DNA of 64,000 nt, taken from contig CAUWEX010000004.1 of the NCBI GenBank assembly GCA_963557965.1, positions 649 through 64,648 of the forward strand. The letters are read 5' to 3'. The notes under the pieces are model-generated. The model had not been told where the DNA came from. It worked only from the letters and a program-made list of their open reading frames with translations, and ran no database searches. Every line of letters begins with the position of its first letter. Position 1 is the first letter of the stretch. Made by a program: the position numbers and the translations under genes. Origin of the DNA: an uncultured Clostridia bacterium (lineage in GTDB: Bacteria > Bacillota > Clostridia > TANB77 > CAG-508). Below are positions 1 to 64,000 of this stretch, one piece after another.

Positions 1-161
1 AATGTATAATAAAAATAATAACTACTCAGTAAAATGGGTGGTTATTATTTTTGTTATGTGGAATGATTATATTGGAGTAAAGAAATAAAAATTGTACTTT
101 TTATAAAAATATGCTAAAATATCAGTAGAGTTTTAAGAGAAAGTATAAATGGAGGATTGAA

Positions 162-1152
162 ATGGAAATAAATTACCCACCATACACAATTACTGATAAA
201 ATGTTAAATTATGTGTCTGATATAATGAAGAAAATAGGAGAAGCAAATTATTTTGAAAATTTAAATAAATATCCAGAATTAAGAAGAAAATCGAGAATAA
301 GGTCAATACATTCATCATTAGCAATTGAAAATAACCAATTATCATTATTTCAAGTTGAAGATGTAATAAATGAAAAACCTGTAATTCGGAGAACAAAAAG
401 ATATTCAAGAAGTAAAAAATGCCTATAATGCTTATGAACAAATTGATAAAGTAAATCCATATTCTGTGGAAGATTTAAAGAAAATACACGGAATACTAAC
501 ATTTCTAATTGAAAAAGATGCTGGCAAATTTAGAAATCATGGTGAAGGTGTTTACGATGGGAATGTATGTATTTTTACTTGTCCACCACATAGATTAGTA
601 CCGAGTTTGATGGATAATTTATTTAATTGGATGAACGAAGTAAAAGGTAAAATAAACCCTTTGATTTTATCCTCTATATTTCATTATGAGTTTGTATTTA
701 TACATCCATTTCATGATGGAAATGGAAGGACGGCAAGATTATGGCAAACCGTATTGCTTTCACATTGGGAAAAAGCATTTACGTATTTACCAATCGAAAG
801 TATGATAAAGAAAAATCAAGAAGAATATTATACCGCTATTCAAAATTCTAATAGTGCTGGAAACTCAACAGAATTTATAGAATTTATGCTAAAAATGATA
901 GATAAGACAATAAATGAAATGTCTTTAAAACAACAAGAGACTACACAAGAAACTACACAAGAAACTACACAAGAAAAGATAATAAATTTAATTAAAAAAA
1001 AGCCAGCTATTACACAAGTTGAAATGGCAAAAGAGCTTAATCTAACAAGAGATGGTATATCATACAACATAAAAGCTCTAAAAGAAAAAGGTGTGATTGA
1101 AAGAATAGGGGCCACCAAAAAGGGAATTTGGAAAATAAATTTAGTAGAATAA
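162..1152 (+). pseudogene. Fic/DOC-family protein with C-terminal winged-helix domain, split by a 1-nt frameshift near 387
   Basis: ORFs 162-428 and 466-1152 are halves of one protein. It has the Fic motif HPFHDGNGRTARL and a C-terminal wHTH (ITQVEMAKELNLTRDGISYNIKALKEKGVIERIG). Reading from 388 in the downstream frame gives GEQKDIQEVKNAYNAYEQ, continuous with ORF2, so one extra C in gtaattCgga breaks the frame. Confidence 0.8.
934..975 (+). repeat. 12-bp tandem repeat x3.5 (caagaaactaca) encoding QETT repeats in the Fic linker
   Basis: Direct reading: caagagactaca caagaaactaca caagaaactaca caagaa. Translation is QETTQETTQETTQE. Confidence 0.95.
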
Positions 1153-1173
1153 TAATAAATAAGATAATTGAAA

Positions 1174-1250
1174 CTTTTGGTACGAAGGAATATGAAAATA
1201 ATGTAAAAGCAGCAAATAAGAAATAATTTTTTCCTCCGACCCTAAAATCA
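1174..1250. repeat. REP-like motif, inverted pair, locus A (between fic and prmC)
   Basis: cttttggtacgaaggaa (1174-1190) faces ttttttcctccgaccctaaaatca (1227-1250), whose reverse complement is tgattttagggtcggaggaaaaaa. Confidence 0.6.
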
Positions 1251-1265
1251 TGGGAGGTTTAGTAT

Positions 1266-2111
1266 ATGACAATAAAAGAAACAATGAGAAAAGGTATGAT
1301 TAAACTAAAAACAGGGAATGTAACAGAACCAAATTTAAAATCAAGATTACTTATGCAATATATATTAAATAAACCTCGACAATATTTAATAGTTTATGAT
1401 GACCAGATATTAACACTAAGACAAGAAGTAGATTATTTTAAATCAATAAAAAGACTTATCGAAGGAGAGCCAATTCAACATATAACACATCAACAAGAAT
1501 TTATGAAATTAAATTTCTTTGTAGATGAAAATGTCTTAATACCACGCCCAGATACAGAAATTTTGGTAGAGGAAGTAATTAAAATTGCTAAAAAGACTAA
1601 AGCAAAAAAAATATTAGATTTATGTACTGGAAGTGGTGCGATTGCAGTTTCTTTGGCAAAATATTTAGGCGATGTAGAAATAACCGCAATCGATATATCA
1701 AGTAAATCATTACAAATTGCTATCAAAAATGCAAAGTCAAATCAAGTAGAAGATAAAATAACATTCATAGAATCTGATTTGTTTTCTAATATCACAGACG
1801 ATAAATATGATATTATTGTATCAAACCCACCATATATAAGAAAAGATGTGATAAACACATTAACTAAAGAAGTGCAAAAAGAGCCCAAAATAGCATTAGA
1901 TGGAGGAGAAGATGGACTGGAATTTTACAGAAAAATAGTATGTGAAAGTGATAAATATTTAAAATTTAGAGGATATTTATGTTTAGAAATTGGATTTGAT
2001 CAAAAAAATGATGTAATAAACATAATAAATAATGAAAGAAAATATGTAGGAACATATTGTAAGAAAGACTTATATGATAATGACAGAATAGTAGTAACGG
2101 TACTAGATTAA
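1266..2111 (+). CDS. prmC: Release factor glutamine N5-methyltransferase PrmC/HemK
   Basis: SAM-binding motif ILDLCTGSGAI and the NPPY catalytic motif (SNPPYI); length is typical at 281 aa. Confidence 0.9.
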   Translation: MTIKETMRKGMIKLKTGNVTEPNLKSRLLMQYILNKPRQYLIVYDDQILTLRQEVDYFKSIKRLIEGEPIQHITHQQEFMKLNFFVDENVLIPRPDTEILVEEVIKIAKKTKAKKILDLCTGSGAIAVSLAKYLGDVEITAIDISSKSLQIAIKNAKSNQVEDKITFIESDLFSNITDDKYDIIVSNPPYIRKDVINTLTKEVQKEPKIALDGGEDGLEFYRKIVCESDKYLKFRGYLCLEIGFDQKNDVINIINNERKYVGTYCKKDLYDNDRIVVTVLD

Positions 2112-2133
2112 AATATAAATAGGAGATATAAAG

Positions 2134-3012
2134 ATGTCGTTTTCTTCAGATATAAAACAAGAGTTAAATAAAAACAATAAATTAGCAAACAAAAAATTAG
2201 TAAAATATGAATTAATAGGATACCTAATATCAGGAAATATAGATATGTTGGAAAGAAATATGGTTAGATTTTCAACAGGAAGTGATTATAATATAAATAG
2301 ATTTTCGAAATTATTAACTAACTTAGATATTAACCATAAAATCGATATATTAGGTAAAAACTTTAGTATAACATTTAAAGCTACTAAAGTAGAGGACTTT
2401 GTAGACATCAATGCAAAAAAAATTAGAATAAAAGAAGAAATAAAATATGATAAAAATGAAGAAGAACTTAAAGCTATTATAATAGGTGTATTTATGGGGT
2501 CAGGGTCTGTGAATAACCCAGAAAAAAAATATCATTTAGAAATTGATTTTAAGGAAGAAGTAAATTTAAGAGAAGTAAAAAAAATTTTAGAAAACTTTGG
2601 AATAGAAGTAAAAACAATGAATACAGAAAACAAAAAATCTTTATATCTAAAAGATGGAGAAGATATATCAAAACTATTAGCCCTAATTGGTGCTAATAAA
2701 GCAGTTATGCAATTTGAAGACATTAGAATTCAAAAAGAAATGAGAGGCAAAGTAAATAGGCTAGTGAATTGTAAATCAGCCAATCTGAATAAAACAATAA
2801 ATGCTTCAATTGAACAAATTGCAGCAATAAAAAAGCTAAAAGATAGCGGAAAATTTAGCAGATTAAGTGATAACCTAAAGGAAATTGCAGAATTAAGAGT
2901 TGAAAATCCTGATATGTCATTGTTAGAGCTTGGTAAAAAACTCAGTGAACCCGTGGGGAAGTCTGGTGTAAATTATAGATTAAAGAAGATAATGGAGATA
3001 GCTAATGAATAA
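2134..3012 (+). CDS. whiA: DNA-binding sporulation/cell-division regulator WhiA
   Basis: N-terminus MSFSSDIKQEL and a C-terminal HTH (MSLLELGKKLSEPVGKSGVNYRLKKI) are typical of WhiA. Confidence 0.85.
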   Translation: MSFSSDIKQELNKNNKLANKKLVKYELIGYLISGNIDMLERNMVRFSTGSDYNINRFSKLLTNLDINHKIDILGKNFSITFKATKVEDFVDINAKKIRIKEEIKYDKNEEELKAIIIGVFMGSGSVNNPEKKYHLEIDFKEEVNLREVKKILENFGIEVKTMNTENKKSLYLKDGEDISKLLALIGANKAVMQFEDIRIQKEMRGKVNRLVNCKSANLNKTINASIEQIAAIKKLKDSGKFSRLSDNLKEIAELRVENPDMSLLELGKKLSEPVGKSGVNYRLKKIMEIANE

Positions 3013-4156
3013 AAAAGAATTAGGTATATATATACATGTTCCATTTTGTAAAAGTAAATGCTATTATTGTGATTTTGTATCATTTCCGAATAAAATAAAC
3101 GCGGTTAATGCGTATATAAATGCATTAAAGAAAGATATGGAACAATTTGATGTATCAAATTATAATGTTACAACAATATATATTGGAGGAGGAACTCCAT
3201 CATATATTGATGAAGAAAACATAAAACAAATCTTTGAAATTCTAAATAAAAAATTAGAAAACAATGATACTAGAATTCAAGATATGGAAATAACCATAGA
3301 AATAAATCCAGGAACAGCAACAATAGAAAAATTAAAAACATATAAAAACTTAGGAATAAACAGAATAAGTATAGGGCTACAAAGTACACAAGATAGATTA
3401 TTAAAAGAAATTGGCAGAATTCACACATATCAAGAATTTTTAAGTACATATAAAATGGCAAGAAAAGTTGGTTTTAATAATATTAATGTAGATTTAATGA
3501 TAGGACTTCCTACACAAAATATAGAAGATATCAAACAAAGTTTAGAAGAAGTGGTAAAGCTACAACCAGAGCATATTAGTGTATATTCATTAATTGTGGA
3601 AGAGGGGACTGTAATTGAAAAAAGATTAAATAATGAAGAAATTGAATTACCACAAGAATATGTTGAAAGAAGAATGTATTGGTACGTTAAAAACTACTTA
3701 GAATTACAAGGATATTTACAATACGAAATATCTAATTTTGCCAAAAAAGGATATAGTTCAAAACATAATTTAAATTGCTGGAGACAGAAAGAATATATTG
3801 GTTTTGGAGTTGCAGCGCATTCATATATAGAAGATACAAGGTTTGGCAATATAGATAATTTAGAGGAATATATAAAAAATATAGAAGAAAATCATTTAGA
3901 AAAAAATAGAATAATAGAAGAAAAACAAACTAAAGAAGATAAAGAAAAAGAATTTATGATGTTAGGTTTTAGAAAAACTGAAGGAATAAGTATTTCAGAA
4001 TTTAAAGAAAAATTTATAGATAATCCATTGTTTGTGTATCATAAAGAATTAGAAAAGTTGGTTAGGCAAAAGTTAATAGAAATAGACCTTGACAATATTC
4101 GATTAACTAGCAAAGGACTAGATTTTGCAAATCTTGTTTTTGAAGAATTTATATAA
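3005..4156 (+). CDS. hemW: Radical SAM heme chaperone HemW (HemN-like)
   Basis: CxxxCxxC radical-SAM cluster (CKSKCYYCDF), GGGTPS motif and HemN C-terminal-like domain. Confidence 0.85.
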   Translation: MNKKELGIYIHVPFCKSKCYYCDFVSFPNKINAVNAYINALKKDMEQFDVSNYNVTTIYIGGGTPSYIDEENIKQIFEILNKKLENNDTRIQDMEITIEINPGTATIEKLKTYKNLGINRISIGLQSTQDRLLKEIGRIHTYQEFLSTYKMARKVGFNNINVDLMIGLPTQNIEDIKQSLEEVVKLQPEHISVYSLIVEEGTVIEKRLNNEEIELPQEYVERRMYWYVKNYLELQGYLQYEISNFAKKGYSSKHNLNCWRQKEYIGFGVAAHSYIEDTRFGNIDNLEEYIKNIEENHLEKNRIIEEKQTKEDKEKEFMMLGFRKTEGISISEFKEKFIDNPLFVYHKELEKLVRQKLIEIDLDNIRLTSKGLDFANLVFEEFI

Positions 4157-4157
4157 A

Positions 4158-4227
4158 CAAAAAAATGTTCGTAAAAAGTATTGACAATATTACAAATTGG
4201 AGATACAATAAAAACGAACATTTTTTC
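4158..4227 (+). promoter_or_regulatory. recN promoter (TTGACA-17-TACAAT) flanked by two inverted LexA/Cheo-like half-degenerate boxes
   Basis: TTGACA 4181-4186 and TACAAT 4204-4209. The 13-nt inverted repeat aaaaaatgttcgt (4160-4172) / acgaacatttttt (4213-4225) gives CGAACATTTTTTTG (reverse complement, 4158-4171) and CGAACATTTTTTCT (4214-4227), i.e. GAAC-N4-TTTY. Confidence 0.5.
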
Positions 4228-4259
4228 TGTAAAAATATATAAATTTTAGGAGGGAAATT

Positions 4260-5888
4260 ATGATAACAAATTTACACATAAAAAACATTGGAATAATTGA
4301 AGATGTTAATATAGATTTAAGCAAAGGCTTAAATGTTTTAACAGGAGAAACAGGAGCTGGAAAAACACTTATAATAGATTCTTTAGAGATAATTTCAGGA
4401 GGAAGATTTTCAAAAGAAATGATAAGAAAGGGAGAAAATAATTCATTTGTAGAATTATGCATGTATATGCCAAATTCTCCTAAATCAGAAGATGGAAATA
4501 TTATTGTATCACGTGAAATACATACCAATGGAAAAAATATGTGTAAAATTAATGGAAGAATGGTAACAGTAAGTGAGTTAAAAGAATTTATGTCAGAATT
4601 ACTTGAAATCCATGGACAAAACGATACACAGAGCTTATTAGATAATAGAAAACATCTTATGTATTTAGACGGATTTGCAGGGAAAGAATTAGAAAAAATA
4701 AAAGGAAAATACCAAAAGTTATACGAAGAATACATAAAAATTCAAAGTGAATTAAAGGAAAACTATGGAGATGAAAAAGAAAAACAAAGAAAGATAGATC
4801 TTTTAAAATATCAGATAAGTGAAATAGAGGAAGCCGGACTAAAGCAAAATGAAGATGAAATATTAGAAGAACAGAGAAAGAAAATGATGAATTCTGCTAA
4901 AATATCAGAAAATTTACAAAATGCTAATAGTTTAATAGAAGATGGTGGAATAGACAATATAAGTATGGCTATTAGAGCGTTAGAAAAAATAGAAGACATA
5001 GATAAAAAATATGAGACAACAGCAATAAACTTGAAAAACTTATACTATGAATTACAAGAAATTTCAAGGGATATAAGTAGTTATAAGGAGGATGTTTATT
5101 TTGATGAAATCGAAAGAAATGAAATTGAAGAAAGATTGGATTTAATTCGTACATTAAAAAGAAAATATGGAAATACAATAAAAGAAATACTTAAGTATAA
5201 GGCAGAAATTAGCCAAGAATTAGTTAAAATAGAAAACGCAGAAGAATACAACAAAGTTTTAAAAGAAAAAATAAAAAGTTTGGAAGAACAAATGGAACTA
5301 TTAGCTAGTCAAATGCATTCTATTAGAAAATTAGAAGGAAATAGGTTAAGTGTAGAAATAAATAAAGAACTTCAAGAACTAGAAATGAAAAATGCTAAAA
5401 TTACTGTAAAAGTTAAATATATAGAAGAATATCATCAAACAGGAAAAGATGATGTGAAATTTTATATATCAACTAATATTGGAGAAGAAGAAAAAGAACT
5501 TTCTAAGATAGCATCTGGAGGAGAAATGTCAAGAATAATGCTTGCCATAAAAAAAGTATTAGCTGAATCTGATAATATGCCAGTATTAGTCTTTGATGAA
5601 ATTGATACAGGAATTAGTGGAAAAGCTGCTAACAGTGTAGGAAATAAATTAAAAGTAATAGCTAAATCACATCAAGTAATTTGTATTTCACATTTGCCAA
5701 ATGTTGTTGCAAAAGCAGACAACAACTACTTTATAAGTAAAAATGTAGTGAAAGATAGAACTAGAACACACATACGCTTATTACAAGAAAATGAAGTAAT
5801 AGAAGAAATTGCTAGAATTTCATCAGGAGAAATAAATGAAATAACCTTAAAATATGCTTCAGAATTACGAAATAGAAAAGCGTCATAA
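4260..5888 (+). CDS. recN: DNA repair protein RecN
   Basis: N-terminal Walker A (GETGAGKT), long coiled coil, and C-terminal SMC signature/Walker B (ASGGEMSRIMLAIK, LVFDEIDTGISG). Confidence 0.93.
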   Translation: MITNLHIKNIGIIEDVNIDLSKGLNVLTGETGAGKTLIIDSLEIISGGRFSKEMIRKGENNSFVELCMYMPNSPKSEDGNIIVSREIHTNGKNMCKINGRMVTVSELKEFMSELLEIHGQNDTQSLLDNRKHLMYLDGFAGKELEKIKGKYQKLYEEYIKIQSELKENYGDEKEKQRKIDLLKYQISEIEEAGLKQNEDEILEEQRKKMMNSAKISENLQNANSLIEDGGIDNISMAIRALEKIEDIDKKYETTAINLKNLYYELQEISRDISSYKEDVYFDEIERNEIEERLDLIRTLKRKYGNTIKEILKYKAEISQELVKIENAEEYNKVLKEKIKSLEEQMELLASQMHSIRKLEGNRLSVEINKELQELEMKNAKITVKVKYIEEYHQTGKDDVKFYISTNIGEEEKELSKIASGGEMSRIMLAIKKVLAESDNMPVLVFDEIDTGISGKAANSVGNKLKVIAKSHQVICISHLPNVVAKADNNYFISKNVVKDRTRTHIRLLQENEVIEEIARISSGEINEITLKYASELRNRKAS

Positions 5889-5946
5889 AATATAAGTTGT
5901 AATAAAAAATGCATAAATAATACCAATATAGGATAAGATATAGTGA

Positions 5947-7242
<1,296 letters not shown>

Positions 7243-7249
7243 AGAAAAT

Positions 7250-7292
7250 AACAAGAAAAAAGATGATAATTTATTACCATCTTTTTTCTTGT
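7250..7292. terminator. Bidirectional rho-independent terminator between eno and the vWA gene
   Basis: aacaagaaaaaagatgataa / ttaccatcttttttcttgtt form ~20-nt arms with one mismatch, flanked by A and T runs. Confidence 0.8.
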
Positions 7293-7301
7293 TACAAAAT
7301 A

Positions 7302-8675
7302 TTAATGTTTCATATTTTTATTTAAAATAGTTAATTTTACAAAAGCAAATATTGCAAATCCTGAAGCAATTAATGTTCCTGTGATTAATAATGTTGTAAG
7401 TCCTGCTTTTGGTAGTTCTACAGGAGGTTCAACAAGTTTTAATTTTGGAGTTACTTCAGTTGTGTCTTGTTTAGAGTTTCCTTCAAAATCTGTATAACCA
7501 ATATCAACTTTTTCATTTGTATCTAATATTTTATCAACAATATTGTTATTAAAGTTTTGTTTTAATTTTAATTTATATTGAACAGTAGCAGTTTCACCAC
7601 TAGCAAGTTCGGGAATTGTCCATGTAATAGAGTTATTAGTAGTATCAACTTTAGCAGATATATTTCCAATATTAGCTTCTGTAACATATGCAAAATCAAA
7701 ATTATCTATGATTTCTTTTGGAAAATAATCGACTATAGTTATATCCTTATATGATTGAGCAAGTGGAACTAAAGTATCATATATGGTTTGAACAGTTTCA
7801 TTAATTTTATCATCTGTAACATAATAGAATGTTCCATAAGTAGGTTTTTCAACGGTTCCAAAAATTTCCTTTATAATTTCTCCATATGTTTTAGAAGTAG
7901 CAGGAGGCACATGGCTTTCATCTTCTATTCCAGTTAACATAGTAAAAAGAGTAATGTTGTCTTTTTCAAGAGACTGTAATTTTGCTTTTGTAGCATTTAT
8001 TACATCATCTGAGTAGTAAGGGTTATTGTGTTCTAATGCGATATTAGGTACACCATCTGTTAAAACTATCATATATTTATTTGTAGCTTTTGATGAAAAT
8101 TGCTTACTAGCTAATGTTAAACCAGCGTCTAAATCTGTTCTAGGTCCGTTTGCTTCTGTATTGGAAATAGCAGTAGACAAAGCTTTGGCATCATTTGTTA
8201 ATTTTGAAACTAAATGTGCATCTTCTAAAGTACCTTCTTTAGATACGTCAACATTACTAGAAAAACTTACAACACCTATTTGTAAATCTTTGTTGTCTTT
8301 TAATAAATCAGTTACTAATTTTTGAGCAGAAGAAAAAACTAAATCTTTTCTTGTGATAGTTTCGCCTGTTTTAGTATTTTTAGTTATTTCAGTATTCATA
8401 CTATCAGAATTATCTAATACCAACACGATTTCTCCAGTTGGTTTTTTACGCTCTTCTCCGTTAGTAACTTGTAATTGTAAAGTAACTTCTTTATTAGTTA
8501 AATCTTTACTAATTAATTTTTTCTCGAATTTTGAATTGGTTCCAAATTGAATAGTGGCAACAGGTTCTTCTACAACAGTCATTTGGACAGTTGAGTAAGA
8601 AGCAAAAGATAAGTTAGCCAATAAAATTAAAACCAAAAACAAAACGGCAAATGTTTTCTTTTTAATACTTGTCAT
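7302..8675 (-). CDS. Secreted von Willebrand factor A (vWA) domain surface protein with sortase-like C-terminal anchor
   Basis: Signal peptide; MIDAS motif VLVLDNSDSM; C-terminus is LPKAG followed by a hydrophobic helix and a basic tail (KNMKH). Confidence 0.75.
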   Translation of the reverse strand: MTSIKKKTFAVLFLVLILLANLSFASYSTVQMTVVEEPVATIQFGTNSKFEKKLISKDLTNKEVTLQLQVTNGEERKKPTGEIVLVLDNSDSMNTEITKNTKTGETITRKDLVFSSAQKLVTDLLKDNKDLQIGVVSFSSNVDVSKEGTLEDAHLVSKLTNDAKALSTAISNTEANGPRTDLDAGLTLASKQFSSKATNKYMIVLTDGVPNIALEHNNPYYSDDVINATKAKLQSLEKDNITLFTMLTGIEDESHVPPATSKTYGEIIKEIFGTVEKPTYGTFYYVTDDKINETVQTIYDTLVPLAQSYKDITIVDYFPKEIIDNFDFAYVTEANIGNISAKVDTTNNSITWTIPELASGETATVQYKLKLKQNFNNNIVDKILDTNEKVDIGYTDFEGNSKQDTTEVTPKLKLVEPPVELPKAGLTTLLITGTLIASGFAIFAFVKLTILNKNMKH

Positions 8676-8816
8676 AAAATCCTCTCCTTTAAAATAATAT
8701 ATACAATTTATATTGTAACATAAGGAAGAAAATATACAATAGTTTTTAAGAAAGAAAATGAAATGTAATAATTCTGTAATCTAAAAAAAATAAAATTAAA
8801 TAAAAAATGTTAAAGT

Positions 8817-9092
8817 CTTGAACTTGTAACTAATACGTGCTATAATAAAAAACGTAAGTTAAGAGAAAACCAATTAGAAAGCAAAGTATATATATTAGAA
8901 GAAAAAAGAGAAAATGGTCGTGGCTGAAAACCATTTAAATAATATATAGAAATTTCACTTTTTAGGTCCTTTTTTGAAATCATAGTAGAAAAGGGCGGTT
9001 GTACCGTTAAAACTATAATGAGGTTAGTGCAAGCTAATAAAATTAGGTGGTACCACGGAAAAAAAGCCATTTCGTCCTAAGTTGAGGATGAG
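8817..9092 (+). promoter_or_regulatory. Phe-specific T-box leader with promoter and terminator, controlling pheST
   Basis: Promoter TTGAAC-17-TATAAT (8817-8845). AGAGA motif is present; candidate specifier UUC at 8944-8946 is followed by A. T-box sequence AATTAGGTGGTACCACGG at 9031-9048. Terminator aaagccatttcgtcc...ggatgagtggcttttt ends ~9092. Confidence 0.85.
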
Positions 9093-9135
9093 TGGCTTTT
9101 TAGTTTTATATAAAGAGATAGAGAGGAGAAGAAAG

Positions 9136-10155
9136 ATGGAAGAAAAAATATCAGAAATAAGAACACATTCTATTGAAGAAATAGAAAAATGTAAAACACA
9201 AAAAGAGTTAAACGATTTAAAAGTAAAATATTTAGGAAAAAAAGGAGAATTAACAGCTGTATTAAGAGGAATGGGATCCGTAAGCCCAGAAGAAAGACCA
9301 GTGATAGGTAGTTTAGTTAATAAACTACGAGATGAATTAAATGAGCTAATTGAAAACAAAGATAAGGAATTTAAAAAACAAGAACTTCAAGAAAAGCTAT
9401 TAACAGAAAATATAGATATTACAGAACCAAGCAAAAAGATACAATTAGGTTCATTACATCCAATAACACAAGTTATTAAAGAAATAGAAGACATATTTCT
9501 AGGAATGGGATATAAAATAGCTGACGGACCAGAAGTAGAAAAAGCAATATATAATTTTGATAAATTAAACACACCAATAGATCATCCAGCAAGGGATATA
9601 CAAGATACATTTTATATAAATGATGATATAGTTTTAAGAAGTCAAACTTCAACTATACAAGCTAGAGTTATGGAAGAACAAAAACCACCAATAAAAATCA
9701 TCTGTCCAGGAACAGTATACCGCTCAGATAGTGTTGATGCTACACATTCACCAGTGTTCCACCAAATAGAAGGATTAGTAGTAGATAAAAATGTTTCAAT
9801 GTCAGATTTAAAAGGAACATTAGAAATGTTTGCTAAAAAATGTTTAGGTGAAAATACAAAGATAAGATTTAGACCACATCATTTTCCATTTACAGAACCA
9901 AGTGCAGAAGCTGATGTATCATGCTTTGTATGTGGTGGAAAAGGATGCAGAGTATGTAAGCAAGAAGGTTGGATAGAATTACTAGGATGTGGTATGGTAC
10001 ATCCTAATGTATTTAAAAATTGTGGAATTGACCCAGAAGAATATTCAGGATTTGCCTTTGGATTTGGTGTAGAAAGAATTGCAATGGCGAAATTTGGAAT
10101 AGAAGATATGAGATTGTTGTATGAAAATGATGCAAGATTTTTAAAACAATTTTAA
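9136..10155 (+). CDS. pheS: Phenylalanine--tRNA ligase alpha subunit
   Basis: Class II aaRS motifs (FRPHHFPFTEPSAE, GFAFGFGVERIAM). ATG 9136 lies downstream of the T-box terminator; the ORF-track start at 9082 lies inside the terminator. Confidence 0.95.
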   Translation: MEEKISEIRTHSIEEIEKCKTQKELNDLKVKYLGKKGELTAVLRGMGSVSPEERPVIGSLVNKLRDELNELIENKDKEFKKQELQEKLLTENIDITEPSKKIQLGSLHPITQVIKEIEDIFLGMGYKIADGPEVEKAIYNFDKLNTPIDHPARDIQDTFYINDDIVLRSQTSTIQARVMEEQKPPIKIICPGTVYRSDSVDATHSPVFHQIEGLVVDKNVSMSDLKGTLEMFAKKCLGENTKIRFRPHHFPFTEPSAEADVSCFVCGGKGCRVCKQEGWIELLGCGMVHPNVFKNCGIDPEEYSGFAFGFGVERIAMAKFGIEDMRLLYENDARFLKQF

Positions 10156-10229
10156 AAAGTAAAACATACTCAATTAAATTTTAAGAAAAACGATAATTTA
10201 AAAGTGAAAAGGTAAGAAGGGAGAATATA

Positions 10230-12650
10230 ATGAAAGCAAGTATTGAATGGTTAGAAGAATATAGCGATATTGATGTAGATGCAGTAGAATTAGGAAATAT
10301 TTTAACAATGACAGGTTCAAAAGTAGAAGAAGTAGCTCAAACAGGAAATGATATTAAAAACGTTGTTATTGGAAAAATACTAGAAATAAACAAACATCCA
10401 GATGCAGATAAATTAGTAGTAACTAAAGTGGATGTGGGAGACGAAGTGTTACAAATAGTAACAGGAGCAAAAAATATAAAAGAAAACGATATAGTTCCGA
10501 TTGCCAAAGATGGAGCAGAACTTCCAGGGGGAGTAAAAATAAAAACTGGAAAACTAAGAGGAATTGAATCATGTGGAATGATGTGTTCTGTAGGGGAATT
10601 AAATCTTAATATAAATGATTATCCAGACCAAATAGAAGACGGTATAATGATATTAGATAAAAAATATGAGAAAGATTTAGGAAAAGACGTTGTAGAAATT
10701 TTGGACTTGAAAGAAGAGATTATAGAATTCGAAATTACTCCAAATCGTCCTGATTGTTTATCGATAGAAGGAATAGGAAGAGAAACCGCGGTATCATTAA
10801 ATAAAACATTTAAAAATCCAAGAAAAGATATAGATAATATACAAGTTCAAGATAAAAGCGATATTGAAGGCTTGACTGCAGAAATAACAGAACCATCACT
10901 ATGTTATAGATATATTGCAAGAATGGTGAAAAATGTAAAAGTAGGACCTTCGCCAGAATGGATGAGAAAAAGATTAAAAGCATGTGGAATGAGGAGCATA
11001 AATAATATAGTAGATATAACAAATTATGTTATGCTCGAAATGGGGCAACCAATGCATGCATTTGATATCAATTCAATAGAAGGAAAACATATTACTGTAA
11101 GACGTGCTAAAAATGGAGAAAAAATAACAACATTAGATGAAGAAGAAAGAATATTAGACGAAAATGACTTGGTAATAGCAGATATAAATAAGCCAGTTGC
11201 TATAGCAGGTGTAATGGGTGGAATGAATTCAGAAATAGAACAAAACACAGACACAGTTGTATTTGAAGCCGCAATGTTTTACGGAGGAAATGTAAGAAAA
11301 ACGGCCAAAAAGTTAGGACTAAGAACAGAAAGCTCATCAAGATTTGAAAAAGGATTATCTGCTGAAAATACTTTAAGAGCCATAAATAGAGCAGTGCAAT
11401 TAGTAGAAGAATTAGGAGTGGGAGAACCAGTAGATGGAAAAATTGATATATATCCAAGTAAGCAAAAAATAAACAAAATAAAATTAGATGTAGAAAAAAT
11501 TAATAGCCTAATAGGTACAAATCTAAGTAAAGAAGAAATGATAGATATTTTGGAAAAATTAGGAATAAATGTGGAAAATGATATGGCAATAGCTCCATAT
11601 TTTAGAATGGATTTAGAATTTGTAGCAGATTTGGCAGAAGAAATTGCAAGATTTTATGGATATGACAAATTAGAGACAACATTAATTAGAGCAGAAACAA
11701 CGATGGGAATAAAAAATAAAGAGCAAAAAATAGAGGATATAATTCAAAACATATTAGTTACAAATGGACTTTCAGAAATCTATACATACGGATTTTTAAG
11801 CGAAAAAGATTTAGAAAAATCAAAGATAAAGAAAGAAATAATAGATAATGCAATTACTATTATAAATCCATTAGGAGACGAATTTAAACTTATGAGACCA
11901 ACTACAATTCCAAGTATGATGCAAATTTTAGCTGGAAACAATAACAAGAAAAACCAAAATGTAAAACTATTTGATATTTCTAAAAATTACAAAAACACAG
12001 ACGGTCAAATTGAAGCAGGGGAAGTTCCCGTACAAGAAAACATATTAACAATTGGAATGTATGGAGATGTTGTAGACTTCTATACATTAAAAGGACTTGT
12101 AGAAAATATTTTAGAAGCAACAAATGTAAATAGGTATGATATAGAAAAAGAAAGAGAAAATGAATCATATCATCCAGGAAGGTGTGCAAACTTTAAAGTC
12201 GGAATAGATACCATTGCAACATTTGGAGAAGTGCACCCTGAAGTATTAGCAAATTATGATATAAATAAAAGAGTGTATTTAGCTGAAGTAAATATCACAA
12301 AAATCACAAAATATTCTAAACCTGATAAAAAATATACAGAAGTACCAAAATTTCCAGCCATAGAAAGAGACATAGCTATTATTGTTGATGAAGATGTACA
12401 AGTAGGAGACATCGAAAAAGCAATCATAAATAAAAGTAAAAAGATGTTAAAAGGAAAAAAAGGTTTAGAAGAATTACAATTATTTGATATTTATAGAGAT
12501 GCCAAGATAGGAGAAAACAAAAAAAGTATTGCATACAGTTTGATTTTTAGAGATATGACAACAAGCCTATCAGATGAAGAAATAAACCCAGTTATGGAAG
12601 AAATAACACGAGAATTGTCTAAACAATTTGGAGCAGAACTTAGAAAATAA
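10230..12650 (+). CDS. pheT: Phenylalanine--tRNA ligase beta subunit
   Basis: N-terminal tRNA-binding domain, B3/4, B5 and FDX-ACB domains; 806 aa; follows pheS. Confidence 0.95.
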   Translation: MKASIEWLEEYSDIDVDAVELGNILTMTGSKVEEVAQTGNDIKNVVIGKILEINKHPDADKLVVTKVDVGDEVLQIVTGAKNIKENDIVPIAKDGAELPGGVKIKTGKLRGIESCGMMCSVGELNLNINDYPDQIEDGIMILDKKYEKDLGKDVVEILDLKEEIIEFEITPNRPDCLSIEGIGRETAVSLNKTFKNPRKDIDNIQVQDKSDIEGLTAEITEPSLCYRYIARMVKNVKVGPSPEWMRKRLKACGMRSINNIVDITNYVMLEMGQPMHAFDINSIEGKHITVRRAKNGEKITTLDEEERILDENDLVIADINKPVAIAGVMGGMNSEIEQNTDTVVFEAAMFYGGNVRKTAKKLGLRTESSSRFEKGLSAENTLRAINRAVQLVEELGVGEPVDGKIDIYPSKQKINKIKLDVEKINSLIGTNLSKEEMIDILEKLGINVENDMAIAPYFRMDLEFVADLAEEIARFYGYDKLETTLIRAETTMGIKNKEQKIEDIIQNILVTNGLSEIYTYGFLSEKDLEKSKIKKEIIDNAITIINPLGDEFKLMRPTTIPSMMQILAGNNNKKNQNVKLFDISKNYKNTDGQIEAGEVPVQENILTIGMYGDVVDFYTLKGLVENILEATNVNRYDIEKERENESYHPGRCANFKVGIDTIATFGEVHPEVLANYDINKRVYLAEVNITKITKYSKPDKKYTEVPKFPAIERDIAIIVDEDVQVGDIEKAIINKSKKMLKGKKGLEELQLFDIYRDAKIGENKKSIAYSLIFRDMTTSLSDEEINPVMEEITRELSKQFGAELRK

Positions 12651-12721
12651 TATAAAACTATAGACAAAACAAATGAAATATAATACAATAATGTAAAAAT
12701 TAAAACAAAGGAGAAACAGAT

Positions 12722-12895
12722 ATGGAAGAAACAGTAAAAGAAGAAGTTAAAAAAGATGAATTCAAAGAAGTAAAGAAAAAATCAGGAAAACATTCTAAAT
12801 TAAGTCCTGCAGCGACAGTTTTATTAACTATTGCAGCAGCATTAGGAGCTTTAGTAGTGGTAGCAGCTGTTTATGGAATATTTACTTTAATATAA
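12722..12895 (+). CDS. Small tail-anchored membrane protein (57 aa), below the ORF-track cutoff
   Basis: GGAGAAAC RBS 7 nt upstream of the ATG. Lys/Glu-rich N-terminus then a single TM (AATVLLTIAAALGALVVVAAVYGIFTL), followed by a terminator. Confidence 0.55.
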   Translation: MEETVKEEVKKDEFKEVKKKSGKHSKLSPAATVLLTIAAALGALVVVAAVYGIFTLI

Positions 12896-12924
12896 GACTG
12901 TATTATGAAATTAGGTAAGTATTA

Positions 12925-12970
12925 ACAAAAAACTAGAGAATACATTATGAAAATGTTCTCTAGTTTTTTT
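12925..12970 (+). terminator. Rho-independent terminator after the pheST/small-ORF unit
   Basis: aactagagaa ... ttctctagtt stem followed by a T run. Confidence 0.8.
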
Positions 12971-13073
12971 GTTATATAATTATATTTCAAAAAATGTAAA
13001 TATAGACTATATTAAGTGGACAAATACTAATAAATGTGCTAAAATGTAGAAACGACCTAAGGGGGGAGCAACT

Positions 13074-13736
13074 ATGGAAATGACTACTGTTTTTGAATTA
13101 CGAGATAAGTTTGGAGGCAAGAAAGAAACCGGATATGACATCGACGAAGAAACTGGAAACATCATTGTATACGCGTTAAATGCCATTTACAATGATGGAC
13201 TGTACTATTCGATGACTGATGGACATGTTATCAGTTTTGATAATTATGTCAAAACTATTCGCGCCTATGTAGAGCAACAGCCCATACATGTTCCTGGCAC
13301 AGGAGTAGTTGTTTATCGGAAATGCAAAGATGGTCAAACTTTGATTTTGCTTCAACTACGACAAGACTTTGGACAATATGGACTTCCGGGCGGCGGAATA
13401 GAAGCGGGCGAGACGTATCAAGAATGTGCGGCTAATGAACTTTTACAAGAAACTGCACTGATAGTTCCAAAAAAAGAACTAGAACTTGCTAGTGTATATG
13501 CCGGCCCCAAGCATATTACCAAATATCCTAATGGGGACATTGTGTTTCACACAGTTGTGGTGTTTAAAATTGCATATTCTAAATGCAAAAAAGCAGCACA
13601 TGACGTAGATAAGGTTGAAACCAAAAGGCTCGATTGGGTTTCTCTTGATAAAATTCAAGAGCTAATTAAGGAAGGTAGGGTGTTTCCAAACAATATCCCC
13701 ATATTAGAGGATGTTGTTAAGATGTCTTTTGATTAA
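13074..13736 (+). CDS. NUDIX-family hydrolase with degenerate Nudix box, compositionally foreign
   Basis: Nudix-box-like GGIEAGETYQECAANELLQETAL (REUXEE reads NELLQE). Locally much higher GC (e.g. ccgggcggcggaatagaagcgggcgagacg) than the neighbouring genes. Confidence 0.75.
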   Translation: MEMTTVFELRDKFGGKKETGYDIDEETGNIIVYALNAIYNDGLYYSMTDGHVISFDNYVKTIRAYVEQQPIHVPGTGVVVYRKCKDGQTLILLQLRQDFGQYGLPGGGIEAGETYQECAANELLQETALIVPKKELELASVYAGPKHITKYPNGDIVFHTVVVFKIAYSKCKKAAHDVDKVETKRLDWVSLDKIQELIKEGRVFPNNIPILEDVVKMSFD

Positions 13737-13909
13737 AAGACAGGAGAAGTTACTAAATGCGGTGGCTTCTCTTTTTTTGTTGTATAGGAAAAAATCATTT
13801 TTTATATAATAAATAGGAAAAAATATGTAAATTTCAAGAAAATAGCTTGACAAATTTTAAAAAATGGTGTAAAGTATATTAGCATTACAAACAGAAAAGA
13901 GGTAATCAT

Positions 13910-14257
13910 ATGGATAAAAATGTTGAAATTAGTATCTTATGCCAATTATATGGAAAGTTATTAAGCAAAAAACAATTAGAATTCATAGAAGATTACTACA
14001 ACAATGATCTATCTCTATCAGAAATAGCAGAAAATCATGGGATAACAAGACAAGCTGTTAGAGATGTGATAAAGAAGGGGGAAAAGAAACTTTTCGAATA
14101 CGAAGAAAAGCTATTGTTTATGAAAAGGATGTCAAATCAAGAAAGAAGAATAGAAAGAATTTTATTGAAATTAACAAAAATACAAAAAGATTATACAGAC
14201 AATGAAATAGCAAGTGTTTTGGAAAATGTAAAAAAAGAATTAAACTGTTTGGTATAG
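13910..14257 (+). CDS. ylxM: YlxM/UPF0122 putative HTH protein upstream of ffh
   Basis: Sigma-70 region-4-like HTH (LSLSEIAENHGITRQAVRDVIKKG) and conserved position before ffh. Confidence 0.85.
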   Translation: MDKNVEISILCQLYGKLLSKKQLEFIEDYYNNDLSLSEIAENHGITRQAVRDVIKKGEKKLFEYEEKLLFMKRMSNQERRIERILLKLTKIQKDYTDNEIASVLENVKKELNCLV

Positions 14258-14300
14258 TAAACAAAAGAACCTTAAAACAAATAAAAAAGGAGAGAAAGAT

Positions 14301-15653
14301 ATGGCTTTTGAAGGATTATCTTCTAGATTACAAGAAATAACAAGAAAAATCAGAGGAAAAGCGAGGATAACAGAATCTGACTTAAAAGAAATGTTAAGAG
14401 AAGTTAAACTTGCACTTTTGGAAGCGGATGTAAACTATAAAATAGTAAAAGAATTTACAGAAACAATAAAAGAAAAAGCACTTGGGCAAGATGTGTTGAA
14501 ATCTTTAACACCAGGTCAACAAGTAATTAAAATAGTAAAAGATGAATTAGTGGAATTACTTGGAGGAACAGAAAGTAGAGTAAACTTTAGCCCAAATCCA
14601 CCAACTGTAATAATGCTTGTAGGTTTGCAGGGCTCAGGAAAAACAACGACAGCAGGAAAACTTGCAAATTTATTTAGAAAACAAGGTAAGAAACCATTAT
14701 TGGTTGCATGTGATATTTATAGACCAGCTGCTATACAACAGTTACAAGTAGTTGGAAAACAACTAAATATTCCTGTATACAGTAATGAAAATTCAAAAGA
14801 TGTAGTGCATATAGCAAAACAAGCGATGTCAATAGCAATGTCGAAGTTAAACGACGTAGTGATTTTAGATACAGCAGGTAGATTACATATTGATGAAGCT
14901 CTGATGGATGAGTTAAAAAATGTAAAATCAGGAGTAAAACCACATGAGATATTACTTGTAGTAGATGCTATGACAGGTCAAGATGCTGTAAATGTAGCTT
15001 ATAAGTTTAATGAAGCATTAGGAATTGATGGAGTAGTATTGACAAAATTAGATGGAGATACACGTGGTGGTAGTGCATTATCAGTAAAAAAAATCACGGG
15101 AAAACCTATCAAATTTGCGGCAACAGGTGAGAAACTAAATGATATAGAAGTATTTCACCCAGATAGAATGGCAAGCAGAATATTAGGTATGGGAGATATT
15201 TTATCAGTTATAGAAAAAGCAGAAGAAACTTTCGATATGGAGCAAGCAGAAAAGCTTGAAAAACAACTAAGAAAAAGTGAATTTGATTTAGATGATTACC
15301 TAACACAAATAAGACAAATAAAAAAAATGGGTTCATTTTCATCATTGTTAAAAATGATACCAGGAATGAATCAATTAAAAGATGTTAAAATCGATGATAA
15401 AGAATTTGTAAGAATAGAAGCTATAATTTGTTCAATGACAAAAGCGGAAAAAAGAGATGTTAGACTTTTAAATGCAAGTCGTAGACAACGTATAGCCAAA
15501 GGAAGTGGAACATCAGTACAAGAAATAAACAAATTCATAAAATCATTTGAAATGACACAAAAAATGATGAAGCAAATGAAGAGTAATAAAGGTGGAATGA
15601 AAAAGCTTATGAAAGGAATAGACGAAAACACCTTAAAAAACTTCAAATTTTAA
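14301..15653 (+). CDS. ffh: Signal recognition particle protein Ffh
   Basis: NG domain (GLQGSGKTTTAGKLA, DTAGR, TKLDGD) and a Met-rich M domain. Confidence 0.97.
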   Translation: MAFEGLSSRLQEITRKIRGKARITESDLKEMLREVKLALLEADVNYKIVKEFTETIKEKALGQDVLKSLTPGQQVIKIVKDELVELLGGTESRVNFSPNPPTVIMLVGLQGSGKTTTAGKLANLFRKQGKKPLLVACDIYRPAAIQQLQVVGKQLNIPVYSNENSKDVVHIAKQAMSIAMSKLNDVVILDTAGRLHIDEALMDELKNVKSGVKPHEILLVVDAMTGQDAVNVAYKFNEALGIDGVVLTKLDGDTRGGSALSVKKITGKPIKFAATGEKLNDIEVFHPDRMASRILGMGDILSVIEKAEETFDMEQAEKLEKQLRKSEFDLDDYLTQIRQIKKMGSFSSLLKMIPGMNQLKDVKIDDKEFVRIEAIICSMTKAEKRDVRLLNASRRQRIAKGSGTSVQEINKFIKSFEMTQKMMKQMKSNKGGMKKLMKGIDENTLKNFKF

Positions 15654-15708
15654 ATAGTTATTAAATTTTTAAATTTTATATATAATAAAAATTTCGGAGG
15701 TGAATTAA

Positions 15709-15942
15709 ATGGTAAAAATAAGATTACAAAGACAAGGAAAGAAAAGAGCTCCTTTTTATCACATTGTAGTAGCTGATTCTAAATCTCCAAGAGATGGAAA
15801 AATCATTGAGCAAATTGGAACATATGATCCAATGACAAAACCATCAACAATAGTTTTAGATAAAGCAAAAGTTGAACAATGGATAAAAAATGGTGCACAA
15901 CCAACACCAACAGTTAAAAACTTAATTGAAAAAGCACAATAA
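15709..15942 (+). CDS. rpsP: 30S ribosomal protein S16
   Basis: [24 protein letters not shown] is typical of S16. Confidence 0.95.
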
Positions 15943-15965
15943 TATAAGTTGAACTGGAGGAAAAA

Positions 15966-16196
15966 ATGGAAAAGTTTTTAGAGACAATGATTTTGAATTT
16001 AGTAGAAAATAAAGAAGCTGTTGAAATAAACAAAGTAGACAACGAACATTCTACAACATTTGAAGTTAAAGTTGCACAAGAGGACATGGGAAAAGTAATT
16101 GGAAAGCAAGGTAGACTTGCAAAATCAATTCGTACAATCATGAAATCTGTAGCAGCAAAAGAGCACAAAAAAGTGCAAATTGAATTTATAGGATAA
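15966..16196 (+). CDS. khpA: KH-domain RNA-binding protein KhpA (YlqC)
   Basis: 76 aa with the GxxG KH motif (VIGKQGRLAKSIRTI); conserved position between rpsP and rimM. Confidence 0.85.
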   Translation: MEKFLETMILNLVENKEAVEINKVDNEHSTTFEVKVAQEDMGKVIGKQGRLAKSIRTIMKSVAAKEHKKVQIEFIG

Positions 16197-16211
16197 TTGG
16201 AGTATGAAAGT

Positions 16212-16742
16212 ATGACAAAATATCTTGAAATTGGTCAAATTGTAAATACTTTTGGTATTAAAGGAATGGTAAAAATAAAACCATTTTCAGATAATATAGA
16301 AAGATTTAACAATATGGAAACAATATATATCAAAAATAAATCAGGTATAAATGAATACAATGTTCAAGAAGTGAAATATCATAAAAACATGATATTAATG
16401 AAATTGGAAGGTATAGAAAATCCTGAACAAGCAGATTTACTAAGAAATAGCTATCTTATAGTAGATAGAGACAAAGAAGAACCTTTGGAAGAAGGAACTT
16501 ATTATGTAGTAGATATGTTAGGTTTGGAAGTATATACTGATGAAAATGAATTACTGGGAACTTTAGATGACATTTATAATACTGGTAGTAACGATATATA
16601 TGTAGTAAAAAACGAATTGGGAAAAACGGTTCTTTTACCAGCGATAAAAAAGGTTATAAAAGAAGTAGACATGGAAAACAAAAAGCTTATAGTACATATA
16701 ATACCTCGGACTAATGTAAAAGGAGAAAACAATGAAATTTGA
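16212..16742 (+). CDS. rimM: 16S rRNA processing protein RimM
   Basis: RimM/PRC barrel pattern (GQIVNTFGIKGMVKIKPFSD). ATG 16212 follows GGAG; the track start at 16197 is a TTG. Confidence 0.88.
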   Translation: MTKYLEIGQIVNTFGIKGMVKIKPFSDNIERFNNMETIYIKNKSGINEYNVQEVKYHKNMILMKLEGIENPEQADLLRNSYLIVDRDKEEPLEEGTYYVVDMLGLEVYTDENELLGTLDDIYNTGSNDIYVVKNELGKTVLLPAIKKVIKEVDMENKKLIVHIIPRTNVKGENNEI

Positions 16743-17415
16743 TGTTTTAACACTTTTTCCGGAAATGTTTAATTGTTTAAATGAAAGCATAACAGGAAGA
16801 GCGATAAAAAATGGAAAAATTGATATTAATTTAGTAAATATCAGAGATTTTTCCAATAATAAACATAAAAAAGTTGATGATACTCCATATGGTGGTGGAG
16901 CTGGAATGGTAATGATGCCAGATGTTGTATATAGAGCGTATCAATCTGTTAAAGATACAAATGCAAAAGTTATATACATGACCCCACAAGGAAGAACATT
17001 AGATCAGAGAAAAGTTGAAAAACTATCTAAAGAAGAACATCTTATAATACTTTGTGGTCATTATGAAGGTATAGACCAAAGGGTAATTGACAAGATTGTT
17101 GATGAGGAAATATCTATAGGAGATTACGTACTAACAGGTGGAGAAATCCCAGCAGTAGTACTAATTGATAGTGTAAGTAGGTATGTGGATGGAGTTGTAA
17201 AAAAAGATTCTATAAAAGAAGAAAGTTTTTCAAATGGATTACTTGAATATCCTCAATATACAAGACCAGAAGTTTTTGAAGGAGAAAAAGTACCTGAAAT
17301 ATTACTATCTGGAAATCATCAAGAAATTAATAAATGGAGAAAAGAACAGTCTTTTGAAATAACAAAGAAAAAAAGGCCTGATTTGTTACAAAATCAGATA
17401 CTAATTGTAGATTAG
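16732..17415 (+). CDS. trmD: tRNA (guanine37-N1)-methyltransferase TrmD
   Basis: MKFDVLTLFPEMF, GHYEGIDQRV and SIGDYVLTGGE are hallmark TrmD motifs. Confidence 0.95.
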   Translation: MKFDVLTLFPEMFNCLNESITGRAIKNGKIDINLVNIRDFSNNKHKKVDDTPYGGGAGMVMMPDVVYRAYQSVKDTNAKVIYMTPQGRTLDQRKVEKLSKEEHLIILCGHYEGIDQRVIDKIVDEEISIGDYVLTGGEIPAVVLIDSVSRYVDGVVKKDSIKEESFSNGLLEYPQYTRPEVFEGEKVPEILLSGNHQEINKWRKEQSFEITKKKRPDLLQNQILIVD

Positions 17416-17487
17416 AAAAAAACAGGTTAGACGTACTTGAAATAGAGTACCGCTATAATCAATATAAGGAAAAGGAGGAAGTTCTAA

Positions 17488-17979
17488 ATGGATATAATAA
17501 AATCTATTGAACATGAGCAATTAAAAAACAAAATACCAGAATTAAAAGTTGGTAATACAGTAAGAGTACACGTAAGAATCAAAGAAGGAAACAAAGAAAG
17601 AATTCAAGTATTCGAAGGTACTATAATAAAAGTACAAGGTGGAGGAGTAAATAAATCTTTCACAGTTAGAAAAATATCTTATGGTGTAGGTGTTGAAAAA
17701 ACATTTTTAGTACATTCACCATTAGTAGAAAAAGTAGAATTAGTAAGAGTTGGTAAAGCAAGACGTGCTAGATTATTCTACTTAAGAGACAGAGTTGGTA
17801 AAGCTGCTAAAACTAAAGAACAAATTGGGGCTAGAATTGAAAATAGAGAAATCACAATTAAAGAAGATTTAGTAGAAGAACCAGTAGTTGAAGAAGTTGC
17901 AGAAACTGTAGAAACACCAGCTGCAGAACCAGCTAAAGAAGTAGTAACAGAAGCTGCAGAAGAACCAAAAGCTGAATAA
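17488..17979 (+). CDS. rplS: 50S ribosomal protein L19 with ~45-aa acidic Pro/Ala/Glu C-terminal extension
   Basis: The L19 core ([33 protein letters not shown]...[24 protein letters not shown]) is followed by [34 protein letters not shown]. Confidence 0.93.
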
Positions 17980-18375
17980 TATATAATAAAAGGACTCTAA
18001 AGGGAAACCGTAGGAGTTCTTTTTTTTGTATAATAGGAAAGTTATGCTGACTTTCCTATTATACAAAACCTTATTGTACACAATTTTACGTTAGTAAAAT
18101 TGGTACACGAACAAATTACTGGAAAGCCTAAGAGAAAGATTAAAATTATGCTAATTTAATAGCTTTTCGATTTGTTCCAAATTTTAATGCAAATCATATT
18201 TTAAAAAAATTATAAGGTGAATTTATTGGTAATAAAGGGATACAGAAAAAGGCGAACAAACTTTTTGAAAAAATCATAAAAAAGTATTGACAAAATGAAA
18301 AATGAAATGTAAAATGTATTCAACAAAAGCGAACAATAATTTGCAAAACATAATTTTGAATAGGAGTGATATGTT

Positions 18376-18897
18376 ATGAGTATGGTAAAAATGAGAATAA
18401 GTGCAAAAACAACTGTAAATACAAGTGTTGAGAGACATCCTGTACCAATATTGGGAATAGACTATAAAGTTAGGATTACATATAAAAGTGTTAAATTCGT
18501 TCAATTAGATGTAGAAGAAAAACTAATAAATATATCACTACCAAATAGGTATAAAAAAGTATCAAATGTAGAGATATTAGATTTAGCAATAGACAAATTA
18601 TATGAACAAGTAGCCAATACAGAAATAGAAAGGGCAATGGAGAAAACAAGAATAATGCTAGGATTTGCTCCGGAAGAATACGAAATTGCTAAAATGAAAG
18701 TTTTAGGAAAATGTGAAGAGGGAAAAATAACAATAAACCCTGAGATTGTAAAATATGGCAGAAGATTAATCGATTACGTGGTATTACATCAATATTGCCA
18801 CCTAAAATTTAAAACACATGCAAAAGGATTTTATGAATTACTAAAAAAATATGAGCCACGTTATAGAGAATACGAAAGAATATTAAAAGAAATATAA
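18376..18897 (+). CDS. DUF45/YgjP-like (WLM/SprT-type) metallopeptidase-fold protein with HQxxH instead of HExxH
   Basis: C-terminal IDYVVLHQYCHLKFKTHAKGFYELLKKYEP aligns to the YgjP HELCHLxxxNH...F motif. AGGAG RBS at 18362-18366. Confidence 0.65.
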   Translation: MSMVKMRISAKTTVNTSVERHPVPILGIDYKVRITYKSVKFVQLDVEEKLINISLPNRYKKVSNVEILDLAIDKLYEQVANTEIERAMEKTRIMLGFAPEEYEIAKMKVLGKCEEGKITINPEIVKYGRRLIDYVVLHQYCHLKFKTHAKGFYELLKKYEPRYREYERILKEI

Positions 18898-19029
18898 ACG
18901 AAAGATACTAAGTTATTAAATGATAAATAATATAAATAGCTTAGTATTTTTTGTATATATATAAAATTTATAAAAAAAGTGAAAAACTATTTATAAAATG
19001 AAAAATATCTGATATAATGAAGGCAACAT

Positions 19030-19104
19030 TGGGGTATCGCCAAGTGGTAAGGCATCGGACTCTGACTCCGACATTCCTGTGTTCGAATCACAGTACCCCA
19101 GCCA
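19030..19104 (+). tRNA. tRNA-Gln (anticodon CUG)
   Basis: Acceptor TGGGGTA/TACCCCA, anticodon stem TCGGA/TCCGA with loop CTCTGAC, T-loop TTCGAAT, encoded CCA. Confidence 0.9.
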
Positions 19105-19136
19105 AGTTTATTATATAACCAATGGAGGAAAAACAA

Positions 19137-20819
19137 ATGAAGAAAAATAGGGGAATAACATTAATTAGTTTAGTAATTACCATAATAGTATTATTGATAT
19201 TGGCGTCTATAGCAACATACGCTGGTATTAACGTAATTAGGGATACCCATTTTACAAGATTTGCAACAGCATTAAAAATTACGCAAACAAAAGTTAATGA
19301 AATGTATGAAAGTTATACTAATAATAAAACAATAGAAGTTAATGGGCAAAAATATACAGGAAATGAGATTTTAAATATAGGAAAAGATATATCGACTGTT
19401 CAAGAACAAGCCAATAAAGTTTTTACTGCAAGTGAATCAGGAATAACAGATACTACAGGATACAAATATTATGATAAATTTCTTGTAGAGGAACTTAATA
19501 TAGAAGGCGCAAAAGACGAGGAATTTTTTATAAATATAGAAAAAAGAAGTGTAGTAAGTTATGATGGAATGTCGTATGAAGGAAAAAATTATTATACTTT
19601 AGCACAAATTCCAGATGGATTATATAATGTTGAATATGAGGATAAAAACACGGGAAAACCAACATTTGATGCAAGTGCTGGAAAAAATCAAAAAGGAAGT
19701 TATACCATTACAATATCTAATATACAATTTAGTGGATATATAGATAAATGGCAAGTAAAATATCAAAAAGAAGGCCAAGATTTTTGGTCAACATCAGATG
19801 AACTTAAATTTGATGTAAATGAAAGTGGAAGATATTTAATATATATTGAAAATGGCAATGTAAAATCGGATATAAACAATGTAAATACAGATAAGAAATT
19901 AAGTTCAATAACAGGAAATGAGACTAATAATAGTGTGGCGCAAGACAGTTTGGGAAATCAAGTGGTAGTACCACCAGGGTTTATAGTACAAAATCCTAAC
20001 GATAACGTAACAGATGGAATAATAATACAAGACGTTGATAAAAACAGACCAACATATGGAAGTGAATTTGTTTGGATACCAGTAGGTACGGTAAATAAAC
20101 CTGATGGTGGGATAGAGACAATTAAGTTGAGTAGGTACAAATTCGGAAATTCAAATCAAAGCTTTCAAGAATACGGTGAAGAAGTGATAGACAACCAATA
20201 TGTAGAACAAGAAATGTCAAATTTAGGAAATACAACAGCAAAAAATCTCACAGACTTCAAGACAAGCGTTAGTAAAAATAAGGGATATTATATAGGAAGA
20301 TATGAAGCACGAGACGCTTGGGCTAGTGGACCACGTTGGGGCGGAAGCGGAACTTCAAGTCCTGTAACGTGTACAGCCAACAATTATATATACACATATG
20401 TTACACAACCAAAAGCTGCACAATTATCAAGAAATATGTACAAAGATGAAGTAGTACATAGTGATCTACTGAATAGTTATGCATGGGATACGTCTTTAGT
20501 GTTTATACAGAAATTTGGAAAAAATAAAGGATATTTACAGAGCACGGGATCTATAGCGGCAAAACTTGACAAAGGAACAGTGAATACATCTTATGAAGAT
20601 GTTGAATGCCATATATATGATTTAGCAGGAAACGAAATGGAATGGACAACAGAAACAATTATTAATAATGGAAATTACTGTTGCCTTGCAAGAGGAGGAT
20701 ATTATTTTAATAGTGGAAGTTTTGCGGCAGTTGGAGTAAGAATGCATGAAAGCAATTCAACGGGAGATATTAATAGTGGTTATTACTCGTTCAGACCAAT
20801 TTTATATATAAACTCATAA
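19137..20819 (+). CDS. Pilin-like (class III signal-like N-terminus) protein with C-terminal FGE-sulfatase/C-type-lectin-fold domain
   Basis: MKKNRG-ITLISLVITIIVLLILA N-terminus. C-terminal GYYIGRYEA ... LARGGYYFNSGSFAAVGVRMHES...YYSFRPILY resembles SUMF1/FGE-type CLec domains. ATG 19137 follows GGAGG. Confidence 0.65.
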   Translation: MKKNRGITLISLVITIIVLLILASIATYAGINVIRDTHFTRFATALKITQTKVNEMYESYTNNKTIEVNGQKYTGNEILNIGKDISTVQEQANKVFTASESGITDTTGYKYYDKFLVEELNIEGAKDEEFFINIEKRSVVSYDGMSYEGKNYYTLAQIPDGLYNVEYEDKNTGKPTFDASAGKNQKGSYTITISNIQFSGYIDKWQVKYQKEGQDFWSTSDELKFDVNESGRYLIYIENGNVKSDINNVNTDKKLSSITGNETNNSVAQDSLGNQVVVPPGFIVQNPNDNVTDGIIIQDVDKNRPTYGSEFVWIPVGTVNKPDGGIETIKLSRYKFGNSNQSFQEYGEEVIDNQYVEQEMSNLGNTTAKNLTDFKTSVSKNKGYYIGRYEARDAWASGPRWGGSGTSSPVTCTANNYIYTYVTQPKAAQLSRNMYKDEVVHSDLLNSYAWDTSLVFIQKFGKNKGYLQSTGSIAAKLDKGTVNTSYEDVECHIYDLAGNEMEWTTETIINNGNYCCLARGGYYFNSGSFAAVGVRMHESNSTGDINSGYYSFRPILYINS

Positions 20820-20895
20820 TCAACATGCGAAACCTTTACATCTCAAGCAATTTAAGGTATAATATAATACGAATAAATAAAAAGGAGAGATAATA

Positions 20896-22824
20896 ATGTC
20901 AGAAAACAAAAATCAAGAAGTAGAAGAATTAGACATTAATCATTTAATGCAAATAAGAAGAGACAAGTTAAAAGAATTACAAGAAGCAGGAAAAGATCCA
21001 TACGAAATCACAAAATTTAATAGAACAGTAACAGCAGGAAAAATCAAAGCAAACTATGATAAATTTGAACAAAAAGATGTAACAGTAGCAGGAAGAATAA
21101 TAGCAAAAAGAATAATGGGTAAAGCATCATTTTGTACTATTCAAGATAGTGATGAAAAAATCCAAAGTTATGTAAGCATAAATGACTTAGGAGAAGAAAA
21201 TTACAAAGCATTTAAAACATGGGATATCGGAGATATTATAGGTATTACAGGATTTGTATTTAAAACAAGAACAGAAGAAATCTCTGTACATGCTAAAGAG
21301 GTAACATTACTTTCTAAATCATTAAGGCCATTACCTGAAAAATATCACGGATTAAAAGATACAGACTTGAGATATCGTCAAAGATATGTAGACCTAATCA
21401 TGAACCCTGAAGTAAAAAAGACTTTTGAAATGAGAAGTAGAATAATTACAGAAATAAGAAATATCTTAGATGCAAAAGGATACTTAGAAGTTGAAACACC
21501 AATGTTAAATACAATTTCAGGTGGAGCAACAGCAAAACCATTTATAACACATCACAATGCTTTAAATATTGATATGTATTTAAGAATTGCAACAGAATTA
21601 AACTTAAAAAGATTAATTGTTGGTGGATATGACAAAGTCTATGAAATAGGTAGAATATTTAGAAATGAAGGTATGGATGTTAGACATAACCCTGAATTTA
21701 CATCAATTGAATTATATGAAGCATATAGCGATTACAATGATATGATGGATATAGTAGAAGAATTATTTTCTAAAGTAGCTATGAAAGTATTAGGAACAAC
21801 AAAAGTAACTTATCAAGGAAAAGAAATAGACTTAGCACCAGGCTGGAAAAGAATCACAATGATAGATTCTATAAAAGAAGTAACAGGAATTGATTTTAAT
21901 GAGATAAATACTGACGAAGAAGCTGTTGCTTTAGCAAAAGAAAGAGGAATAGAAATACCTGATAAAACAAAAGAAACTAGAGGAGATGTAATTAGCTTAT
22001 TCTTCGACGAATATGTAGAAGAAACTTTAGTACAGCCAACTTTTATATATGATTATCCAATAGAAATATCACCACTTGCTAAAAAGAAAAAAGAAGATCC
22101 ACGTTTAACAGAAAGATTTGAAGCTTTTATAGATGGTAGAGAATATGGAAATGCATTTTCTGAGTTAAATGACCCAATAGACCAATATGAAAGATTTAAA
22201 AAACAAGTAGAGGCAAGGGAAGCAGGAGACGAAGAAGCTGGAATGATGGATGACGACTTTATTCAAGCTCTTGAAATTGGATTGCCTCCAACAGGTGGTT
22301 TAGGTATTGGAATAGACAGAATGGTAATGTTATTAACAGATAGTGAGTCAATAAGAGATGTATTATTATTCCCAACAATGAAGCCTTTAGATGGTGGAAA
22401 TAAGAAAAATGATGTAAAGGAACAGCATTTTGAAACACCTGAAAAGATTGATTTTTCTAAAGTAAAGGTTGAACCAATCTTTGAGGAAATGGTTGATTTT
22501 GATACATTTGCAAAGTCTGACTATCGTGCAGTGAAGATTTTAGCTTGCGAAGCTGTACCAAAGTCAAAGAAACTTCTTAAATTCACATTAGATGATGGAG
22601 AACGCAAAGATCGTGTGATTTTAAGCGGAATTCATGAGTATTATGAGCCAGAAGAACTTGTTGGAAAGACAGCTATTGCAATTGTTAATTTGCCACCAAG
22701 AAAGATGATGGGAATTGATTCTGAGGGAATGTTGATTTCAGCGGTACATGAAGAAGATGGACATGAAGGTTTAAATCTTCTTATGGTAAATGACAGAATT
22801 CCAGCAGGTGCAAAGCTTTATTAA
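20896..22824 (+). CDS. lysS: Lysine--tRNA ligase (class II) fused to a C-terminal Trbp111/MetRS-type tRNA-binding domain
   Basis: The canonical LysRS ends near LLFPTMKP (~aa 497). ~145 further residues ([32 protein letters not shown]...[21 protein letters not shown]) match the OB-fold tRNA-binding domain. Confidence 0.9.
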
Positions 22825-22936
22825 AATAATAGACAAAGAATTATATCAACTTTATAAAATTGTTAAAAAAAACCTTGATACTAAAATGTAAAATAGTTTT
22901 ACCAAAGAAAATAAAAGAGGGAAAAAAGGAGATAAT

Positions 22937-23671
22937 ATGTTTAACTTTTCTTTAGATAAAAGAGTTCTTTATATAGTTATAGCTATAATGGTATTAATGA
23001 CATTAGTTAATTTGGTAACCGAACCAGGAGCATTATTTGCATTGCTTGCAAGTGCTCCAGCGGTATTAATTGCAATAACATTTCATGAATTTGCGCATGG
23101 ATATGTAGCATACAAACTAGGAGATAATACAGCAAAAAATGAAGGTAGACTTAGTCTAAACCCATTTGCACATTTAGATCCAATAGGAACCTTAATGTTG
23201 TTGTTTGCTGGATTTGGTTGGGGAAAACCTGTACATGTAAATCCACTAAATTATACACGAAAATTCTCAATGGAAAAAGGAGAAGCACTTGTATCAGCAG
23301 CAGGACCTATAATGAACTTTATATTAGCATTTATATTCACGCTAATATATTGTGCTGTAAAAGCTTTTGCAGGAACAGCATTTTTGTCATCAACAATAGG
23401 TGGAATAATTATACTAATGTTAACTTATGCTATAAGCATTAATGTAGGTTTAGGAGTGTTTAACTTATTACCATTACCACCATTAGATGGTTCAAAAATA
23501 ATAATGCCATTTTTACCATATAAAGCAAAACAATGGTTTAATAATAATGAACAAATATTTTATCTAGTATTCGTAGTATTATGGATAACAGGAATAGCAG
23601 GAATGATAATTTCACCAGCTATTTCATGGATAACAAATGGATTTTTAAATATAGGAAATTTAATTTTTTAG
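22937..23671 (+). CDS. Site-2 protease family (M50) membrane zinc metalloprotease
   Basis: HEFAHG zinc motif and LNLLPLPPLDG motif in a multi-TM protein. Confidence 0.85.
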   Translation: MFNFSLDKRVLYIVIAIMVLMTLVNLVTEPGALFALLASAPAVLIAITFHEFAHGYVAYKLGDNTAKNEGRLSLNPFAHLDPIGTLMLLFAGFGWGKPVHVNPLNYTRKFSMEKGEALVSAAGPIMNFILAFIFTLIYCAVKAFAGTAFLSSTIGGIIILMLTYAISINVGLGVFNLLPLPPLDGSKIIMPFLPYKAKQWFNNNEQIFYLVFVVLWITGIAGMIISPAISWITNGFLNIGNLIF

Positions 23672-23763
23672 AGTATTGTCAGGTTTCAGATTGTCTAACT
23701 AAAAGGCAGTATGAAACCTGAAATTGTTTTAAGCTAAGACAATAAAAAAGAAAGGACAGAATA

Positions 23764-24756
23764 ATGCAAGATATATTAACATGTGGAATAGAAAGTAGTT
23801 GCGATGAAACATCAGTATCAATCGTAAAAAATGGAAGAGAAATTTTGTCAAATGTAATAGATACACAAATACCAATACATGAAAAATATGGTGGAGTTGT
23901 ACCAGAAATTGCTTCAAGAAATCATATAGAAGCGATTTCGAGGGTAATGAAAAAAGCATTAAAAGAAGCCGATGTAAAAATAGAGGACATTGATGCAATA
24001 GCACCTACATATGGACCTGGTCTAGTAGGGGCTTTATTGGTGGGACTTTCTTATGCAAAAGCTGTTGCGTATGCCAATAATATTCCGTTGGTGGGAGTAA
24101 ACCATGTTGCTGGTCATATTGCTGCAAATTATATTACATATACAGAATTAGAACCACCATTTATATGTGTTATGATGTCAGGTGGAAATACACAGATAAT
24201 AAATGTAAAAAGTTATACGAAATTTGAAGTTCTAGGAAAGACAAGAGATGATGCAATAGGTGAAGCGTTTGATAAAGTTGCTAGAGTAGTAGGTCTTGGG
24301 TACCCAGGAGGACCTAAAGTAGACAATTTAGCACAACAAGGAGAACCTAATATAGAACTACCCAAAACGCATTTTGACACAGAAACACTAGATTTTAGTT
24401 TTAGTGGAATAAAGACAGCAGTAATAAATTTACATCACAAAAAGCCTGATATAAACAAAGCTGACCTATGTGCTAGCTTTGAGAAAAATATTACAGAGAC
24501 ATTGTTAGATAATGTCAAAAAAGCAATAAAACAGACGGGGATACAAACAATAGCCTTAGCAGGAGGAGTTTCAGCTAACTCATATATTCGAAAAGAATTT
24601 AAAAAATTGGAAGAAAGTGGCGTAAAAGTATATATGCCAGATTTAAAATTATGCACAGATAATGCAGCAATGATAGCATCAGCGGGATATTATAATTTTA
24701 TAGAAGGATATAGAGCAGATATAAACTTAAATGCAGTCCCAAATTTGAAATTATAA
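23764..24756 (+). CDS. tsaD: tRNA N6-adenosine threonylcarbamoyltransferase TsaD
   Basis: [25 protein letters not shown] and VNHVAGH are Kae1/TsaD hallmarks. Confidence 0.93.
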
Positions 24757-24801
24757 TAATGAAAAATAATTAATATGTTAAACGTCTCAAAGGAGGAGAA
24801 A

Positions 24802-25509
24802 ATGTCAATTTTTACAATAGGAGATTTGCATTTGTCTTTTAAGGAAAATAAGCCAATGAATATATTCGGAGAAAATTGGGATAATCACGAAGAAAAAATA
24901 GCAAAAGACTGGAAAAGTAAAGTAAAAGATAATGACCTTGTAATTTTGCCAGGAGATTTTTCGTGGGCAATGTATTTAAAAGACTCAGATGAAGATTTTA
25001 AATATTTAAATAAATTACCAGGTAAAAAGCTATTGTTAAAAGGAAATCATGACTATTGGTGGACTACAGTAAGAAAAATGAGAGAGTTCATAGAAGAAAA
25101 TAAATTTAAAAATATAGATTTTATATATAACAATTCATATGAATTTGAAAATACTATTATTGTAGGAACACGTGGCTGGAGTCAGTCAGAAGACACTGAA
25201 GATATACGATTATTTAAAAGAGAAGCATTACGATTAGAGCTTTCGATAAAAGAAGGAATAGCAAAATACGGAGATGATAAAAAAATAATAGCATTTACAC
25301 ATTATCCTCCAATAAATAGATCATCTATAGAGAAAAATGAATTAAATGAAATACTAAAAGTTCTAAAAAAATATGACATATGCACATGTTATTATGGACA
25401 CTTACATAGTAATTCAATACTAGAAGCAGTAGAAGGGGAACACTTTGGAATTAATTTTAAATTGGTAAGTGCAGATGCTTTAGATTTTAAATTATTAAAG
25501 GTAAAATAG
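24802..25509 (+). CDS. Metallophosphoesterase family protein
   Basis: GDLHL, PGDFSW and GNHDYWW motifs. ATG 24802 follows AGGAGG. Confidence 0.8.
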   Translation: MSIFTIGDLHLSFKENKPMNIFGENWDNHEEKIAKDWKSKVKDNDLVILPGDFSWAMYLKDSDEDFKYLNKLPGKKLLLKGNHDYWWTTVRKMREFIEENKFKNIDFIYNNSYEFENTIIVGTRGWSQSEDTEDIRLFKREALRLELSIKEGIAKYGDDKKIIAFTHYPPINRSSIEKNELNEILKVLKKYDICTCYYGHLHSNSILEAVEGEHFGINFKLVSADALDFKLLKVK

Positions 25510-25529
25510 TGAGTTTGCAGGAGAAATAT

Positions 25530-27575
25530 ATGATAAATTTAGAAGAAGATGTAAAATATATAAAAGGGGTAGGTCCTAAAAAAGTAGTATTACTTAATAA
25601 ATTAGGAATTTATACTGTAAAAGATTTAATTACATACTATCCTAGAGCGTATGAAGATAGAAGTAAACCCAAATTTTTATATGAATGTGAAGATGGAGAA
25701 GAGGCTTTAGTAGAAGTAATTGCATGCAGTAGAGCAACAAATGTTAGACTAAAAGGAAAAACAATGCAAAGATTGATTGTAAGAGATGAAACAGCCTCTG
25801 CAACAATAACATGGTTTAATCAACCATATTTAAAAGATAAATTTTCCATAGGAGAAAAATATAAAATATTTGGAAAAGTAAGTAAAAAAGCTGGAAAAAT
25901 TAGTTTTAATTCGCCAACTTTTGATATAGGAGAAGCCCAAAAAAATACAGGAAGAATAATACCTATATATCCCTTAACATATAGTTTATCTCAAAATACA
26001 TTACGAAAAATAATGGAGGGGGCAATAGAAAAAGTATATGGAAATTTAGAAGAAACTTTGCCACAATATTTATTACAAGAATATAAACTAAAAAATATAA
26101 ATGATGCAACAAGGGACATACATTTTCCAAACGAATTTAAAGATTTTAACATAGCAAGGAATAGATTAGTATTCGAAGAATTATTATCAGTTCAATTAGC
26201 ATTATTAGAATTAAAAAACAATTACATGTCAGATAAGAATGGTATACAATTTAGTAAAGAAGCTAAAATGTCAGATGTAATAAATTCGTTACCATTTAAG
26301 TTGACAAAAGCTCAATTAAGAGTAATAGAAGAAATTGACCAGGATATGGAAGATAGCAAAAATATGAATAGATTACTACAAGGAGATGTTGGTTCAGGGA
26401 AAACAGTTGTAGCAATGTGTGCTGCATATAAAGCGGTAAAATCGGGATATCAAGCTGCAATAATGGCTCCAACTGCAATTCTGGCAACACAGCATCTGGA
26501 AAACTTTAAAAATATATTAGAAAAATTAGATATTAAATGTGAACTTTTAATATCTGGAATAACTAAAAAACAAAAAGAGGGAATCCTAGAAAGATTGGAA
26601 AATGGAGAAATAGACATATTAATTGGAACACATGCTATTATAGAAGAAAACGTAAAATTTAAAAATTTAGGACTAGTCGTAACAGATGAGCAACATAGAT
26701 TTGGAGTAAAACAAAGAACAAAAATAGCCGAAAAAGGAGAAAATCCGGATGTGTTAGTAATGACGGCAACTCCTATACCACGTACATTGGCTCTTATTTT
26801 ATATGGAGATTTAGATATATCTATAATAGATGAATTACCACCTAATAGAAAGAAAATAGAAACATATGCTGTAAATAAAAACATGACTGAAAGAGTAAAT
26901 AAGTTTATAGAAAAGCAACTTAAAGAAGGAAGGCAGGCATATATTGTGTGTCCATTAGTAGAAGAAAACGAAGAAATGGATTTACAATCAGTAGAAAAAT
27001 TATACGAACTATACAGCCAAGAAATTTTTCCACAATATAAGGTAGCATATATACATGGTAAAATGAAGCCAAAAGAAAAGGACGAAATAATGGGAAAATT
27101 TAAGTCAGGTGCAATAGATATACTAATATCTACAACTGTAATTGAAGTCGGAGTTGATGTACCCAATAGTAATATAATGGTAGTAGAAAATGCAGAACGA
27201 TTTGGGTTGGCACAATTACATCAATTACGCGGAAGAGTTGGTAGAGGAGAATATAAATCATATTGTATATTAAAATTTGAAGGAAAAAGCGACAATATAA
27301 GAAAAAGAATGAAAGTTATGACTGAAACTAATGATGGATTTATAATATCAGAAAAGGATTTAGAGTTAAGGGGTTCAGGAGACTTTTTTGGAACAATGCA
27401 ACATGGTCTGCCAGAGTTTAAAATTGCTAATTTATTCGAAGATATAGAGATGTTAAAAAAGGTGCAAGTGGTTGCATATAAAATATTAGAAGCGGACCCT
27501 AAATTGGAAAAAGAAGAAAACAAATTATTAAAAGAACTTATAAAAGATAAATTTAGAAACAGAATTGAAATATAG
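25530..27575 (+). CDS. recG: ATP-dependent DNA helicase RecG
   Basis: Wedge/OB domain then SF2 helicase motifs (GDVGSGKTVVA, DEQHRFG, MTATPIPRT, QLHQLRGRVGRG). ATG 25530 follows AGGAG; the track start at 25509 is a GTG. Confidence 0.93.
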   Translation: MINLEEDVKYIKGVGPKKVVLLNKLGIYTVKDLITYYPRAYEDRSKPKFLYECEDGEEALVEVIACSRATNVRLKGKTMQRLIVRDETASATITWFNQPYLKDKFSIGEKYKIFGKVSKKAGKISFNSPTFDIGEAQKNTGRIIPIYPLTYSLSQNTLRKIMEGAIEKVYGNLEETLPQYLLQEYKLKNINDATRDIHFPNEFKDFNIARNRLVFEELLSVQLALLELKNNYMSDKNGIQFSKEAKMSDVINSLPFKLTKAQLRVIEEIDQDMEDSKNMNRLLQGDVGSGKTVVAMCAAYKAVKSGYQAAIMAPTAILATQHLENFKNILEKLDIKCELLISGITKKQKEGILERLENGEIDILIGTHAIIEENVKFKNLGLVVTDEQHRFGVKQRTKIAEKGENPDVLVMTATPIPRTLALILYGDLDISIIDELPPNRKKIETYAVNKNMTERVNKFIEKQLKEGRQAYIVCPLVEENEEMDLQSVEKLYELYSQEIFPQYKVAYIHGKMKPKEKDEIMGKFKSGAIDILISTTVIEVGVDVPNSNIMVVENAERFGLAQLHQLRGRVGRGEYKSYCILKFEGKSDNIRKRMKVMTETNDGFIISEKDLELRGSGDFFGTMQHGLPEFKIANLFEDIEMLKKVQVVAYKILEADPKLEKEENKLLKELIKDKFRNRIEI

Positions 27576-27668
27576 TAAAAATTCCTACAAAAAGATAGTG
27601 TTATAAACATTGACTTTTTGTAGGAAAAATAGTATATTTATAGCAGTTGATAAAAGGATGTTGATGAA

Positions 27669-27863
27669 ATGTTTAAAATAATAATTAGCTTACTTGCAAG
27701 CTTGATGATGCTAGCAGGTGTAATACTAATATATGACGCACGTATTATTACGAAAAAGTTTTTTGGTTTTGGAGACCAAAATGAGGCATCTACAGGGCTT
27801 AAAATGCTGGGTTTTTTATTGCTTATGATAGGTGGATTAATTTTGTATTTTAATTACAGATAA
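27669..27863 (+). CDS. Small two-TM membrane protein (64 aa)
   Basis: Two hydrophobic helices and its own RBS region. No recognisable family. Confidence 0.5.
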   Translation: MFKIIISLLASLMMLAGVILIYDARIITKKFFGFGDQNEASTGLKMLGFLLLMIGGLILYFNYR

Positions 27864-27917
27864 ACTCTTGACAAATGATATAAATATGTGCTAATATTAA
27901 TACTGTCATTGAGATAT

Positions 27918-28001
27918 GCGGATGTGGCGGAATTGGTAGACGCGCTGGTCTTAGGAACCAGTGCCAACGGCGTGGGGGTTCAAGTCCCTTCATCCGCACC
28001 A
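27918..28001 (+). tRNA. tRNA-Leu (anticodon UAG), class II with long variable arm; integration target of the island
   Basis: Acceptor GCGGATG/CATCCGC, anticodon stem CTGGT/ACCAG with loop CTTAGGA, long variable arm, T-loop TTCAAGT, encoded CCA. Promoter TTGACA...TGcTAATAT lies upstream. Confidence 0.9.
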
Positions 28002-28181
28002 TAAGAAAAATCGATGTAAGTAGCTTGTATCTGAGGATACAGGCTACTTTAACGTTTGGTAACTAATAAATTTATTGTATAATTTCTAATATTTATTTTT
28101 CACTAGAGCCACAAGGGATTTCACGATTTTTAATTTTTATTAATTTTTTGTAGTAAAAACTGTTCACTCAACAAAAATTGA
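27989..28181 (+). repeat. attL-side direct repeat (tRNA 3' end plus ~180 bp downstream)
   Basis: ttcatccgcaccataagaaaaatcgatgtaa...cactcaacaaaaattga recurs at 41625-41817 with only a handful of substitutions. Confidence 0.9.
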
Positions 28182-28311
28182 CTATTTTGTACATGTAAAC
28201 TACAGAGTATAGTTGTTTGAAAAAACGTTGAGTGAAATCTCTGAAGTGCAGTAGAATAAATGATTTTAGCGGTTGGAGTTGTTGAGTGAACGTGTAATAT
28301 TATTTAATTTT

Positions 28312-29526
28312 TTATAATTCTTTTTCACTTTCTGCTAATTGTTTTGGCTGATTTAAAGCTAAATTTTCTCTTAAATAATATTGATTTACTTTATCAATTT
28401 CATTTTCCTTAAATTTATCAAAAACAGAAGTATATGTATTTAAAGTAATACTAATATCTTTATGCCCCATAAGTCTTTGAACTACAACGGGAGCCATACC
28501 GCTTTCAATACATCTTGTTCCGAAAGTATGTCTTAAACTATGAGTAGAAATATCAGTAATATTAAACTCTTTTTTCAATATTCTTTTTAGCTCATTATTA
28601 ACATTAGAACGTCTAACATATTTACAATTTAGAGGCTTAAATAACAACTTTTCATCATTGTTTATTTGGGTATTGGCAATTTGCATTTGCTCAACAATAT
28701 ATGGGTATAAAAAATCAGGAATAGGCAATATTCTTTTTCCAGCATATGTTTTAGTTTTATTACCCATTATAACATTTCCGATTTCATCGATTGATAAAGT
28801 TCTATGAACATTGATCTTTTTATGTTGCAAATCAATATCATGAGTAGATAGGGCAAGAGCTTCACCGACACGCAACCCCATATACATTTGAATTAAAAAT
28901 ACATTTCTGTATTTATATTTATCTACAGGCTTATTAATTAACCAATGTGTGAAGTTTTGTTGTTCTTCTACTGTGAGTGCTCGAACAATTTTATCTTCCT
29001 TACTACTTTGAGGTCTAATAACATTAAGCATAGGATTTCTCATTATATAACCTTTATCCATTGCTATTTTAAAAGCTTGGTTTAATTGTTGATAAGCTTT
29101 TTTTATCATAGAATTACTTAGGTTATCTTTTAGAGAAGTTAGGTATGCTTGTAATTCTTCTGAAGTGATATCAGATATATTTTTATTACCAAAAGATGTT
29201 TTTTCTAAATTTTGAATTGTAATAAGAACCCTACCGTATTGAGAAGCAGATATTTGATTAGTATCTCTTTTTAAGTTTAAATTTTGTTTAAGAAGTTCAC
29301 ACATAGGTATTCCATGGTGTTCGATATATAATGCGTTTCCTTTTTGATACATAATTGTACTTAAATATTTTTTTGCTTCTTCCTCTGTTTTAAAACTTTT
29401 GGTTCGTCTTACGGTTTTTCCTTTGTTTACATCATATTCATAAAATTGTGCTAACCAATTTTTTCTTTGCTTATTAAAATATATAGAACCTTCACTACTT
29501 CCTTTAATAGGCATATTATACACCAC
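28312..29526 (-). CDS. int: Tyrosine-type site-specific recombinase/integrase
   Basis: C-terminal catalytic region LRVGEALAL, HSLRHTFGTRCIESG and LMGHKDISITLNTYTS (R..HxxR..Y). Confidence 0.92.
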   Translation of the reverse strand: MVYNMPIKGSSEGSIYFNKQRKNWLAQFYEYDVNKGKTVRRTKSFKTEEEAKKYLSTIMYQKGNALYIEHHGIPMCELLKQNLNLKRDTNQISASQYGRVLITIQNLEKTSFGNKNISDITSEELQAYLTSLKDNLSNSMIKKAYQQLNQAFKIAMDKGYIMRNPMLNVIRPQSSKEDKIVRALTVEEQQNFTHWLINKPVDKYKYRNVFLIQMYMGLRVGEALALSTHDIDLQHKKINVHRTLSIDEIGNVIMGNKTKTYAGKRILPIPDFLYPYIVEQMQIANTQINNDEKLLFKPLNCKYVRRSNVNNELKRILKKEFNITDISTHSLRHTFGTRCIESGMAPVVVQRLMGHKDISITLNTYTSVFDKFKENEIDKVNQYYLRENLALNQPKQLAESEKEL

Positions 29527-29785
29527 CTTTTCTATTCATTTTCCAAAGTAGATATGCTGCTAAAGTTATAGTTTTTCTTTTGCCAATATTAATACTTGGA
29601 AAATCTTGTTGTTTAAATAAGTCGTATGCCTGGTTTATTCCAATATGTAAATCTTTTGAAACATCTTGAACAGATAACATAGCAAAAGGGTTAGTTACTT
29701 TACTTAAATAATTTATAATAATTTGCTTACTTAAATTTGTATTATCTTGTGTATCAATTATATTTAAATTGTGTGTATTATTCAT
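29516..29785 (-). CDS. xis: Excisionase-type HTH DNA-binding protein (Xis-like)
   Basis: MLSVQDVSKDLHIGINQAYDLFKQQDFPSINIGKRKTITLAAYLLW fits the excisionase/HTH_17 pattern. The gene overlaps the int start. Confidence 0.7.
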   Translation of the reverse strand: MNNTHNLNIIDTQDNTNLSKQIIINYLSKVTNPFAMLSVQDVSKDLHIGINQAYDLFKQQDFPSINIGKRKTITLAAYLLWKMNRKGGV

Positions 29786-30359
29786 TTCTATTATCTCCGT
29801 TTCTATTAGATTTTAATAAATTAGCTAATATTAGTTCCAAATTAGAAAGAACATTAATTAGGCTTATTTCAAAATTATGATTATTAATATTTTTAAAATA
29901 ATTTTCTCTACTTCGACTTTCTTCAAAATCTCTTTCATATACTGATGAGACTTTTTGATTATTAGCTTGAGAAATATACAAAGTAGCTGAAGGGGGAAGA
30001 GGACTTTTATTTATTAAGTCTTTAGTAAACCATATAATATCTTCTTGTGATAACGAATTAAATTCACGTTCTTGAGGGTCAATATTTACGAGTATGAGAT
30101 CTCCTCTAATACTTCTAAAAGGCAGCACAATATTAGCTTTTCTATATTTCATTAATTTACTGTTATTACAAATTATATAAGAACCTTCATAAGGGATAAT
30201 ATCAAGATTTCTTTTTACAATTGCTTTTTTTAGAGTAGATATATTTTTTATAATTTTTACATGTGGAGTTTGACCAACTTTTTTATATATAACTCTAACA
30301 GGAAAGCTATTACGCGATTTATTAAGAAGTCGTGTAGATATTTCTTTTTTATTCATCAC
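29778..30359 (-). CDS. Hypothetical protein, DUF3846-like N-terminal domain
   Basis: VRVIYKKVGQTPHVKII...IICNNSKLMKYRKANIVLP...IRGDLILVNID...SLSQEDI resembles the DUF3846 pattern seen on conjugative/mobilizable elements. This is recalled from memory, not searched. Confidence 0.4.
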   Translation of the reverse strand: MMNKKEISTRLLNKSRNSFPVRVIYKKVGQTPHVKIIKNISTLKKAIVKRNLDIIPYEGSYIICNNSKLMKYRKANIVLPFRSIRGDLILVNIDPQEREFNSLSQEDIIWFTKDLINKSPLPPSATLYISQANNQKVSSVYERDFEESRSRENYFKNINNHNFEISLINVLSNLELILANLLKSNRNGDNRNE

Positions 30360-30763
30360 ATTTTACCACCTTGTTGTATTTTATTAGCTTTATATAAAAG
30401 TTCTAAGTTATGTTTAAAATGAGCTATACCTTTTGAACGTAATTTGATAACTTGGTTTTTAGATAATTGTAAGTTTTTACATATATCATTTAGCCTAAGA
30501 TTTTCTATATAAGAGAGATATAGTACTTTTCTTTCGATAAGTGGAACGATTTTCATTGCTAAATAATAAGTTTCATTTGTAAAGATATTTTCTAAATGAT
30601 TGATATTAACATCTGCATTATTTACTTTTTCCATTGAATTTTTATAATAGTTATTTTCTATCATCTGTACAATTGCTTCTGTTTCGAGAACTGTTTCAAC
30701 AATTGAATTAAATTCTTTTCTATCTTTTGTTGGTTGTACGTTTTTACTTTTTTGATTTTTCAT
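30356..30763 (-). CDS. Sigma-70 region-4-like small regulator (Tn916 Orf7-like)
   Basis: LSYIENLRLNDICKNLQLSKNQVIKLRSKGIAHFK is a region-4 HTH. The position upstream of xis-int matches Tn916-family regulatory modules. Confidence 0.6.
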   Translation of the reverse strand: MKNQKSKNVQPTKDRKEFNSIVETVLETEAIVQMIENNYYKNSMEKVNNADVNINHLENIFTNETYYLAMKIVPLIERKVLYLSYIENLRLNDICKNLQLSKNQVIKLRSKGIAHFKHNLELLYKANKIQQGGKM

Positions 30764-31102
30764 TTTCTAAAACCTCTTTTCTAAAATTTAGATTTCTAGA
30801 AATCTTTTTGTTGTTCGAACTGGCTATATAATAAACTAAATAACTGCTAAAATGTATTTTTGTAAGGTTTTTCACTAAAATGTATGAATTTGTAAGGAGA
30901 AGTAAGAGTTTGTAAGAACATGTAAGAAAACAAAGAAAATGTAAAGACTGGAAAGGTGCTAAAACAAGCATGGTGCAGCGATTTTTTTTAATGTTTTACG
31001 ACAAAAAATAAAAAATGCCTAAAACCTAGTCTATAACTAAGTTCTAAGCATTTTGGCTGTTAATGATATTATATAAATATTTGAAAGTATTATTGATATA
31101 TT

Positions 31103-31822
31103 TTATATATTTTCAAAATCATATGTATCTGTAATATCAAGATACAATATATTAGTTTTATTTAAGGTTTCTTTTTCTACATCAGTAATTTTTAGTTTTT
31201 CTAATAATTCGTCTGTAAATGCTATATCATCTTTTGATAGAATACATTTTCTAATACTAGGCACATATTCGCCATTGGTACAATGGAAAGTTCCTAACAT
31301 TAATTTATTAGTACCATCAACTATATTTACTATAAGATGTGAAAGTTCAAAACGTAAGTTGTTTTCTTTGTGATTTTCAAAAACAAATGTTGCTATGTGG
31401 TGGTCCGCTTGTAAGTATCCTGATAGATAAATGAAGTCTGTTTTATAGTCTAAAAAATCTACTTTGCACATATCAGGCTTTTGTGTGAGTTTTAATTTGA
31501 AGCGTGCTTTTGCATATTTCTTTGATTTTGGGTAATATGCGATATAGTATAAATAAAGCATATCAGTTTCAAATGGGTTTATACTAGTTTCACTATTATT
31601 AATTTTTCTTTGACTATTAAAAAGTTCATATTCATAAATTCCTAATGTATCACATATTAGAGAAATGTGTTCAGCATTTGGAATAATTTCGCCATTTTCA
31701 TATCTAGCAATTGTAGCTGTAGTTTTTCCAATAGCCATTGCTAGATTTTCTTGACTAAGCCCTTTGAGCTTTCGATACTTTTTAATATTTTGACCAAAAT
31801 CTTTACTATTAAAACAAGACAT
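31103..31822 (-). CDS. XRE-family HTH transcriptional regulator with C-terminal uncharacterised domain
   Basis: N-terminal IKKYRKLKGLSQENLAMAIGKTTATIARYENGEIIP is a Cro/C1-type HTH. Confidence 0.85.
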   Translation of the reverse strand: MSCFNSKDFGQNIKKYRKLKGLSQENLAMAIGKTTATIARYENGEIIPNAEHISLICDTLGIYEYELFNSQRKINNSETSINPFETDMLYLYYIAYYPKSKKYAKARFKLKLTQKPDMCKVDFLDYKTDFIYLSGYLQADHHIATFVFENHKENNLRFELSHLIVNIVDGTNKLMLGTFHCTNGEYVPSIRKCILSKDDIAFTDELLEKLKITDVEKETLNKTNILYLDITDTYDFENI

Positions 31823-31888
31823 AAGATCACCTCATAAATAAGTTATAATAATATTATAACACAGGTAGACATAACATTACAATAAAAA

Positions 31889-31917
31889 TTGAAATATTTA
31901 CCATAATATGGTATAAT
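31889..31917 (+). promoter_or_regulatory. Near-consensus sigma-A promoter with extended -10 (TTGAAA-17-TGgTATAAT), divergent from the XRE regulator
   Basis: TTGAAA 31889-31894, 17-nt spacer ending in TGG, TATAAT 31912-31917. A hairpin terminator GGGAGAAA/TTTCTCCC at 32167-32186 lies ~255 nt downstream. Confidence 0.6.
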
Positions 31918-32323
31918 TAAATTACTATATAGTAAAAGGAATGGCAAAAGCTGTTTTACAAGTTGCAATACTTGTGTTCAATAATGATTTGAAGTTCAAG
32001 AATTGCAACTGCTCGTACACCTCGAGATATGCTAAACTTTGTTATCTTCTCTTAATCATAATTGGATTTTTGCTTATAGAATATAAGAGAGAGGAGAGTA
32101 ACAGATGGAACATGAATTTTGTATTGGTGGACGGAAGCCCAGGAGCTTAAGCCGTTCGACAGTAAAGGGAGAAATAATTTTCTCCCAATATTTTTGTGAT
32201 AAGTAATTAGATAAAATTTAATCAATTACTTGTTTTTTAGTAGGATATATAGTATAGTAGAATTTATAGGAAATGAGAATAAGCAGATGTGGTTTGCCTC
32301 CTACATAAGAGGAGGTGAGGCGT

Positions 32324-32446
32324 ATGGTAGAAGTACAAGTATTATTATTAATAATTAAATTACTTTTTGCTGGTCTAGTATCAGTAACTATCATTGCGTT
32401 TGCCTTGATTATAGCAATAGTTGTAATTATTAGCAAACAAAAATAA
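32324..32446 (+). CDS. Type I toxin-like hydrophobic peptide (40 aa), not in the ORF track
   Basis: MVEVQVLLLIIKLLFAGLVSVTIIAFALIIAIVVIISKQK. Strong SD AGGAGG (32310-32315) is paired with upstream CCTCCT (32297-32302) in a 6-bp hairpin. Promoter TTGTTT-17-TATAGT at 32230-32258. Confidence 0.5.
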   Translation: MVEVQVLLLIIKLLFAGLVSVTIIAFALIIAIVVIISKQK

Positions 32447-32524
32447 CCAATAAAAAAACACATCTGTAACTTGTGAAGTGCACCCAAAAAATTAGACAAA
32501 AAATCTAATTTTGGAGGTGCATTT

Positions 32525-33052
32525 TTGATGTCAAAAAAAATATATACAACAGACATTAAATTACAAGTAGTAAAATATGTCGTTGATGAGAAACATTCAA
32601 TAGGTGAAGCAGTTGAACATTTTAAAATTCCTTATCAATCAATGAGAATGTGGATAAAACACTACGAGCATATTGGTATAACGGGATTATCCATAAAAAA
32701 TGAAAAATATACTGGTGCTTTTAAGGTTTCTGTAGTAAAATATATGTATGAAAATAAATTATCTTTAGTTGCAACAGCAGTACATTTTTCAATACCAGAC
32801 CATACTATTGTAAGAGCTTGGAAAAAAATATATGATAATAAGGGACCTATGTATCTACTGCAAGAGCAACGAGGAAGGTCTAAAAAAAGTAAAATGAAAT
32901 CAAAAAAAGTGAAGAAGATTAAAGAGGAAAATAACTTAACAGAAAAAGAATTATTGAAAAGAATACAATATTTAGAAACGGAGAATGCTTACTTAAAAAA
33001 ATTGAATGCCTTAATTCAAGAGAAGGAAAAATCAAAGAAAGAGATAAAGTAA
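32525..33052 (+). CDS. IS3-family transposase OrfA (HTH plus leucine zipper)
   Basis: HTH N-terminus and a C-terminal heptad region LLKRIQYLETENAYLKKLNALIQEKE. Slippery heptamer A AAA AAA at 32995-33001. Confidence 0.9.
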   Translation: MMSKKIYTTDIKLQVVKYVVDEKHSIGEAVEHFKIPYQSMRMWIKHYEHIGITGLSIKNEKYTGAFKVSVVKYMYENKLSLVATAVHFSIPDHTIVRAWKKIYDNKGPMYLLQEQRGRSKKSKMKSKKVKKIKEENNLTEKELLKRIQYLETENAYLKKLNALIQEKEKSKKEIK

Positions 33053-33084
33053 AGACCATCAATGAATTAAGGCAAAAATATAAT

Positions 33085-33906
33085 TTGATGGTATTATTAA
33101 AAATTGCTGGAGTAACTAGAAGTACATTCTATTATCATTTGAATCGAATGAAAGAACCGGATAAATATAAAGAAATTAAAGAAGAAATAAAAACAATATT
33201 TTTCGAGAATAAAGGAAGATATGGATATAGAAGAATATTATTAGAATTAAGAAATAGAGGATTTAATATAAATCATAAAACAGTATTAAGGTTGATGAAA
33301 GAATTAGGTTTAAAGAGTATTCAAAGACCTAAAAGGAGATATAATTCATATAAAGGAACCATAGGAAAAATAGCTGACAATATTCTAAATAGGAATTTTA
33401 ATGCAGAAAAGCCTAATGAAAAATGGGTTACTGATGTAACAGAGTTTAAGATAAATAATGAAAAACTTTATTTATCACCTATTATTGATTTATTTAATGG
33501 AGAGGTAATAAGTTATAATCTTTCACGACATCCTGTATTTCAACAAGTAGTTGATATGATAGAAAAGGCATTTAAAAAAATACCTGACAATACAAACCTA
33601 ATCCTACATTCAGACCAAGGTTGGCAATATCAAATGAAACAATATCAGAATATGCTTCAAGAAAAAGGTGTTAGACAAAGTATGTCAAGAAAAGGAACTT
33701 GTTTAGATAATAGCTTAGCAGAGAATTTTTTTGGAATATTAAAATCAGAATTGTACTATGTTAAAGAAAAAGAGTACAATAGTGTAGAAGAATTAGAAAA
33801 AGATATAATAGAATATATAGAGTATTATAATAATAGGAGAATAAAGAGTAAACTAAAAGGAATGACTCCTGTTCAATACAGAATTCATTCCCAAAATGTT
33901 GCTTAA
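33085..33906 (+). CDS. IS3-family transposase OrfB (DDE/rve catalytic domain), expressed as an OrfAB -1 frameshift fusion
   Basis: WVTDVTEF...HSDQGWQY...DNSLAENFFGILKSE is the DDE(K) pattern. The -1 frame is open from the slippery site (KKIECLNSREGKIKERDKVKTINELRQKYNL) into this ORF. Confidence 0.9.
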   Translation: MMVLLKIAGVTRSTFYYHLNRMKEPDKYKEIKEEIKTIFFENKGRYGYRRILLELRNRGFNINHKTVLRLMKELGLKSIQRPKRRYNSYKGTIGKIADNILNRNFNAEKPNEKWVTDVTEFKINNEKLYLSPIIDLFNGEVISYNLSRHPVFQQVVDMIEKAFKKIPDNTNLILHSDQGWQYQMKQYQNMLQEKGVRQSMSRKGTCLDNSLAENFFGILKSELYYVKEKEYNSVEELEKDIIEYIEYYNNRRIKSKLKGMTPVQYRIHSQNVA

Positions 33907-33947
33907 TACTAAATCAAAAAAATGTCCAATTTTTTGGGTTCAGTACA

Positions 33948-34012
33948 CTTGGCGGTTCAATGTGTTTTTTTAACATATAACTGGCAAACCACTTTGTGGT
34001 TTCTCCATTTCC
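33948..34012 (-). ncRNA. Candidate antitoxin sRNA, convergent to the type I toxin, driven by a perfect consensus promoter
   Basis: Minus-strand TTGACA (34043-34048), 17-nt spacer, TATAAT (34020-34025). The predicted RNA ggaaauggagAAACCACaaaGUGGUUUgcc... runs toward the split terminator. GGAG-AAACCAC is complementary to GUGGUUUgcCUCC in the toxin 5' UTR (32288-32300). Confidence 0.35.
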
Positions 34013-34281
34013 TATCTTTATTATATACAACTTTTTTATTATTGTCAAATAATATTCAAATTATATTTTTGTGTTACGTAAAACGTAATATTTTGTAATT
34101 TTAATATATTGTTATGGTATTTTAACTAAATTATAAAAAATAATATAAAAATGAACCTAAAAATTTGCACAAGAGGCAAAAACTATTGCATCTTATGCAA
34201 ATTTATTAATTTTGAAAAATATATGTAAACCTGTTATATTCATAATACTAAAATATAGGTAAATTGAATATACTATAGGGG

Positions 34282-34638
34282 ATGTTAAAATTGGAAACAA
34301 CAATAGTAATTTATAATATAATAAGAAAACTAGGAATAATACCTACACTAAAGGGGAGTAAGTTATTAGTAAAAGCAATTGAAATTCTAATAGCTAATGA
34401 AAATGAATTTATTGTTTTTGAGGATTTATATAAAATAATAGCCATGCATTATAGCCACTCTAATAGTGTACAAATTAGAAATGCAATTAAATATGCAATA
34501 GATAATAGAGATGAAAACAAAGCGATTACAAATTTTGAAAAGATTTTTGGTTATGAATATAGCCCATATTATTTTACTAATAAAACTATAATAGAAGAAA
34601 TTGCAAGAATAATAAGAATAGGGGATATTCTTACTTAG
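34282..34638 (+). CDS. Stand-alone Spo0A C-terminal (DNA-binding effector) domain protein, no receiver domain
   Basis: IIRKLGIIPTLKGSKLLVKAIEILI...LYKIIAMHY...VQIRNAIKYAI...FEKIFGY...TNKTIIEEIARII follows the Spo0A_C pattern (GVP.HlKGy.YL..AI, LY..IA, RAIRHAI, LFGY, TNSEFIA). Confidence 0.7.
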   Translation: MLKLETTIVIYNIIRKLGIIPTLKGSKLLVKAIEILIANENEFIVFEDLYKIIAMHYSHSNSVQIRNAIKYAIDNRDENKAITNFEKIFGYEYSPYYFTNKTIIEEIARIIRIGDILT

Positions 34639-34751
34639 AATTTTTTATATAATGTACTAAAAAAGAAATAATCGAAAAATGTTGACAAATTTGAAAGGCT
34701 TGTATAAAATAAATATGTAAAAAAAAAGAAACAAAAGAGGATGAATAAAAA

Positions 34752-34880
34752 ATGAAAGAAACAACTGATGCAAGCCTTGTGGCTGTAAGAGAGAGAGAGA
34801 GAGAGAGCTATACTTTACTAAATCAAAGAATAGCTTTAAAAATAGATGTTTTAAAAAGGATAGCAATAGAACCTGAATAA
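34752..34880 (+). CDS. Hypothetical 42-aa ORF containing an (AG)10 microsatellite, with its own promoter and terminator
   Basis: Promoter TTGACA 34682-34687, 17-nt spacer, TAAAAT 34705-34710. RBS AGAGGA. MKETTDASLVAVRERERESYTLLNQRIALKIDVLKRIAIEPE. Terminator aacctgaataaatcaggttttt. Coding status is uncertain. Confidence 0.3.
   Translation: MKETTDASLVAVRERERESYTLLNQRIALKIDVLKRIAIEPE
34788..34807 (+). repeat. (AG)10 dinucleotide microsatellite
   Basis: agagagagagagagagagag read directly. It is the only long dinucleotide tract I noticed in the window. Confidence 0.95.
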
Positions 34881-35035
34881 ATCAGGTTTTTGTTGCTGTC
34901 TTTTTTCGTGAGAAAAAACAAGTTAGTGAGTAGCAATGCTAAAAAGTAGAGTTCAAGCTAAAACTTATTTTCTCATATAAAATAGTTATTAAATTTTTAA
35001 ATTTTAAAATATAAAAAAATAAAGGAGGAAAAAAC

Positions 35036-36265
35036 ATGAAAGAAAAATTAAAAGGAAGGAAAGGTATTACACTAATTGCGTTAGTAATAACACTAATCGT
35101 GTTATTAATTTTAGCGGGTGTATCTATAGCAATGCTAACAGGAGAAAATGGAATATTAACACAAGCAACAAGTGCAAAAGAAAAAACAGAAAAGGCGGGA
35201 ATAATAGAAAGGGCACAAACAGACTTATTAGGACAACAAGTAAAAACAACAGATGGACAAGTAACTAAACCAATGTTAAAGGCAGTACTGGATACATATT
35301 TTAGTGATGTACCTGAAGCAGATGCAATAGAGTTAAGTACAGAACTAACATCTAAAGAAGGAAATTATAAAATACAAGTATCAGAAATTTATAATGGAAC
35401 ATTTGGAACAGGGGAAAAGCCAACAGGAGGAATATCAAGTTCAGAAATAGCAAATGCAGCAGATAAAAGCGAATATTATGGAGCGATAGTAAATGGGTAT
35501 GAACTACCAAGTGGAACAAATACAGATGTAAAATGGAAAATATTTTACGCAGATGAAAGTAATATTTATTTAATAGCAGATAATTATGTAGAAAAAGTAA
35601 ATTTACCAAATAGTACAACAGAAGCAGGGGTAACGATAGAGGGAGCAAACCACAAGCCAAATGATGGAAATAGCAGTTATCCGAGAGCAGCATATTTTAG
35701 TAATATACTAGGAGATTATGCCGGTTCAGCAAGGATAACAGACAGAAAATTAAAAGCATTAAATAATAGCTATTTTAATGAAAATAATTTTACAAGTACA
35801 AATAATAATATGAAATCAGTAGCATATATGATGGATACAAACGCTTGGAACAGTAAATTTAAAGATGTAAATAATAAGGCAGAATATGTAATTGGTGGAC
35901 CAACAGTAGAAATGTTAATGAAATCATATAGTCAAAAACATGGAGTAGATTATCAAGCAAGGGCAGAAAATGCTACAGGATATAAAATAAGTAACGATGG
36001 AGGAACAAGCTGGGAATATTATTATTCAGGAATGTTAGATACAAGTGATAGCTTATATGTAATAAGCTCACAGAGCGATGCTTATGGAATGTGGGTGGCT
36101 AGTCCCTCTGCCGATGGCGCTGCCTATGTAATGAGTGTGCGCTGCAGCGGCGGTGTGATCTATAGCAGCTATATCAATGACTACTATGGGTTCCGTCCGC
36201 TAGTTTCTCTAAAATCTGATGTCCAACTTCAAAAAAATGAAGACGGAACATATACAATACTATAA
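35036..36265 (+). CDS. DGR target protein: pilin-like N-terminus plus C-terminal C-type-lectin-fold (DUF1566/FGE-like) variable domain
   Basis: MKEKLKGRKG-ITLIALVITLIVLLILAGVSIAML N-terminus. C-terminus WVASPSADGAAYVMSVRCSGGVIYSSYINDYYGFRPLVSL is encoded by the VR, which matches the TR. Confidence 0.9.
   Translation: MKEKLKGRKGITLIALVITLIVLLILAGVSIAMLTGENGILTQATSAKEKTEKAGIIERAQTDLLGQQVKTTDGQVTKPMLKAVLDTYFSDVPEADAIELSTELTSKEGNYKIQVSEIYNGTFGTGEKPTGGISSSEIANAADKSEYYGAIVNGYELPSGTNTDVKWKIFYADESNIYLIADNYVEKVNLPNSTTEAGVTIEGANHKPNDGNSSYPRAAYFSNILGDYAGSARITDRKLKALNNSYFNENNFTSTNNNMKSVAYMMDTNAWNSKFKDVNNKAEYVIGGPTVEMLMKSYSQKHGVDYQARAENATGYKISNDGGTSWEYYYSGMLDTSDSLYVISSQSDAYGMWVASPSADGAAYVMSVRCSGGVIYSSYINDYYGFRPLVSLKSDVQLQKNEDGTYTIL
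36092..36208 (+). other. DGR variable region (VR)
   Basis: 117 nt colinear with TR 37167-37283. There are 22 differences, every one at a TR adenine, plus one C/T difference near the 3' edge after the GC-rich gggttccgtccgctag block. Confidence 0.93.
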
Positions 36266-36338
36266 GATGGGCGAAAAAATAAAAAATAAAGAATAGTGGG
36301 AACAGGCCTAGTGTCTGTTGCCACTAAAGGGGTTATAA

Positions 36339-36788
36339 ATGAGTGTTATAAGTATGGCAAGAGATATAAAAAAGGTTCATCCAAATGATACTGTAATGTA
36401 TAAGGTGGGAAACTTTGTACAAGCATTTGGAAAGGATGCATATGTATTATCTTATATATTCGACTATAAATTGAGAAATACCAAAGATAATATCCAAACA
36501 TGCGGATTTCCTAAAAATGCTATACCAAAAGTTATGAGCAAATTAGAACAAAAGAAGGTTAATTATATCATTATAGATACAAGGAATAATTATGAAGTTG
36601 ATGAAACTTTTGACAATAAAAATTTAAATAGTTATGAAGAAACAAGTAAAAAAGCTCAAAAGTATATAAAAATAAAGAAAAGAATTCAAAAAATAGAAGA
36701 AGAGCTGGTTGCTAATATGGATAGTATAAAAATAATGGATAAGATAAGAAAGATAGAAGAAATCGTATATGAAAACAGAAAAGTTTAA
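36339..36788 (+). CDS. DGR accessory protein with MutS domain-I-like (mismatch-binding-like) fold, MSL type
   Basis: YKVGNFVQAFGKDAYVLSYIFDYKL...TCGFPKNAIPKVMSKLEQKKVNYIIID parallels MutS domain I (GDFYELFxxDA...GVP...Y...L...GxKVAIcEQ). The Phe-x-Glu motif reads F-V-Q. Coiled-coil tail. Confidence 0.6.
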   Translation: MSVISMARDIKKVHPNDTVMYKVGNFVQAFGKDAYVLSYIFDYKLRNTKDNIQTCGFPKNAIPKVMSKLEQKKVNYIIIDTRNNYEVDETFDNKNLNSYEETSKKAQKYIKIKKRIQKIEEELVANMDSIKIMDKIRKIEEIVYENRKV

Positions 36789-37116
36789 AGTAATCCAATT
36801 TATTAGGGAATTATTAATTATTATAGATAAAAACATGGATAATTTTCCTAAAAAAGATATCGAATTAAAAAATCGAATAAGAAGTAACACATATGACCTA
36901 TTAGAGATTGCATATGAAGCTAATAGCATAGAAGATGTTAATATAAAAAATCAGCTATTAAATAAAATGATAGCAAAAATAAAAGTAATAGATTTCTTAC
37001 TAAATTTAACATATGACAAACAAATTATAACGGAAAAGAAATATTATAAACTTGGAAACAAACTTGATGATATAATAAAATATATCACTGGCTGGAAAAA
37101 TGCACTTAAAAAATAG
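36769..37116 (+). CDS. avd: DGR accessory variability determinant (Avd; four-helix bundle, 23S rRNA IVS protein family)
   Basis: 115 aa; NMDNFPKKDIELKNRIRSNTYDLLEIAYEAN...KYYKLGNKLDDIIKYITGWKNAL fits the Avd pattern. Lies immediately upstream of the TR. Confidence 0.8.
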   Translation: MKTEKFKVIQFIRELLIIIDKNMDNFPKKDIELKNRIRSNTYDLLEIAYEANSIEDVNIKNQLLNKMIAKIKVIDFLLNLTYDKQIITEKKYYKLGNKLDDIIKYITGWKNALKK

Positions 37117-37166
37117 GGTATGGTTGAATGCGTGAAAGCTCATTGCGTTTGAGGTTCGTTTTTGTT

Positions 37167-37283
37167 TGGGTGGCTAGTCCCTCTGCCAATAACACTAACA
37201 ATGTAATGAATGTGAACTACAACGGCAATGTGAACAATAACAACTATAACAATAACAACAATGGGTTCCGTCCGCTAGCTTCT
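37167..37283 (+). other. DGR template region (TR), AAY-codon rich
   Basis: tgggtggctagtccctctgcc aat aac act aac aat gta atg aat gtg aac tac aac ggc aat gtg aac aat aac aac tat aac aat aac aac aat gggttccgtccgctagcttct. Same strand as the VR. Confidence 0.93.
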
Positions 37284-37446
37284 AAAAAACTGTGGTTATA
37301 TCTACTATGGTAGAATAAGAGAAGGTTTAGATAGAAACAAACCATGTCCATTAGTTAAGACATTAACTATAAAATATAAAATAGATAATTAAATTTGTTA
37401 GTAGGTATTATTATATTCGAAAGGGAACTTAATTTAGAACTGTTTT

Positions 37447-37476
37447 AAGTAGTACATTTGATTGTACTACTTTTTT
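37447..37476. terminator. Bidirectional hairpin terminator shared by the TR transcript (+) and the RT gene (-)
   Basis: aagtagtaca tttgat tgtactactt is a perfect 10-bp stem followed by a T run. The RT stop codon (37467-37469) lies inside the stem. Confidence 0.75.
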
Positions 37477-38432
37477 AACGTAAATAAATTATTTCTATTG
37501 GATAAACTTTGATAACACCTTAAGCTAGAAATAAAACTTCCAAGAGGAATTTTATTACTTTTATATAATTTATATCTACTCTTTAATTTTCGTTTGACAT
37601 TTCTATATCTAGCATATTGAAAATTAGAATTTCGACCTAAAAATAAAAAATTATTAGTATTTTTATATATCCTGGTTTTTATATTTAATTCTAGTTTTTC
37701 TTTTTCTAAAAAATTTGTGATTTCAGATAAGCAATATTTCAAATAGTCTTTTGAAGGATGAAACAACAAAAAATCGTCTTGGTAACGCACATAATATTTA
37801 ATCTTTAGAGTTTCTTTTATAAAATGGTCTAAATCGTTCAAATAAAATATAGCTAAAATTTGACTAGTCATAGAACCAATAAATAGACCTTCAGTATTGC
37901 TATCAATAATATCAAATACAATTTTGATTGCATCTTTATCTTTTATTCTTCTTAATAGTTTTTTCTTTAAAATATCATGATTAATATTAGAAAAAAATTT
38001 ACTAATATCACATTTTAGAATATAGTATGAACCATATTTAATTTTACATTTTTTATGAAAAGAAGCTGCTAATTCTAGGCCCTTACTAGTTCCCATATCT
38101 TTTCTACTAGCTACATTAACGTCAAGTAAACAAGGTAAAATTGCAGGATATAAAATGTATCTTGCTACTAAGTGATTAACAATTTTATCTTGTACATTTT
38201 GACTTACAATTAATCTTTTTTTGGGTTCGTAAATAATGAATTTATTATATGGTCCTATTTTATATTGTTTGTTTTTTAATATTTCATGAATTCGTGAGAT
38301 ATAAATTGATTTATATTCTTTTAAATTTTCTACTCTTCTTTCATTGCGTGTATTTTTGCAAACTTCATTATAAGCAGAAATAATATTATTAAAATTATAG
38401 ATATTAGAATATAAATTTCCTTTTCTTTTCAT
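37467..38432 (-). CDS. DGR reverse transcriptase
   Basis: RT motifs including LFIGSMTSQILAIFYLN (DGR-type [I/L]GxxxSQ) and YVRYQDDFLLF (YxDD). 321 aa. Adjacent to the TR but on the opposite strand. Confidence 0.9.
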   Translation of the reverse strand: MKRKGNLYSNIYNFNNIISAYNEVCKNTRNERRVENLKEYKSIYISRIHEILKNKQYKIGPYNKFIIYEPKKRLIVSQNVQDKIVNHLVARYILYPAILPCLLDVNVASRKDMGTSKGLELAASFHKKCKIKYGSYYILKCDISKFFSNINHDILKKKLLRRIKDKDAIKIVFDIIDSNTEGLFIGSMTSQILAIFYLNDLDHFIKETLKIKYYVRYQDDFLLFHPSKDYLKYCLSEITNFLEKEKLELNIKTRIYKNTNNFLFLGRNSNFQYARYRNVKRKLKSRYKLYKSNKIPLGSFISSLRCYQSLSNRNNLFTLKK

Positions 38433-38505
38433 ATGTAACTCCTATAGAACTAATTTACAACTTTAAATATATAACATTATATGTAAGATATTAACAGCTA
38501 ATATC

Positions 38506-38534
38506 ATTATAAGATAGTTAGATATAATATGCAA
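38506..38534 (-). promoter_or_regulatory. Sigma-A promoter for the RT gene (TTGCAT-17-TATAAT on the minus strand)
   Basis: Reverse complement reads cTTGCATattatatctaactatctTATAATg. AGGAG RBS precedes the RT ATG. Confidence 0.6.
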
Positions 38535-38641
38535 GACAAATGGCAAAAATTGTTAAACAATAAATTTACGATAATTAAAGAATGTTAAATAATTAATAAA
38601 ATTATAGTAATTTAACGTAAAAATGTGTTATAATAGTAGAA

Positions 38642-38734
38642 CCACATCCAATAACAAAAGCAGATTATGAGAATAATTCGAACCCTTTTGTACAAGAAGT
38701 AATGAATACGGGAATTGAACTAAAAGTAGCATGA
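38642..38734 (+). pseudogene. 3'-terminal remnant (31 codons) of a second MNT-type nucleotidyltransferase gene
   Basis: PHPITKADYENNSNPFVQEVMNTGIELKVA* parallels the C-terminus of the MNT at 41190-41516 (LPFSIEEYNEPKGIMEEILNTGIELKVA*). It is preceded directly by a copy of the promoter repeat (aaaatgtgttataat). Confidence 0.7.
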
Positions 38735-38775
38735 GAAACAAAAAAGACGACTAGCAATGCTAGCCATCTTTTTTG

Positions 38776-39705
38776 TTATCTATCGAAAGTTTTTATAAAA
38801 TTATCAACTAAAGATTTAAAAGTATGTATAGGAAAATTAAATAGGTGTTTTATAACTTCGAAAGTTTTATCAATATAATTCTTTAGGTTATGATTTTCCT
38901 GTTTTAAAGTAATATTTTCTTTTTGTAGATTTTCTACTTTATTTATAGCAAAATAGGCTTTGCTTAGTTGTAATTTTAATTTATTATTATTTTCAATTAA
39001 AGTTTGATTTTGCTTAAGTAATAAATGTGTATCTTGTGTAGGAATACATTGTTCTTGTTTATTTTGTAGTTCATATTTTATATTATCATAATTAGTAACT
39101 TGTTTTAATGTTTTTATTGGGATATGGACATTATCTTTAGTATTGCCGCGTTCTAAATCAAAACCATGTTCAATCATATAAGTATAAAAACTGTCTTGTA
39201 ATTTCCTATAACTGTCTTTGCCTTTCCAATATTGACTACAAGCAATTTTTTTAATAGGATTACCATTTTTATCTTTTGTATGAACAACTGGAACAAAAAC
39301 CAAGTGTAAATGTGGAGTGGTTTCATCCATGTGAACTTTGCTAGATAAAATATATTTTTCACCTAAATTTTTATAATTTGCAACAAAGTTATGAGCAGTT
39401 TGAAAATATCTTTTTGTTTCTTCTTCTCCAATACTTTTGAAAAAGTCGTTATCAGAAGTAATTATAAATTCACATACTACGTTTGTTGTTTTTATTATTC
39501 TTCCTTGTAAGTTATTTTCCTGTATTAATTTTTTTAGTGCATTTGAATATGTAGTGTTACACTGTTTAATTGAATAATTTTTTATTAAATTATTTTTACT
39601 AATATCTTTGTTTGAGTAATTAGTATTTTTTCTTTCGTTATGTTTATATAATCCTGCTAAATTATCTTTCTTATAATTAGCATTTCTAATAATAGCATAA
39701 CTCAT
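38776..39705 (-). CDS. mob: MobV-family (Pre/Mob) relaxase
   Basis: N-terminal MSYAIIRNANYKKDNLAGLYKHNERK and the HxDE...PHxH motif (VHMDETTPHLHLVFVPV). C-terminal coiled coil. Confidence 0.88.
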   Translation of the reverse strand: MSYAIIRNANYKKDNLAGLYKHNERKNTNYSNKDISKNNLIKNYSIKQCNTTYSNALKKLIQENNLQGRIIKTTNVVCEFIITSDNDFFKSIGEEETKRYFQTAHNFVANYKNLGEKYILSSKVHMDETTPHLHLVFVPVVHTKDKNGNPIKKIACSQYWKGKDSYRKLQDSFYTYMIEHGFDLERGNTKDNVHIPIKTLKQVTNYDNIKYELQNKQEQCIPTQDTHLLLKQNQTLIENNNKLKLQLSKAYFAINKVENLQKENITLKQENHNLKNYIDKTFEVIKHLFNFPIHTFKSLVDNFIKTFDR

Positions 39706-39808
39706 TTTTTTATTTTTCCTTTTCTATAGATTGCCTTCGAAGGCTTACTTAAATTAAAATACCCCATTTGATTTTCTTGAATAAACTTTTTTTAGTTTCT
39801 AACATACT

Positions 39809-39853
39809 AGAACGTCGCGGACGTTCTGTATGGTCAGGGAAAATACTTTTCCC
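39809..39853. promoter_or_regulatory. Candidate oriT: two adjacent GC-containing hairpins upstream of the relaxase gene
   Basis: AGAACGTC gcg GACGTTCT (39809-39827) and AGGGAAAA tac TTTTCCCT (39835-39853), in otherwise AT-rich DNA ~100 bp upstream of mob. Confidence 0.45.
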
Positions 39854-40007
39854 TAACAACCCTTTTTAGAAAGATAAATAATAAAATTCTTACGAAGTTT
39901 ATCAATTATCTTTCTTTGCACGATTAATATTTAATTTATTTCGCTTACGCTACATAAATAAAATATTTTAATCGTGTTATAAAAATATTCGCTTTTAAGC
40001 TCATATT

Positions 40008-40114
40008 TTTATAATTGATTTTGCAAGCTAAAGCTAGCAAAATTTGATAAGCATTTTCTTTGTGGTACGTAATTATTAATAATTTTTAGTAATTTATTTT
40101 AATTTTTTATAATT
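40008..40114 (+). repeat. Cassette-flanking repeat, copy R1 (longest), upstream of the ParE module
   Basis: tttataattgattttgcaagc...tttctttgtgg...attaataatttttagtaatttattttaattttttataatt. Shared with 40828-40903, partly with 41521-41565 and degenerately with 38586-38636. Confidence 0.8.
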
Positions 40115-40201
40115 ATTATTAATTTTTCAATAATAATAAAAAAATATGGCAATTTAAAATAAAAATGTGATATAATATATAACATAGGAGATGATGTTAT
40201 T

Positions 40202-40453
40202 ATGACAATGAAACAACAAGAATTGTATGATGTTATTGAAAGTTTACCAGAAGAACTTTCAATAAAAGCAATTGATTATATAGAATACCTAAAATTTACT
40301 TATTCATTTATTAAAGCTCCAAGCGACCTAATTGTAAAAGATGAAAAAGACTTATTAGTAAAACTACAAAAAGGTATAAAAGATACTGAAGAAGGGAAAG
40401 TATGTTCTGTTGAAGAAGCTTTTGCAGAAGTTAATGAAATCTTATTAGGTTAA
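40202..40453 (+). CDS. Type II antitoxin partner of ParE (family not assigned)
   Basis: 83-aa acidic protein immediately upstream of, and translationally adjacent to, the ParE-like toxin. Confidence 0.6.
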   Translation: MTMKQQELYDVIESLPEELSIKAIDYIEYLKFTYSFIKAPSDLIVKDEKDLLVKLQKGIKDTEEGKVCSVEEAFAEVNEILLG

Positions 40454-40470
40454 GATAGGAGGTTTTTATA

Positions 40471-40785
40471 TTGGACAAGTATAAAGTAGAATTATCAATA
40501 CAAGCAAAAAATGATTATAAAAGTATTATTCATTATATAAAGTATGAATTATTAGAACCTACTATTGCAGAAAAATATGCTAATCTAATAAGAAATGAGC
40601 TTACTTCTTTAGAATATCAACCTAGTAAATTTTCTATTATTGACCATAATGAGATTAAAAAATATCAGTTTAGAAAATTAGTTATGAAAAATTATATTGC
40701 GTTTTATCGTATTAATGATAAAGATAAGATAGTGAATGTTGAGAGAATTTTATATAATGCTAGTAATTGGATGGATAAATTATAA
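40471..40785 (+). CDS. parE: Type II toxin, ParE/RelE superfamily
   Basis: 104 aa; YKVELSIQAKNDYKSIIHYI...FRKLVMKNYIAFYRINDKDKIVNVERILYNASNW fits the ParE pattern. TTG start after AGGAGG. Confidence 0.75.
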   Translation: MDKYKVELSIQAKNDYKSIIHYIKYELLEPTIAEKYANLIRNELTSLEYQPSKFSIIDHNEIKKYQFRKLVMKNYIAFYRINDKDKIVNVERILYNASNWMDKL

Positions 40786-40827
40786 AAAATTTATGTTAAT
40801 TTTATAAAACTAAACAGTTAATTTAGC

Positions 40828-40903
40828 TTTATAATTGATTTTGCAAGCAATTTCTTTGTAGTTATTAATAATTTTTAGCAATTTATTTTAATTTTTTATA
40901 ATT
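40828..40903 (+). repeat. Cassette-flanking repeat, copy R2, abutting the truncated HEPN ORF
   Basis: tttataattgattttgcaagcaatttctttgtagttattaataatttttagcaatttattttaattttttataatt. It lacks the internal hairpin segment of R1. Confidence 0.8.
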
Positions 40904-40917
40904 TTTATCAATTTTTT

Positions 40918-41214
40918 ATGTGCCAACAAGCTATAGAAAAGTTAAGCAAAGGTATATACGTATATACTTTCGATAAAGAAGCACCATTTACTCATAATAT
41001 TAACGTTATTTTAAAAGATATCGATAAAGTTATAAATTCGATTGAGTATAAAAAATTTGAATCTTTATTTGCAACTTTAACATCATTTTATATAATAGGT
41101 AGATATGATGTATATAAACAAAAAATTTCAAAAGATTTAGATAATAAATCTAGCAAAGAATTATTAAATAAATCAAAGGAGGCGTTTGTATGGTTAAAGT
41201 CCCTTCAAACATAA
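40918..41214 (+). pseudogene. HEPN-domain protein (toxin of a HEPN/MNT pair), apparently N-terminally truncated at repeat R2 and lacking an RBS
   Basis: Begins CQQAIEKLSKGIYVY...THNINVIL...IIGRYDVY, i.e. mid-way through the usual first HEPN helices. No SD precedes the ATG (atcaattttttATG). Overlaps the MNT start. Confidence 0.55.
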
Positions 41215-41516
41215 TTAAATTAATTGAAAAATTTATTAAATTACTAAAAGAAGAAAATATAGTGGTTGAAAAAGTAATTCTATTTGGTTCTTATGCTAAG
41301 GGAACATATAGAGCAGATAGTGATATTGACTTGGCAATTGTCTCTCCTAACTTTAAGGAAGAAGATTGTATTGAAAATATGACATTTCTATTATGTAAGG
41401 CTAACATACTAAAGGCAGATATTCAAACTTTGCCTTTTAGTATAGAAGAATACAACGAACCTAAAGGGATAATGGAAGAAATTTTGAATACTGGAATAGA
41501 ACTTAAAGTTGCATAA
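41190..41516 (+). CDS. MNT-type nucleotidyltransferase (antitoxin of the HEPN/MNT type VII module)
   Basis: VILFGSYAKGTYRADSDIDLAIV is the GSxxxGxxxxxSDxD Pol-beta NTase motif. Confidence 0.85.
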   Translation: MVKVPSNIIKLIEKFIKLLKEENIVVEKVILFGSYAKGTYRADSDIDLAIVSPNFKEEDCIENMTFLLCKANILKADIQTLPFSIEEYNEPKGIMEEILNTGIELKVA

Positions 41517-41520
41517 GGCA

Positions 41521-41565
41521 ATATTAATTAGTATTAATTTTTAGTAATTTATTTTAACTTTTTTC
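41521..41565 (+). repeat. Cassette-flanking repeat, partial copy R3
   Basis: atattaattagtattaatttttagtaatttattttaactttttt matches the core of R1/R2. Confidence 0.7.
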
Positions 41566-41624
41566 GACAAAACGCTTAACTTAACAAGAATAGCTGAAAG
41601 TGTTAGAATAGGCGATATAGTTCA

Positions 41625-41817
41625 TTCATCCGCACCATAAGAAAAATCGATGTAAATAGCTTGTATCTAAGGATACAGGCTATTTTAACGTTTGGTAACT
41701 AATAAATTTATTATATAATTTAAAATATTTATTTTTCACTAGAGCCACAAAGGGTTTCACGATTTTTAATTTTTATTAATTTTTTGTAGTAAAAACTGTT
41801 CACTCAACAAAAATTGA
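41625..41817 (+). repeat. attR-side direct repeat (copy of the tRNA-Leu 3' end plus downstream 180 bp)
   Basis: Matches 27989-28181. Differences include a compensatory pair in the hairpin (aGtagc..gctaCt vs aAtagc..gctaTt). Confidence 0.9.
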
Positions 41818-41922
41818 TCCATTTACGTACATAAAAAATAATAATTTAAAATTAAGAAAAAATAAATAGACTATTCATAAAAATAGTGTATAATATAAAG
41901 AAGGGGTAAAAAGGAGCGTAAA

Positions 41923-42651
41923 ATGAAAAAAGAACAGAAAAACAAAATTATAAAAATCATCATATTTATATTAGTCATAGCACTTTTAGTAGGATTTACA
42001 ATATACTTATATCCTATAATAAAAGACCTATTCAATCCAGAAGGAAGAGAAAACTTTAAAACAAAAATTCAAAGTTCTGGTATAGCAGGAGGGTTAATGC
42101 TTTTTGGGCTAGAAGTAGCACAGATTTTAATGCCAATATTACCAGGAGAACCAATAGAAATATTGGCGGGAATGTGTTATGGAACTGTTGGAGGATTTTT
42201 CTTTATTTTGATATCAGCAATGTTGATTACAACATTTATATTTTTTGTCGTTAGAAAATTTGGTAGAGACTTTTTATATACTATGATAGGGAAAGAAAAA
42301 ATAGATAAAATTGAAAATAGCAAACTATTTAAAAATTCTAAAAAAATAGAATATATAATGTTAATACTATTTTTTATACCAGGAACCCCAAAAGATTTAT
42401 TAGTATATATAGCAGGAATATTGCCAATAAATCCATTAAGATTTATAATAATATCAACATTAGCAAGAATTCCATCAATAATTTCATCAACAGTTGCAGG
42501 ATCAACTTTTGTAGAAGGAAATTTGCATATTGGATTAATAATGTATGCGGTTATTTTTGTTATAGTAGGAATTATTTTATTATTAGCGAAAAAATTTGAT
42601 AAATCAAATATAACTCAAGAAATATTAGAAGAAAGCAAAAAAGTAAAATAG
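41923..42651 (+). CDS. TVP38/TMEM64 (DedA-related, SNARE-associated) family membrane protein
   Basis: Multi-TM protein with LPGEPIEILAGMCYG and FIPGTPKDLLVYIAG motifs. Confidence 0.8.
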   Translation: MKKEQKNKIIKIIIFILVIALLVGFTIYLYPIIKDLFNPEGRENFKTKIQSSGIAGGLMLFGLEVAQILMPILPGEPIEILAGMCYGTVGGFFFILISAMLITTFIFFVVRKFGRDFLYTMIGKEKIDKIENSKLFKNSKKIEYIMLILFFIPGTPKDLLVYIAGILPINPLRFIIISTLARIPSIISSTVAGSTFVEGNLHIGLIMYAVIFVIVGIILLLAKKFDKSNITQEILEESKKVK

Positions 42652-42662
42652 GAGAAATTAAA

Positions 42663-44027
42663 ATGCCAGTAGAAAAAAACAAAGAATATATTGTAGACAT
42701 AATAGACAATGGATTCGAAGGAGAAGGAATTGCAAAAATAGAAGGATATACAATATTTATTCCAAATGCAATAAAAGGAGAACGAATAAAAATTTTAATC
42801 GTAAAAGTGTTGAAATCACATGCATTTGGAAAAATAGTAGAAATTATATCACCATCAAAAAACAGAATAAAAGAAGATTGTACAACATATAAACGTTGTG
42901 GAGGGTGTGATTTAAGACATATAGAATATAAAGAAACATTAAAAATGAAACAAAACGCAGTGCAAAGCTTAGTTAATAAAACTTTGAAAAACACAATACA
43001 AGTACAAGAAACTTTAGGAATGAAAAATCCGTTATATTACAGAAACAAAGCACAATATCCTGTTGGCATAGATAAAAATGGAAATGCTACTATCGGAGTT
43101 TTTGCCAATAGAACACATGAAATCATACCAATAGAAACGTGTTTAATTCAAAATAAAACAAGTCAGGAACTTGCAAAATTTATAATAAATTTTATTAATG
43201 AAAATAAAATCAGTATATACAATGAGCATAAACAAAAAGGACTAATAAGACATATTGTAACAAAAGTAGGCATGCGTACAGGTGAAGTAATGTGTATCTT
43301 AGTTATAAATGGAAAAAATATACCTAAAGAAAAAGAACTTGTACATACTATCATAAACAATTTTCCACAAGTAAAAACAATTGTAAAAAACATCAACATG
43401 AAAAATACAAATGTGATATTAGGAAATAAAAATATTAATTTATATGGAGATGGATATATTACAGATGTTTTGGGGGAATATACTTTTAAAATTTCTCCAC
43501 ATTCATTTTACCAAGTTAATCCTATACAAGCAGAAAAGTTATATAAAATTGGAGTTGAAGCAGCTAATATAACTAATAATGATATTGTTTTTGACTTATA
43601 CTGTGGAATTGGAACTATATCGCTATTTATGGCCCAATATGCAAAAAAAGTTTATGGAATTGAGATTGTAGAAGAAGCCATAAAAGATGCCAAGGAGAAT
43701 GCTAAACTTAATAACATTAAAAATGCTGAATTTATAGCAGGAGACGTTGAAAAAATTTTAGACAAGTTAATTAATAAAGATAAAATTATACCAGATATTG
43801 TTATGATAGACCCACCAAGAAAAGGAATGGATACACAAAGTGTTGAAAACATATTAAAAATTGAGCCTAAAAAACTAGTGTATATTAGTTGTAATCCAGC
43901 AACACTAATTAGAGATTTACAAAAGCTAGAAGAAAAATATGAAATCAAAATGATAAAACCTGTAGATATGTTCCCTTTTAGTAAACATATAGAGTGCATA
44001 GCAGTTTTAGAATTATTGAAAATTTAA
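42663..44027 (+). CDS. rlmD: 23S rRNA (uracil-C5)-methyltransferase, RumA/RlmD family (TRAM, 4Fe-4S and SAM MTase domains)
   Basis: TRAM domain, Cys cluster (CTTYKRCGGCDLRH), DLYCGIGTISL SAM motif and a C-terminal ISCNPATL catalytic Cys motif. Confidence 0.88.
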   Translation: MPVEKNKEYIVDIIDNGFEGEGIAKIEGYTIFIPNAIKGERIKILIVKVLKSHAFGKIVEIISPSKNRIKEDCTTYKRCGGCDLRHIEYKETLKMKQNAVQSLVNKTLKNTIQVQETLGMKNPLYYRNKAQYPVGIDKNGNATIGVFANRTHEIIPIETCLIQNKTSQELAKFIINFINENKISIYNEHKQKGLIRHIVTKVGMRTGEVMCILVINGKNIPKEKELVHTIINNFPQVKTIVKNINMKNTNVILGNKNINLYGDGYITDVLGEYTFKISPHSFYQVNPIQAEKLYKIGVEAANITNNDIVFDLYCGIGTISLFMAQYAKKVYGIEIVEEAIKDAKENAKLNNIKNAEFIAGDVEKILDKLINKDKIIPDIVMIDPPRKGMDTQSVENILKIEPKKLVYISCNPATLIRDLQKLEEKYEIKMIKPVDMFPFSKHIECIAVLELLKI

Positions 44028-44122
44028 AAATATATCGAAAATATAAGAAAGTGAAGTAAAAAGATACTTTCTTTTTTTCTATTTTTATGGTAGAATTGTA
44101 AAAAATAAAAGAAGGGAATAAA

Positions 44123-45064
44123 ATGATAAAAAGAGAAAAAATATATAATTTATATTGGTATTTTGCAGCAGAAAGACAAAACATTTTTTATAAAAAGCTA
44201 AATGGTGAAGAAGCTCCTTGGACAAAAGATTTAATATTGCAAGAATACAAATTTTGTAATAGCTACAGAGCTAGTGATAGAGTATCACAATACTTAATAA
44301 AAAACGTAATATATAATGGTAAAAAATATAGCAATCAAGATATGATTTTTAGAATTATATTATTTAAACTTTTTAACAAAGAACGTACATGGGAAATATT
44401 ATGTAACAAACTAGGAGACATCGTATTAGAAAACTTTGGCTTTAATGAATATTGTAAAATTTTAGAAGAAGCGAAAGAAAAAGGAGAAAAAATATATACA
44501 GATGCATATATGTCATGTGCCAATAAAGCCTATGGTTATGATAAAAAACACGAAAATCATATAGCTTTAATAGAGCAAATGTTCATAAAGGATAAAATGC
44601 AAAATAAAATATTAAATGCTAAAAACATGGAAGAAGCGTTTAACATAATAAAACAATACCCATTAATAGGAGATTTTATGGCATATCAACTAATAACAGA
44701 TATAAATTATAGTGAAGCAACAAACTTTAGTGAAAGAGAATTTACTGTAGCAGGACCAGGTTCTGAAAGAGGAATAAAAAAATGTTTTATCGACAGAGAG
44801 GGCATGACAAAAGAAGATATAATAAAATGGATGTGTAATCATCAAGAAGAAGAATTTGAAAGACTCGGAATTCAATTTAAAAGATTAGGAGAACGACCAC
44901 TACAATATATAGATTGTCAAAATCTATTTTGTGAATTAGATAAATATTGTAGACAAGCTGTACCAGAATTAAAAAGCAATAGGACAAAAATTAAAAAGAA
45001 ATATGTACCAAAAGCTGATAAGATAGAATATAAATATCCACCAAAATGGAACATAGAAATATAA
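44123..45064 (+). CDS. Conserved hypothetical protein; possibly aGPT-Pplase-like (DNA base hypermodification-associated) family
   Basis: The N-terminal pattern IYNLYWYFAAERQNIFYKKL...APWTKDLILQEYKFCNSYRASDRVSQYL resembles, from memory only, the alpha-glutamyl/putrescinyl thymine pyrophosphorylase family. Not verified. Confidence 0.3.
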   Translation: MIKREKIYNLYWYFAAERQNIFYKKLNGEEAPWTKDLILQEYKFCNSYRASDRVSQYLIKNVIYNGKKYSNQDMIFRIILFKLFNKERTWEILCNKLGDIVLENFGFNEYCKILEEAKEKGEKIYTDAYMSCANKAYGYDKKHENHIALIEQMFIKDKMQNKILNAKNMEEAFNIIKQYPLIGDFMAYQLITDINYSEATNFSEREFTVAGPGSERGIKKCFIDREGMTKEDIIKWMCNHQEEEFERLGIQFKRLGERPLQYIDCQNLFCELDKYCRQAVPELKSNRTKIKKKYVPKADKIEYKYPPKWNIEI

Positions 45065-45144
45065 AATATTTTGATAGCAACGAGACTAGTTTCTACAAAT
45101 TTAGCAATAAAAAGTTGTATAATAAATAAAAAGGAGCAAACAAA

Positions 45145-46056
45145 ATGAAACAAGAAGATCAAGAATTTAAATCAGGATTTGTAACACTAATAGGAAGAAC
45201 GAATGTTGGAAAATCAACATTACTAAATTTATTAGTAGGAGAAAAAGTAGCTGCAATAGCCAATAAGGTACAAACAACGAGAACAGCCATAAGAGGAATT
45301 GTAAACAGACAAAACTCACAAATTATATTTACAGATACTCCAGGAATTCATAAACCTAAAACAAAATTAAATGAAACAATGATAGAAACATCTTTTACAA
45401 GTCTTGCAGATGCAGATGTGGTTTTGTTTTTAATAGAAGCAACAAGTGATGAGATAGGAAGAGGAGACAGTAGAATTTTAGAAAAAATAAAAGAAGCACA
45501 CGCCAAAACAATTTTGATTATTAATAAAATTGATTTGGTAAAAAGAGAAAAACTTTTAAAGCTAATAGATATATACCGCAAAGAATATAATTTTGAAGCG
45601 GTTATACCAATTTCTGCAACAGATAGCAAGTCAAGAGAAGTGGTATTAAAAGAAATTGAGAAGAACTTAAAACCAGGTCCTGCATATTATGATAAAGAGG
45701 AATATACAGATCAAACCTTAAGACAATTGGCAGAAGAAACAATAAGAGAAAAAGCACTTAAATTATTACAAGATGAAGTGCCACATGGCATTTATGTTGA
45801 AGTGGAAAAAATGAGAGAAAGAAAAAATAAAAATGGAGAAGAAATATACGATATTGAAGCTACAATTTATTGTCTAAGAAATTCACATAAAGGGATTATT
45901 ATTGGCAAAAATGGAGAAATGTTAAAAAGAATTGGAAGAGCAGCAAGGATAGACATGGAAAATAATTTTGGATTTAAAGTAAATTTAAAAACATGGGTAA
46001 AAGTTAAAGAGGACTGGCAAGATAATAACTCAATAGTAAATAAATTTAAATTATAA
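45145..46056 (+). CDS. era: GTPase Era
   Basis: G motifs (GRTNVGKSTLLN, DTPG, NKID) and a C-terminal KH domain (IIGKNGEMLKRIG). Confidence 0.95.
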   Translation: MKQEDQEFKSGFVTLIGRTNVGKSTLLNLLVGEKVAAIANKVQTTRTAIRGIVNRQNSQIIFTDTPGIHKPKTKLNETMIETSFTSLADADVVLFLIEATSDEIGRGDSRILEKIKEAHAKTILIINKIDLVKREKLLKLIDIYRKEYNFEAVIPISATDSKSREVVLKEIEKNLKPGPAYYDKEEYTDQTLRQLAEETIREKALKLLQDEVPHGIYVEVEKMRERKNKNGEEIYDIEATIYCLRNSHKGIIIGKNGEMLKRIGRAARIDMENNFGFKVNLKTWVKVKEDWQDNNSIVNKFKL

Positions 46057-46121
46057 GTATAAAAAATAAAAAAACGCAAAAGATAAATTAAAGGTAAAAC
46101 TTTAAAAAGGAAGGGACGTTT

Positions 46122-46280
46122 ATGATTAAGGAAATCGCATGGGATGCTTTTAAAAATACTGGTGATATCAATGCATTTTTAGAACTAAAAGAAATTGAAA
46201 ATTTAGAAAGAAAATTAAAAGAAGAAAAGGACATAGAAATAGATGGCAAGTATGAAACTAACGGGAATAATATTATCTGA
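46122..46280 (+). CDS. yqzL: YqzL-family small protein (52 aa), below the ORF-track cutoff
   Basis: MIKEIAWDAFKNTGDINAFLELKEIENLERKL. Conserved era-yqzL-recO position in Firmicutes. Confidence 0.7.
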   Translation: MIKEIAWDAFKNTGDINAFLELKEIENLERKLKEEKDIEIDGKYETNGNNII

Positions 46281-46972
46281 AAGTAATGTGGGAGACTTTG
46301 ATAAGATGCTGACTATGTTAACACCAGGATTGCGGGAAAATATCTTGTGTTGCTAAAGGGGCTAGAAGACCTAAAAGTGCCCTTTTAGCAGGAACACAGA
46401 TGTTTTGCTTTGGCGAATATTTAGTATACAAAGGAACAAACACATTCCACATAAATTCAGTAGAGCCAATTGAAATTTTTTATAAATTGCGAACAGATTT
46501 GGACAAGTTAAAATATGCAGTACATATTAATAAAATAGTACAAGATGTAACACATGAAAATCAAAATAGTTATTATATTTTACAACTATTATTAAATACG
46601 TTATACACAATATCAGAAACAGATAAAAATTTGGATTTAATACTTAGCATATTTAAATTACGATTGTTGTGCATTTTAGGATTTAGTCCAAAAATACATT
46701 CATGTGTAAATTGTAAAGAAAAGGAAAATATACAGTACTTTAGCATAAAAGACGACGGAATAAAATGCGGAGCTTGTGGCAAACAAGATAAATCAGCAAT
46801 TACAATTAATGAAAGCACCAAAAATGCTATAATATATACAATCACAGCACCTGCTAAGAAGTTATATTCTTTTACTATTAAAGATGAAGCGTTGGAAGAA
46901 TTTAATTTAGTAGCAAAATTATATTTTAATCAAAAACTTGAAAAAGAATATAAATTGGAAAATCTATTTTAA
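46243..46972 (+). pseudogene. recO: DNA repair protein RecO, interrupted by a 1-nt frameshift at ~46333
   Basis: Frame 1 reads M(AS)MKLTGIILSESNVGDFDKMLTMLTPGL then stops. Frame 2 continues GKISCVAKGARRPKSALLAGTQMFCFGEYLVY... with the zinc-finger CVNC...CGAC. An extra C in ttgCggg separates the two. Confidence 0.8.
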
Positions 46973-47141
46973 GAATTAAGTTATTAGCAATCAGAAACTA
47001 ATGGCTTAATTTTTTTGTTTAAATTGAACATTAAATTTACATGTTTGTTAAATTTTAGACAAAAGGCTTGAAAAAAATAAGAATAAAATATATAATAAAG
47101 ATATCAGCAAGACAAACTAAAAAGAGAAGGGAGCGATTTTT

Positions 47142-47678
47142 ATGAAAATAAAAATAACAGGAAAGGAACTAAAGATAACAGAAGCAATAAATGATTATGT
47201 TGAAAGAAAAATGGAGAGAATTGATAAATATTTCAAAGACGTAGACAATGCTGAAGCTGAAGTAACATTAAGAACAGAAAGAGAAACACAAATAGCTGAG
47301 GTGTCTCTAGTAGTTAATGGAGAAAAATATAGAGCATTAACAGAAGATAAAGACATGTATGCTTCTATAGACAAAGATATGGATATATTAGAAGGACAAA
47401 TTAGAAAGGCAAAAACTAAAAAAGAAAAAATGATGAGAGACGCATCATTAAAAAATGTAGAAGTAGAAACATCTAAAACAGCAGAAGTTGAAAATGAAAT
47501 AATAAAAACATCATACTATAGTATAAAACCAATGTTACCAGAAGATGCAGTTATGGTATTACAAGAAAAACCAACACATAATTTTTTAGCATTTATAAAT
47601 GTTGAAACAGGAAAAGTAAATGTAGTTCATAAATTAAAAGATGGAAAGAACTATGGTTTAGTAGAACCTGAAGCTTAA
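47142..47678 (+). CDS. hpf: Ribosome hibernation promoting factor (long HPF)
   Basis: N-terminal S30AE/RaiA domain (MKIKITGKELKITEAINDYVERKMERIDKYF) and a C-terminal dimerisation domain. Promoter TTGAAA-17-TATAAT upstream. Confidence 0.92.
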   Translation: MKIKITGKELKITEAINDYVERKMERIDKYFKDVDNAEAEVTLRTERETQIAEVSLVVNGEKYRALTEDKDMYASIDKDMDILEGQIRKAKTKKEKMMRDASLKNVEVETSKTAEVENEIIKTSYYSIKPMLPEDAVMVLQEKPTHNFLAFINVETGKVNVVHKLKDGKNYGLVEPEA

Positions 47679-47787
47679 TGATTTTGGGGTCGAAGGAAAA
47701 AAATATGTCCACTTAGGATTCAAGTCCAAAGTGGGCATTTTTATATTTCTTAAATAGTTTTAAAATGATTTTTTTCTCCGATTTTCA
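47679..47787. repeat. REP-like motif, inverted pair, locus B (between hpf and the SASP gene)
   Basis: tgattttggggtcgaaggaaaaaaat (47679-47704, right after the hpf TAA) faces aaaatgatttttttctccgattttca (47762-47787). The pair flanks the hpf terminator hairpin. Confidence 0.65.
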
Positions 47788-47928
47788 AAAAAACATTTTT
47801 AAAGGCAGGAAATCAAGTCCTGCCTTTATGTATTTTAAAATATATAAAAGCAAAAGTTAACTTCCTACCTTAAATAATTAATAATGACTTTTGGTTATAC
47901 GATAGTTATTTAGAATCTAAAAGTTATA

Positions 47929-48126
47929 CTATTTCATATTTCTTTCAGCTTGTTCTATCATTTTCTTAACCATTTGTCCACCTATTTTACCAGCATCTCT
48001 AGCTGAGATGTCTCCGTTGTAACCGTCTTTTAAATTAACACCAACTTCACTTGCTACTTCATATTTGAATTTGTCTAAAGCATCCATAGCTTCTGGTACT
48101 AATTTTTTATTACTTGAGTTTGCCAT
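47929..48126 (-). CDS. Alpha/beta-type small acid-soluble spore protein
   Basis: LVPEAMDALDKFKYEVASEVGV...GYNGDISARDAGKIGGQMVKKMIE is a hallmark SASP sequence. Confidence 0.93.
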   Translation of the reverse strand: MANSSNKKLVPEAMDALDKFKYEVASEVGVNLKDGYNGDISARDAGKIGGQMVKKMIEQAERNMK

Positions 48127-48409
48127 TGTTTTTTCACCTCCTGTAAGTTACGACTAGAAAAAACTTTTGCTTTTTCTAATACTATCATTTGCAAAATTCA
48201 GAAAAATAAACAGGAAATTTTTAGAAAAATTGTTGCAATTAAAAAAATATATTATATAATAAAGTCTACACAAATGAAAAACATATAAATTAAAAAATAA
48301 CGATATTAGAAACAAAACAATATAAAACTACAAAAGAATATATCAAGTTCATAAAAGTATGAAAATGATAAGAAAGGAGAAAAGGTACAATAAAGTATCT
48401 TTATGAAAT

Positions 48410-49294
48410 ATGTATAAATTAGTAGCGATAGATTTAGATGGAACATTATTAAATAGTCATGGAACTATAAGTGAAGAAACTAAAAGAACATTGGTAGAAG
48501 TACAAAAGCAAGAAGTAAACATTGTTCTTGCATCAGGAAGACCAATTGATTCAATAAAGGCAATTGCAAAAGAAATAGGAGGGCAAAAATATTTCATAGC
48601 TGGAAATGGAGCAATTGTATATGATATTGAAAATGAAAAAATAATATACGAAAAATGTTTACCAAAAGAAAAACTTTTGAAAATTATAAAAATATGTGAG
48701 GAAAATAGTATTGGATATAGTGTATATACAGAAAATGAGATTTTAACATCTGCATTAAAATATAATGTGTTGTACTATCATAAAGAAAATGCTAAAAAAC
48801 CAGAAAACCAAAGAACAAAAATAAATCTGATTAGTAATATGTACGAACATATAAAAAATGATGAAAATTCGCGATTTTTAAAAGTAACAATATGTGATGA
48901 GGATAAAGCGATTTTTAATTCTATTATAAGAAAAGTGAGAGAAATAAGTGATATAGAAGTTTTAGATGTAGCACATATGGCAAGAAAAATAATAAAACAA
49001 GGAACTGATGAGATACCAGTAGAATATTATTATACAGAAGTTTCTCAGTCTAATGTAGATAAATGGTATGCAATAGAATTTTTGGCTCAAAAATTAGAAA
49101 TAAAAACAGAAGAAATTATGGCAATTGGAGACAACATCAATGATAAAATAATGATTGAAAAAGCTGGGTTAGGAGTAGCAATGGAGCAAAGCACGCCAAT
49201 TATTTTAAATATTGCAAACGAAGTAACTAAGAGCAACAATGAAGAAGGTGTGGCAAAAATATTACAAAAATATTACAAAAATATTAACTTTTAA
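48410..49294 (+). CDS. Cof-type HAD-IIB family phosphatase
   Basis: AIDLDGTLLN, SGRP and GDNINDKIMIEKAGLGVAM motifs. Confidence 0.88.
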   Translation: MYKLVAIDLDGTLLNSHGTISEETKRTLVEVQKQEVNIVLASGRPIDSIKAIAKEIGGQKYFIAGNGAIVYDIENEKIIYEKCLPKEKLLKIIKICEENSIGYSVYTENEILTSALKYNVLYYHKENAKKPENQRTKINLISNMYEHIKNDENSRFLKVTICDEDKAIFNSIIRKVREISDIEVLDVAHMARKIIKQGTDEIPVEYYYTEVSQSNVDKWYAIEFLAQKLEIKTEEIMAIGDNINDKIMIEKAGLGVAMEQSTPIILNIANEVTKSNNEEGVAKILQKYYKNINF

Positions 49295-49402
49295 TAACAC
49301 CTATATTTTTCGTTGATTTTATACACCATTTGCGTTAAAATTAAATAGATGATTATTTTGTAAAAAAATATATAAAAATAAATTTAAAGGGAGGAATTTG
49401 TC

Positions 49403-50503
49403 ATGGCTACAAATCCAATGCAAAGAAAAGCAAGAAACTCATTTTTACTAGGAATGCTAGTAATGCTATTGATATCAGGGGTGATTATAGCATTATTATT
49501 TATGCAATTGATGGGGAAAATGAAAGAAGAAAAAGAAGAATTAGCAAACAGCTATACAGCATATGTATTAAATCAAGATGTTAAAGCAGGGCAAACTATA
49601 ACTGAAGATATGTATGTTACTAAAACTGTAAATAAAGCATTAGTACCAAGTAATGCAACTAGTGATTTAAGCATTATTCAAAATTATGCATTAAAAGATA
49701 AAGAAGGAAATGCAGTAACTACAGAATATCGTACAGCAAATGGAGAAACTGTTGCAACAATGTATATTACATTAAATAATACAAAATATGAAGTTAAAAA
49801 AGAAGAAGAAACAGACAGCTATTATATAACAAGAAATGGGCAAAAAGAATATTTAGATCTAGTATCAGCACCATTAATAGCAAAAGTAAACATGAAAAAA
49901 AATACACTAATAACAACAGATTTACTTTCACAAGGTACAGTTAAAGATGATATTAGAAGACAAGAATATAATGTTGTAATAATGCCACTTGATTTATCTA
50001 CAGGAGATTATATTGATATAAGACTTATGTTACCAAATGGACAAGATTTTGTAGTAGTTTCTAAAAAAGAAGTAGAAATTCCTAGTGTAGGAGGAGTAGA
50101 TTCATCAGATACAATGTGGGTTAACTTATCAGAAGATGAAATTTTACATATGAGTTCTGCAATAGTTGATGCAGCTAGCTTAAATGGAGCAAAAATTTAC
50201 GCAACTAAATATACAGATCCAGGAATACAAAATGCATCTACGCCAAACTATGTAGTAAGAGATGCAGTATCTAAAGAATTACAAGCAGATCCAAATATAT
50301 TAGCAAGCGCTATGGAAACATTAAGAGCAAGATATAACGCAATAGATACAGGAACAATGAATGCATATAGAGAAAATGCTCTTAATAGCCAAGGAGATCA
50401 AATACAAACAAACTTAGAAACTAAAATGGAAGAAAGTATAACAAATTCAAAAACTACAAGAAAAGACTACTTAGAAGGATTAACAGGAGCAACAACAGAG
50501 TAA
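49403..50503 (+). CDS. Tad-like locus: CpaB/RcpC-like protein (N-terminal TM, SAF-like domain)
   Basis: TM anchor, then YVLNQDVKAGQTITEDMYVTKTV..LVPSNA (SAF-like) and TGDYIDIRLMLPNGQD (CpaB beta-clip-like). Confidence 0.6.
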   Translation: MATNPMQRKARNSFLLGMLVMLLISGVIIALLFMQLMGKMKEEKEELANSYTAYVLNQDVKAGQTITEDMYVTKTVNKALVPSNATSDLSIIQNYALKDKEGNAVTTEYRTANGETVATMYITLNNTKYEVKKEEETDSYYITRNGQKEYLDLVSAPLIAKVNMKKNTLITTDLLSQGTVKDDIRRQEYNVVIMPLDLSTGDYIDIRLMLPNGQDFVVVSKKEVEIPSVGGVDSSDTMWVNLSEDEILHMSSAIVDAASLNGAKIYATKYTDPGIQNASTPNYVVRDAVSKELQADPNILASAMETLRARYNAIDTGTMNAYRENALNSQGDQIQTNLETKMEESITNSKTTRKDYLEGLTGATTE

Positions 50504-50515
50504 AGGAGAAGAAAC

Positions 50516-51214
50516 ATGAAAAAAATAGGGTTTATAGGGGCTTATGATAAAACAGATTTAATTATAAATATAGCAAAAATATTAACAGTGTTAAATCAAA
50601 AAGTACTAGTAATTGATGCTACAACAAATCAAAAAGCTAGATATGTGGTGCCTGTTATAAACCCTACAACAGCATATGTAACAGACTTTGAAGATATGGA
50701 CATTGCTGTGGGGTTTTCAGGCACAGAAGAAATAAAAAGATATCTTGGTGTTGCAGATGATCAAGATATGGAATATGACGTTATGCTTGTAGATACAGAT
50801 AACTACAAAGGATTTGAAGATTTTAAATTAACAGAAGCACAGAAAAACTACTTTGTGACTTCTTTTGATGTATATTCATTAAAAAAAGGGCTTGAAATAT
50901 TAAGCGGTCTATCTGAACCAATAAGTATAACAAAAATTTTATTTTCTAAAGAAATGCTAAAAGAAGAAGACGATTACTTGAACTTTTTATCACTTGGATA
51001 TAAAACGATATGGGATGAATATAGAATTTATTTTCCAATCGAAAATGGCGATTTAAGTGTTATTTATGAAAATCAAAGAGTTGCAAAAATAAAGTTTAAG
51101 AAATTAAGTGTTCAGTATAAAGATGGACTAGCATATATATCAGAAGAAATACTAGGGGACGCAAATGAGGCGAGAGTTAGACGAGCCATAAAAACAATAG
51201 AAAAAGGAGTATAG
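50516..51214 (+). CDS. Tad-like locus: TadZ/CpaE-like ParA/MinD-fold protein with degenerate P-loop
   Basis: IGFIGAYDKTDLIINIAKILTVLNQKVLVIDAT has the ParA/MinD layout but no GKT/S Walker A lysine motif. Confidence 0.5.
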   Translation: MKKIGFIGAYDKTDLIINIAKILTVLNQKVLVIDATTNQKARYVVPVINPTTAYVTDFEDMDIAVGFSGTEEIKRYLGVADDQDMEYDVMLVDTDNYKGFEDFKLTEAQKNYFVTSFDVYSLKKGLEILSGLSEPISITKILFSKEMLKEEDDYLNFLSLGYKTIWDEYRIYFPIENGDLSVIYENQRVAKIKFKKLSVQYKDGLAYISEEILGDANEARVRRAIKTIEKGV

Positions 51215-51216
51215 AA

Positions 51217-52056
51217 ATGTCAATTATTACATTTTGGAATGATGGTAAAGAGCAAACAGGCAAAACACTATCAATGGCTGCAATTGCAACATATATGGCT
51301 ATTGAACATAATTACAAGATTTTGGTGATTTCTACAGGACATAAAGATGAAGTATTAGAACGTTGCTTCTGGGAAGAAAAGAAAAAAAGAAGAAATCTTG
51401 GTTTGTTTGGACCTAACACTAATACTGGAATTGAAGATGGAATAGTTGGGATTGAAACTGTTATGAGAAGTAACAGATTACAACCTGAAAATATTACCAA
51501 TTATACGAAAATTATATTTAAAGACAGATTAGAAGTGCTACCATCATTTAAAGGTGAAAAGATAGAATATGAAGAAATAAAAAGAAATTATCCAGATTTA
51601 ATAAATTTGGCTAATAAATACTATGATATGGTTTTTGTGGATTTGGATGCAGAGCTTGGACCTGAAATAGCAGACGCTATTATACAAAGTTCTAATCTTA
51701 TAGTTGCAAATCTAAGCCAAAGACTATCTAGTATAAATAAATTTATGAAGCTAAGAGAAGAAAATCCGATATTAAATTCAAAAAAATCATTAATATTGAT
51801 AAATAGATATGACAAATTTTCTAAATACACTATAAAAAATATGACAAGATATATGGGTGAAAAAAATAAATTATTAACAATACCATACAATACATTATTT
51901 TTTGAAGCATGTGAAGAAGCAAAACTTCCAGACTTATTTTTAAGGTTTAGAAGAGGTATTGATGAAGAAGATAGAAACTATATCTTTACAACAGAAGTAA
52001 AAAGAGCTTCGGATGCAATTGTGTATAGAATACAAGATTTAGCAATGAAAATTTAG
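51217..52056 (+). CDS. Tad-like locus: TadZ/CpaE-like ParA/MinD-family ATPase
   Basis: ITFWNDGKEQTGKTLSMAAIATYMA (Walker A-like) and MVFVDLDAE (Walker B-like). Confidence 0.6.
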   Translation: MSIITFWNDGKEQTGKTLSMAAIATYMAIEHNYKILVISTGHKDEVLERCFWEEKKKRRNLGLFGPNTNTGIEDGIVGIETVMRSNRLQPENITNYTKIIFKDRLEVLPSFKGEKIEYEEIKRNYPDLINLANKYYDMVFVDLDAELGPEIADAIIQSSNLIVANLSQRLSSINKFMKLREENPILNSKKSLILINRYDKFSKYTIKNMTRYMGEKNKLLTIPYNTLFFEACEEAKLPDLFLRFRRGIDEEDRNYIFTTEVKRASDAIVYRIQDLAMKI

Positions 52057-52081
52057 CAAGTAAGGAGGGTGGACTAGAACC

Positions 52082-54061
52082 ATGACAATAACCAATATTG
52101 TTTTAATACTAGTTGTTATAGCTGTTGCAGGATATGTAATATACTATAGCATTAAAAAGAAAAAAGAAGCACCAGTTGAAACAGCAGTAAATGTTGATGA
52201 TAAAACTTATACAATCGATATGATGATGAATTTTGTCAAAAGAAGATTAGATGAAATTACAAAAATCAACTTATATGATATAGGTCTTTCAGAAGAAGAA
52301 TTAAAAAGAAGAAAAAATAAAAAGTATGAATTGAAAAAAGCATTAAAAGGCTGTACATATGGTGATGTAAATGACAAAAAATATGTTAAAGAATTAATTT
52401 TTGACTTATTAGAAAAAGAATATGGGGTTACAGAAGCCAATATATCAAAAGCAATTCCTTTTGATATTCCATCTTTACTTACAGCACAAGACAAATTCGA
52501 TATTTTGATTTATGCATATAAAAAAGAATTTGGATATGAAGCTTTAACAGAATTAATAAAAAAATACAGCTTAGCTGAATTAAAATATGTAGAAGGAGAG
52601 ACAAAACCTTCTTATGTTATAACACCAGAAGAAATTGAAGATATTTACGAAAAAGAAAAAATAGTATTATCATTTGCTGATAAATTAAGTGTAGTTGTAC
52701 AAAGGATATATCAACGTTACAAAGGATATAGTGCTATAGATGAAGTAAGAGACATGAATATAGACGGTGTATCTGGAGGTGTATCTGGTTTACCTGAAAG
52801 CTTTTTAAGCCAAGTTGCACAAACAGATGGAGATTATTTAAACCAAGTAACAGAACATAAAGTTCCGAGAGCATGTGATAGTATCTGGATATTTTTCCAA
52901 GGTAAATCAATACGTTTAGCATTTTTATCATTTGGTACAGAATCAGAATTAAAAAGGGTATGTCAAAACATTTATAAATACAATAATCCAGGACAATTAT
53001 CAGATACAAATGGTTATAAAATTAACGAAATGAAAGATGGTTCTCGTGTTGTTGTTGTAAGACCAAGTTTCTCTGAGACATGGGCATTCTTTGTAAGAAA
53101 ATTTGACGTTAAAAGAGCAACATTAGAGCAATTGGTAAGAGATCCGGGAAAAGATGATGCAATAGAATTGTTAAAATATTTAGTAAAAGGAGCAAGAATT
53201 ACAGCAATTACTGGAGAGCAAGGATCTGGTAAAACAACATTGCTTATGGGTATGATAGAAAATATCTACGAAACAATGAACATAAGGGTTCAAGAAACAG
53301 CATTCGAGCTTCACTTAAGAAAAATATATCCAACAAGAAATATTTTAACTTTCCGTGAAACAGATACAATTTCTGGACAAGAAGGTCTGGATGTTCAAAA
53401 GAAAACTGACGGTTCTGTTAACATCATAGGTGAGGTTGCAACAGACCCCGTAGCATCTTGGATGATACAAGCAGCTCAAGTTGCATCTAAATTTACATTA
53501 TTTACTCACCATGCTAAAACATTCCCTAACTTAGTAACTGCATTAAGAAACTCAATGTTAAGAACAGGGGTGTTTACAGACGAAAAAACAGCAGAAGAAC
53601 AAGTTGTACAAGTTTTAAACTTTGATATACACCAAGTAAAAGACTTTAGAGGAAAAAGATATATAGAAAGAATTACAGAATGTATTCCAATAGAAAGTAA
53701 AAGCGAATACAATTTTGATCACAGAAAAGAAAAGACGTTAGAAGGAAAATTTGATAAATTTTTTGATAATGCTACAAGATTTTTTGAAAAATCAACAGAT
53801 AAGCAGTTATATACATATAGAAACATAATGGAATATATTGATGGGGAATATGTAATAACAAACCCAATATCAGATCAAAACTTAAGAGATATGAGAAACA
53901 ACATGGATGCTGCAGATGTAGAGCAGTTTGATAAATTCGTTGAAAAACATTGGGGAAAACAATTAAACAAAACAGCGATGGAAAAAGAAACAGTAACAGT
54001 ATCAGCAGAAGCAGAAGAAAAGCCAAAAAGAAGAGGAAGAAAAAAGAAAACAGAAGTTTAA
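52082..54061 (+). CDS. Tad-like locus: CpaF/TadA-family secretion ATPase with N-terminal TM anchor and basic C-terminal tail
   Basis: Walker A ITGEQGSGKTTLLMGM, Asp/Walker B region SVNIIGEVATD, His box LFTHHAKT. The N-terminus MTITNIVLILVVIAVAGYVIYYSIKKKKE is a predicted TM helix. The tail is KPKRRGRKKKTEV. Confidence 0.8.
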   Translation: MTITNIVLILVVIAVAGYVIYYSIKKKKEAPVETAVNVDDKTYTIDMMMNFVKRRLDEITKINLYDIGLSEEELKRRKNKKYELKKALKGCTYGDVNDKKYVKELIFDLLEKEYGVTEANISKAIPFDIPSLLTAQDKFDILIYAYKKEFGYEALTELIKKYSLAELKYVEGETKPSYVITPEEIEDIYEKEKIVLSFADKLSVVVQRIYQRYKGYSAIDEVRDMNIDGVSGGVSGLPESFLSQVAQTDGDYLNQVTEHKVPRACDSIWIFFQGKSIRLAFLSFGTESELKRVCQNIYKYNNPGQLSDTNGYKINEMKDGSRVVVVRPSFSETWAFFVRKFDVKRATLEQLVRDPGKDDAIELLKYLVKGARITAITGEQGSGKTTLLMGMIENIYETMNIRVQETAFELHLRKIYPTRNILTFRETDTISGQEGLDVQKKTDGSVNIIGEVATDPVASWMIQAAQVASKFTLFTHHAKTFPNLVTALRNSMLRTGVFTDEKTAEEQVVQVLNFDIHQVKDFRGKRYIERITECIPIESKSEYNFDHRKEKTLEGKFDKFFDNATRFFEKSTDKQLYTYRNIMEYIDGEYVITNPISDQNLRDMRNNMDAADVEQFDKFVEKHWGKQLNKTAMEKETVTVSAEAEEKPKRRGRKKKTEV

Positions 54062-54094
54062 GTACTAAATATAAAAAGGAGGTGCTAATTAAAA

Positions 54095-56185
54095 TTGGAC
54101 AATACATTTATATACTATATAATGGGTGGGGCAGCAGGAGCCTTTGTAATTATCATACTTTTATATTACGTACTATCTAAAAAGATGCAAACTTCTGAAT
54201 ATAAAAAGATTCAAAGATTACAACAAGGAACAAAAGAAAAGAAATTTTCAACAGAAGTATTATTTCAAAAATTATACTTAACTTATATAAAAATACCTTT
54301 TATAAAAAGATATGCTTTAAAGATTAGAAGAAGGCTAGAAATTATCAATATAGATGATGAATACAACACAAGAAAAGGAACAGCAAAAATATTGACAAAA
54401 TCACTTTTAATAGTAATCCCAATAATGGTAATTACTATTATGATTACAATGCAAAACTTTTTGCTAATGAGCATATTACTATTGTTTGAATTATTTATGA
54501 TTGATACTTTTATAGATGGTTCAGTTGATAAAATAGATAATAATATATTAAAAGAACAAATAGACTTCTTTTCTGAAATAAGACATGCATATCATGAATA
54601 TAACATGGTTGAAGAAGCGATATATCAAGTATCGCAAGATGATGAAAAAGATATTTCACGTCAAGGTGAAAAAATATATGAAATCTTAATATCTGATGAC
54701 CCTGAAACAGAATTAGAAAAATATTATGATATAGCACCTAATAATTTCTTAAAAGAATTTGCAGGGGTATCATATTTAACAAAAGAGTTTGGTGATAGAA
54801 AAGTTGATGGAGCATCATTATATTTAAAAAATGTAAACAACATTACACAGGAAATGCAGCTAGAAATATTAAAAAGGGACAAATTAAACTATGTATTTCA
54901 AAGTTTATCAGTAATATCAATTGCGCCGGTATTATTGTTAGAACCCCTAAAAAACTGGGCAATATCAAACTTTTCATTTACAGCGAGCTGGTATAATGGA
55001 AAAGCTGGTATGATAGTACAAATTTTAATATTATTAATTACATTTGTATCTTATATTTTAGTAAGAAAACTAAAAGATAATGGTTCAACTGCTATGAATA
55101 CTAAAAATACAGAGAACCCATGGCAAGCAAGAATATATAGAAAAAAACCGATAAAGAAAATAGTTGACTTATTTATTCCTAAAAAAGGAACAAAAGAATA
55201 TAGAAAAGTACAACAAATGTTGAAAGATGCCGCATCACCACAAAAAATGGAGTGGCTATACATAAATAGAATATGTATTGCAATAGTTACATTTTTTGCT
55301 TCGGTTATTCTATTTACACAGTTACATCAAGTTGCGATAAACTATATTTATACTGAGCCGACCACAGAATATGACATAATGGGAGGCTTGTCGGATAAAG
55401 ACGAACAGAAAGCTTTAGAATTAACAAAACAAGATAATATTATACTTGATAAATTTAGAGGAAAAACTAAAACGACACAGCAGCAAATAGAAAAAGCAGT
55501 TGCAAAAGAAAAATTTTACGAAGAAGCAAGCGATGAAGAAATAGTTGCAGCAGCAGAAAGAATTTATGGGAAATTACAAGTTATAAATACAGAATATATG
55601 AAATGGTTTGAATTACTACTGGCATTTGTTTTCTCAATACTTGGCTATATGGCACCACTTGGAATTTTATTCTTCCAAGTTAAAATGAGACAATTGGAAA
55701 TGGAAGATGAAGTAATGCAATTCCAAACAATAATCTTAATGCTTATGCGAATTGAGAGAGTAAATGTTGAAATCATATTAGAATGGTTAGAAAGATATTC
55801 CGATATATTTAAACCATCAATCACAAAATGTGTTAATAACTATGAAGCTGGAGCTTGGGAAGCTCTAGAAGCTATGAAAGACGAAATAACGTATTTACCA
55901 TTGATTAGAATTGTAGAAAGCTTACAAGCAGCAGTAGAAAAAATACCAATAAAAGATGCGTTTGATGAATTAGATTCAGAAAGAGATTATTACCAAGAAA
56001 AGAGAAAAGAATCAAATGACAGACTTATAAAAAGAAAAGGAATGATAGGAAAAGCTATAGGTTTTGCACCAATGGTTACATTGTTTGTAGGATATTTAAT
56101 TATTCCATTGGTATTTATAGGACTAACAAGTATGTCAACATCATTTACAAAAATGACTGCAACAGGTGGCGCTGGAATTAAATAA
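54095..56185 (+). CDS. Tad-like locus: large polytopic platform protein, TadB/TadC (T2SS-F)-like
   Basis: 696 aa with several TM segments. C-terminal region IILEWLERYSDIFKPSITKCVNNYEAGAWEALEAMKDEI...LIRIVESLQAA...ESNDRLIKRKGMIGKAIGFAPMVTLFVGYLIIPL has the T2SS-F layout. Confidence 0.6.
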   Translation: MDNTFIYYIMGGAAGAFVIIILLYYVLSKKMQTSEYKKIQRLQQGTKEKKFSTEVLFQKLYLTYIKIPFIKRYALKIRRRLEIINIDDEYNTRKGTAKILTKSLLIVIPIMVITIMITMQNFLLMSILLLFELFMIDTFIDGSVDKIDNNILKEQIDFFSEIRHAYHEYNMVEEAIYQVSQDDEKDISRQGEKIYEILISDDPETELEKYYDIAPNNFLKEFAGVSYLTKEFGDRKVDGASLYLKNVNNITQEMQLEILKRDKLNYVFQSLSVISIAPVLLLEPLKNWAISNFSFTASWYNGKAGMIVQILILLITFVSYILVRKLKDNGSTAMNTKNTENPWQARIYRKKPIKKIVDLFIPKKGTKEYRKVQQMLKDAASPQKMEWLYINRICIAIVTFFASVILFTQLHQVAINYIYTEPTTEYDIMGGLSDKDEQKALELTKQDNIILDKFRGKTKTTQQQIEKAVAKEKFYEEASDEEIVAAAERIYGKLQVINTEYMKWFELLLAFVFSILGYMAPLGILFFQVKMRQLEMEDEVMQFQTIILMLMRIERVNVEIILEWLERYSDIFKPSITKCVNNYEAGAWEALEAMKDEITYLPLIRIVESLQAAVEKIPIKDAFDELDSERDYYQEKRKESNDRLIKRKGMIGKAIGFAPMVTLFVGYLIIPLVFIGLTSMSTSFTKMTATGGAGIK

Positions 56186-56203
56186 ATTTAAGGAGGATAA
56201 CAC

Positions 56204-56950
56204 ATGGAAAATGCATCAAAGGCTTTGATTATAGCTGGAAGTGTATTAATAGCGTTAATGATAATAGGTGCATTAGTATTGATGTTTAGCAATTTAACAA
56301 ATTACCAGAACACTAATATAGATACAACTAGAACAGCTCAAATTGCACAATTTAATAGCAAATATGAAACTTATAATAGACAAGATGTGCGAGGAAGTGA
56401 GTTATACTCCTTATTAAATAAAGTTATAGATTACAATAGGAGAGAGTCTGTAGAAGGAACGGGATGGTCTGATAAAGGTCAAACCGTTTCGTATGAACAA
56501 ATGAAAATAATATTTAATATAGATAGAACTAAATTAAGTGCAGATGGAAAGAATAGATTATTTAAAAGTAGTAGTTATACAATAGAGAGAAACACAAATG
56601 CATTTGAAGTTGAAATTAAGGAAACAGTTGACGGCTTAGAAAAAAAATATGGCCAAAATTCTTTAACAAACTTAACAACTGGACTGACTTCAATATTTAT
56701 AGATGATACGAAAGATAAAGATGAACAACAAATGGCTTTAAACAAATTTAAATCTGCTATAAAGTCAAATAGAATAAATGCAACTTGGGACGACATAAAG
56801 CCAGGTGGAAAAATTAGAGAAGATGTATATAAATATTATGAGTATATTCAATTTAAAAGGGCATATTTTAAATGTACAGGTACAGAATATAATCAAAATA
56901 CAGGAAGAATTATAAAACTAAACTTTGAATTTACTGGAAAATTTAATTAA
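56204..56950 (+). CDS. Tad-like locus: pilin-like paralogue 1 (MENASKAL N-terminus, 248 aa)
   Basis: MENASKALIIAGSVLIALMIIGALVLMF followed by the shared FNSKYETYNRQDVRGSELYSLLNKVIDYN motif. Strong RBS AAGGAGG. Confidence 0.6.
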   Translation: MENASKALIIAGSVLIALMIIGALVLMFSNLTNYQNTNIDTTRTAQIAQFNSKYETYNRQDVRGSELYSLLNKVIDYNRRESVEGTGWSDKGQTVSYEQMKIIFNIDRTKLSADGKNRLFKSSSYTIERNTNAFEVEIKETVDGLEKKYGQNSLTNLTTGLTSIFIDDTKDKDEQQMALNKFKSAIKSNRINATWDDIKPGGKIREDVYKYYEYIQFKRAYFKCTGTEYNQNTGRIIKLNFEFTGKFN

Positions 56951-56964
56951 TAGGAGTATAAAAT

Positions 56965-57414
56965 ATGGAAAATGCATCAAAAGCATTGCTTATGGCTGCT
57001 GGGGTGCTAATAGGGATATTAATATTATCATTAGCAGTATTCTTATTTACAAACTTTGGCTCAGCATCAGCTGAAATTAACAAACAAAATGAAATAAAAA
57101 GAATAAATGAATTTAATGTACAATTTACTGTATATGAAGGAAAAGAATGTACAATACATGATATAGTTTCGGTTGCAAATTTAGCTATGAATAATAATTC
57201 TAATTATTCTTTAACTGCACAAGCAGACAACAATTATTATATTTCTGTTAATATAAAATCAGGACAAGCTGATTTACAAGAAATTTTAAAAGAAAATGAT
57301 AAAGTAAATGAGTTAATAATAGATGAAACTAATAAAAAATATAGATGTAATGTCGAGATAAGTGAGAATACTAAAAGAGTAAAAACAGTAAATTTTATAG
57401 AAATTAAACAATAG
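56965..57414 (+). CDS. Tad-like locus: pilin-like paralogue 2 (149 aa)
   Basis: MENASKALLMAAGVLIGILILSLAVFLF followed by FNVQFTVYEGKECTIHDIVSVANLAMNNN. Confidence 0.6.
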   Translation: MENASKALLMAAGVLIGILILSLAVFLFTNFGSASAEINKQNEIKRINEFNVQFTVYEGKECTIHDIVSVANLAMNNNSNYSLTAQADNNYYISVNIKSGQADLQEILKENDKVNELIIDETNKKYRCNVEISENTKRVKTVNFIEIKQ

Positions 57415-57423
57415 AGGATTTAT

Positions 57424-57855
57424 ATGAAAAAAATAGCAATATTTTTCTTATGTGTAATTATTATTATAGTAGGGATGTCGTATATGTACTTAAACTACAA
57501 AGCTAATTATCACGAAGCTAAAAGAGAAAATGAACAATTTTCAAGCTACTACAATAAAGAGTTTAAAGGAACAGTAGTTGCAACTTTAATAAATAAAGCA
57601 TATGACAATAATTTAACACAGAATGTATCAAAAAACACAAAAGGAAAATTTATAGAAAATGACAATAACTCAATAAAAATAGAAGTGAAAATGTTAGATA
57701 TAGATAAAACATATGATATGGAAACTTTATATTCAGGAGGAATTGATAATTTTGTAAAATATTATGGACAAATAACTTTTAAATGTACAAAAATAGAATA
57801 TCATCAAAAAACTGGAAAAGTTAAATATATGTTAATCGAACAAATTACGCAATAA
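57424..57855 (+). CDS. Tad-like locus: related small membrane-anchored protein with a different N-terminus (143 aa)
   Basis: MKKIAIFFLCVIIIIVG anchor, but the same downstream motif FSSYYNKEFKGTVVATLINKAYDNN. Confidence 0.5.
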   Translation: MKKIAIFFLCVIIIIVGMSYMYLNYKANYHEAKRENEQFSSYYNKEFKGTVVATLINKAYDNNLTQNVSKNTKGKFIENDNNSIKIEVKMLDIDKTYDMETLYSGGIDNFVKYYGQITFKCTKIEYHQKTGKVKYMLIEQITQ

Positions 57856-57938
57856 ATTTTAAATAGTTATTAACATTACCAATTGAAAAATATTGGTGGG
57901 AAAATATAAACAAAAGTAAAAAAAGGGAGGAATTTATT

Positions 57939-58367
57939 ATGGAGAATGCATCAAAAGCATTAATTATCGCAGGTGCAATATTACTTGCAATTTTAATTAT
58001 TTCATTAGGAATAATGATTTACCAACAAGCAGCAGGAGTTGTAAACAGCAATGCTATGAGTGGTGTGGAGATACAACAATTTAACAGTCAATTCACACAA
58101 TATGAAGGAACTAATGTAAGAGGTGCTCAAGTTAATGCACTATTACAATTAATTCAACAAAATAATGTGCAATATCAGGATGATACAACAAAGCAAATTA
58201 CTGTAAAGGTTAATGCTACACAATGGCAAACAGGTAACAAACCAAGTGGAACAATAACACAAAGTGGATATGCCAAGGCAAATACAGGAGCTACATATAA
58301 TGTAACTTCAAAGACAAATGAAAAAACAGGATTAATTAATGAAATAACAATTACAAATGCAAAATAG
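57939..58367 (+). CDS. Tad-like locus: pilin-like paralogue 3, candidate major subunit (142 aa)
   Basis: MENASKALIIAGAILLAILIISLGIMIY followed by FNSQFTQYEGTNVRGAQVNALLQLIQQNN. It is the only member preceded by an 83-bp spacer. Strong RBS GGGAGG. Confidence 0.6.
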   Translation: MENASKALIIAGAILLAILIISLGIMIYQQAAGVVNSNAMSGVEIQQFNSQFTQYEGTNVRGAQVNALLQLIQQNNVQYQDDTTKQITVKVNATQWQTGNKPSGTITQSGYAKANTGATYNVTSKTNEKTGLINEITITNAK

Positions 58368-58387
58368 TCTAGTAAGGAGGGGATATT

Positions 58388-59032
58388 ATGGAAAATGCAG
58401 CAGAAGCATTAAAAATGGCAGCAGCCGTATTAATATTTGTGTTAGCACTATCTATAACTATCAACTCCTTTACTGAAACCAGAATTGCAGCAACAACAAT
58501 TTTAGAATACAAGGATAGAGAGTATAATTTTGATTATGTAGAAGATAATGGTACTACAGCAAGGATAGTAGGATTAGAAAGTATAGTTCCAACAATTTAT
58601 AAAGCATATAAAGAAAACTATAAAATTGTATTTGATAGCAGTGTACTAGAAGATGGCGTTTATCAAAAAATTGATGAAACAGGAAAACCGCAACCTATAA
58701 ATTACATAGATTTACAAAAAGAAGTATTAGGCAGCGATACACAAAAAGAACAATTTATTAAGGCATTATTATATGGAAAGAAATACAAATCATCTAAAGA
58801 TGACCCTTCAAATTTTAAGATAGTGAAAGATACATTTGAAAAAAATTTTAAAATTATATTGAACGAAATAGGATTATATGATAGAATAAGAAATATAAAG
58901 CTCAAAGAAAGTATAGGTATATACTACCTAGAAGAAGTAAACGATACTCAAGAAAATGATACAAACTCAAATGTACCAGATGCCAATAAAACAGAAAAAA
59001 GGGTAATAACTTATACAAAACCAAAACCATAA
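58388..59032 (+). CDS. Tad-like locus: pilin-like paralogue 4 (214 aa)
   Basis: MENAAEALKMAAAVLIFVLALSITINSF N-terminus with a divergent C-terminal domain. Confidence 0.55.
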   Translation: MENAAEALKMAAAVLIFVLALSITINSFTETRIAATTILEYKDREYNFDYVEDNGTTARIVGLESIVPTIYKAYKENYKIVFDSSVLEDGVYQKIDETGKPQPINYIDLQKEVLGSDTQKEQFIKALLYGKKYKSSKDDPSNFKIVKDTFEKNFKIILNEIGLYDRIRNIKLKESIGIYYLEEVNDTQENDTNSNVPDANKTEKRVITYTKPKP

Positions 59033-59066
59033 ATGATACTAGTTAAAGTATCTAAAGGAGGAAAAA

Positions 59067-59606
59067 ATGGGAGATACATTAATTACTGTAATAGCAATAG
59101 TACTAGCTGCTATATTAATGTTTGTGTTTCCGCTAATGACAATGTCAGATAGGACGGATGATGTATCACAATTAGCGGTAGAAACAGCAACAACAGATTT
59201 TGTGGATGATGTAAGGACAACAGGAAGATTATCAATGGACAAGTATAGTAAATTTGTTGAAACTATTTCAGCAACAGGAAATAGTTATGATGTAGAAATG
59301 GAACTCAATGTTTTAGATGAAAATCCAGGAAAGAAAACAACTCAAGCTGAAACAACTAAAATCGGAGAAAATGTATATTATACGATGTATACATCTCAAA
59401 TCTTAGATAAAATTAATCCATCTAATGGAGTAACAAAGATATTAGCGTTAAAAGAAGGGGATTTGTTTTCTGCTAGTGTAAAAAATAGCAATACAACATT
59501 ATCACAACAATTAAAGAATTTCTTTTACTCTGTAACAGGAAATGATACATATACAATTGCAGCAGAACATGGTGGAATAGTTACAGCAAATGGAAGTGGA
59601 AATTAA
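59067..59606 (+). CDS. Tad-like locus: membrane-anchored minor-pilin/TadE-like candidate (179 aa)
   Basis: MGDTLITVIAIVLAAILMFVFPLMTM hydrophobic N-terminus. No recognisable catalytic motifs. Confidence 0.4.
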   Translation: MGDTLITVIAIVLAAILMFVFPLMTMSDRTDDVSQLAVETATTDFVDDVRTTGRLSMDKYSKFVETISATGNSYDVEMELNVLDENPGKKTTQAETTKIGENVYYTMYTSQILDKINPSNGVTKILALKEGDLFSASVKNSNTTLSQQLKNFFYSVTGNDTYTIAAEHGGIVTANGSGN

Positions 59607-59673
59607 GATAGTAAAACTTATTAGCTTGTAATATGTATATTACAAGCTTTTATAATACAAAGGAAAGTGAAAT

Positions 59674-61293
59674 ATGAAAATTCAAAATTTAGCCGTAATA
59701 TTTATAATAATAATATTACCAATTTCATTAATATTAACTGCATATGTGCAAAATCAGGTAAAAACACTTGAATTACAAATGAATTATGATTTTAAATTGA
59801 CACAAGCGACCTATGATGCTGTAAAGGCTTTTCAACTAAATACAGTAAATAGTAGTACGTCTGATTTGGCCAATTCTAAATTACGAGATATTAAAGCGTC
59901 TGTAAATACATTTTTTAATTCAGTTGCAACTCAATTTAATTTATCCGGATATAATAAAGATATTTTAAAGACCTATGTGCCAGCACTTGTATATACGATG
60001 TATGATGGATATTATATTTATTCTCCATTTACAAACACTATACAAGGGGAGGATGAAGGTTCTACATATAAAAACGGAGATAAAATATCAGATTTGAAAC
60101 CATACATTCATTATAGTACGAGATATGTAAAAGGAGGAATAGATGTAGTTATAACATATTCATTAGATAACTATATAACAGTAAAAGGATTAATTAATGG
60201 CACTGCTGTCAACAAGGCAGGATATTTATTAAATAATATAGATGATAATGGCAATATAATAAAATATAGAGGAATAGAGATACCTACAGAAATACTAACA
60301 GAAACGAATGCTAAATTCAGCAACGATGACGGACTTACAGCAACAGGAGAGAATACTACATATATTTACAATAAAATAAATGGTGTTAAATATTACAAAG
60401 ATAATAATAGTGATGAATGGTTTTCAATAATAAATGGAACTAAATATAAACAAAATACCCAATATAGAAATGAAAATAATGCGGGACAATTGTATTATAG
60501 AGAAGCTAGAGAATTTACAGATTGGATAAATAAAAATCTAAGTTCATTAACATCTCAAGATGCAATTGATGAAGAAGGAAACAAATTAGCGGAAAATTCT
60601 AAATTATTTAATAATAGCGATAAGATTTTTGAACTACAAAGAGGGGATATTTCTATAGAAGACCCAAATTCGAATTTTAATCAGCATAGGTCAGCCGTAA
60701 TACGTTACTCAATAGAAAAGAATTTATCTATAGCAATAGCAAATTACAATAACTACTCTAATGTAACAACCAATTTTCAGATGCCAACTTTAACAGAAGA
60801 AGATTGGGAAAAGATTTTAAATAATGTGTCTGTAATAAGTTTTTTACAAGGCCTAAGTATTGGTGGAAAGGTTTATAATGGATATTCAATTGTTACGAAT
60901 ACGAAAACAGAAGAAGTGGTAAATACAGATTCAATATATATTATAGCAGATGGAGAATATCATAGAGCAACTGAAAATGGCTTGAAAAGTAAAAATATAG
61001 AAAAAGCGTTTATGAATGTTGATTTTGAAAGAAAATCTGTAACGAATAATGATAAAACATCTTATTTTTATCCACATTGGGAAACAGGCTGTTATAATTC
61101 AATAGTTACCCAAAATGATGTTAATGATTTAACTGATGATAAATACAAAGGAAGCATTTATAAATATATGCAAGATCAAGGAGGAAGCTTAGCTCAAGTA
61201 TATTATACAGCCTTAGGAAGAGAAAGATATACCATGTATAGAACGAATAATAATGTAGAAGAAGAAAACAAAAAATTCCAAAAAAACGAATAA
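59674..61293 (+). CDS. Tad-like locus: large membrane-anchored protein (539 aa), TadG/tip-adhesin-like candidate
   Basis: MKIQNLAVIFIIIILPISLILTAYV anchor then a large Asn/Tyr-rich extracellular domain. A palindromic hairpin (agcttgtaatat/atattacaagct, 59623-59648) precedes it. Confidence 0.4.
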   Translation: MKIQNLAVIFIIIILPISLILTAYVQNQVKTLELQMNYDFKLTQATYDAVKAFQLNTVNSSTSDLANSKLRDIKASVNTFFNSVATQFNLSGYNKDILKTYVPALVYTMYDGYYIYSPFTNTIQGEDEGSTYKNGDKISDLKPYIHYSTRYVKGGIDVVITYSLDNYITVKGLINGTAVNKAGYLLNNIDDNGNIIKYRGIEIPTEILTETNAKFSNDDGLTATGENTTYIYNKINGVKYYKDNNSDEWFSIINGTKYKQNTQYRNENNAGQLYYREAREFTDWINKNLSSLTSQDAIDEEGNKLAENSKLFNNSDKIFELQRGDISIEDPNSNFNQHRSAVIRYSIEKNLSIAIANYNNYSNVTTNFQMPTLTEEDWEKILNNVSVISFLQGLSIGGKVYNGYSIVTNTKTEEVVNTDSIYIIADGEYHRATENGLKSKNIEKAFMNVDFERKSVTNNDKTSYFYPHWETGCYNSIVTQNDVNDLTDDKYKGSIYKYMQDQGGSLAQVYYTALGRERYTMYRTNNNVEEENKKFQKNE

Positions 61294-61405
61294 AAATAAG
61301 AAATTTTTAACAAATTAAAATTTTAAAAAATATGTCATAAATTTTAAAGTATATAAATACAAAAAAAGTAAATACTAATATTAGCAAATTTAAAGGAGAC
61401 TTAGA

Positions 61406-62611
61406 ATGAAAAGAACTTTTAAAATGCTAGTATTAGTATTTTTTTTAATAATTATATATAGTTATATATTAATAATAGAAAAAATTCCTGACAAAATAAC
61501 ATTATTTGAAGGAGAAGAGATTAATTTAAAATCAATAATGGGAATCGAGATAGAAGATAATGAACCAGCAATTGAAACATCATCAAATCAAGGTGGAAGA
61601 AAAAGCGTGGAAGTTAATTTTTTTAATAATATACCGATAAAGAATATAGATGTAAATATATTACCAAAAACTAAAGTGATACCAGTAGGAAACATAGCCG
61701 GAGTTAAATTATATACCAATGGAGTACTAGTTGTTGGAATGTCAGAAATAGAAGGAAAAAACAATGAAAAATATAAACCCTATGAAAATACAGGAATAGA
61801 AGAAGGAGATACAATATTAAAAATAAATGATATTCTAATAAATTCTACGGATGAATTGGTACACAATGTTAACAAATCTAATGGAGAAGATATAAAAATA
61901 GACTATATACATGATGATGAATCAAAAGAATGTAGTATCACACCAGTAAAAACAGCGGATGATGAATATAAAATAGGGTTATGGGTACGAGATAGCGCAG
62001 CAGGAGTTGGAACGGTTACTTTTTATGAGCCATCAACAAAAACATTTGGGGCTTTAGGTCATGGAATAATAGATATAGATACAAATGAATTAATTAACAT
62101 ATCTTCAGGAGAGTTCATAACTACTAGAATTCTAAATATAGAAAAAGGAGAAAGAGGAAATCCAGGAAAAATACAAGGAACTATAGAAAATCAAAAAGGT
62201 ATAGGCGTAATTGGAAAAAATACTAAGTTTGGAATTTATGGAAAAGTAGATAATATCTCTGGACTAAATTTAGATGCTTCAAAAGAAATGGAAGTTGCAT
62301 TAAGAGATGAAATAAAAACAGGAAAAGCAACAATATTATGTAGTTTGGACAATGATAGTCCACAAGAATATGAAATAGAAATTGAAAAAATATTTAAAGA
62401 AAACAATTATGATAATAAAAGTATGCAAATTAAAGTTACAGATAATAGGCTAATAGAAAAGACAGGAGGTATAATTCAAGGCATGTCAGGTTCTCCAATT
62501 ATACAAAATGGAAAATTCGTAGGGGCAGTAACACATGTTCTTGTAAATAATCCTCAAGAAGGTTATGGGGTATTTGCCGATATTATGATAAAGAAATCTA
62601 AAGAACCATGA
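61406..62611 (+). CDS. spoIVB: SpoIVB peptidase (S55), sporulation signalling protease
   Basis: N-terminal TM, PDZ domain (GIEEGDTILKINDILI), GALGHGI and catalytic-Ser region IQGMSGSPII. Confidence 0.92.
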   Translation: MKRTFKMLVLVFFLIIIYSYILIIEKIPDKITLFEGEEINLKSIMGIEIEDNEPAIETSSNQGGRKSVEVNFFNNIPIKNIDVNILPKTKVIPVGNIAGVKLYTNGVLVVGMSEIEGKNNEKYKPYENTGIEEGDTILKINDILINSTDELVHNVNKSNGEDIKIDYIHDDESKECSITPVKTADDEYKIGLWVRDSAAGVGTVTFYEPSTKTFGALGHGIIDIDTNELINISSGEFITTRILNIEKGERGNPGKIQGTIENQKGIGVIGKNTKFGIYGKVDNISGLNLDASKEMEVALRDEIKTGKATILCSLDNDSPQEYEIEIEKIFKENNYDNKSMQIKVTDNRLIEKTGGIIQGMSGSPIIQNGKFVGAVTHVLVNNPQEGYGVFADIMIKKSKEP

Positions 62612-62770
62612 TTTTTGGGAGCAAAGGAAAAAATCATTTTATATTGATAGACTATATTAAAAGCTAGTAAATAATCTTTACTAGCTTATGATATATGAAT
62701 ATACTAAATTTTTATTTTATGCCTGATTTGAATTTAAAATGATTTTTTCCTTCGACACAAAAATCATTTT
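62609..62770. repeat. REP-like motif, inverted pair, locus C (between convergent spoIVB and murC)
   Basis: tgatttttgggagcaaaggaaaaaatcatttt (62609-62640) faces aaaatgattttttccttcgacacaaaaatcatttt (62736-62770). Each copy starts with the TGA stop codon of the adjacent gene. A central bidirectional terminator agctagtaaa/tttactagct lies between them. Confidence 0.7.
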
Positions 62771-64000
62771 AAAAGCATAGGACCGATATTAGTAACAGTT
62801 CCTGCTCCTACAGTAATAACAATATCATTTTTTTGTACATGAGATTTGATATAATCAACACACTCATCAAAATCAGGAATATATAAAACATCTTTTGCTA
62901 AAGGAGATAATTTATCTGCTAAATCTTTTGAAGAAATATTGTAAGTATTAGTTTCTCTAGCTGCATATATATCTAATATAATAACATGGTCAAAATCTTT
63001 TAAAGAATCAGCAAAATCATCTAACAATAATTTTGTTCTACTATAAGTATGAGGTTGGAAGATTGCCCATGACTCATTATACTTTTTATTTTTAAGTGAA
63101 TTGTAAGTTGCTTTAATTTCTGTTGGATGGTGTGCATAGTCGTCATATACACTAACTTGGTTATTTAGTAATTTTCCTTTAAATTCAAATCTTCTATGAG
63201 CACCTGTAAATTTGATTAATGAATTTTGAATATCTTTTTTCTCGATACCATATTCTGTGCAGATTGCAACACAAGATAGTGAATTTAAAATATTGTGAAT
63301 GCCAGGAACTGATAGAGTAAGAGTCATAAAGAACTCTCCACGATAGAACACGTCAAATTCAGGAAATCCATCGTTGTCAAATACAATATTTTTGGCAACA
63401 AAATCAGCATTTTCGTTTTCAATTCCGTATGTAACTATTTTAGCATTTGTATGTTCTTTTAAATCTAAGCAGTTTTGATCATCTGCATTTAAAATTAATA
63501 AACCATCATCAGGCAATAATTTGACATACTTAATAAAAGCACTTTTTATATTGTCAAAACTTTTAAAATAATCCAAATGATCATTATCAATATCAAGGAT
63601 AATTTCTGCTTTTGGACTAAATTTTAAAAAGCTTTCAACATATTCACATGCTTCAATTATAAAATGTTCACTATTTCCAACACGATAATTTCCATTTAAT
63701 TGTTTTAACATAGCTCCAACTTGAATGCTTGGATCTGTTAATGCATCCATAAAACAAAGTGAAACCATGGATGTTGTAGTAGTTTTTCCATGTGTTCCTG
63801 AAATACAGATAGTATCTTTATAACAACGAGTAATTTCTCCTAAAAAATCAGCTCTTTCAATTGTAGGAATATTAAGCCTTTTAGCTTCTAACATTTCTGG
63901 GTCAGTTGATTTTATAGCTGCTGAATAAACAACTACATCAGAATTTGCTACATCTTCTAAACTATGACCTATAACAACTTTAATTCCTTTAGTTCTTAAT
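62764..64000 (-). CDS. murC: UDP-N-acetylmuramate--L-alanine ligase MurC (5' end beyond the window)
   Basis: ISGTHGKTTTTSM Mur ligase P-loop and DDYAHHPTEI. The reading frame stays open upstream of the track start (…IKVVIGHSLEDVANSDVVVYSAAIKSTDPEMLEAKR) to the window edge. Confidence 0.92.
   Translation of the reverse strand, partial: LRTKGIKVVIGHSLEDVANSDVVVYSAAIKSTDPEMLEAKRLNIPTIERADFLGEITRCYKDTICISGTHGKTTTTSMVSLCFMDALTDPSIQVGAMLKQLNGNYRVGNSEHFIIEACEYVESFLKFSPKAEIILDIDNDHLDYFKSFDNIKSAFIKYVKLLPDDGLLILNADDQNCLDLKEHTNAKIVTYGIENENADFVAKNIVFDNDGFPEFDVFYRGEFFMTLTLSVPGIHNILNSLSCVAICTEYGIEKKDIQNSLIKFTGAHRRFEFKGKLLNNQVSVYDDYAHHPTEIKATYNSLKNKKYNESWAIFQPHTYSRTKLLLDDFADSLKDFDHVIILDIYAARETNTYNISSKDLADKLSPLAKDVLYIPDFDECVDYIKSHVQKNDIVITVGAGTVTNIGPMLLK

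What the first reader, a model, noticed from the sequence alone, without database searches (positions are those of the whole stretch)
49403..61293. Twelve-gene Tad-like type IV filament locus lacking Flp pilin and prepilin peptidase, with a non-canonical pilin family
The first five genes give a recognisable Tad/Cpa core: a CpaB-like SAF protein, two TadZ/CpaE-like ParA-fold proteins (one with a degenerate P-loop), a CpaF/TadA-type ATPase and a large TadB/C-like platform protein. The rest is not canonical. There is no small Flp-type gene with a G/xxxxEY motif, and I checked the short intergenic gaps. There is no TadV/CpaA peptidase and no secretin, the latter as expected for a monoderm. Instead seven tightly packed genes encode N-terminally anchored proteins. 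Four of them start with the nearly invariant MENA(S/A)(K/E)AL followed by ~20 hydrophobic residues. That head has no basic leader ending in Gly. The closest analogy is an archaeal-style class III signal (cleavage after K-A, i.e. MENASKA|LIIAG), which is intriguing because Tad systems are thought to derive from archaeal pili. The operon ends ~110 bp before spoIVB in a spore former, so a role at the spore or forespore surface cannot be excluded.
Basis: partly seen in the sequence, partly recalled or inferred. Interest (0 to 1): 0.85.

Follow-up and report, generated by a model that had tools for sequence, protein, structure and literature searches.

The report
Published TANB77 Tad-like pilus gene cluster
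This is the twelve-gene Tad-like pilus cluster already reported in 2024 as the hallmark of the uncultured gut bacterial order TANB77; its filament subunits have no cleavable leader and no processing peptidase nearby, which nobody has yet explained.

Summary
The twelve co-directional genes at 49403-61293 are real and exactly as described. Profile searches support a CpaB-like SAF protein, at least one ParA-type protein and a CpaF/TadA-type ATPase. The 696-aa platform assignment has only weak sequence support. Four paralogs start with M-E-N-A-x-x-A-L. In-frame stop codons 6-75 nt upstream, with no start codon in between, and strong ribosome-binding sites rule out any leader. The 64-kb window contains no Flp-like ORF and no A24 peptidase.

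The cluster is not new. Kim et al. (Nat Commun 2024, PMC11680825) described the same 12-gene "pilus gene cluster" in 122 of 129 TANB77 species, with the same Tad assignments. They showed that the last protein, the ortholog of gene 12, activates dendritic cells through TLR4.

Three points go beyond that paper:
- The leaderless, invariant subunit head and the missing peptidase.
- An ATPase more conserved than Era or MurC, alongside fast-evolving subunits.
- Complete homologous modules on 35 large plasmids of cultured Firmicutes (Paenibacillus, Lysinibacillus, Clostridium botulinum/argentinense, Butyrivibrio). This contradicts the claimed exclusivity to TANB77 and offers tractable model organisms.

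The suggested sporulation link is only conserved gene order. Archaeal-type cleavage remains untested.

The parts
49295..49402 (+). Upstream intergenic region holding the only candidate sigma-70-like promoter (TTGATT-17-TAAAAT at 49313-49341) and the ribosome-binding site of gene 1
   Evidence: 9 of 12 match. Promoter-like sites across the region are no more frequent than in shuffles (84 vs 79.6+/-9.6), so this is weak. Sequence.
49403..50503 (+). g1: N-terminally anchored SAF-domain protein, CpaB/RcpC-like (366 aa)
   Evidence: SAF 20.8 bits (threshold 21) and TIGR03177 CpaB E 3e-4. TM helix at residues 14-32. The Thermobacillus ortholog hits SAF at 30.4 bits and CpaB at E 4.8e-11. It corresponds to protein 927 'CpaB' of PMC11680825.
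50516..51214 (+). g2: ParA-like protein with a degenerate P-loop (GAYDKTD) (232 aa)
   Evidence: No significant Pfam hit (AAA_31 E 0.13). hhalign to g3 gives E 2.7e-4. The C. argentinense homolog keeps GADRTGKS. It corresponds to protein 928 'TadZ' by structure in PMC11680825.
51217..52056 (+). g3: ParA/MinD-type ATPase with an intact Walker A (GKEQTGKT) (279 aa)
   Evidence: CbiA E 4.4e-5, 23.9 bits, just below the threshold of 25.4. No TadZ-specific signal in hhalign (E 0.14). It corresponds to protein 929 'CpaE' by structure in PMC11680825.
52082..54061 (+). g4: CpaF/TadA-type secretion ATPase with an N-terminal membrane anchor (659 aa)
   Evidence: T2SSE 27.1 bits, above the threshold of 24.9. 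The only PDB hits are CpaF, E 3.5e-10, with Walker A GSGKTT, GEV and a His box aligned. TM helix at residues 6-24. Median identity across TANB77 genomes is 84%.
54095..56185 (+). g5: polytopic all-helical membrane protein, putative fused TadC/TadB platform (696 aa)
   Evidence: 7-8 TM segments. No Pfam, NCBIfam or PDB hit. hhalign of residues ~118-296 to a TadB/C mini-profile gives E 0.0018 over 172 columns; the best of 30 shuffled and the reversed controls was 0.062. The gene is split ~433+242 aa in relatives. The AF2 model was unusable (pLDDT 46). Structural homology to TadC/TadB is reported in PMC11680825.
56204..56950 (+). g6: MENASKAL-headed subunit paralog with a long C-terminal domain (248 aa)
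   Evidence: hhalign to g9 gives E 2e-24. In-frame stop 6 nt upstream. No database hits.
56965..57414 (+). g7: MENASKAL-headed subunit paralog (149 aa)
   Evidence: hhalign to g9 gives E 5e-29 over 134 columns. In-frame stop 6 nt upstream.
57424..57855 (+). g8: small N-terminally anchored or secreted paralog without the MENA head (143 aa)
   Evidence: Its globular part is homologous to g6 (E 5e-15) and g9 (E 4e-6). It corresponds to protein 934, 143 aa with a 'signal peptide', in PMC11680825.
57939..58367 (+). g9: candidate major subunit (142 aa). Invariant N-terminal 35 residues, variable alpha/beta C-terminal domain
   Evidence: It follows the largest upstream gap (83 nt) and has a full-length GGGAGG ribosome-binding site. 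It is tandemly duplicated in about 21 related loci. There are 7384 homologs, none with a Pfam domain or a name. Residues 1-35 are near-invariant in homologs that are 57-99% identical overall. The AF2 model has pLDDT 88: helix 2-32, a linker, then a globular domain. Foldseek found no match in PDB or BFVD.
58388..59032 (+). g10: MENAAEAL-headed subunit paralog (214 aa)
   Evidence: hhalign to g9 gives E 2e-10, N-terminal 45 residues only. The clade consensus is ME-n-a-x-[D/E]-A-L-K.
59067..59606 (+). g11: separate family of N-terminally anchored protein (MGDTLITVIAIV...) (179 aa), kept in all plasmid modules
   Evidence: Homologs in 5 of 5 plasmid loci. No relation detected to g9, Flp or TadE/F. 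Median identity 65%.
59623..59648 (+). Hairpin with an 11-bp stem followed by a T-rich tail, between g11 and g12
   Evidence: Function unknown; a possible attenuator. Not followed up.
59674..61293 (+). g12: large N-terminally anchored protein (539 aa), candidate tip or minor subunit; ortholog of 'pilin 938'
   Evidence: TM helix at residues 7-25. Length varies from 235 to 1239 aa in relatives. Homologs in plasmid modules. PMC11680825 reports a TadE/PilV-like N-terminal quarter and TLR4-dependent activation of dendritic cells by the recombinant ortholog.

Best explanation
This locus is the conserved chromosomal 'pilus gene cluster' of the uncultured gut order TANB77. It is a very divergent, monoderm, Tad-like member of the type IV filament superfamily.

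Inferred mechanism:
- A membrane-tethered CpaF-type hexameric ATPase (g4) drives a polytopic platform (g5, a fused TadC/TadB-like protein).
- The platform lifts single-pass subunits out of the membrane and stacks them into a surface fibre through their invariant hydrophobic N-terminal helices.
- g9 is the major subunit. g6, g7, g8 and g10 are minor paralogs. g11 and g12 are a priming or tip complex, with g12 as the exposed, size-variable tip or adhesin.
- g1 (SAF/CpaB-like) forms the conduit through the wall. g2 and g3 (ParA-type) position or scaffold the machine.
- The subunits are made without a leader: a 7-residue polar head, M-E-N-A-x-x-A, then the hydrophobic helix. No peptidase travels with the system. 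They are therefore either used uncleaved or trimmed by an unlinked enzyme.
- The likely role is adhesion or aggregation and host contact in the gut.

Shown: gene content, homologies, absence of a leader, conservation pattern and distribution. Inferred: filament formation, subunit roles and function.
For: - The ATPase passes the T2SSE threshold and CpaF is its closest solved relative.
- g1 is CpaB/SAF-like and g3 is ParA-like.
- g5 matches TadB/C with clean negative controls.
- The gene order is colinear with rcpC-tadZ-tadA-tadB-tadC-tadE/F/G (compare).
- Five paralogous small single-pass proteins have an invariant N-terminal helix and divergent globular domains.
- The motor is 84% conserved, against Era 75% and MurC 67% in the same genomes. 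The exposed subunits are only 33-45% conserved.
- g9 is frequently duplicated.
- The order is strictly colinear in about 80 species.
- The same cluster was independently annotated as a Tad-like pilus from AlphaFold/Foldseek evidence, and the g12 ortholog is immunostimulatory (PMC11680825).
- Homologous plasmid modules are followed by SLH or cell-wall-binding proteins, a giant Big_2/DUF5704 surface protein and a GGDEF protein, which is a surface-adhesion context.
Against: - No filament has ever been seen; TANB77 is uncultured.
- The subunits show no sequence or fold similarity to any known pilin: Pfam, NCBIfam, a PDB profile search, Foldseek against PDB and BFVD, and hhalign against Flp/TadE/F/G.
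- The AF2 model of g9 has a break between the TM helix and the globular domain, not a continuous pilin alpha-1 helix.
- The platform has no T2SSF hit in Pfam, and my own model of it failed.
- The defining class III signal and its peptidase are absent from the window.
Confidence: 0.75

Rival explanations
1. The same machine acts as an accessory to DNA transfer: a mating-pair or aggregation pilus for conjugation, or a DNA-uptake pilus. It would be plasmid-derived and now fixed in the TANB77 chromosome, rather than a general adhesion organelle.
For: - Complete homologous modules sit on 35 large Firmicutes plasmids.
- In C. argentinense the module lies directly downstream, on the same strand, of a VirB4/TraG-type ATPase, a VirB6-like protein and an NlpC/P60 hydrolase.
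- In pTHECO01 it lies about 8 kb from a coupling protein and a relaxase.
- The best NCBIfam hit of the ATPase is the 'conjugal transfer-associated TadA' family.
- There is a precedent: the IncI thin type IVb pilus (R64, from my own recall; TP114, PMC9045228, title and abstract only).
Against: - The TANB77 locus has no relaxase, coupling protein or VirB4 nearby. It always sits between a HAD hydrolase and spoIVB.
- pTHECO01 carries a separate, complete Tcp-like T4SS, so the module is not itself the DNA channel.
- Three other plasmid loci show no adjacent conjugation genes.
- All 35 plasmids are typed non-mobilizable.
Confidence: 0.12
2. The locus is not a filament machine. It is an ATPase-driven membrane complex whose single-pass partners stay in the membrane, for example a pseudopilus-type secretion or wall-remodelling device.
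For: The subunits lack every recognisable pilin feature apart from an N-terminal hydrophobic helix. No leader or peptidase is present. Type II secretion systems show that such machines can work without a long external fibre (established knowledge).
Against: Five paralogs share an invariant helix while their ectodomains diverge fast, and the presumed major subunit is tandemly duplicated. This is the pattern of exposed polymer subunits. No candidate substrates are conserved in the locus.
Confidence: 0.1
3. The system is sporulation-associated and builds a structure on the forespore or spore surface, co-regulated with spoIVB.
For: The locus lies immediately upstream of spoIVB on the same strand, in the window and in about 65 related loci. 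An alpha/beta SASP gene and spoVG are nearby.
Against: Adjacency is the only evidence. Plasmid homologs have no sporulation neighbours. No sporulation-sigma promoter was identified. spoIVB has its own ribosome-binding site and a variable gap of 1-1197 nt.
Confidence: 0.03

Closest known systems
TANB77 conserved pilus gene cluster (Kim et al., Nat Commun 2024, PMC11680825; proteins 927-938 of CAG-245 sp000435175)
   Same: The same 12 genes in the same order, with near-identical sizes and topologies: 358/231/280/640 (1 TMH)/693 (8 TMH), then seven single-pass proteins, the third of which is 143 aa with a 'signal peptide'. The clade also matches: uncultured, low-GC gut Clostridia. My best genome hits include Ca. 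Merdicola, which belongs to TANB77/CAG-508.
   Different: This is a different species, and gene 6 is longer here (248 vs 165 aa). The paper does not mention the missing Flp or peptidase, the leaderless invariant head, or plasmid homologs, and it presents the cluster as essentially exclusive to TANB77.
Tad/Flp (type IVc) pilus of Aggregatibacter, Caulobacter, Bifidobacterium
   Same: It has a CpaF/TadA-type ATPase, a CpaB/RcpC-like SAF protein, ParA-type accessory protein(s), a TadB/C-like platform, and a colinear order with anchored accessory proteins downstream.
   Different: There is no Flp pilin with G/XXXXEY, no TadV and no secretin or TadD. The platform is fused and undetectable by Pfam. 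The ATPase carries a membrane anchor and a ~270-residue N-terminal extension. The subunits have a globular domain and no leader.
Archaeal type IV pili (Epd-like) with class III signals cut by EppA/PibD/FlaK
   Same: Both have a short N-terminal polar segment with Lys two residues before the hydrophobic helix and Ala or Gly at the would-be -1 position (KA|L, KA|I, KG|L). Archaeal platforms are single two-domain proteins, and Tad is thought to derive from this lineage (PMC6668835).
   Different: Gene 10 ([D/E]-A-L) and the C. argentinense homolog (K-K-I) break the motif. The head, including an acidic residue at position 2, is as invariant as the helix, which is unlike a discarded leader. No peptidase was found, and the ATPase is closest to bacterial CpaF.
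Thin type IVb pilus of IncI plasmids (TP114, PMC9045228, title and abstract only; R64 from my own recall)
   Same: It is a plasmid-borne type IV filament module that sits beside, but is separate from, the conjugative T4SS, as seen in pTHECO01 and C. argentinense pRSJ17_1.
   Different: IncI systems have canonical prepilins and their own peptidase. Here neither is present, and the TANB77 copy is chromosomal with no conjugation genes.
MSH pilus loci
   Same: Their loci systematically lack a prepilin peptidase and borrow one from another system (PMC6668835). Absence in cis is therefore not unprecedented.
   Different: MSH pilins still carry canonical class III signals with Gly-1. These subunits do not.

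Membership tests
Type IV filament superfamily | PilB/GspE/CpaF-family secretion ATPase (Pfam T2SSE) | tested here: met
   PF00437 27.1 bits, above the threshold of 24.9. CpaF E 3.5e-10 with Walker A, the catalytic Glu and the His box aligned.
Type IV filament superfamily | Polytopic GspF/PilC/TadB-C platform with T2SSF domain(s) | tested here: inconclusive
   No PF00482 hit in any of 27 orthologs or 3 plasmid homologs, and no PDB hit. hhalign to a TadB/C mini-profile gives E 0.0018 over 172 colinear columns; the best negative control was 0.062 and a true-positive control (TadB/C vs HofC) gave 0.0094. The AF2 model failed. Structural homology is reported in PMC11680825.
Type IV filament superfamily | Subunits made as prepilins with a class III signal (short leader ending in Gly, Glu at +5) | tested here: not met
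   No leader is possible: in-frame stops lie 6-75 nt upstream of the four MENA starts with no intervening start codon. There is no Gly at -1, and the acidic residue is at position 2.
Type IV filament superfamily | Dedicated A24 prepilin peptidase | tested here: not met
   None is in the locus, in the 64-kb window, in the locus or its flanks in the ~85 related chromosomal loci (all genes between HAD and spoIVB correspond to g1-g12), in 5 plasmid loci, or in the annotation of the whole of pTHECO01. Genome-wide absence could not be tested.
Tad/Flp (type IVc) pilus | Flp pilin with G/XXXXEY | tested here: not met
   Motif scan of all ORFs of 25 aa or more in six frames. hhalign of g6, g9 and g11 against Flp gives E 0.14 or worse.
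Tad/Flp (type IVc) pilus | CpaB/RcpC SAF-domain protein | tested here: met
   Window protein: SAF 20.8 bits (threshold 21) and TIGR03177 E 3e-4. Thermobacillus ortholog: SAF 30.4 bits and TIGR03177 E 4.8e-11.
Tad/Flp (type IVc) pilus | TadZ/CpaE localisation ATPase | tested here: inconclusive
   g3 is ParA/CbiA-like at E 4.4e-5, below the Pfam threshold. hhalign of g2 and g3 against TadZ gives E 0.14-0.24. Structural similarity is claimed in PMC11680825.
Tad/Flp (type IVc) pilus | TadE/TadF/TadG pseudopilins | tested here: not met
   hhalign of g6-g12 against TadE/F and TadG gives E 0.02 or worse. Only a partial structural resemblance of the g12 ortholog is reported (PMC11680825).
TANB77 pilus gene cluster (PMC11680825) | Twelve genes of the published sizes, topologies and order, in a TANB77 genome | tested here: met
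   Sizes and TM patterns match Table 1 of the paper. The nearest genomes are uncultured gut Clostridia, including Merdicola, which is TANB77/CAG-508. No published sequence was available for a direct alignment.
Archaeal-type class III signal | [K/R]-[G/A/S] cleavage site before the hydrophobic helix, plus a PibD/FlaK/EppA-type peptidase | tested here: inconclusive
   The motif fits g6, g7, g9 and 4 of 5 plasmid homologs. It does not fit g10 or the C. argentinense homolog. The peptidase cannot be tested outside the window.
Gram-positive conjugative T4SS | VirB4, coupling protein and relaxase in the locus | tested here: not met
   Absent from the window locus and its flanks. Present only beside 2 of the 5 plasmid modules examined.

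The most novel reading that the evidence does not exclude
The MENAxxAL proteins are the first type IV filament subunits that assemble without any prepilin peptidase. The invariant polar head is retained. Its conserved opposite charges (E2 with K6 in genes 6, 7 and 9; analogous pairs in 4 of 5 plasmid homologs) neutralise each other, so the N-terminus can be buried in the fibre core. This would replace the leader cleavage and Glu5 salt bridge used by all other lineages.
Probability: 0.25. Interest if true: 0.85.

Novelty: already known. Interest (0 to 1): 0.5.

Why it matters
The cluster is the signature trait of TANB77. According to PMC11680825, abundance of this gut order predicts response to checkpoint-blockade cancer therapy, and one protein of the cluster, the gene 12 ortholog, enhances anti-PD-1 efficacy in mice. 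Yet no filament has been seen and TANB77 cannot be cultured.

Two points from this analysis have practical value. First, the family is not restricted to TANB77. Full modules sit on plasmids of cultivable, genetically tractable Firmicutes, where filament formation, subunit processing and function can be tested directly. Second, the subunits have no leader and no peptidase travels with the system. If they prove to be used uncleaved, the definition of type IV filaments would change. Nine of the twelve proteins have no significant match in Pfam or NCBIfam.

Tried and rejected
- Foldseek of a confident g9 model (pLDDT 88) against PDB and BFVD found nothing with E below 0.4.
- A PDB profile search with the g9 alignment found nothing.
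- AF2 of g5 with a 15-sequence alignment gave pLDDT 46, so it was not used for fold search.
- Pfam scans of 27 g5 orthologs and 3 plasmid homologs found no T2SSF domain.
- hhalign of the g5 N-terminal half against the C-terminal half found no internal repeat (E 0.15).
- hhalign of g5 against E. coli HofC alone found nothing.
- hhalign of all the small proteins against Flp, TadE/F and TadG found nothing.
- A PHROGs scan of ten of the twelve proteins (g4 and g8 not scanned) found nothing meaningful, so a phage origin was dropped.
- I suspected a link to the pXO16 'tip' conjugation locus. No Bacillus plasmid appears among the 35 that carry the platform, so this was dropped.
- tblastn of E. coli GspO against plasmids, to ask whether the 35 plasmids carry an A24 peptidase, returned Proteobacteria among the organisms listed. 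It is uninformative for Firmicutes.
- The promoter scan gave no more sites than shuffled sequence in this AT-rich DNA.
- No supplementary sequences of the 2024 paper were available for a direct alignment.

Full report
**Observation.** The gaps between them are 2-83 nt, and every gene is preceded by an AGGAGG-type ribosome-binding site. Genes 6, 7, 9 and 10 begin MENASKAL, MENASKAL, MENASKAL and MENAAEAL, each followed by about 20 hydrophobic residues. The first in-frame stop codons lie 6, 6, 75 and 15 nt upstream of these ATGs, and no alternative start lies in between. A longer precursor with a leader is therefore impossible. A six-frame scan of all ORFs of 25 aa or more in the 64-kb window found no Flp-type G-x4-E-Y protein and no classical G-F-T-L-I-E head. 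Only three polytopic membrane proteins turned up: g5, an M50 peptidase and a VTT/DedA protein. phmmer with two TadV sequences found nothing. SpoIVB starts 112 nt downstream.

**The machinery genes.**
- g4 passes the Pfam T2SSE gathering score (27.1 vs 24.9 bits). Its only solved relatives at E<0.01 are CpaF structures (E 3.5e-10), with the Walker A, catalytic Glu and His-box regions aligned. It also carries an N-terminal TM helix.
- g1 is borderline for SAF (20.8 vs 21 bits) and matches the N-terminus of the CpaB model (E 3e-4). Its ortholog on a Thermobacillus plasmid is clear: SAF 30.4 bits and CpaB E 4.8e-11.
- g3 is ParA/CbiA-like (E 4.4e-5) with an intact GKT.
- g2 has no significant hit. 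It aligns weakly to g3 (E 2.7e-4) and has a degenerate P-loop, which is intact (GADRTGKS) in the C. argentinense homolog.
- g5, the presumed platform, fails every standard profile search. It has no T2SSF hit in Pfam for 27 orthologs or 3 plasmid homologs, and nothing in NCBIfam or PDB. My AlphaFold model was unusable (pLDDT 46).
- An hhalign comparison of a diversified g5 alignment with a four-sequence TadB/TadC profile did give a colinear 172-column match. It covers residues ~118-296 (a TM helix, a helical domain, then a Pro-containing TM helix) at E 0.0018. The reversed control and 30 block-shuffled controls reached 0.062 at best, and the true pair TadB/C-HofC scored only 0.0094 with the same thin profiles. 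The platform assignment is therefore plausible but weakly supported by my own tests.

**The subunit genes.**
- hhalign shows that g9, g7, g6, g10 and g8 are paralogs (E 5e-29 to 4e-6). g11 and g12 are separate families. None of them resembles Flp, TadE/F or TadG.
- g9 has 7384 homologs at E<1e-3, none with a Pfam domain or a name, and 5013 representatives at the 50% identity level.
- In homologs that are only 57-99% identical overall, residues 1-35 are almost invariant. All of the top 150 representatives align from residue 1.
- A confident AlphaFold model (pLDDT 88) shows a helix at residues 2-32, a flexible linker and a small alpha/beta domain. It has no Foldseek match in PDB or BFVD.
- g9 is the best candidate for the major subunit. 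It follows the largest upstream gap, has a full-length GGGAGG ribosome-binding site, is the smallest of the paralogs, and is tandemly duplicated in about 21 related loci.

**Comparative genomics.**
- A scan of GTDB species genomes found at least 273 with a relative of the ATPase. The best 80 (77-95% identity) are all uncultured gut Clostridia MAGs, such as Clostridium sp. CAG:575, CAG:389 and Ca. Merdicola.
- Gene order 1 to 12 is strictly colinear in these loci. The locus always lies between a HAD hydrolase and spoIVB, and no extra conserved gene sits inside or beside it.
- In about a dozen loci g5 is split into ~433 and ~242 aa. This recalls the TadB/TadC fission described by Denise et al. 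(PMC6668835).
- Within the same genomes the ATPase is more conserved (median 84%) than Era (75%), MurC (67%) or SpoIVB (60%). The platform is at 67%, and g1, g6, g7, g9, g10 and g12 are at 33-45%. This is the pattern of a functional motor with fast-evolving exposed parts.

**Prior description.** A literature search showed that this cluster is already published. Kim et al. (Nat Commun 2024, PMC11680825) found "a stretch of 10-14 genes" conserved in 122 of 129 TANB77 species. They numbered twelve proteins 927-938, and the sizes and topologies match this window one for one:
- 358 aa, CpaB;
- 231 aa, TadZ;
- 280 aa, CpaE;
- 640 aa with 1 TMH, TadA;
- 693 aa with 8 TMH, with its halves resembling TadC and TadB;
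- six small single-pass proteins, including a 143-aa one with a signal peptide;
- a 621-aa protein with a TadE/PilV-like N-terminus.

Using AlphaFold2 and Foldseek, they proposed that the cluster encodes a Tad-type pilus. Recombinant protein 938, the ortholog of g12, activated dendritic cells through TLR4 and improved anti-PD-1 therapy in mice. Merdicola, one of my genome hits, belongs to TANB77/CAG-508 (PMC13106387). The paper does not mention a peptidase, TadV, a Flp pilin gene, plasmid-borne homologs, sporulation or electron microscopy, and it treats the cluster as essentially exclusive to TANB77.

**What this analysis adds.** First, the family is not exclusive to TANB77. tblastn found full-length homologs of the ATPase (36-61% identity) and of the platform on 35 large plasmids. 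The hosts are Paenibacillus, Lysinibacillus (pBsph), Clostridium argentinense, C. botulinum, C. beijerinckii, Butyrivibrio, Thermobacillus, Cohnella, Alkalihalophilus, Sporosarcina and Cytobacillus. Every platform homolog is annotated as hypothetical.

Five plasmid loci that I inspected share this module: [a ~480-540-aa protein in four of the five loci; ParA-like only weakly, in C. argentinense] - SAF - (g2) - g3 - ATPase - platform - one g9-like subunit - a small protein in three of the five loci - g11-like - g12-like. Downstream follow an SLH or cell-wall-binding protein (four of five), a giant protein (DUF5704 in the three Bacilli plasmids) and a GGDEF protein (four of five).
- In C. argentinense the module directly follows a VirB4/TraG-type ATPase, a VirB6-like protein and an NlpC/P60 hydrolase.
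- In pTHECO01 it lies near a coupling protein and a relaxase. That plasmid also has a separate, complete Tcp-like T4SS and no annotated A24 peptidase among its 146 features.

Second, the subunit heads differ across lineages: MENASKAL, MSTNASKAL, MESPVVKAI, MDSPVVKKI, MDSVTKAI and MGENGRKGL. What is shared is a 6-8-residue polar head, usually with an acidic residue at position 2-3, and a Lys two or three residues before the helix. None has Gly at -1 or Glu at +5.

**Mechanism and rivals.** The best-supported reading is a very divergent monoderm Tad-like filament machine. Its subunits are made without a leader. The K-[A/G] followed by L/I pattern is compatible with archaeal-type cleavage, but gene 10 ([D/E]-A-L) and the C. 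argentinense homolog (K-K-I) break it. The head is also as invariant as the helix, which argues against a discarded leader. Whether the head is retained or removed cannot be decided here. Absence of a peptidase in cis has a precedent in MSH loci (PMC6668835).

I rate a conjugation- or DNA-transfer-accessory role as a minor rival, a non-filament membrane complex lower, and a sporulation role as unsupported, because conserved adjacency to spoIVB is the only evidence for it.

**Verdict.** The locus is an already published system, so the novelty is low. What remains interesting is the unexplained absence of a leader and a peptidase, the medical relevance of the cluster, and the newly noted plasmid homologs in cultivable hosts, which make the question testable.

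Noticed in passing
window 28312-39705: An integrated mobile element, mostly on the opposite strand: tyrosine integrase (28312-29526, -), HTH repressor (31103-31822, -), IS3-type transposase (32525-33906, +), reverse transcriptase (37467-38432, -) and Mob_Pre relaxase (38776-39705, -). GC and AT skew fall to about zero or below at 28-32 kb and 38-40 kb.
   Followed up: partly
window 52082-52160 (g4 residues 1-29): The CpaF-type ATPase has its own N-terminal transmembrane helix, which is unusual for type IV filament motors. It is conserved across the TANB77 clade but missing from the C. argentinense and C. beijerinckii plasmid homologs.
   Followed up: partly
window 59623-59648: A perfect 11-bp-stem hairpin followed by a T-rich tail lies between g11 and g12. 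It may be an internal attenuator separating the large tip-like protein from the rest of the operon.
   Followed up: no
window 54095-56185; L006 6116-8195, L008 5938-8023: The platform is one 696-aa ORF here and in most relatives. In about a dozen related genomes it is two adjacent genes (~433 + ~242 aa), a natural fusion/fission polymorphism like TadB/TadC.
   Followed up: partly
L089 19039-25761; L090 15566-19939; L091 21842-28355; L093 26331-31955: Four of the five plasmid modules inspected are followed by an SLH or cell-wall-binding protein. A giant surface protein comes next (Big_2 + DUF5704 in the Bacilli plasmids; an unannotated ~900-aa protein in the two Clostridium plasmids). A GGDEF protein follows in four of five, often with an HD-domain protein. 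This hints at c-di-GMP-controlled adhesion. None of these genes accompanies the TANB77 chromosomal locus.
   Followed up: partly
window 46400-46972: The recO ORF contains only the RecO C-terminal domain, from residue 31. The usual N-terminal OB-fold domain is not within the ORF, so there may be a frameshift or an unusual start.
   Followed up: no
L098 28896-47035 (pTHECO01): The Thermobacillus plasmid is typed 'non-mobilizable', yet it carries an apparently complete Tcp-like conjugation set: TcpE-family protein, conjugal transfer protein, VirB4-like ATPase, a large membrane protein, glucosaminidase, relaxase and coupling protein.
   Followed up: no
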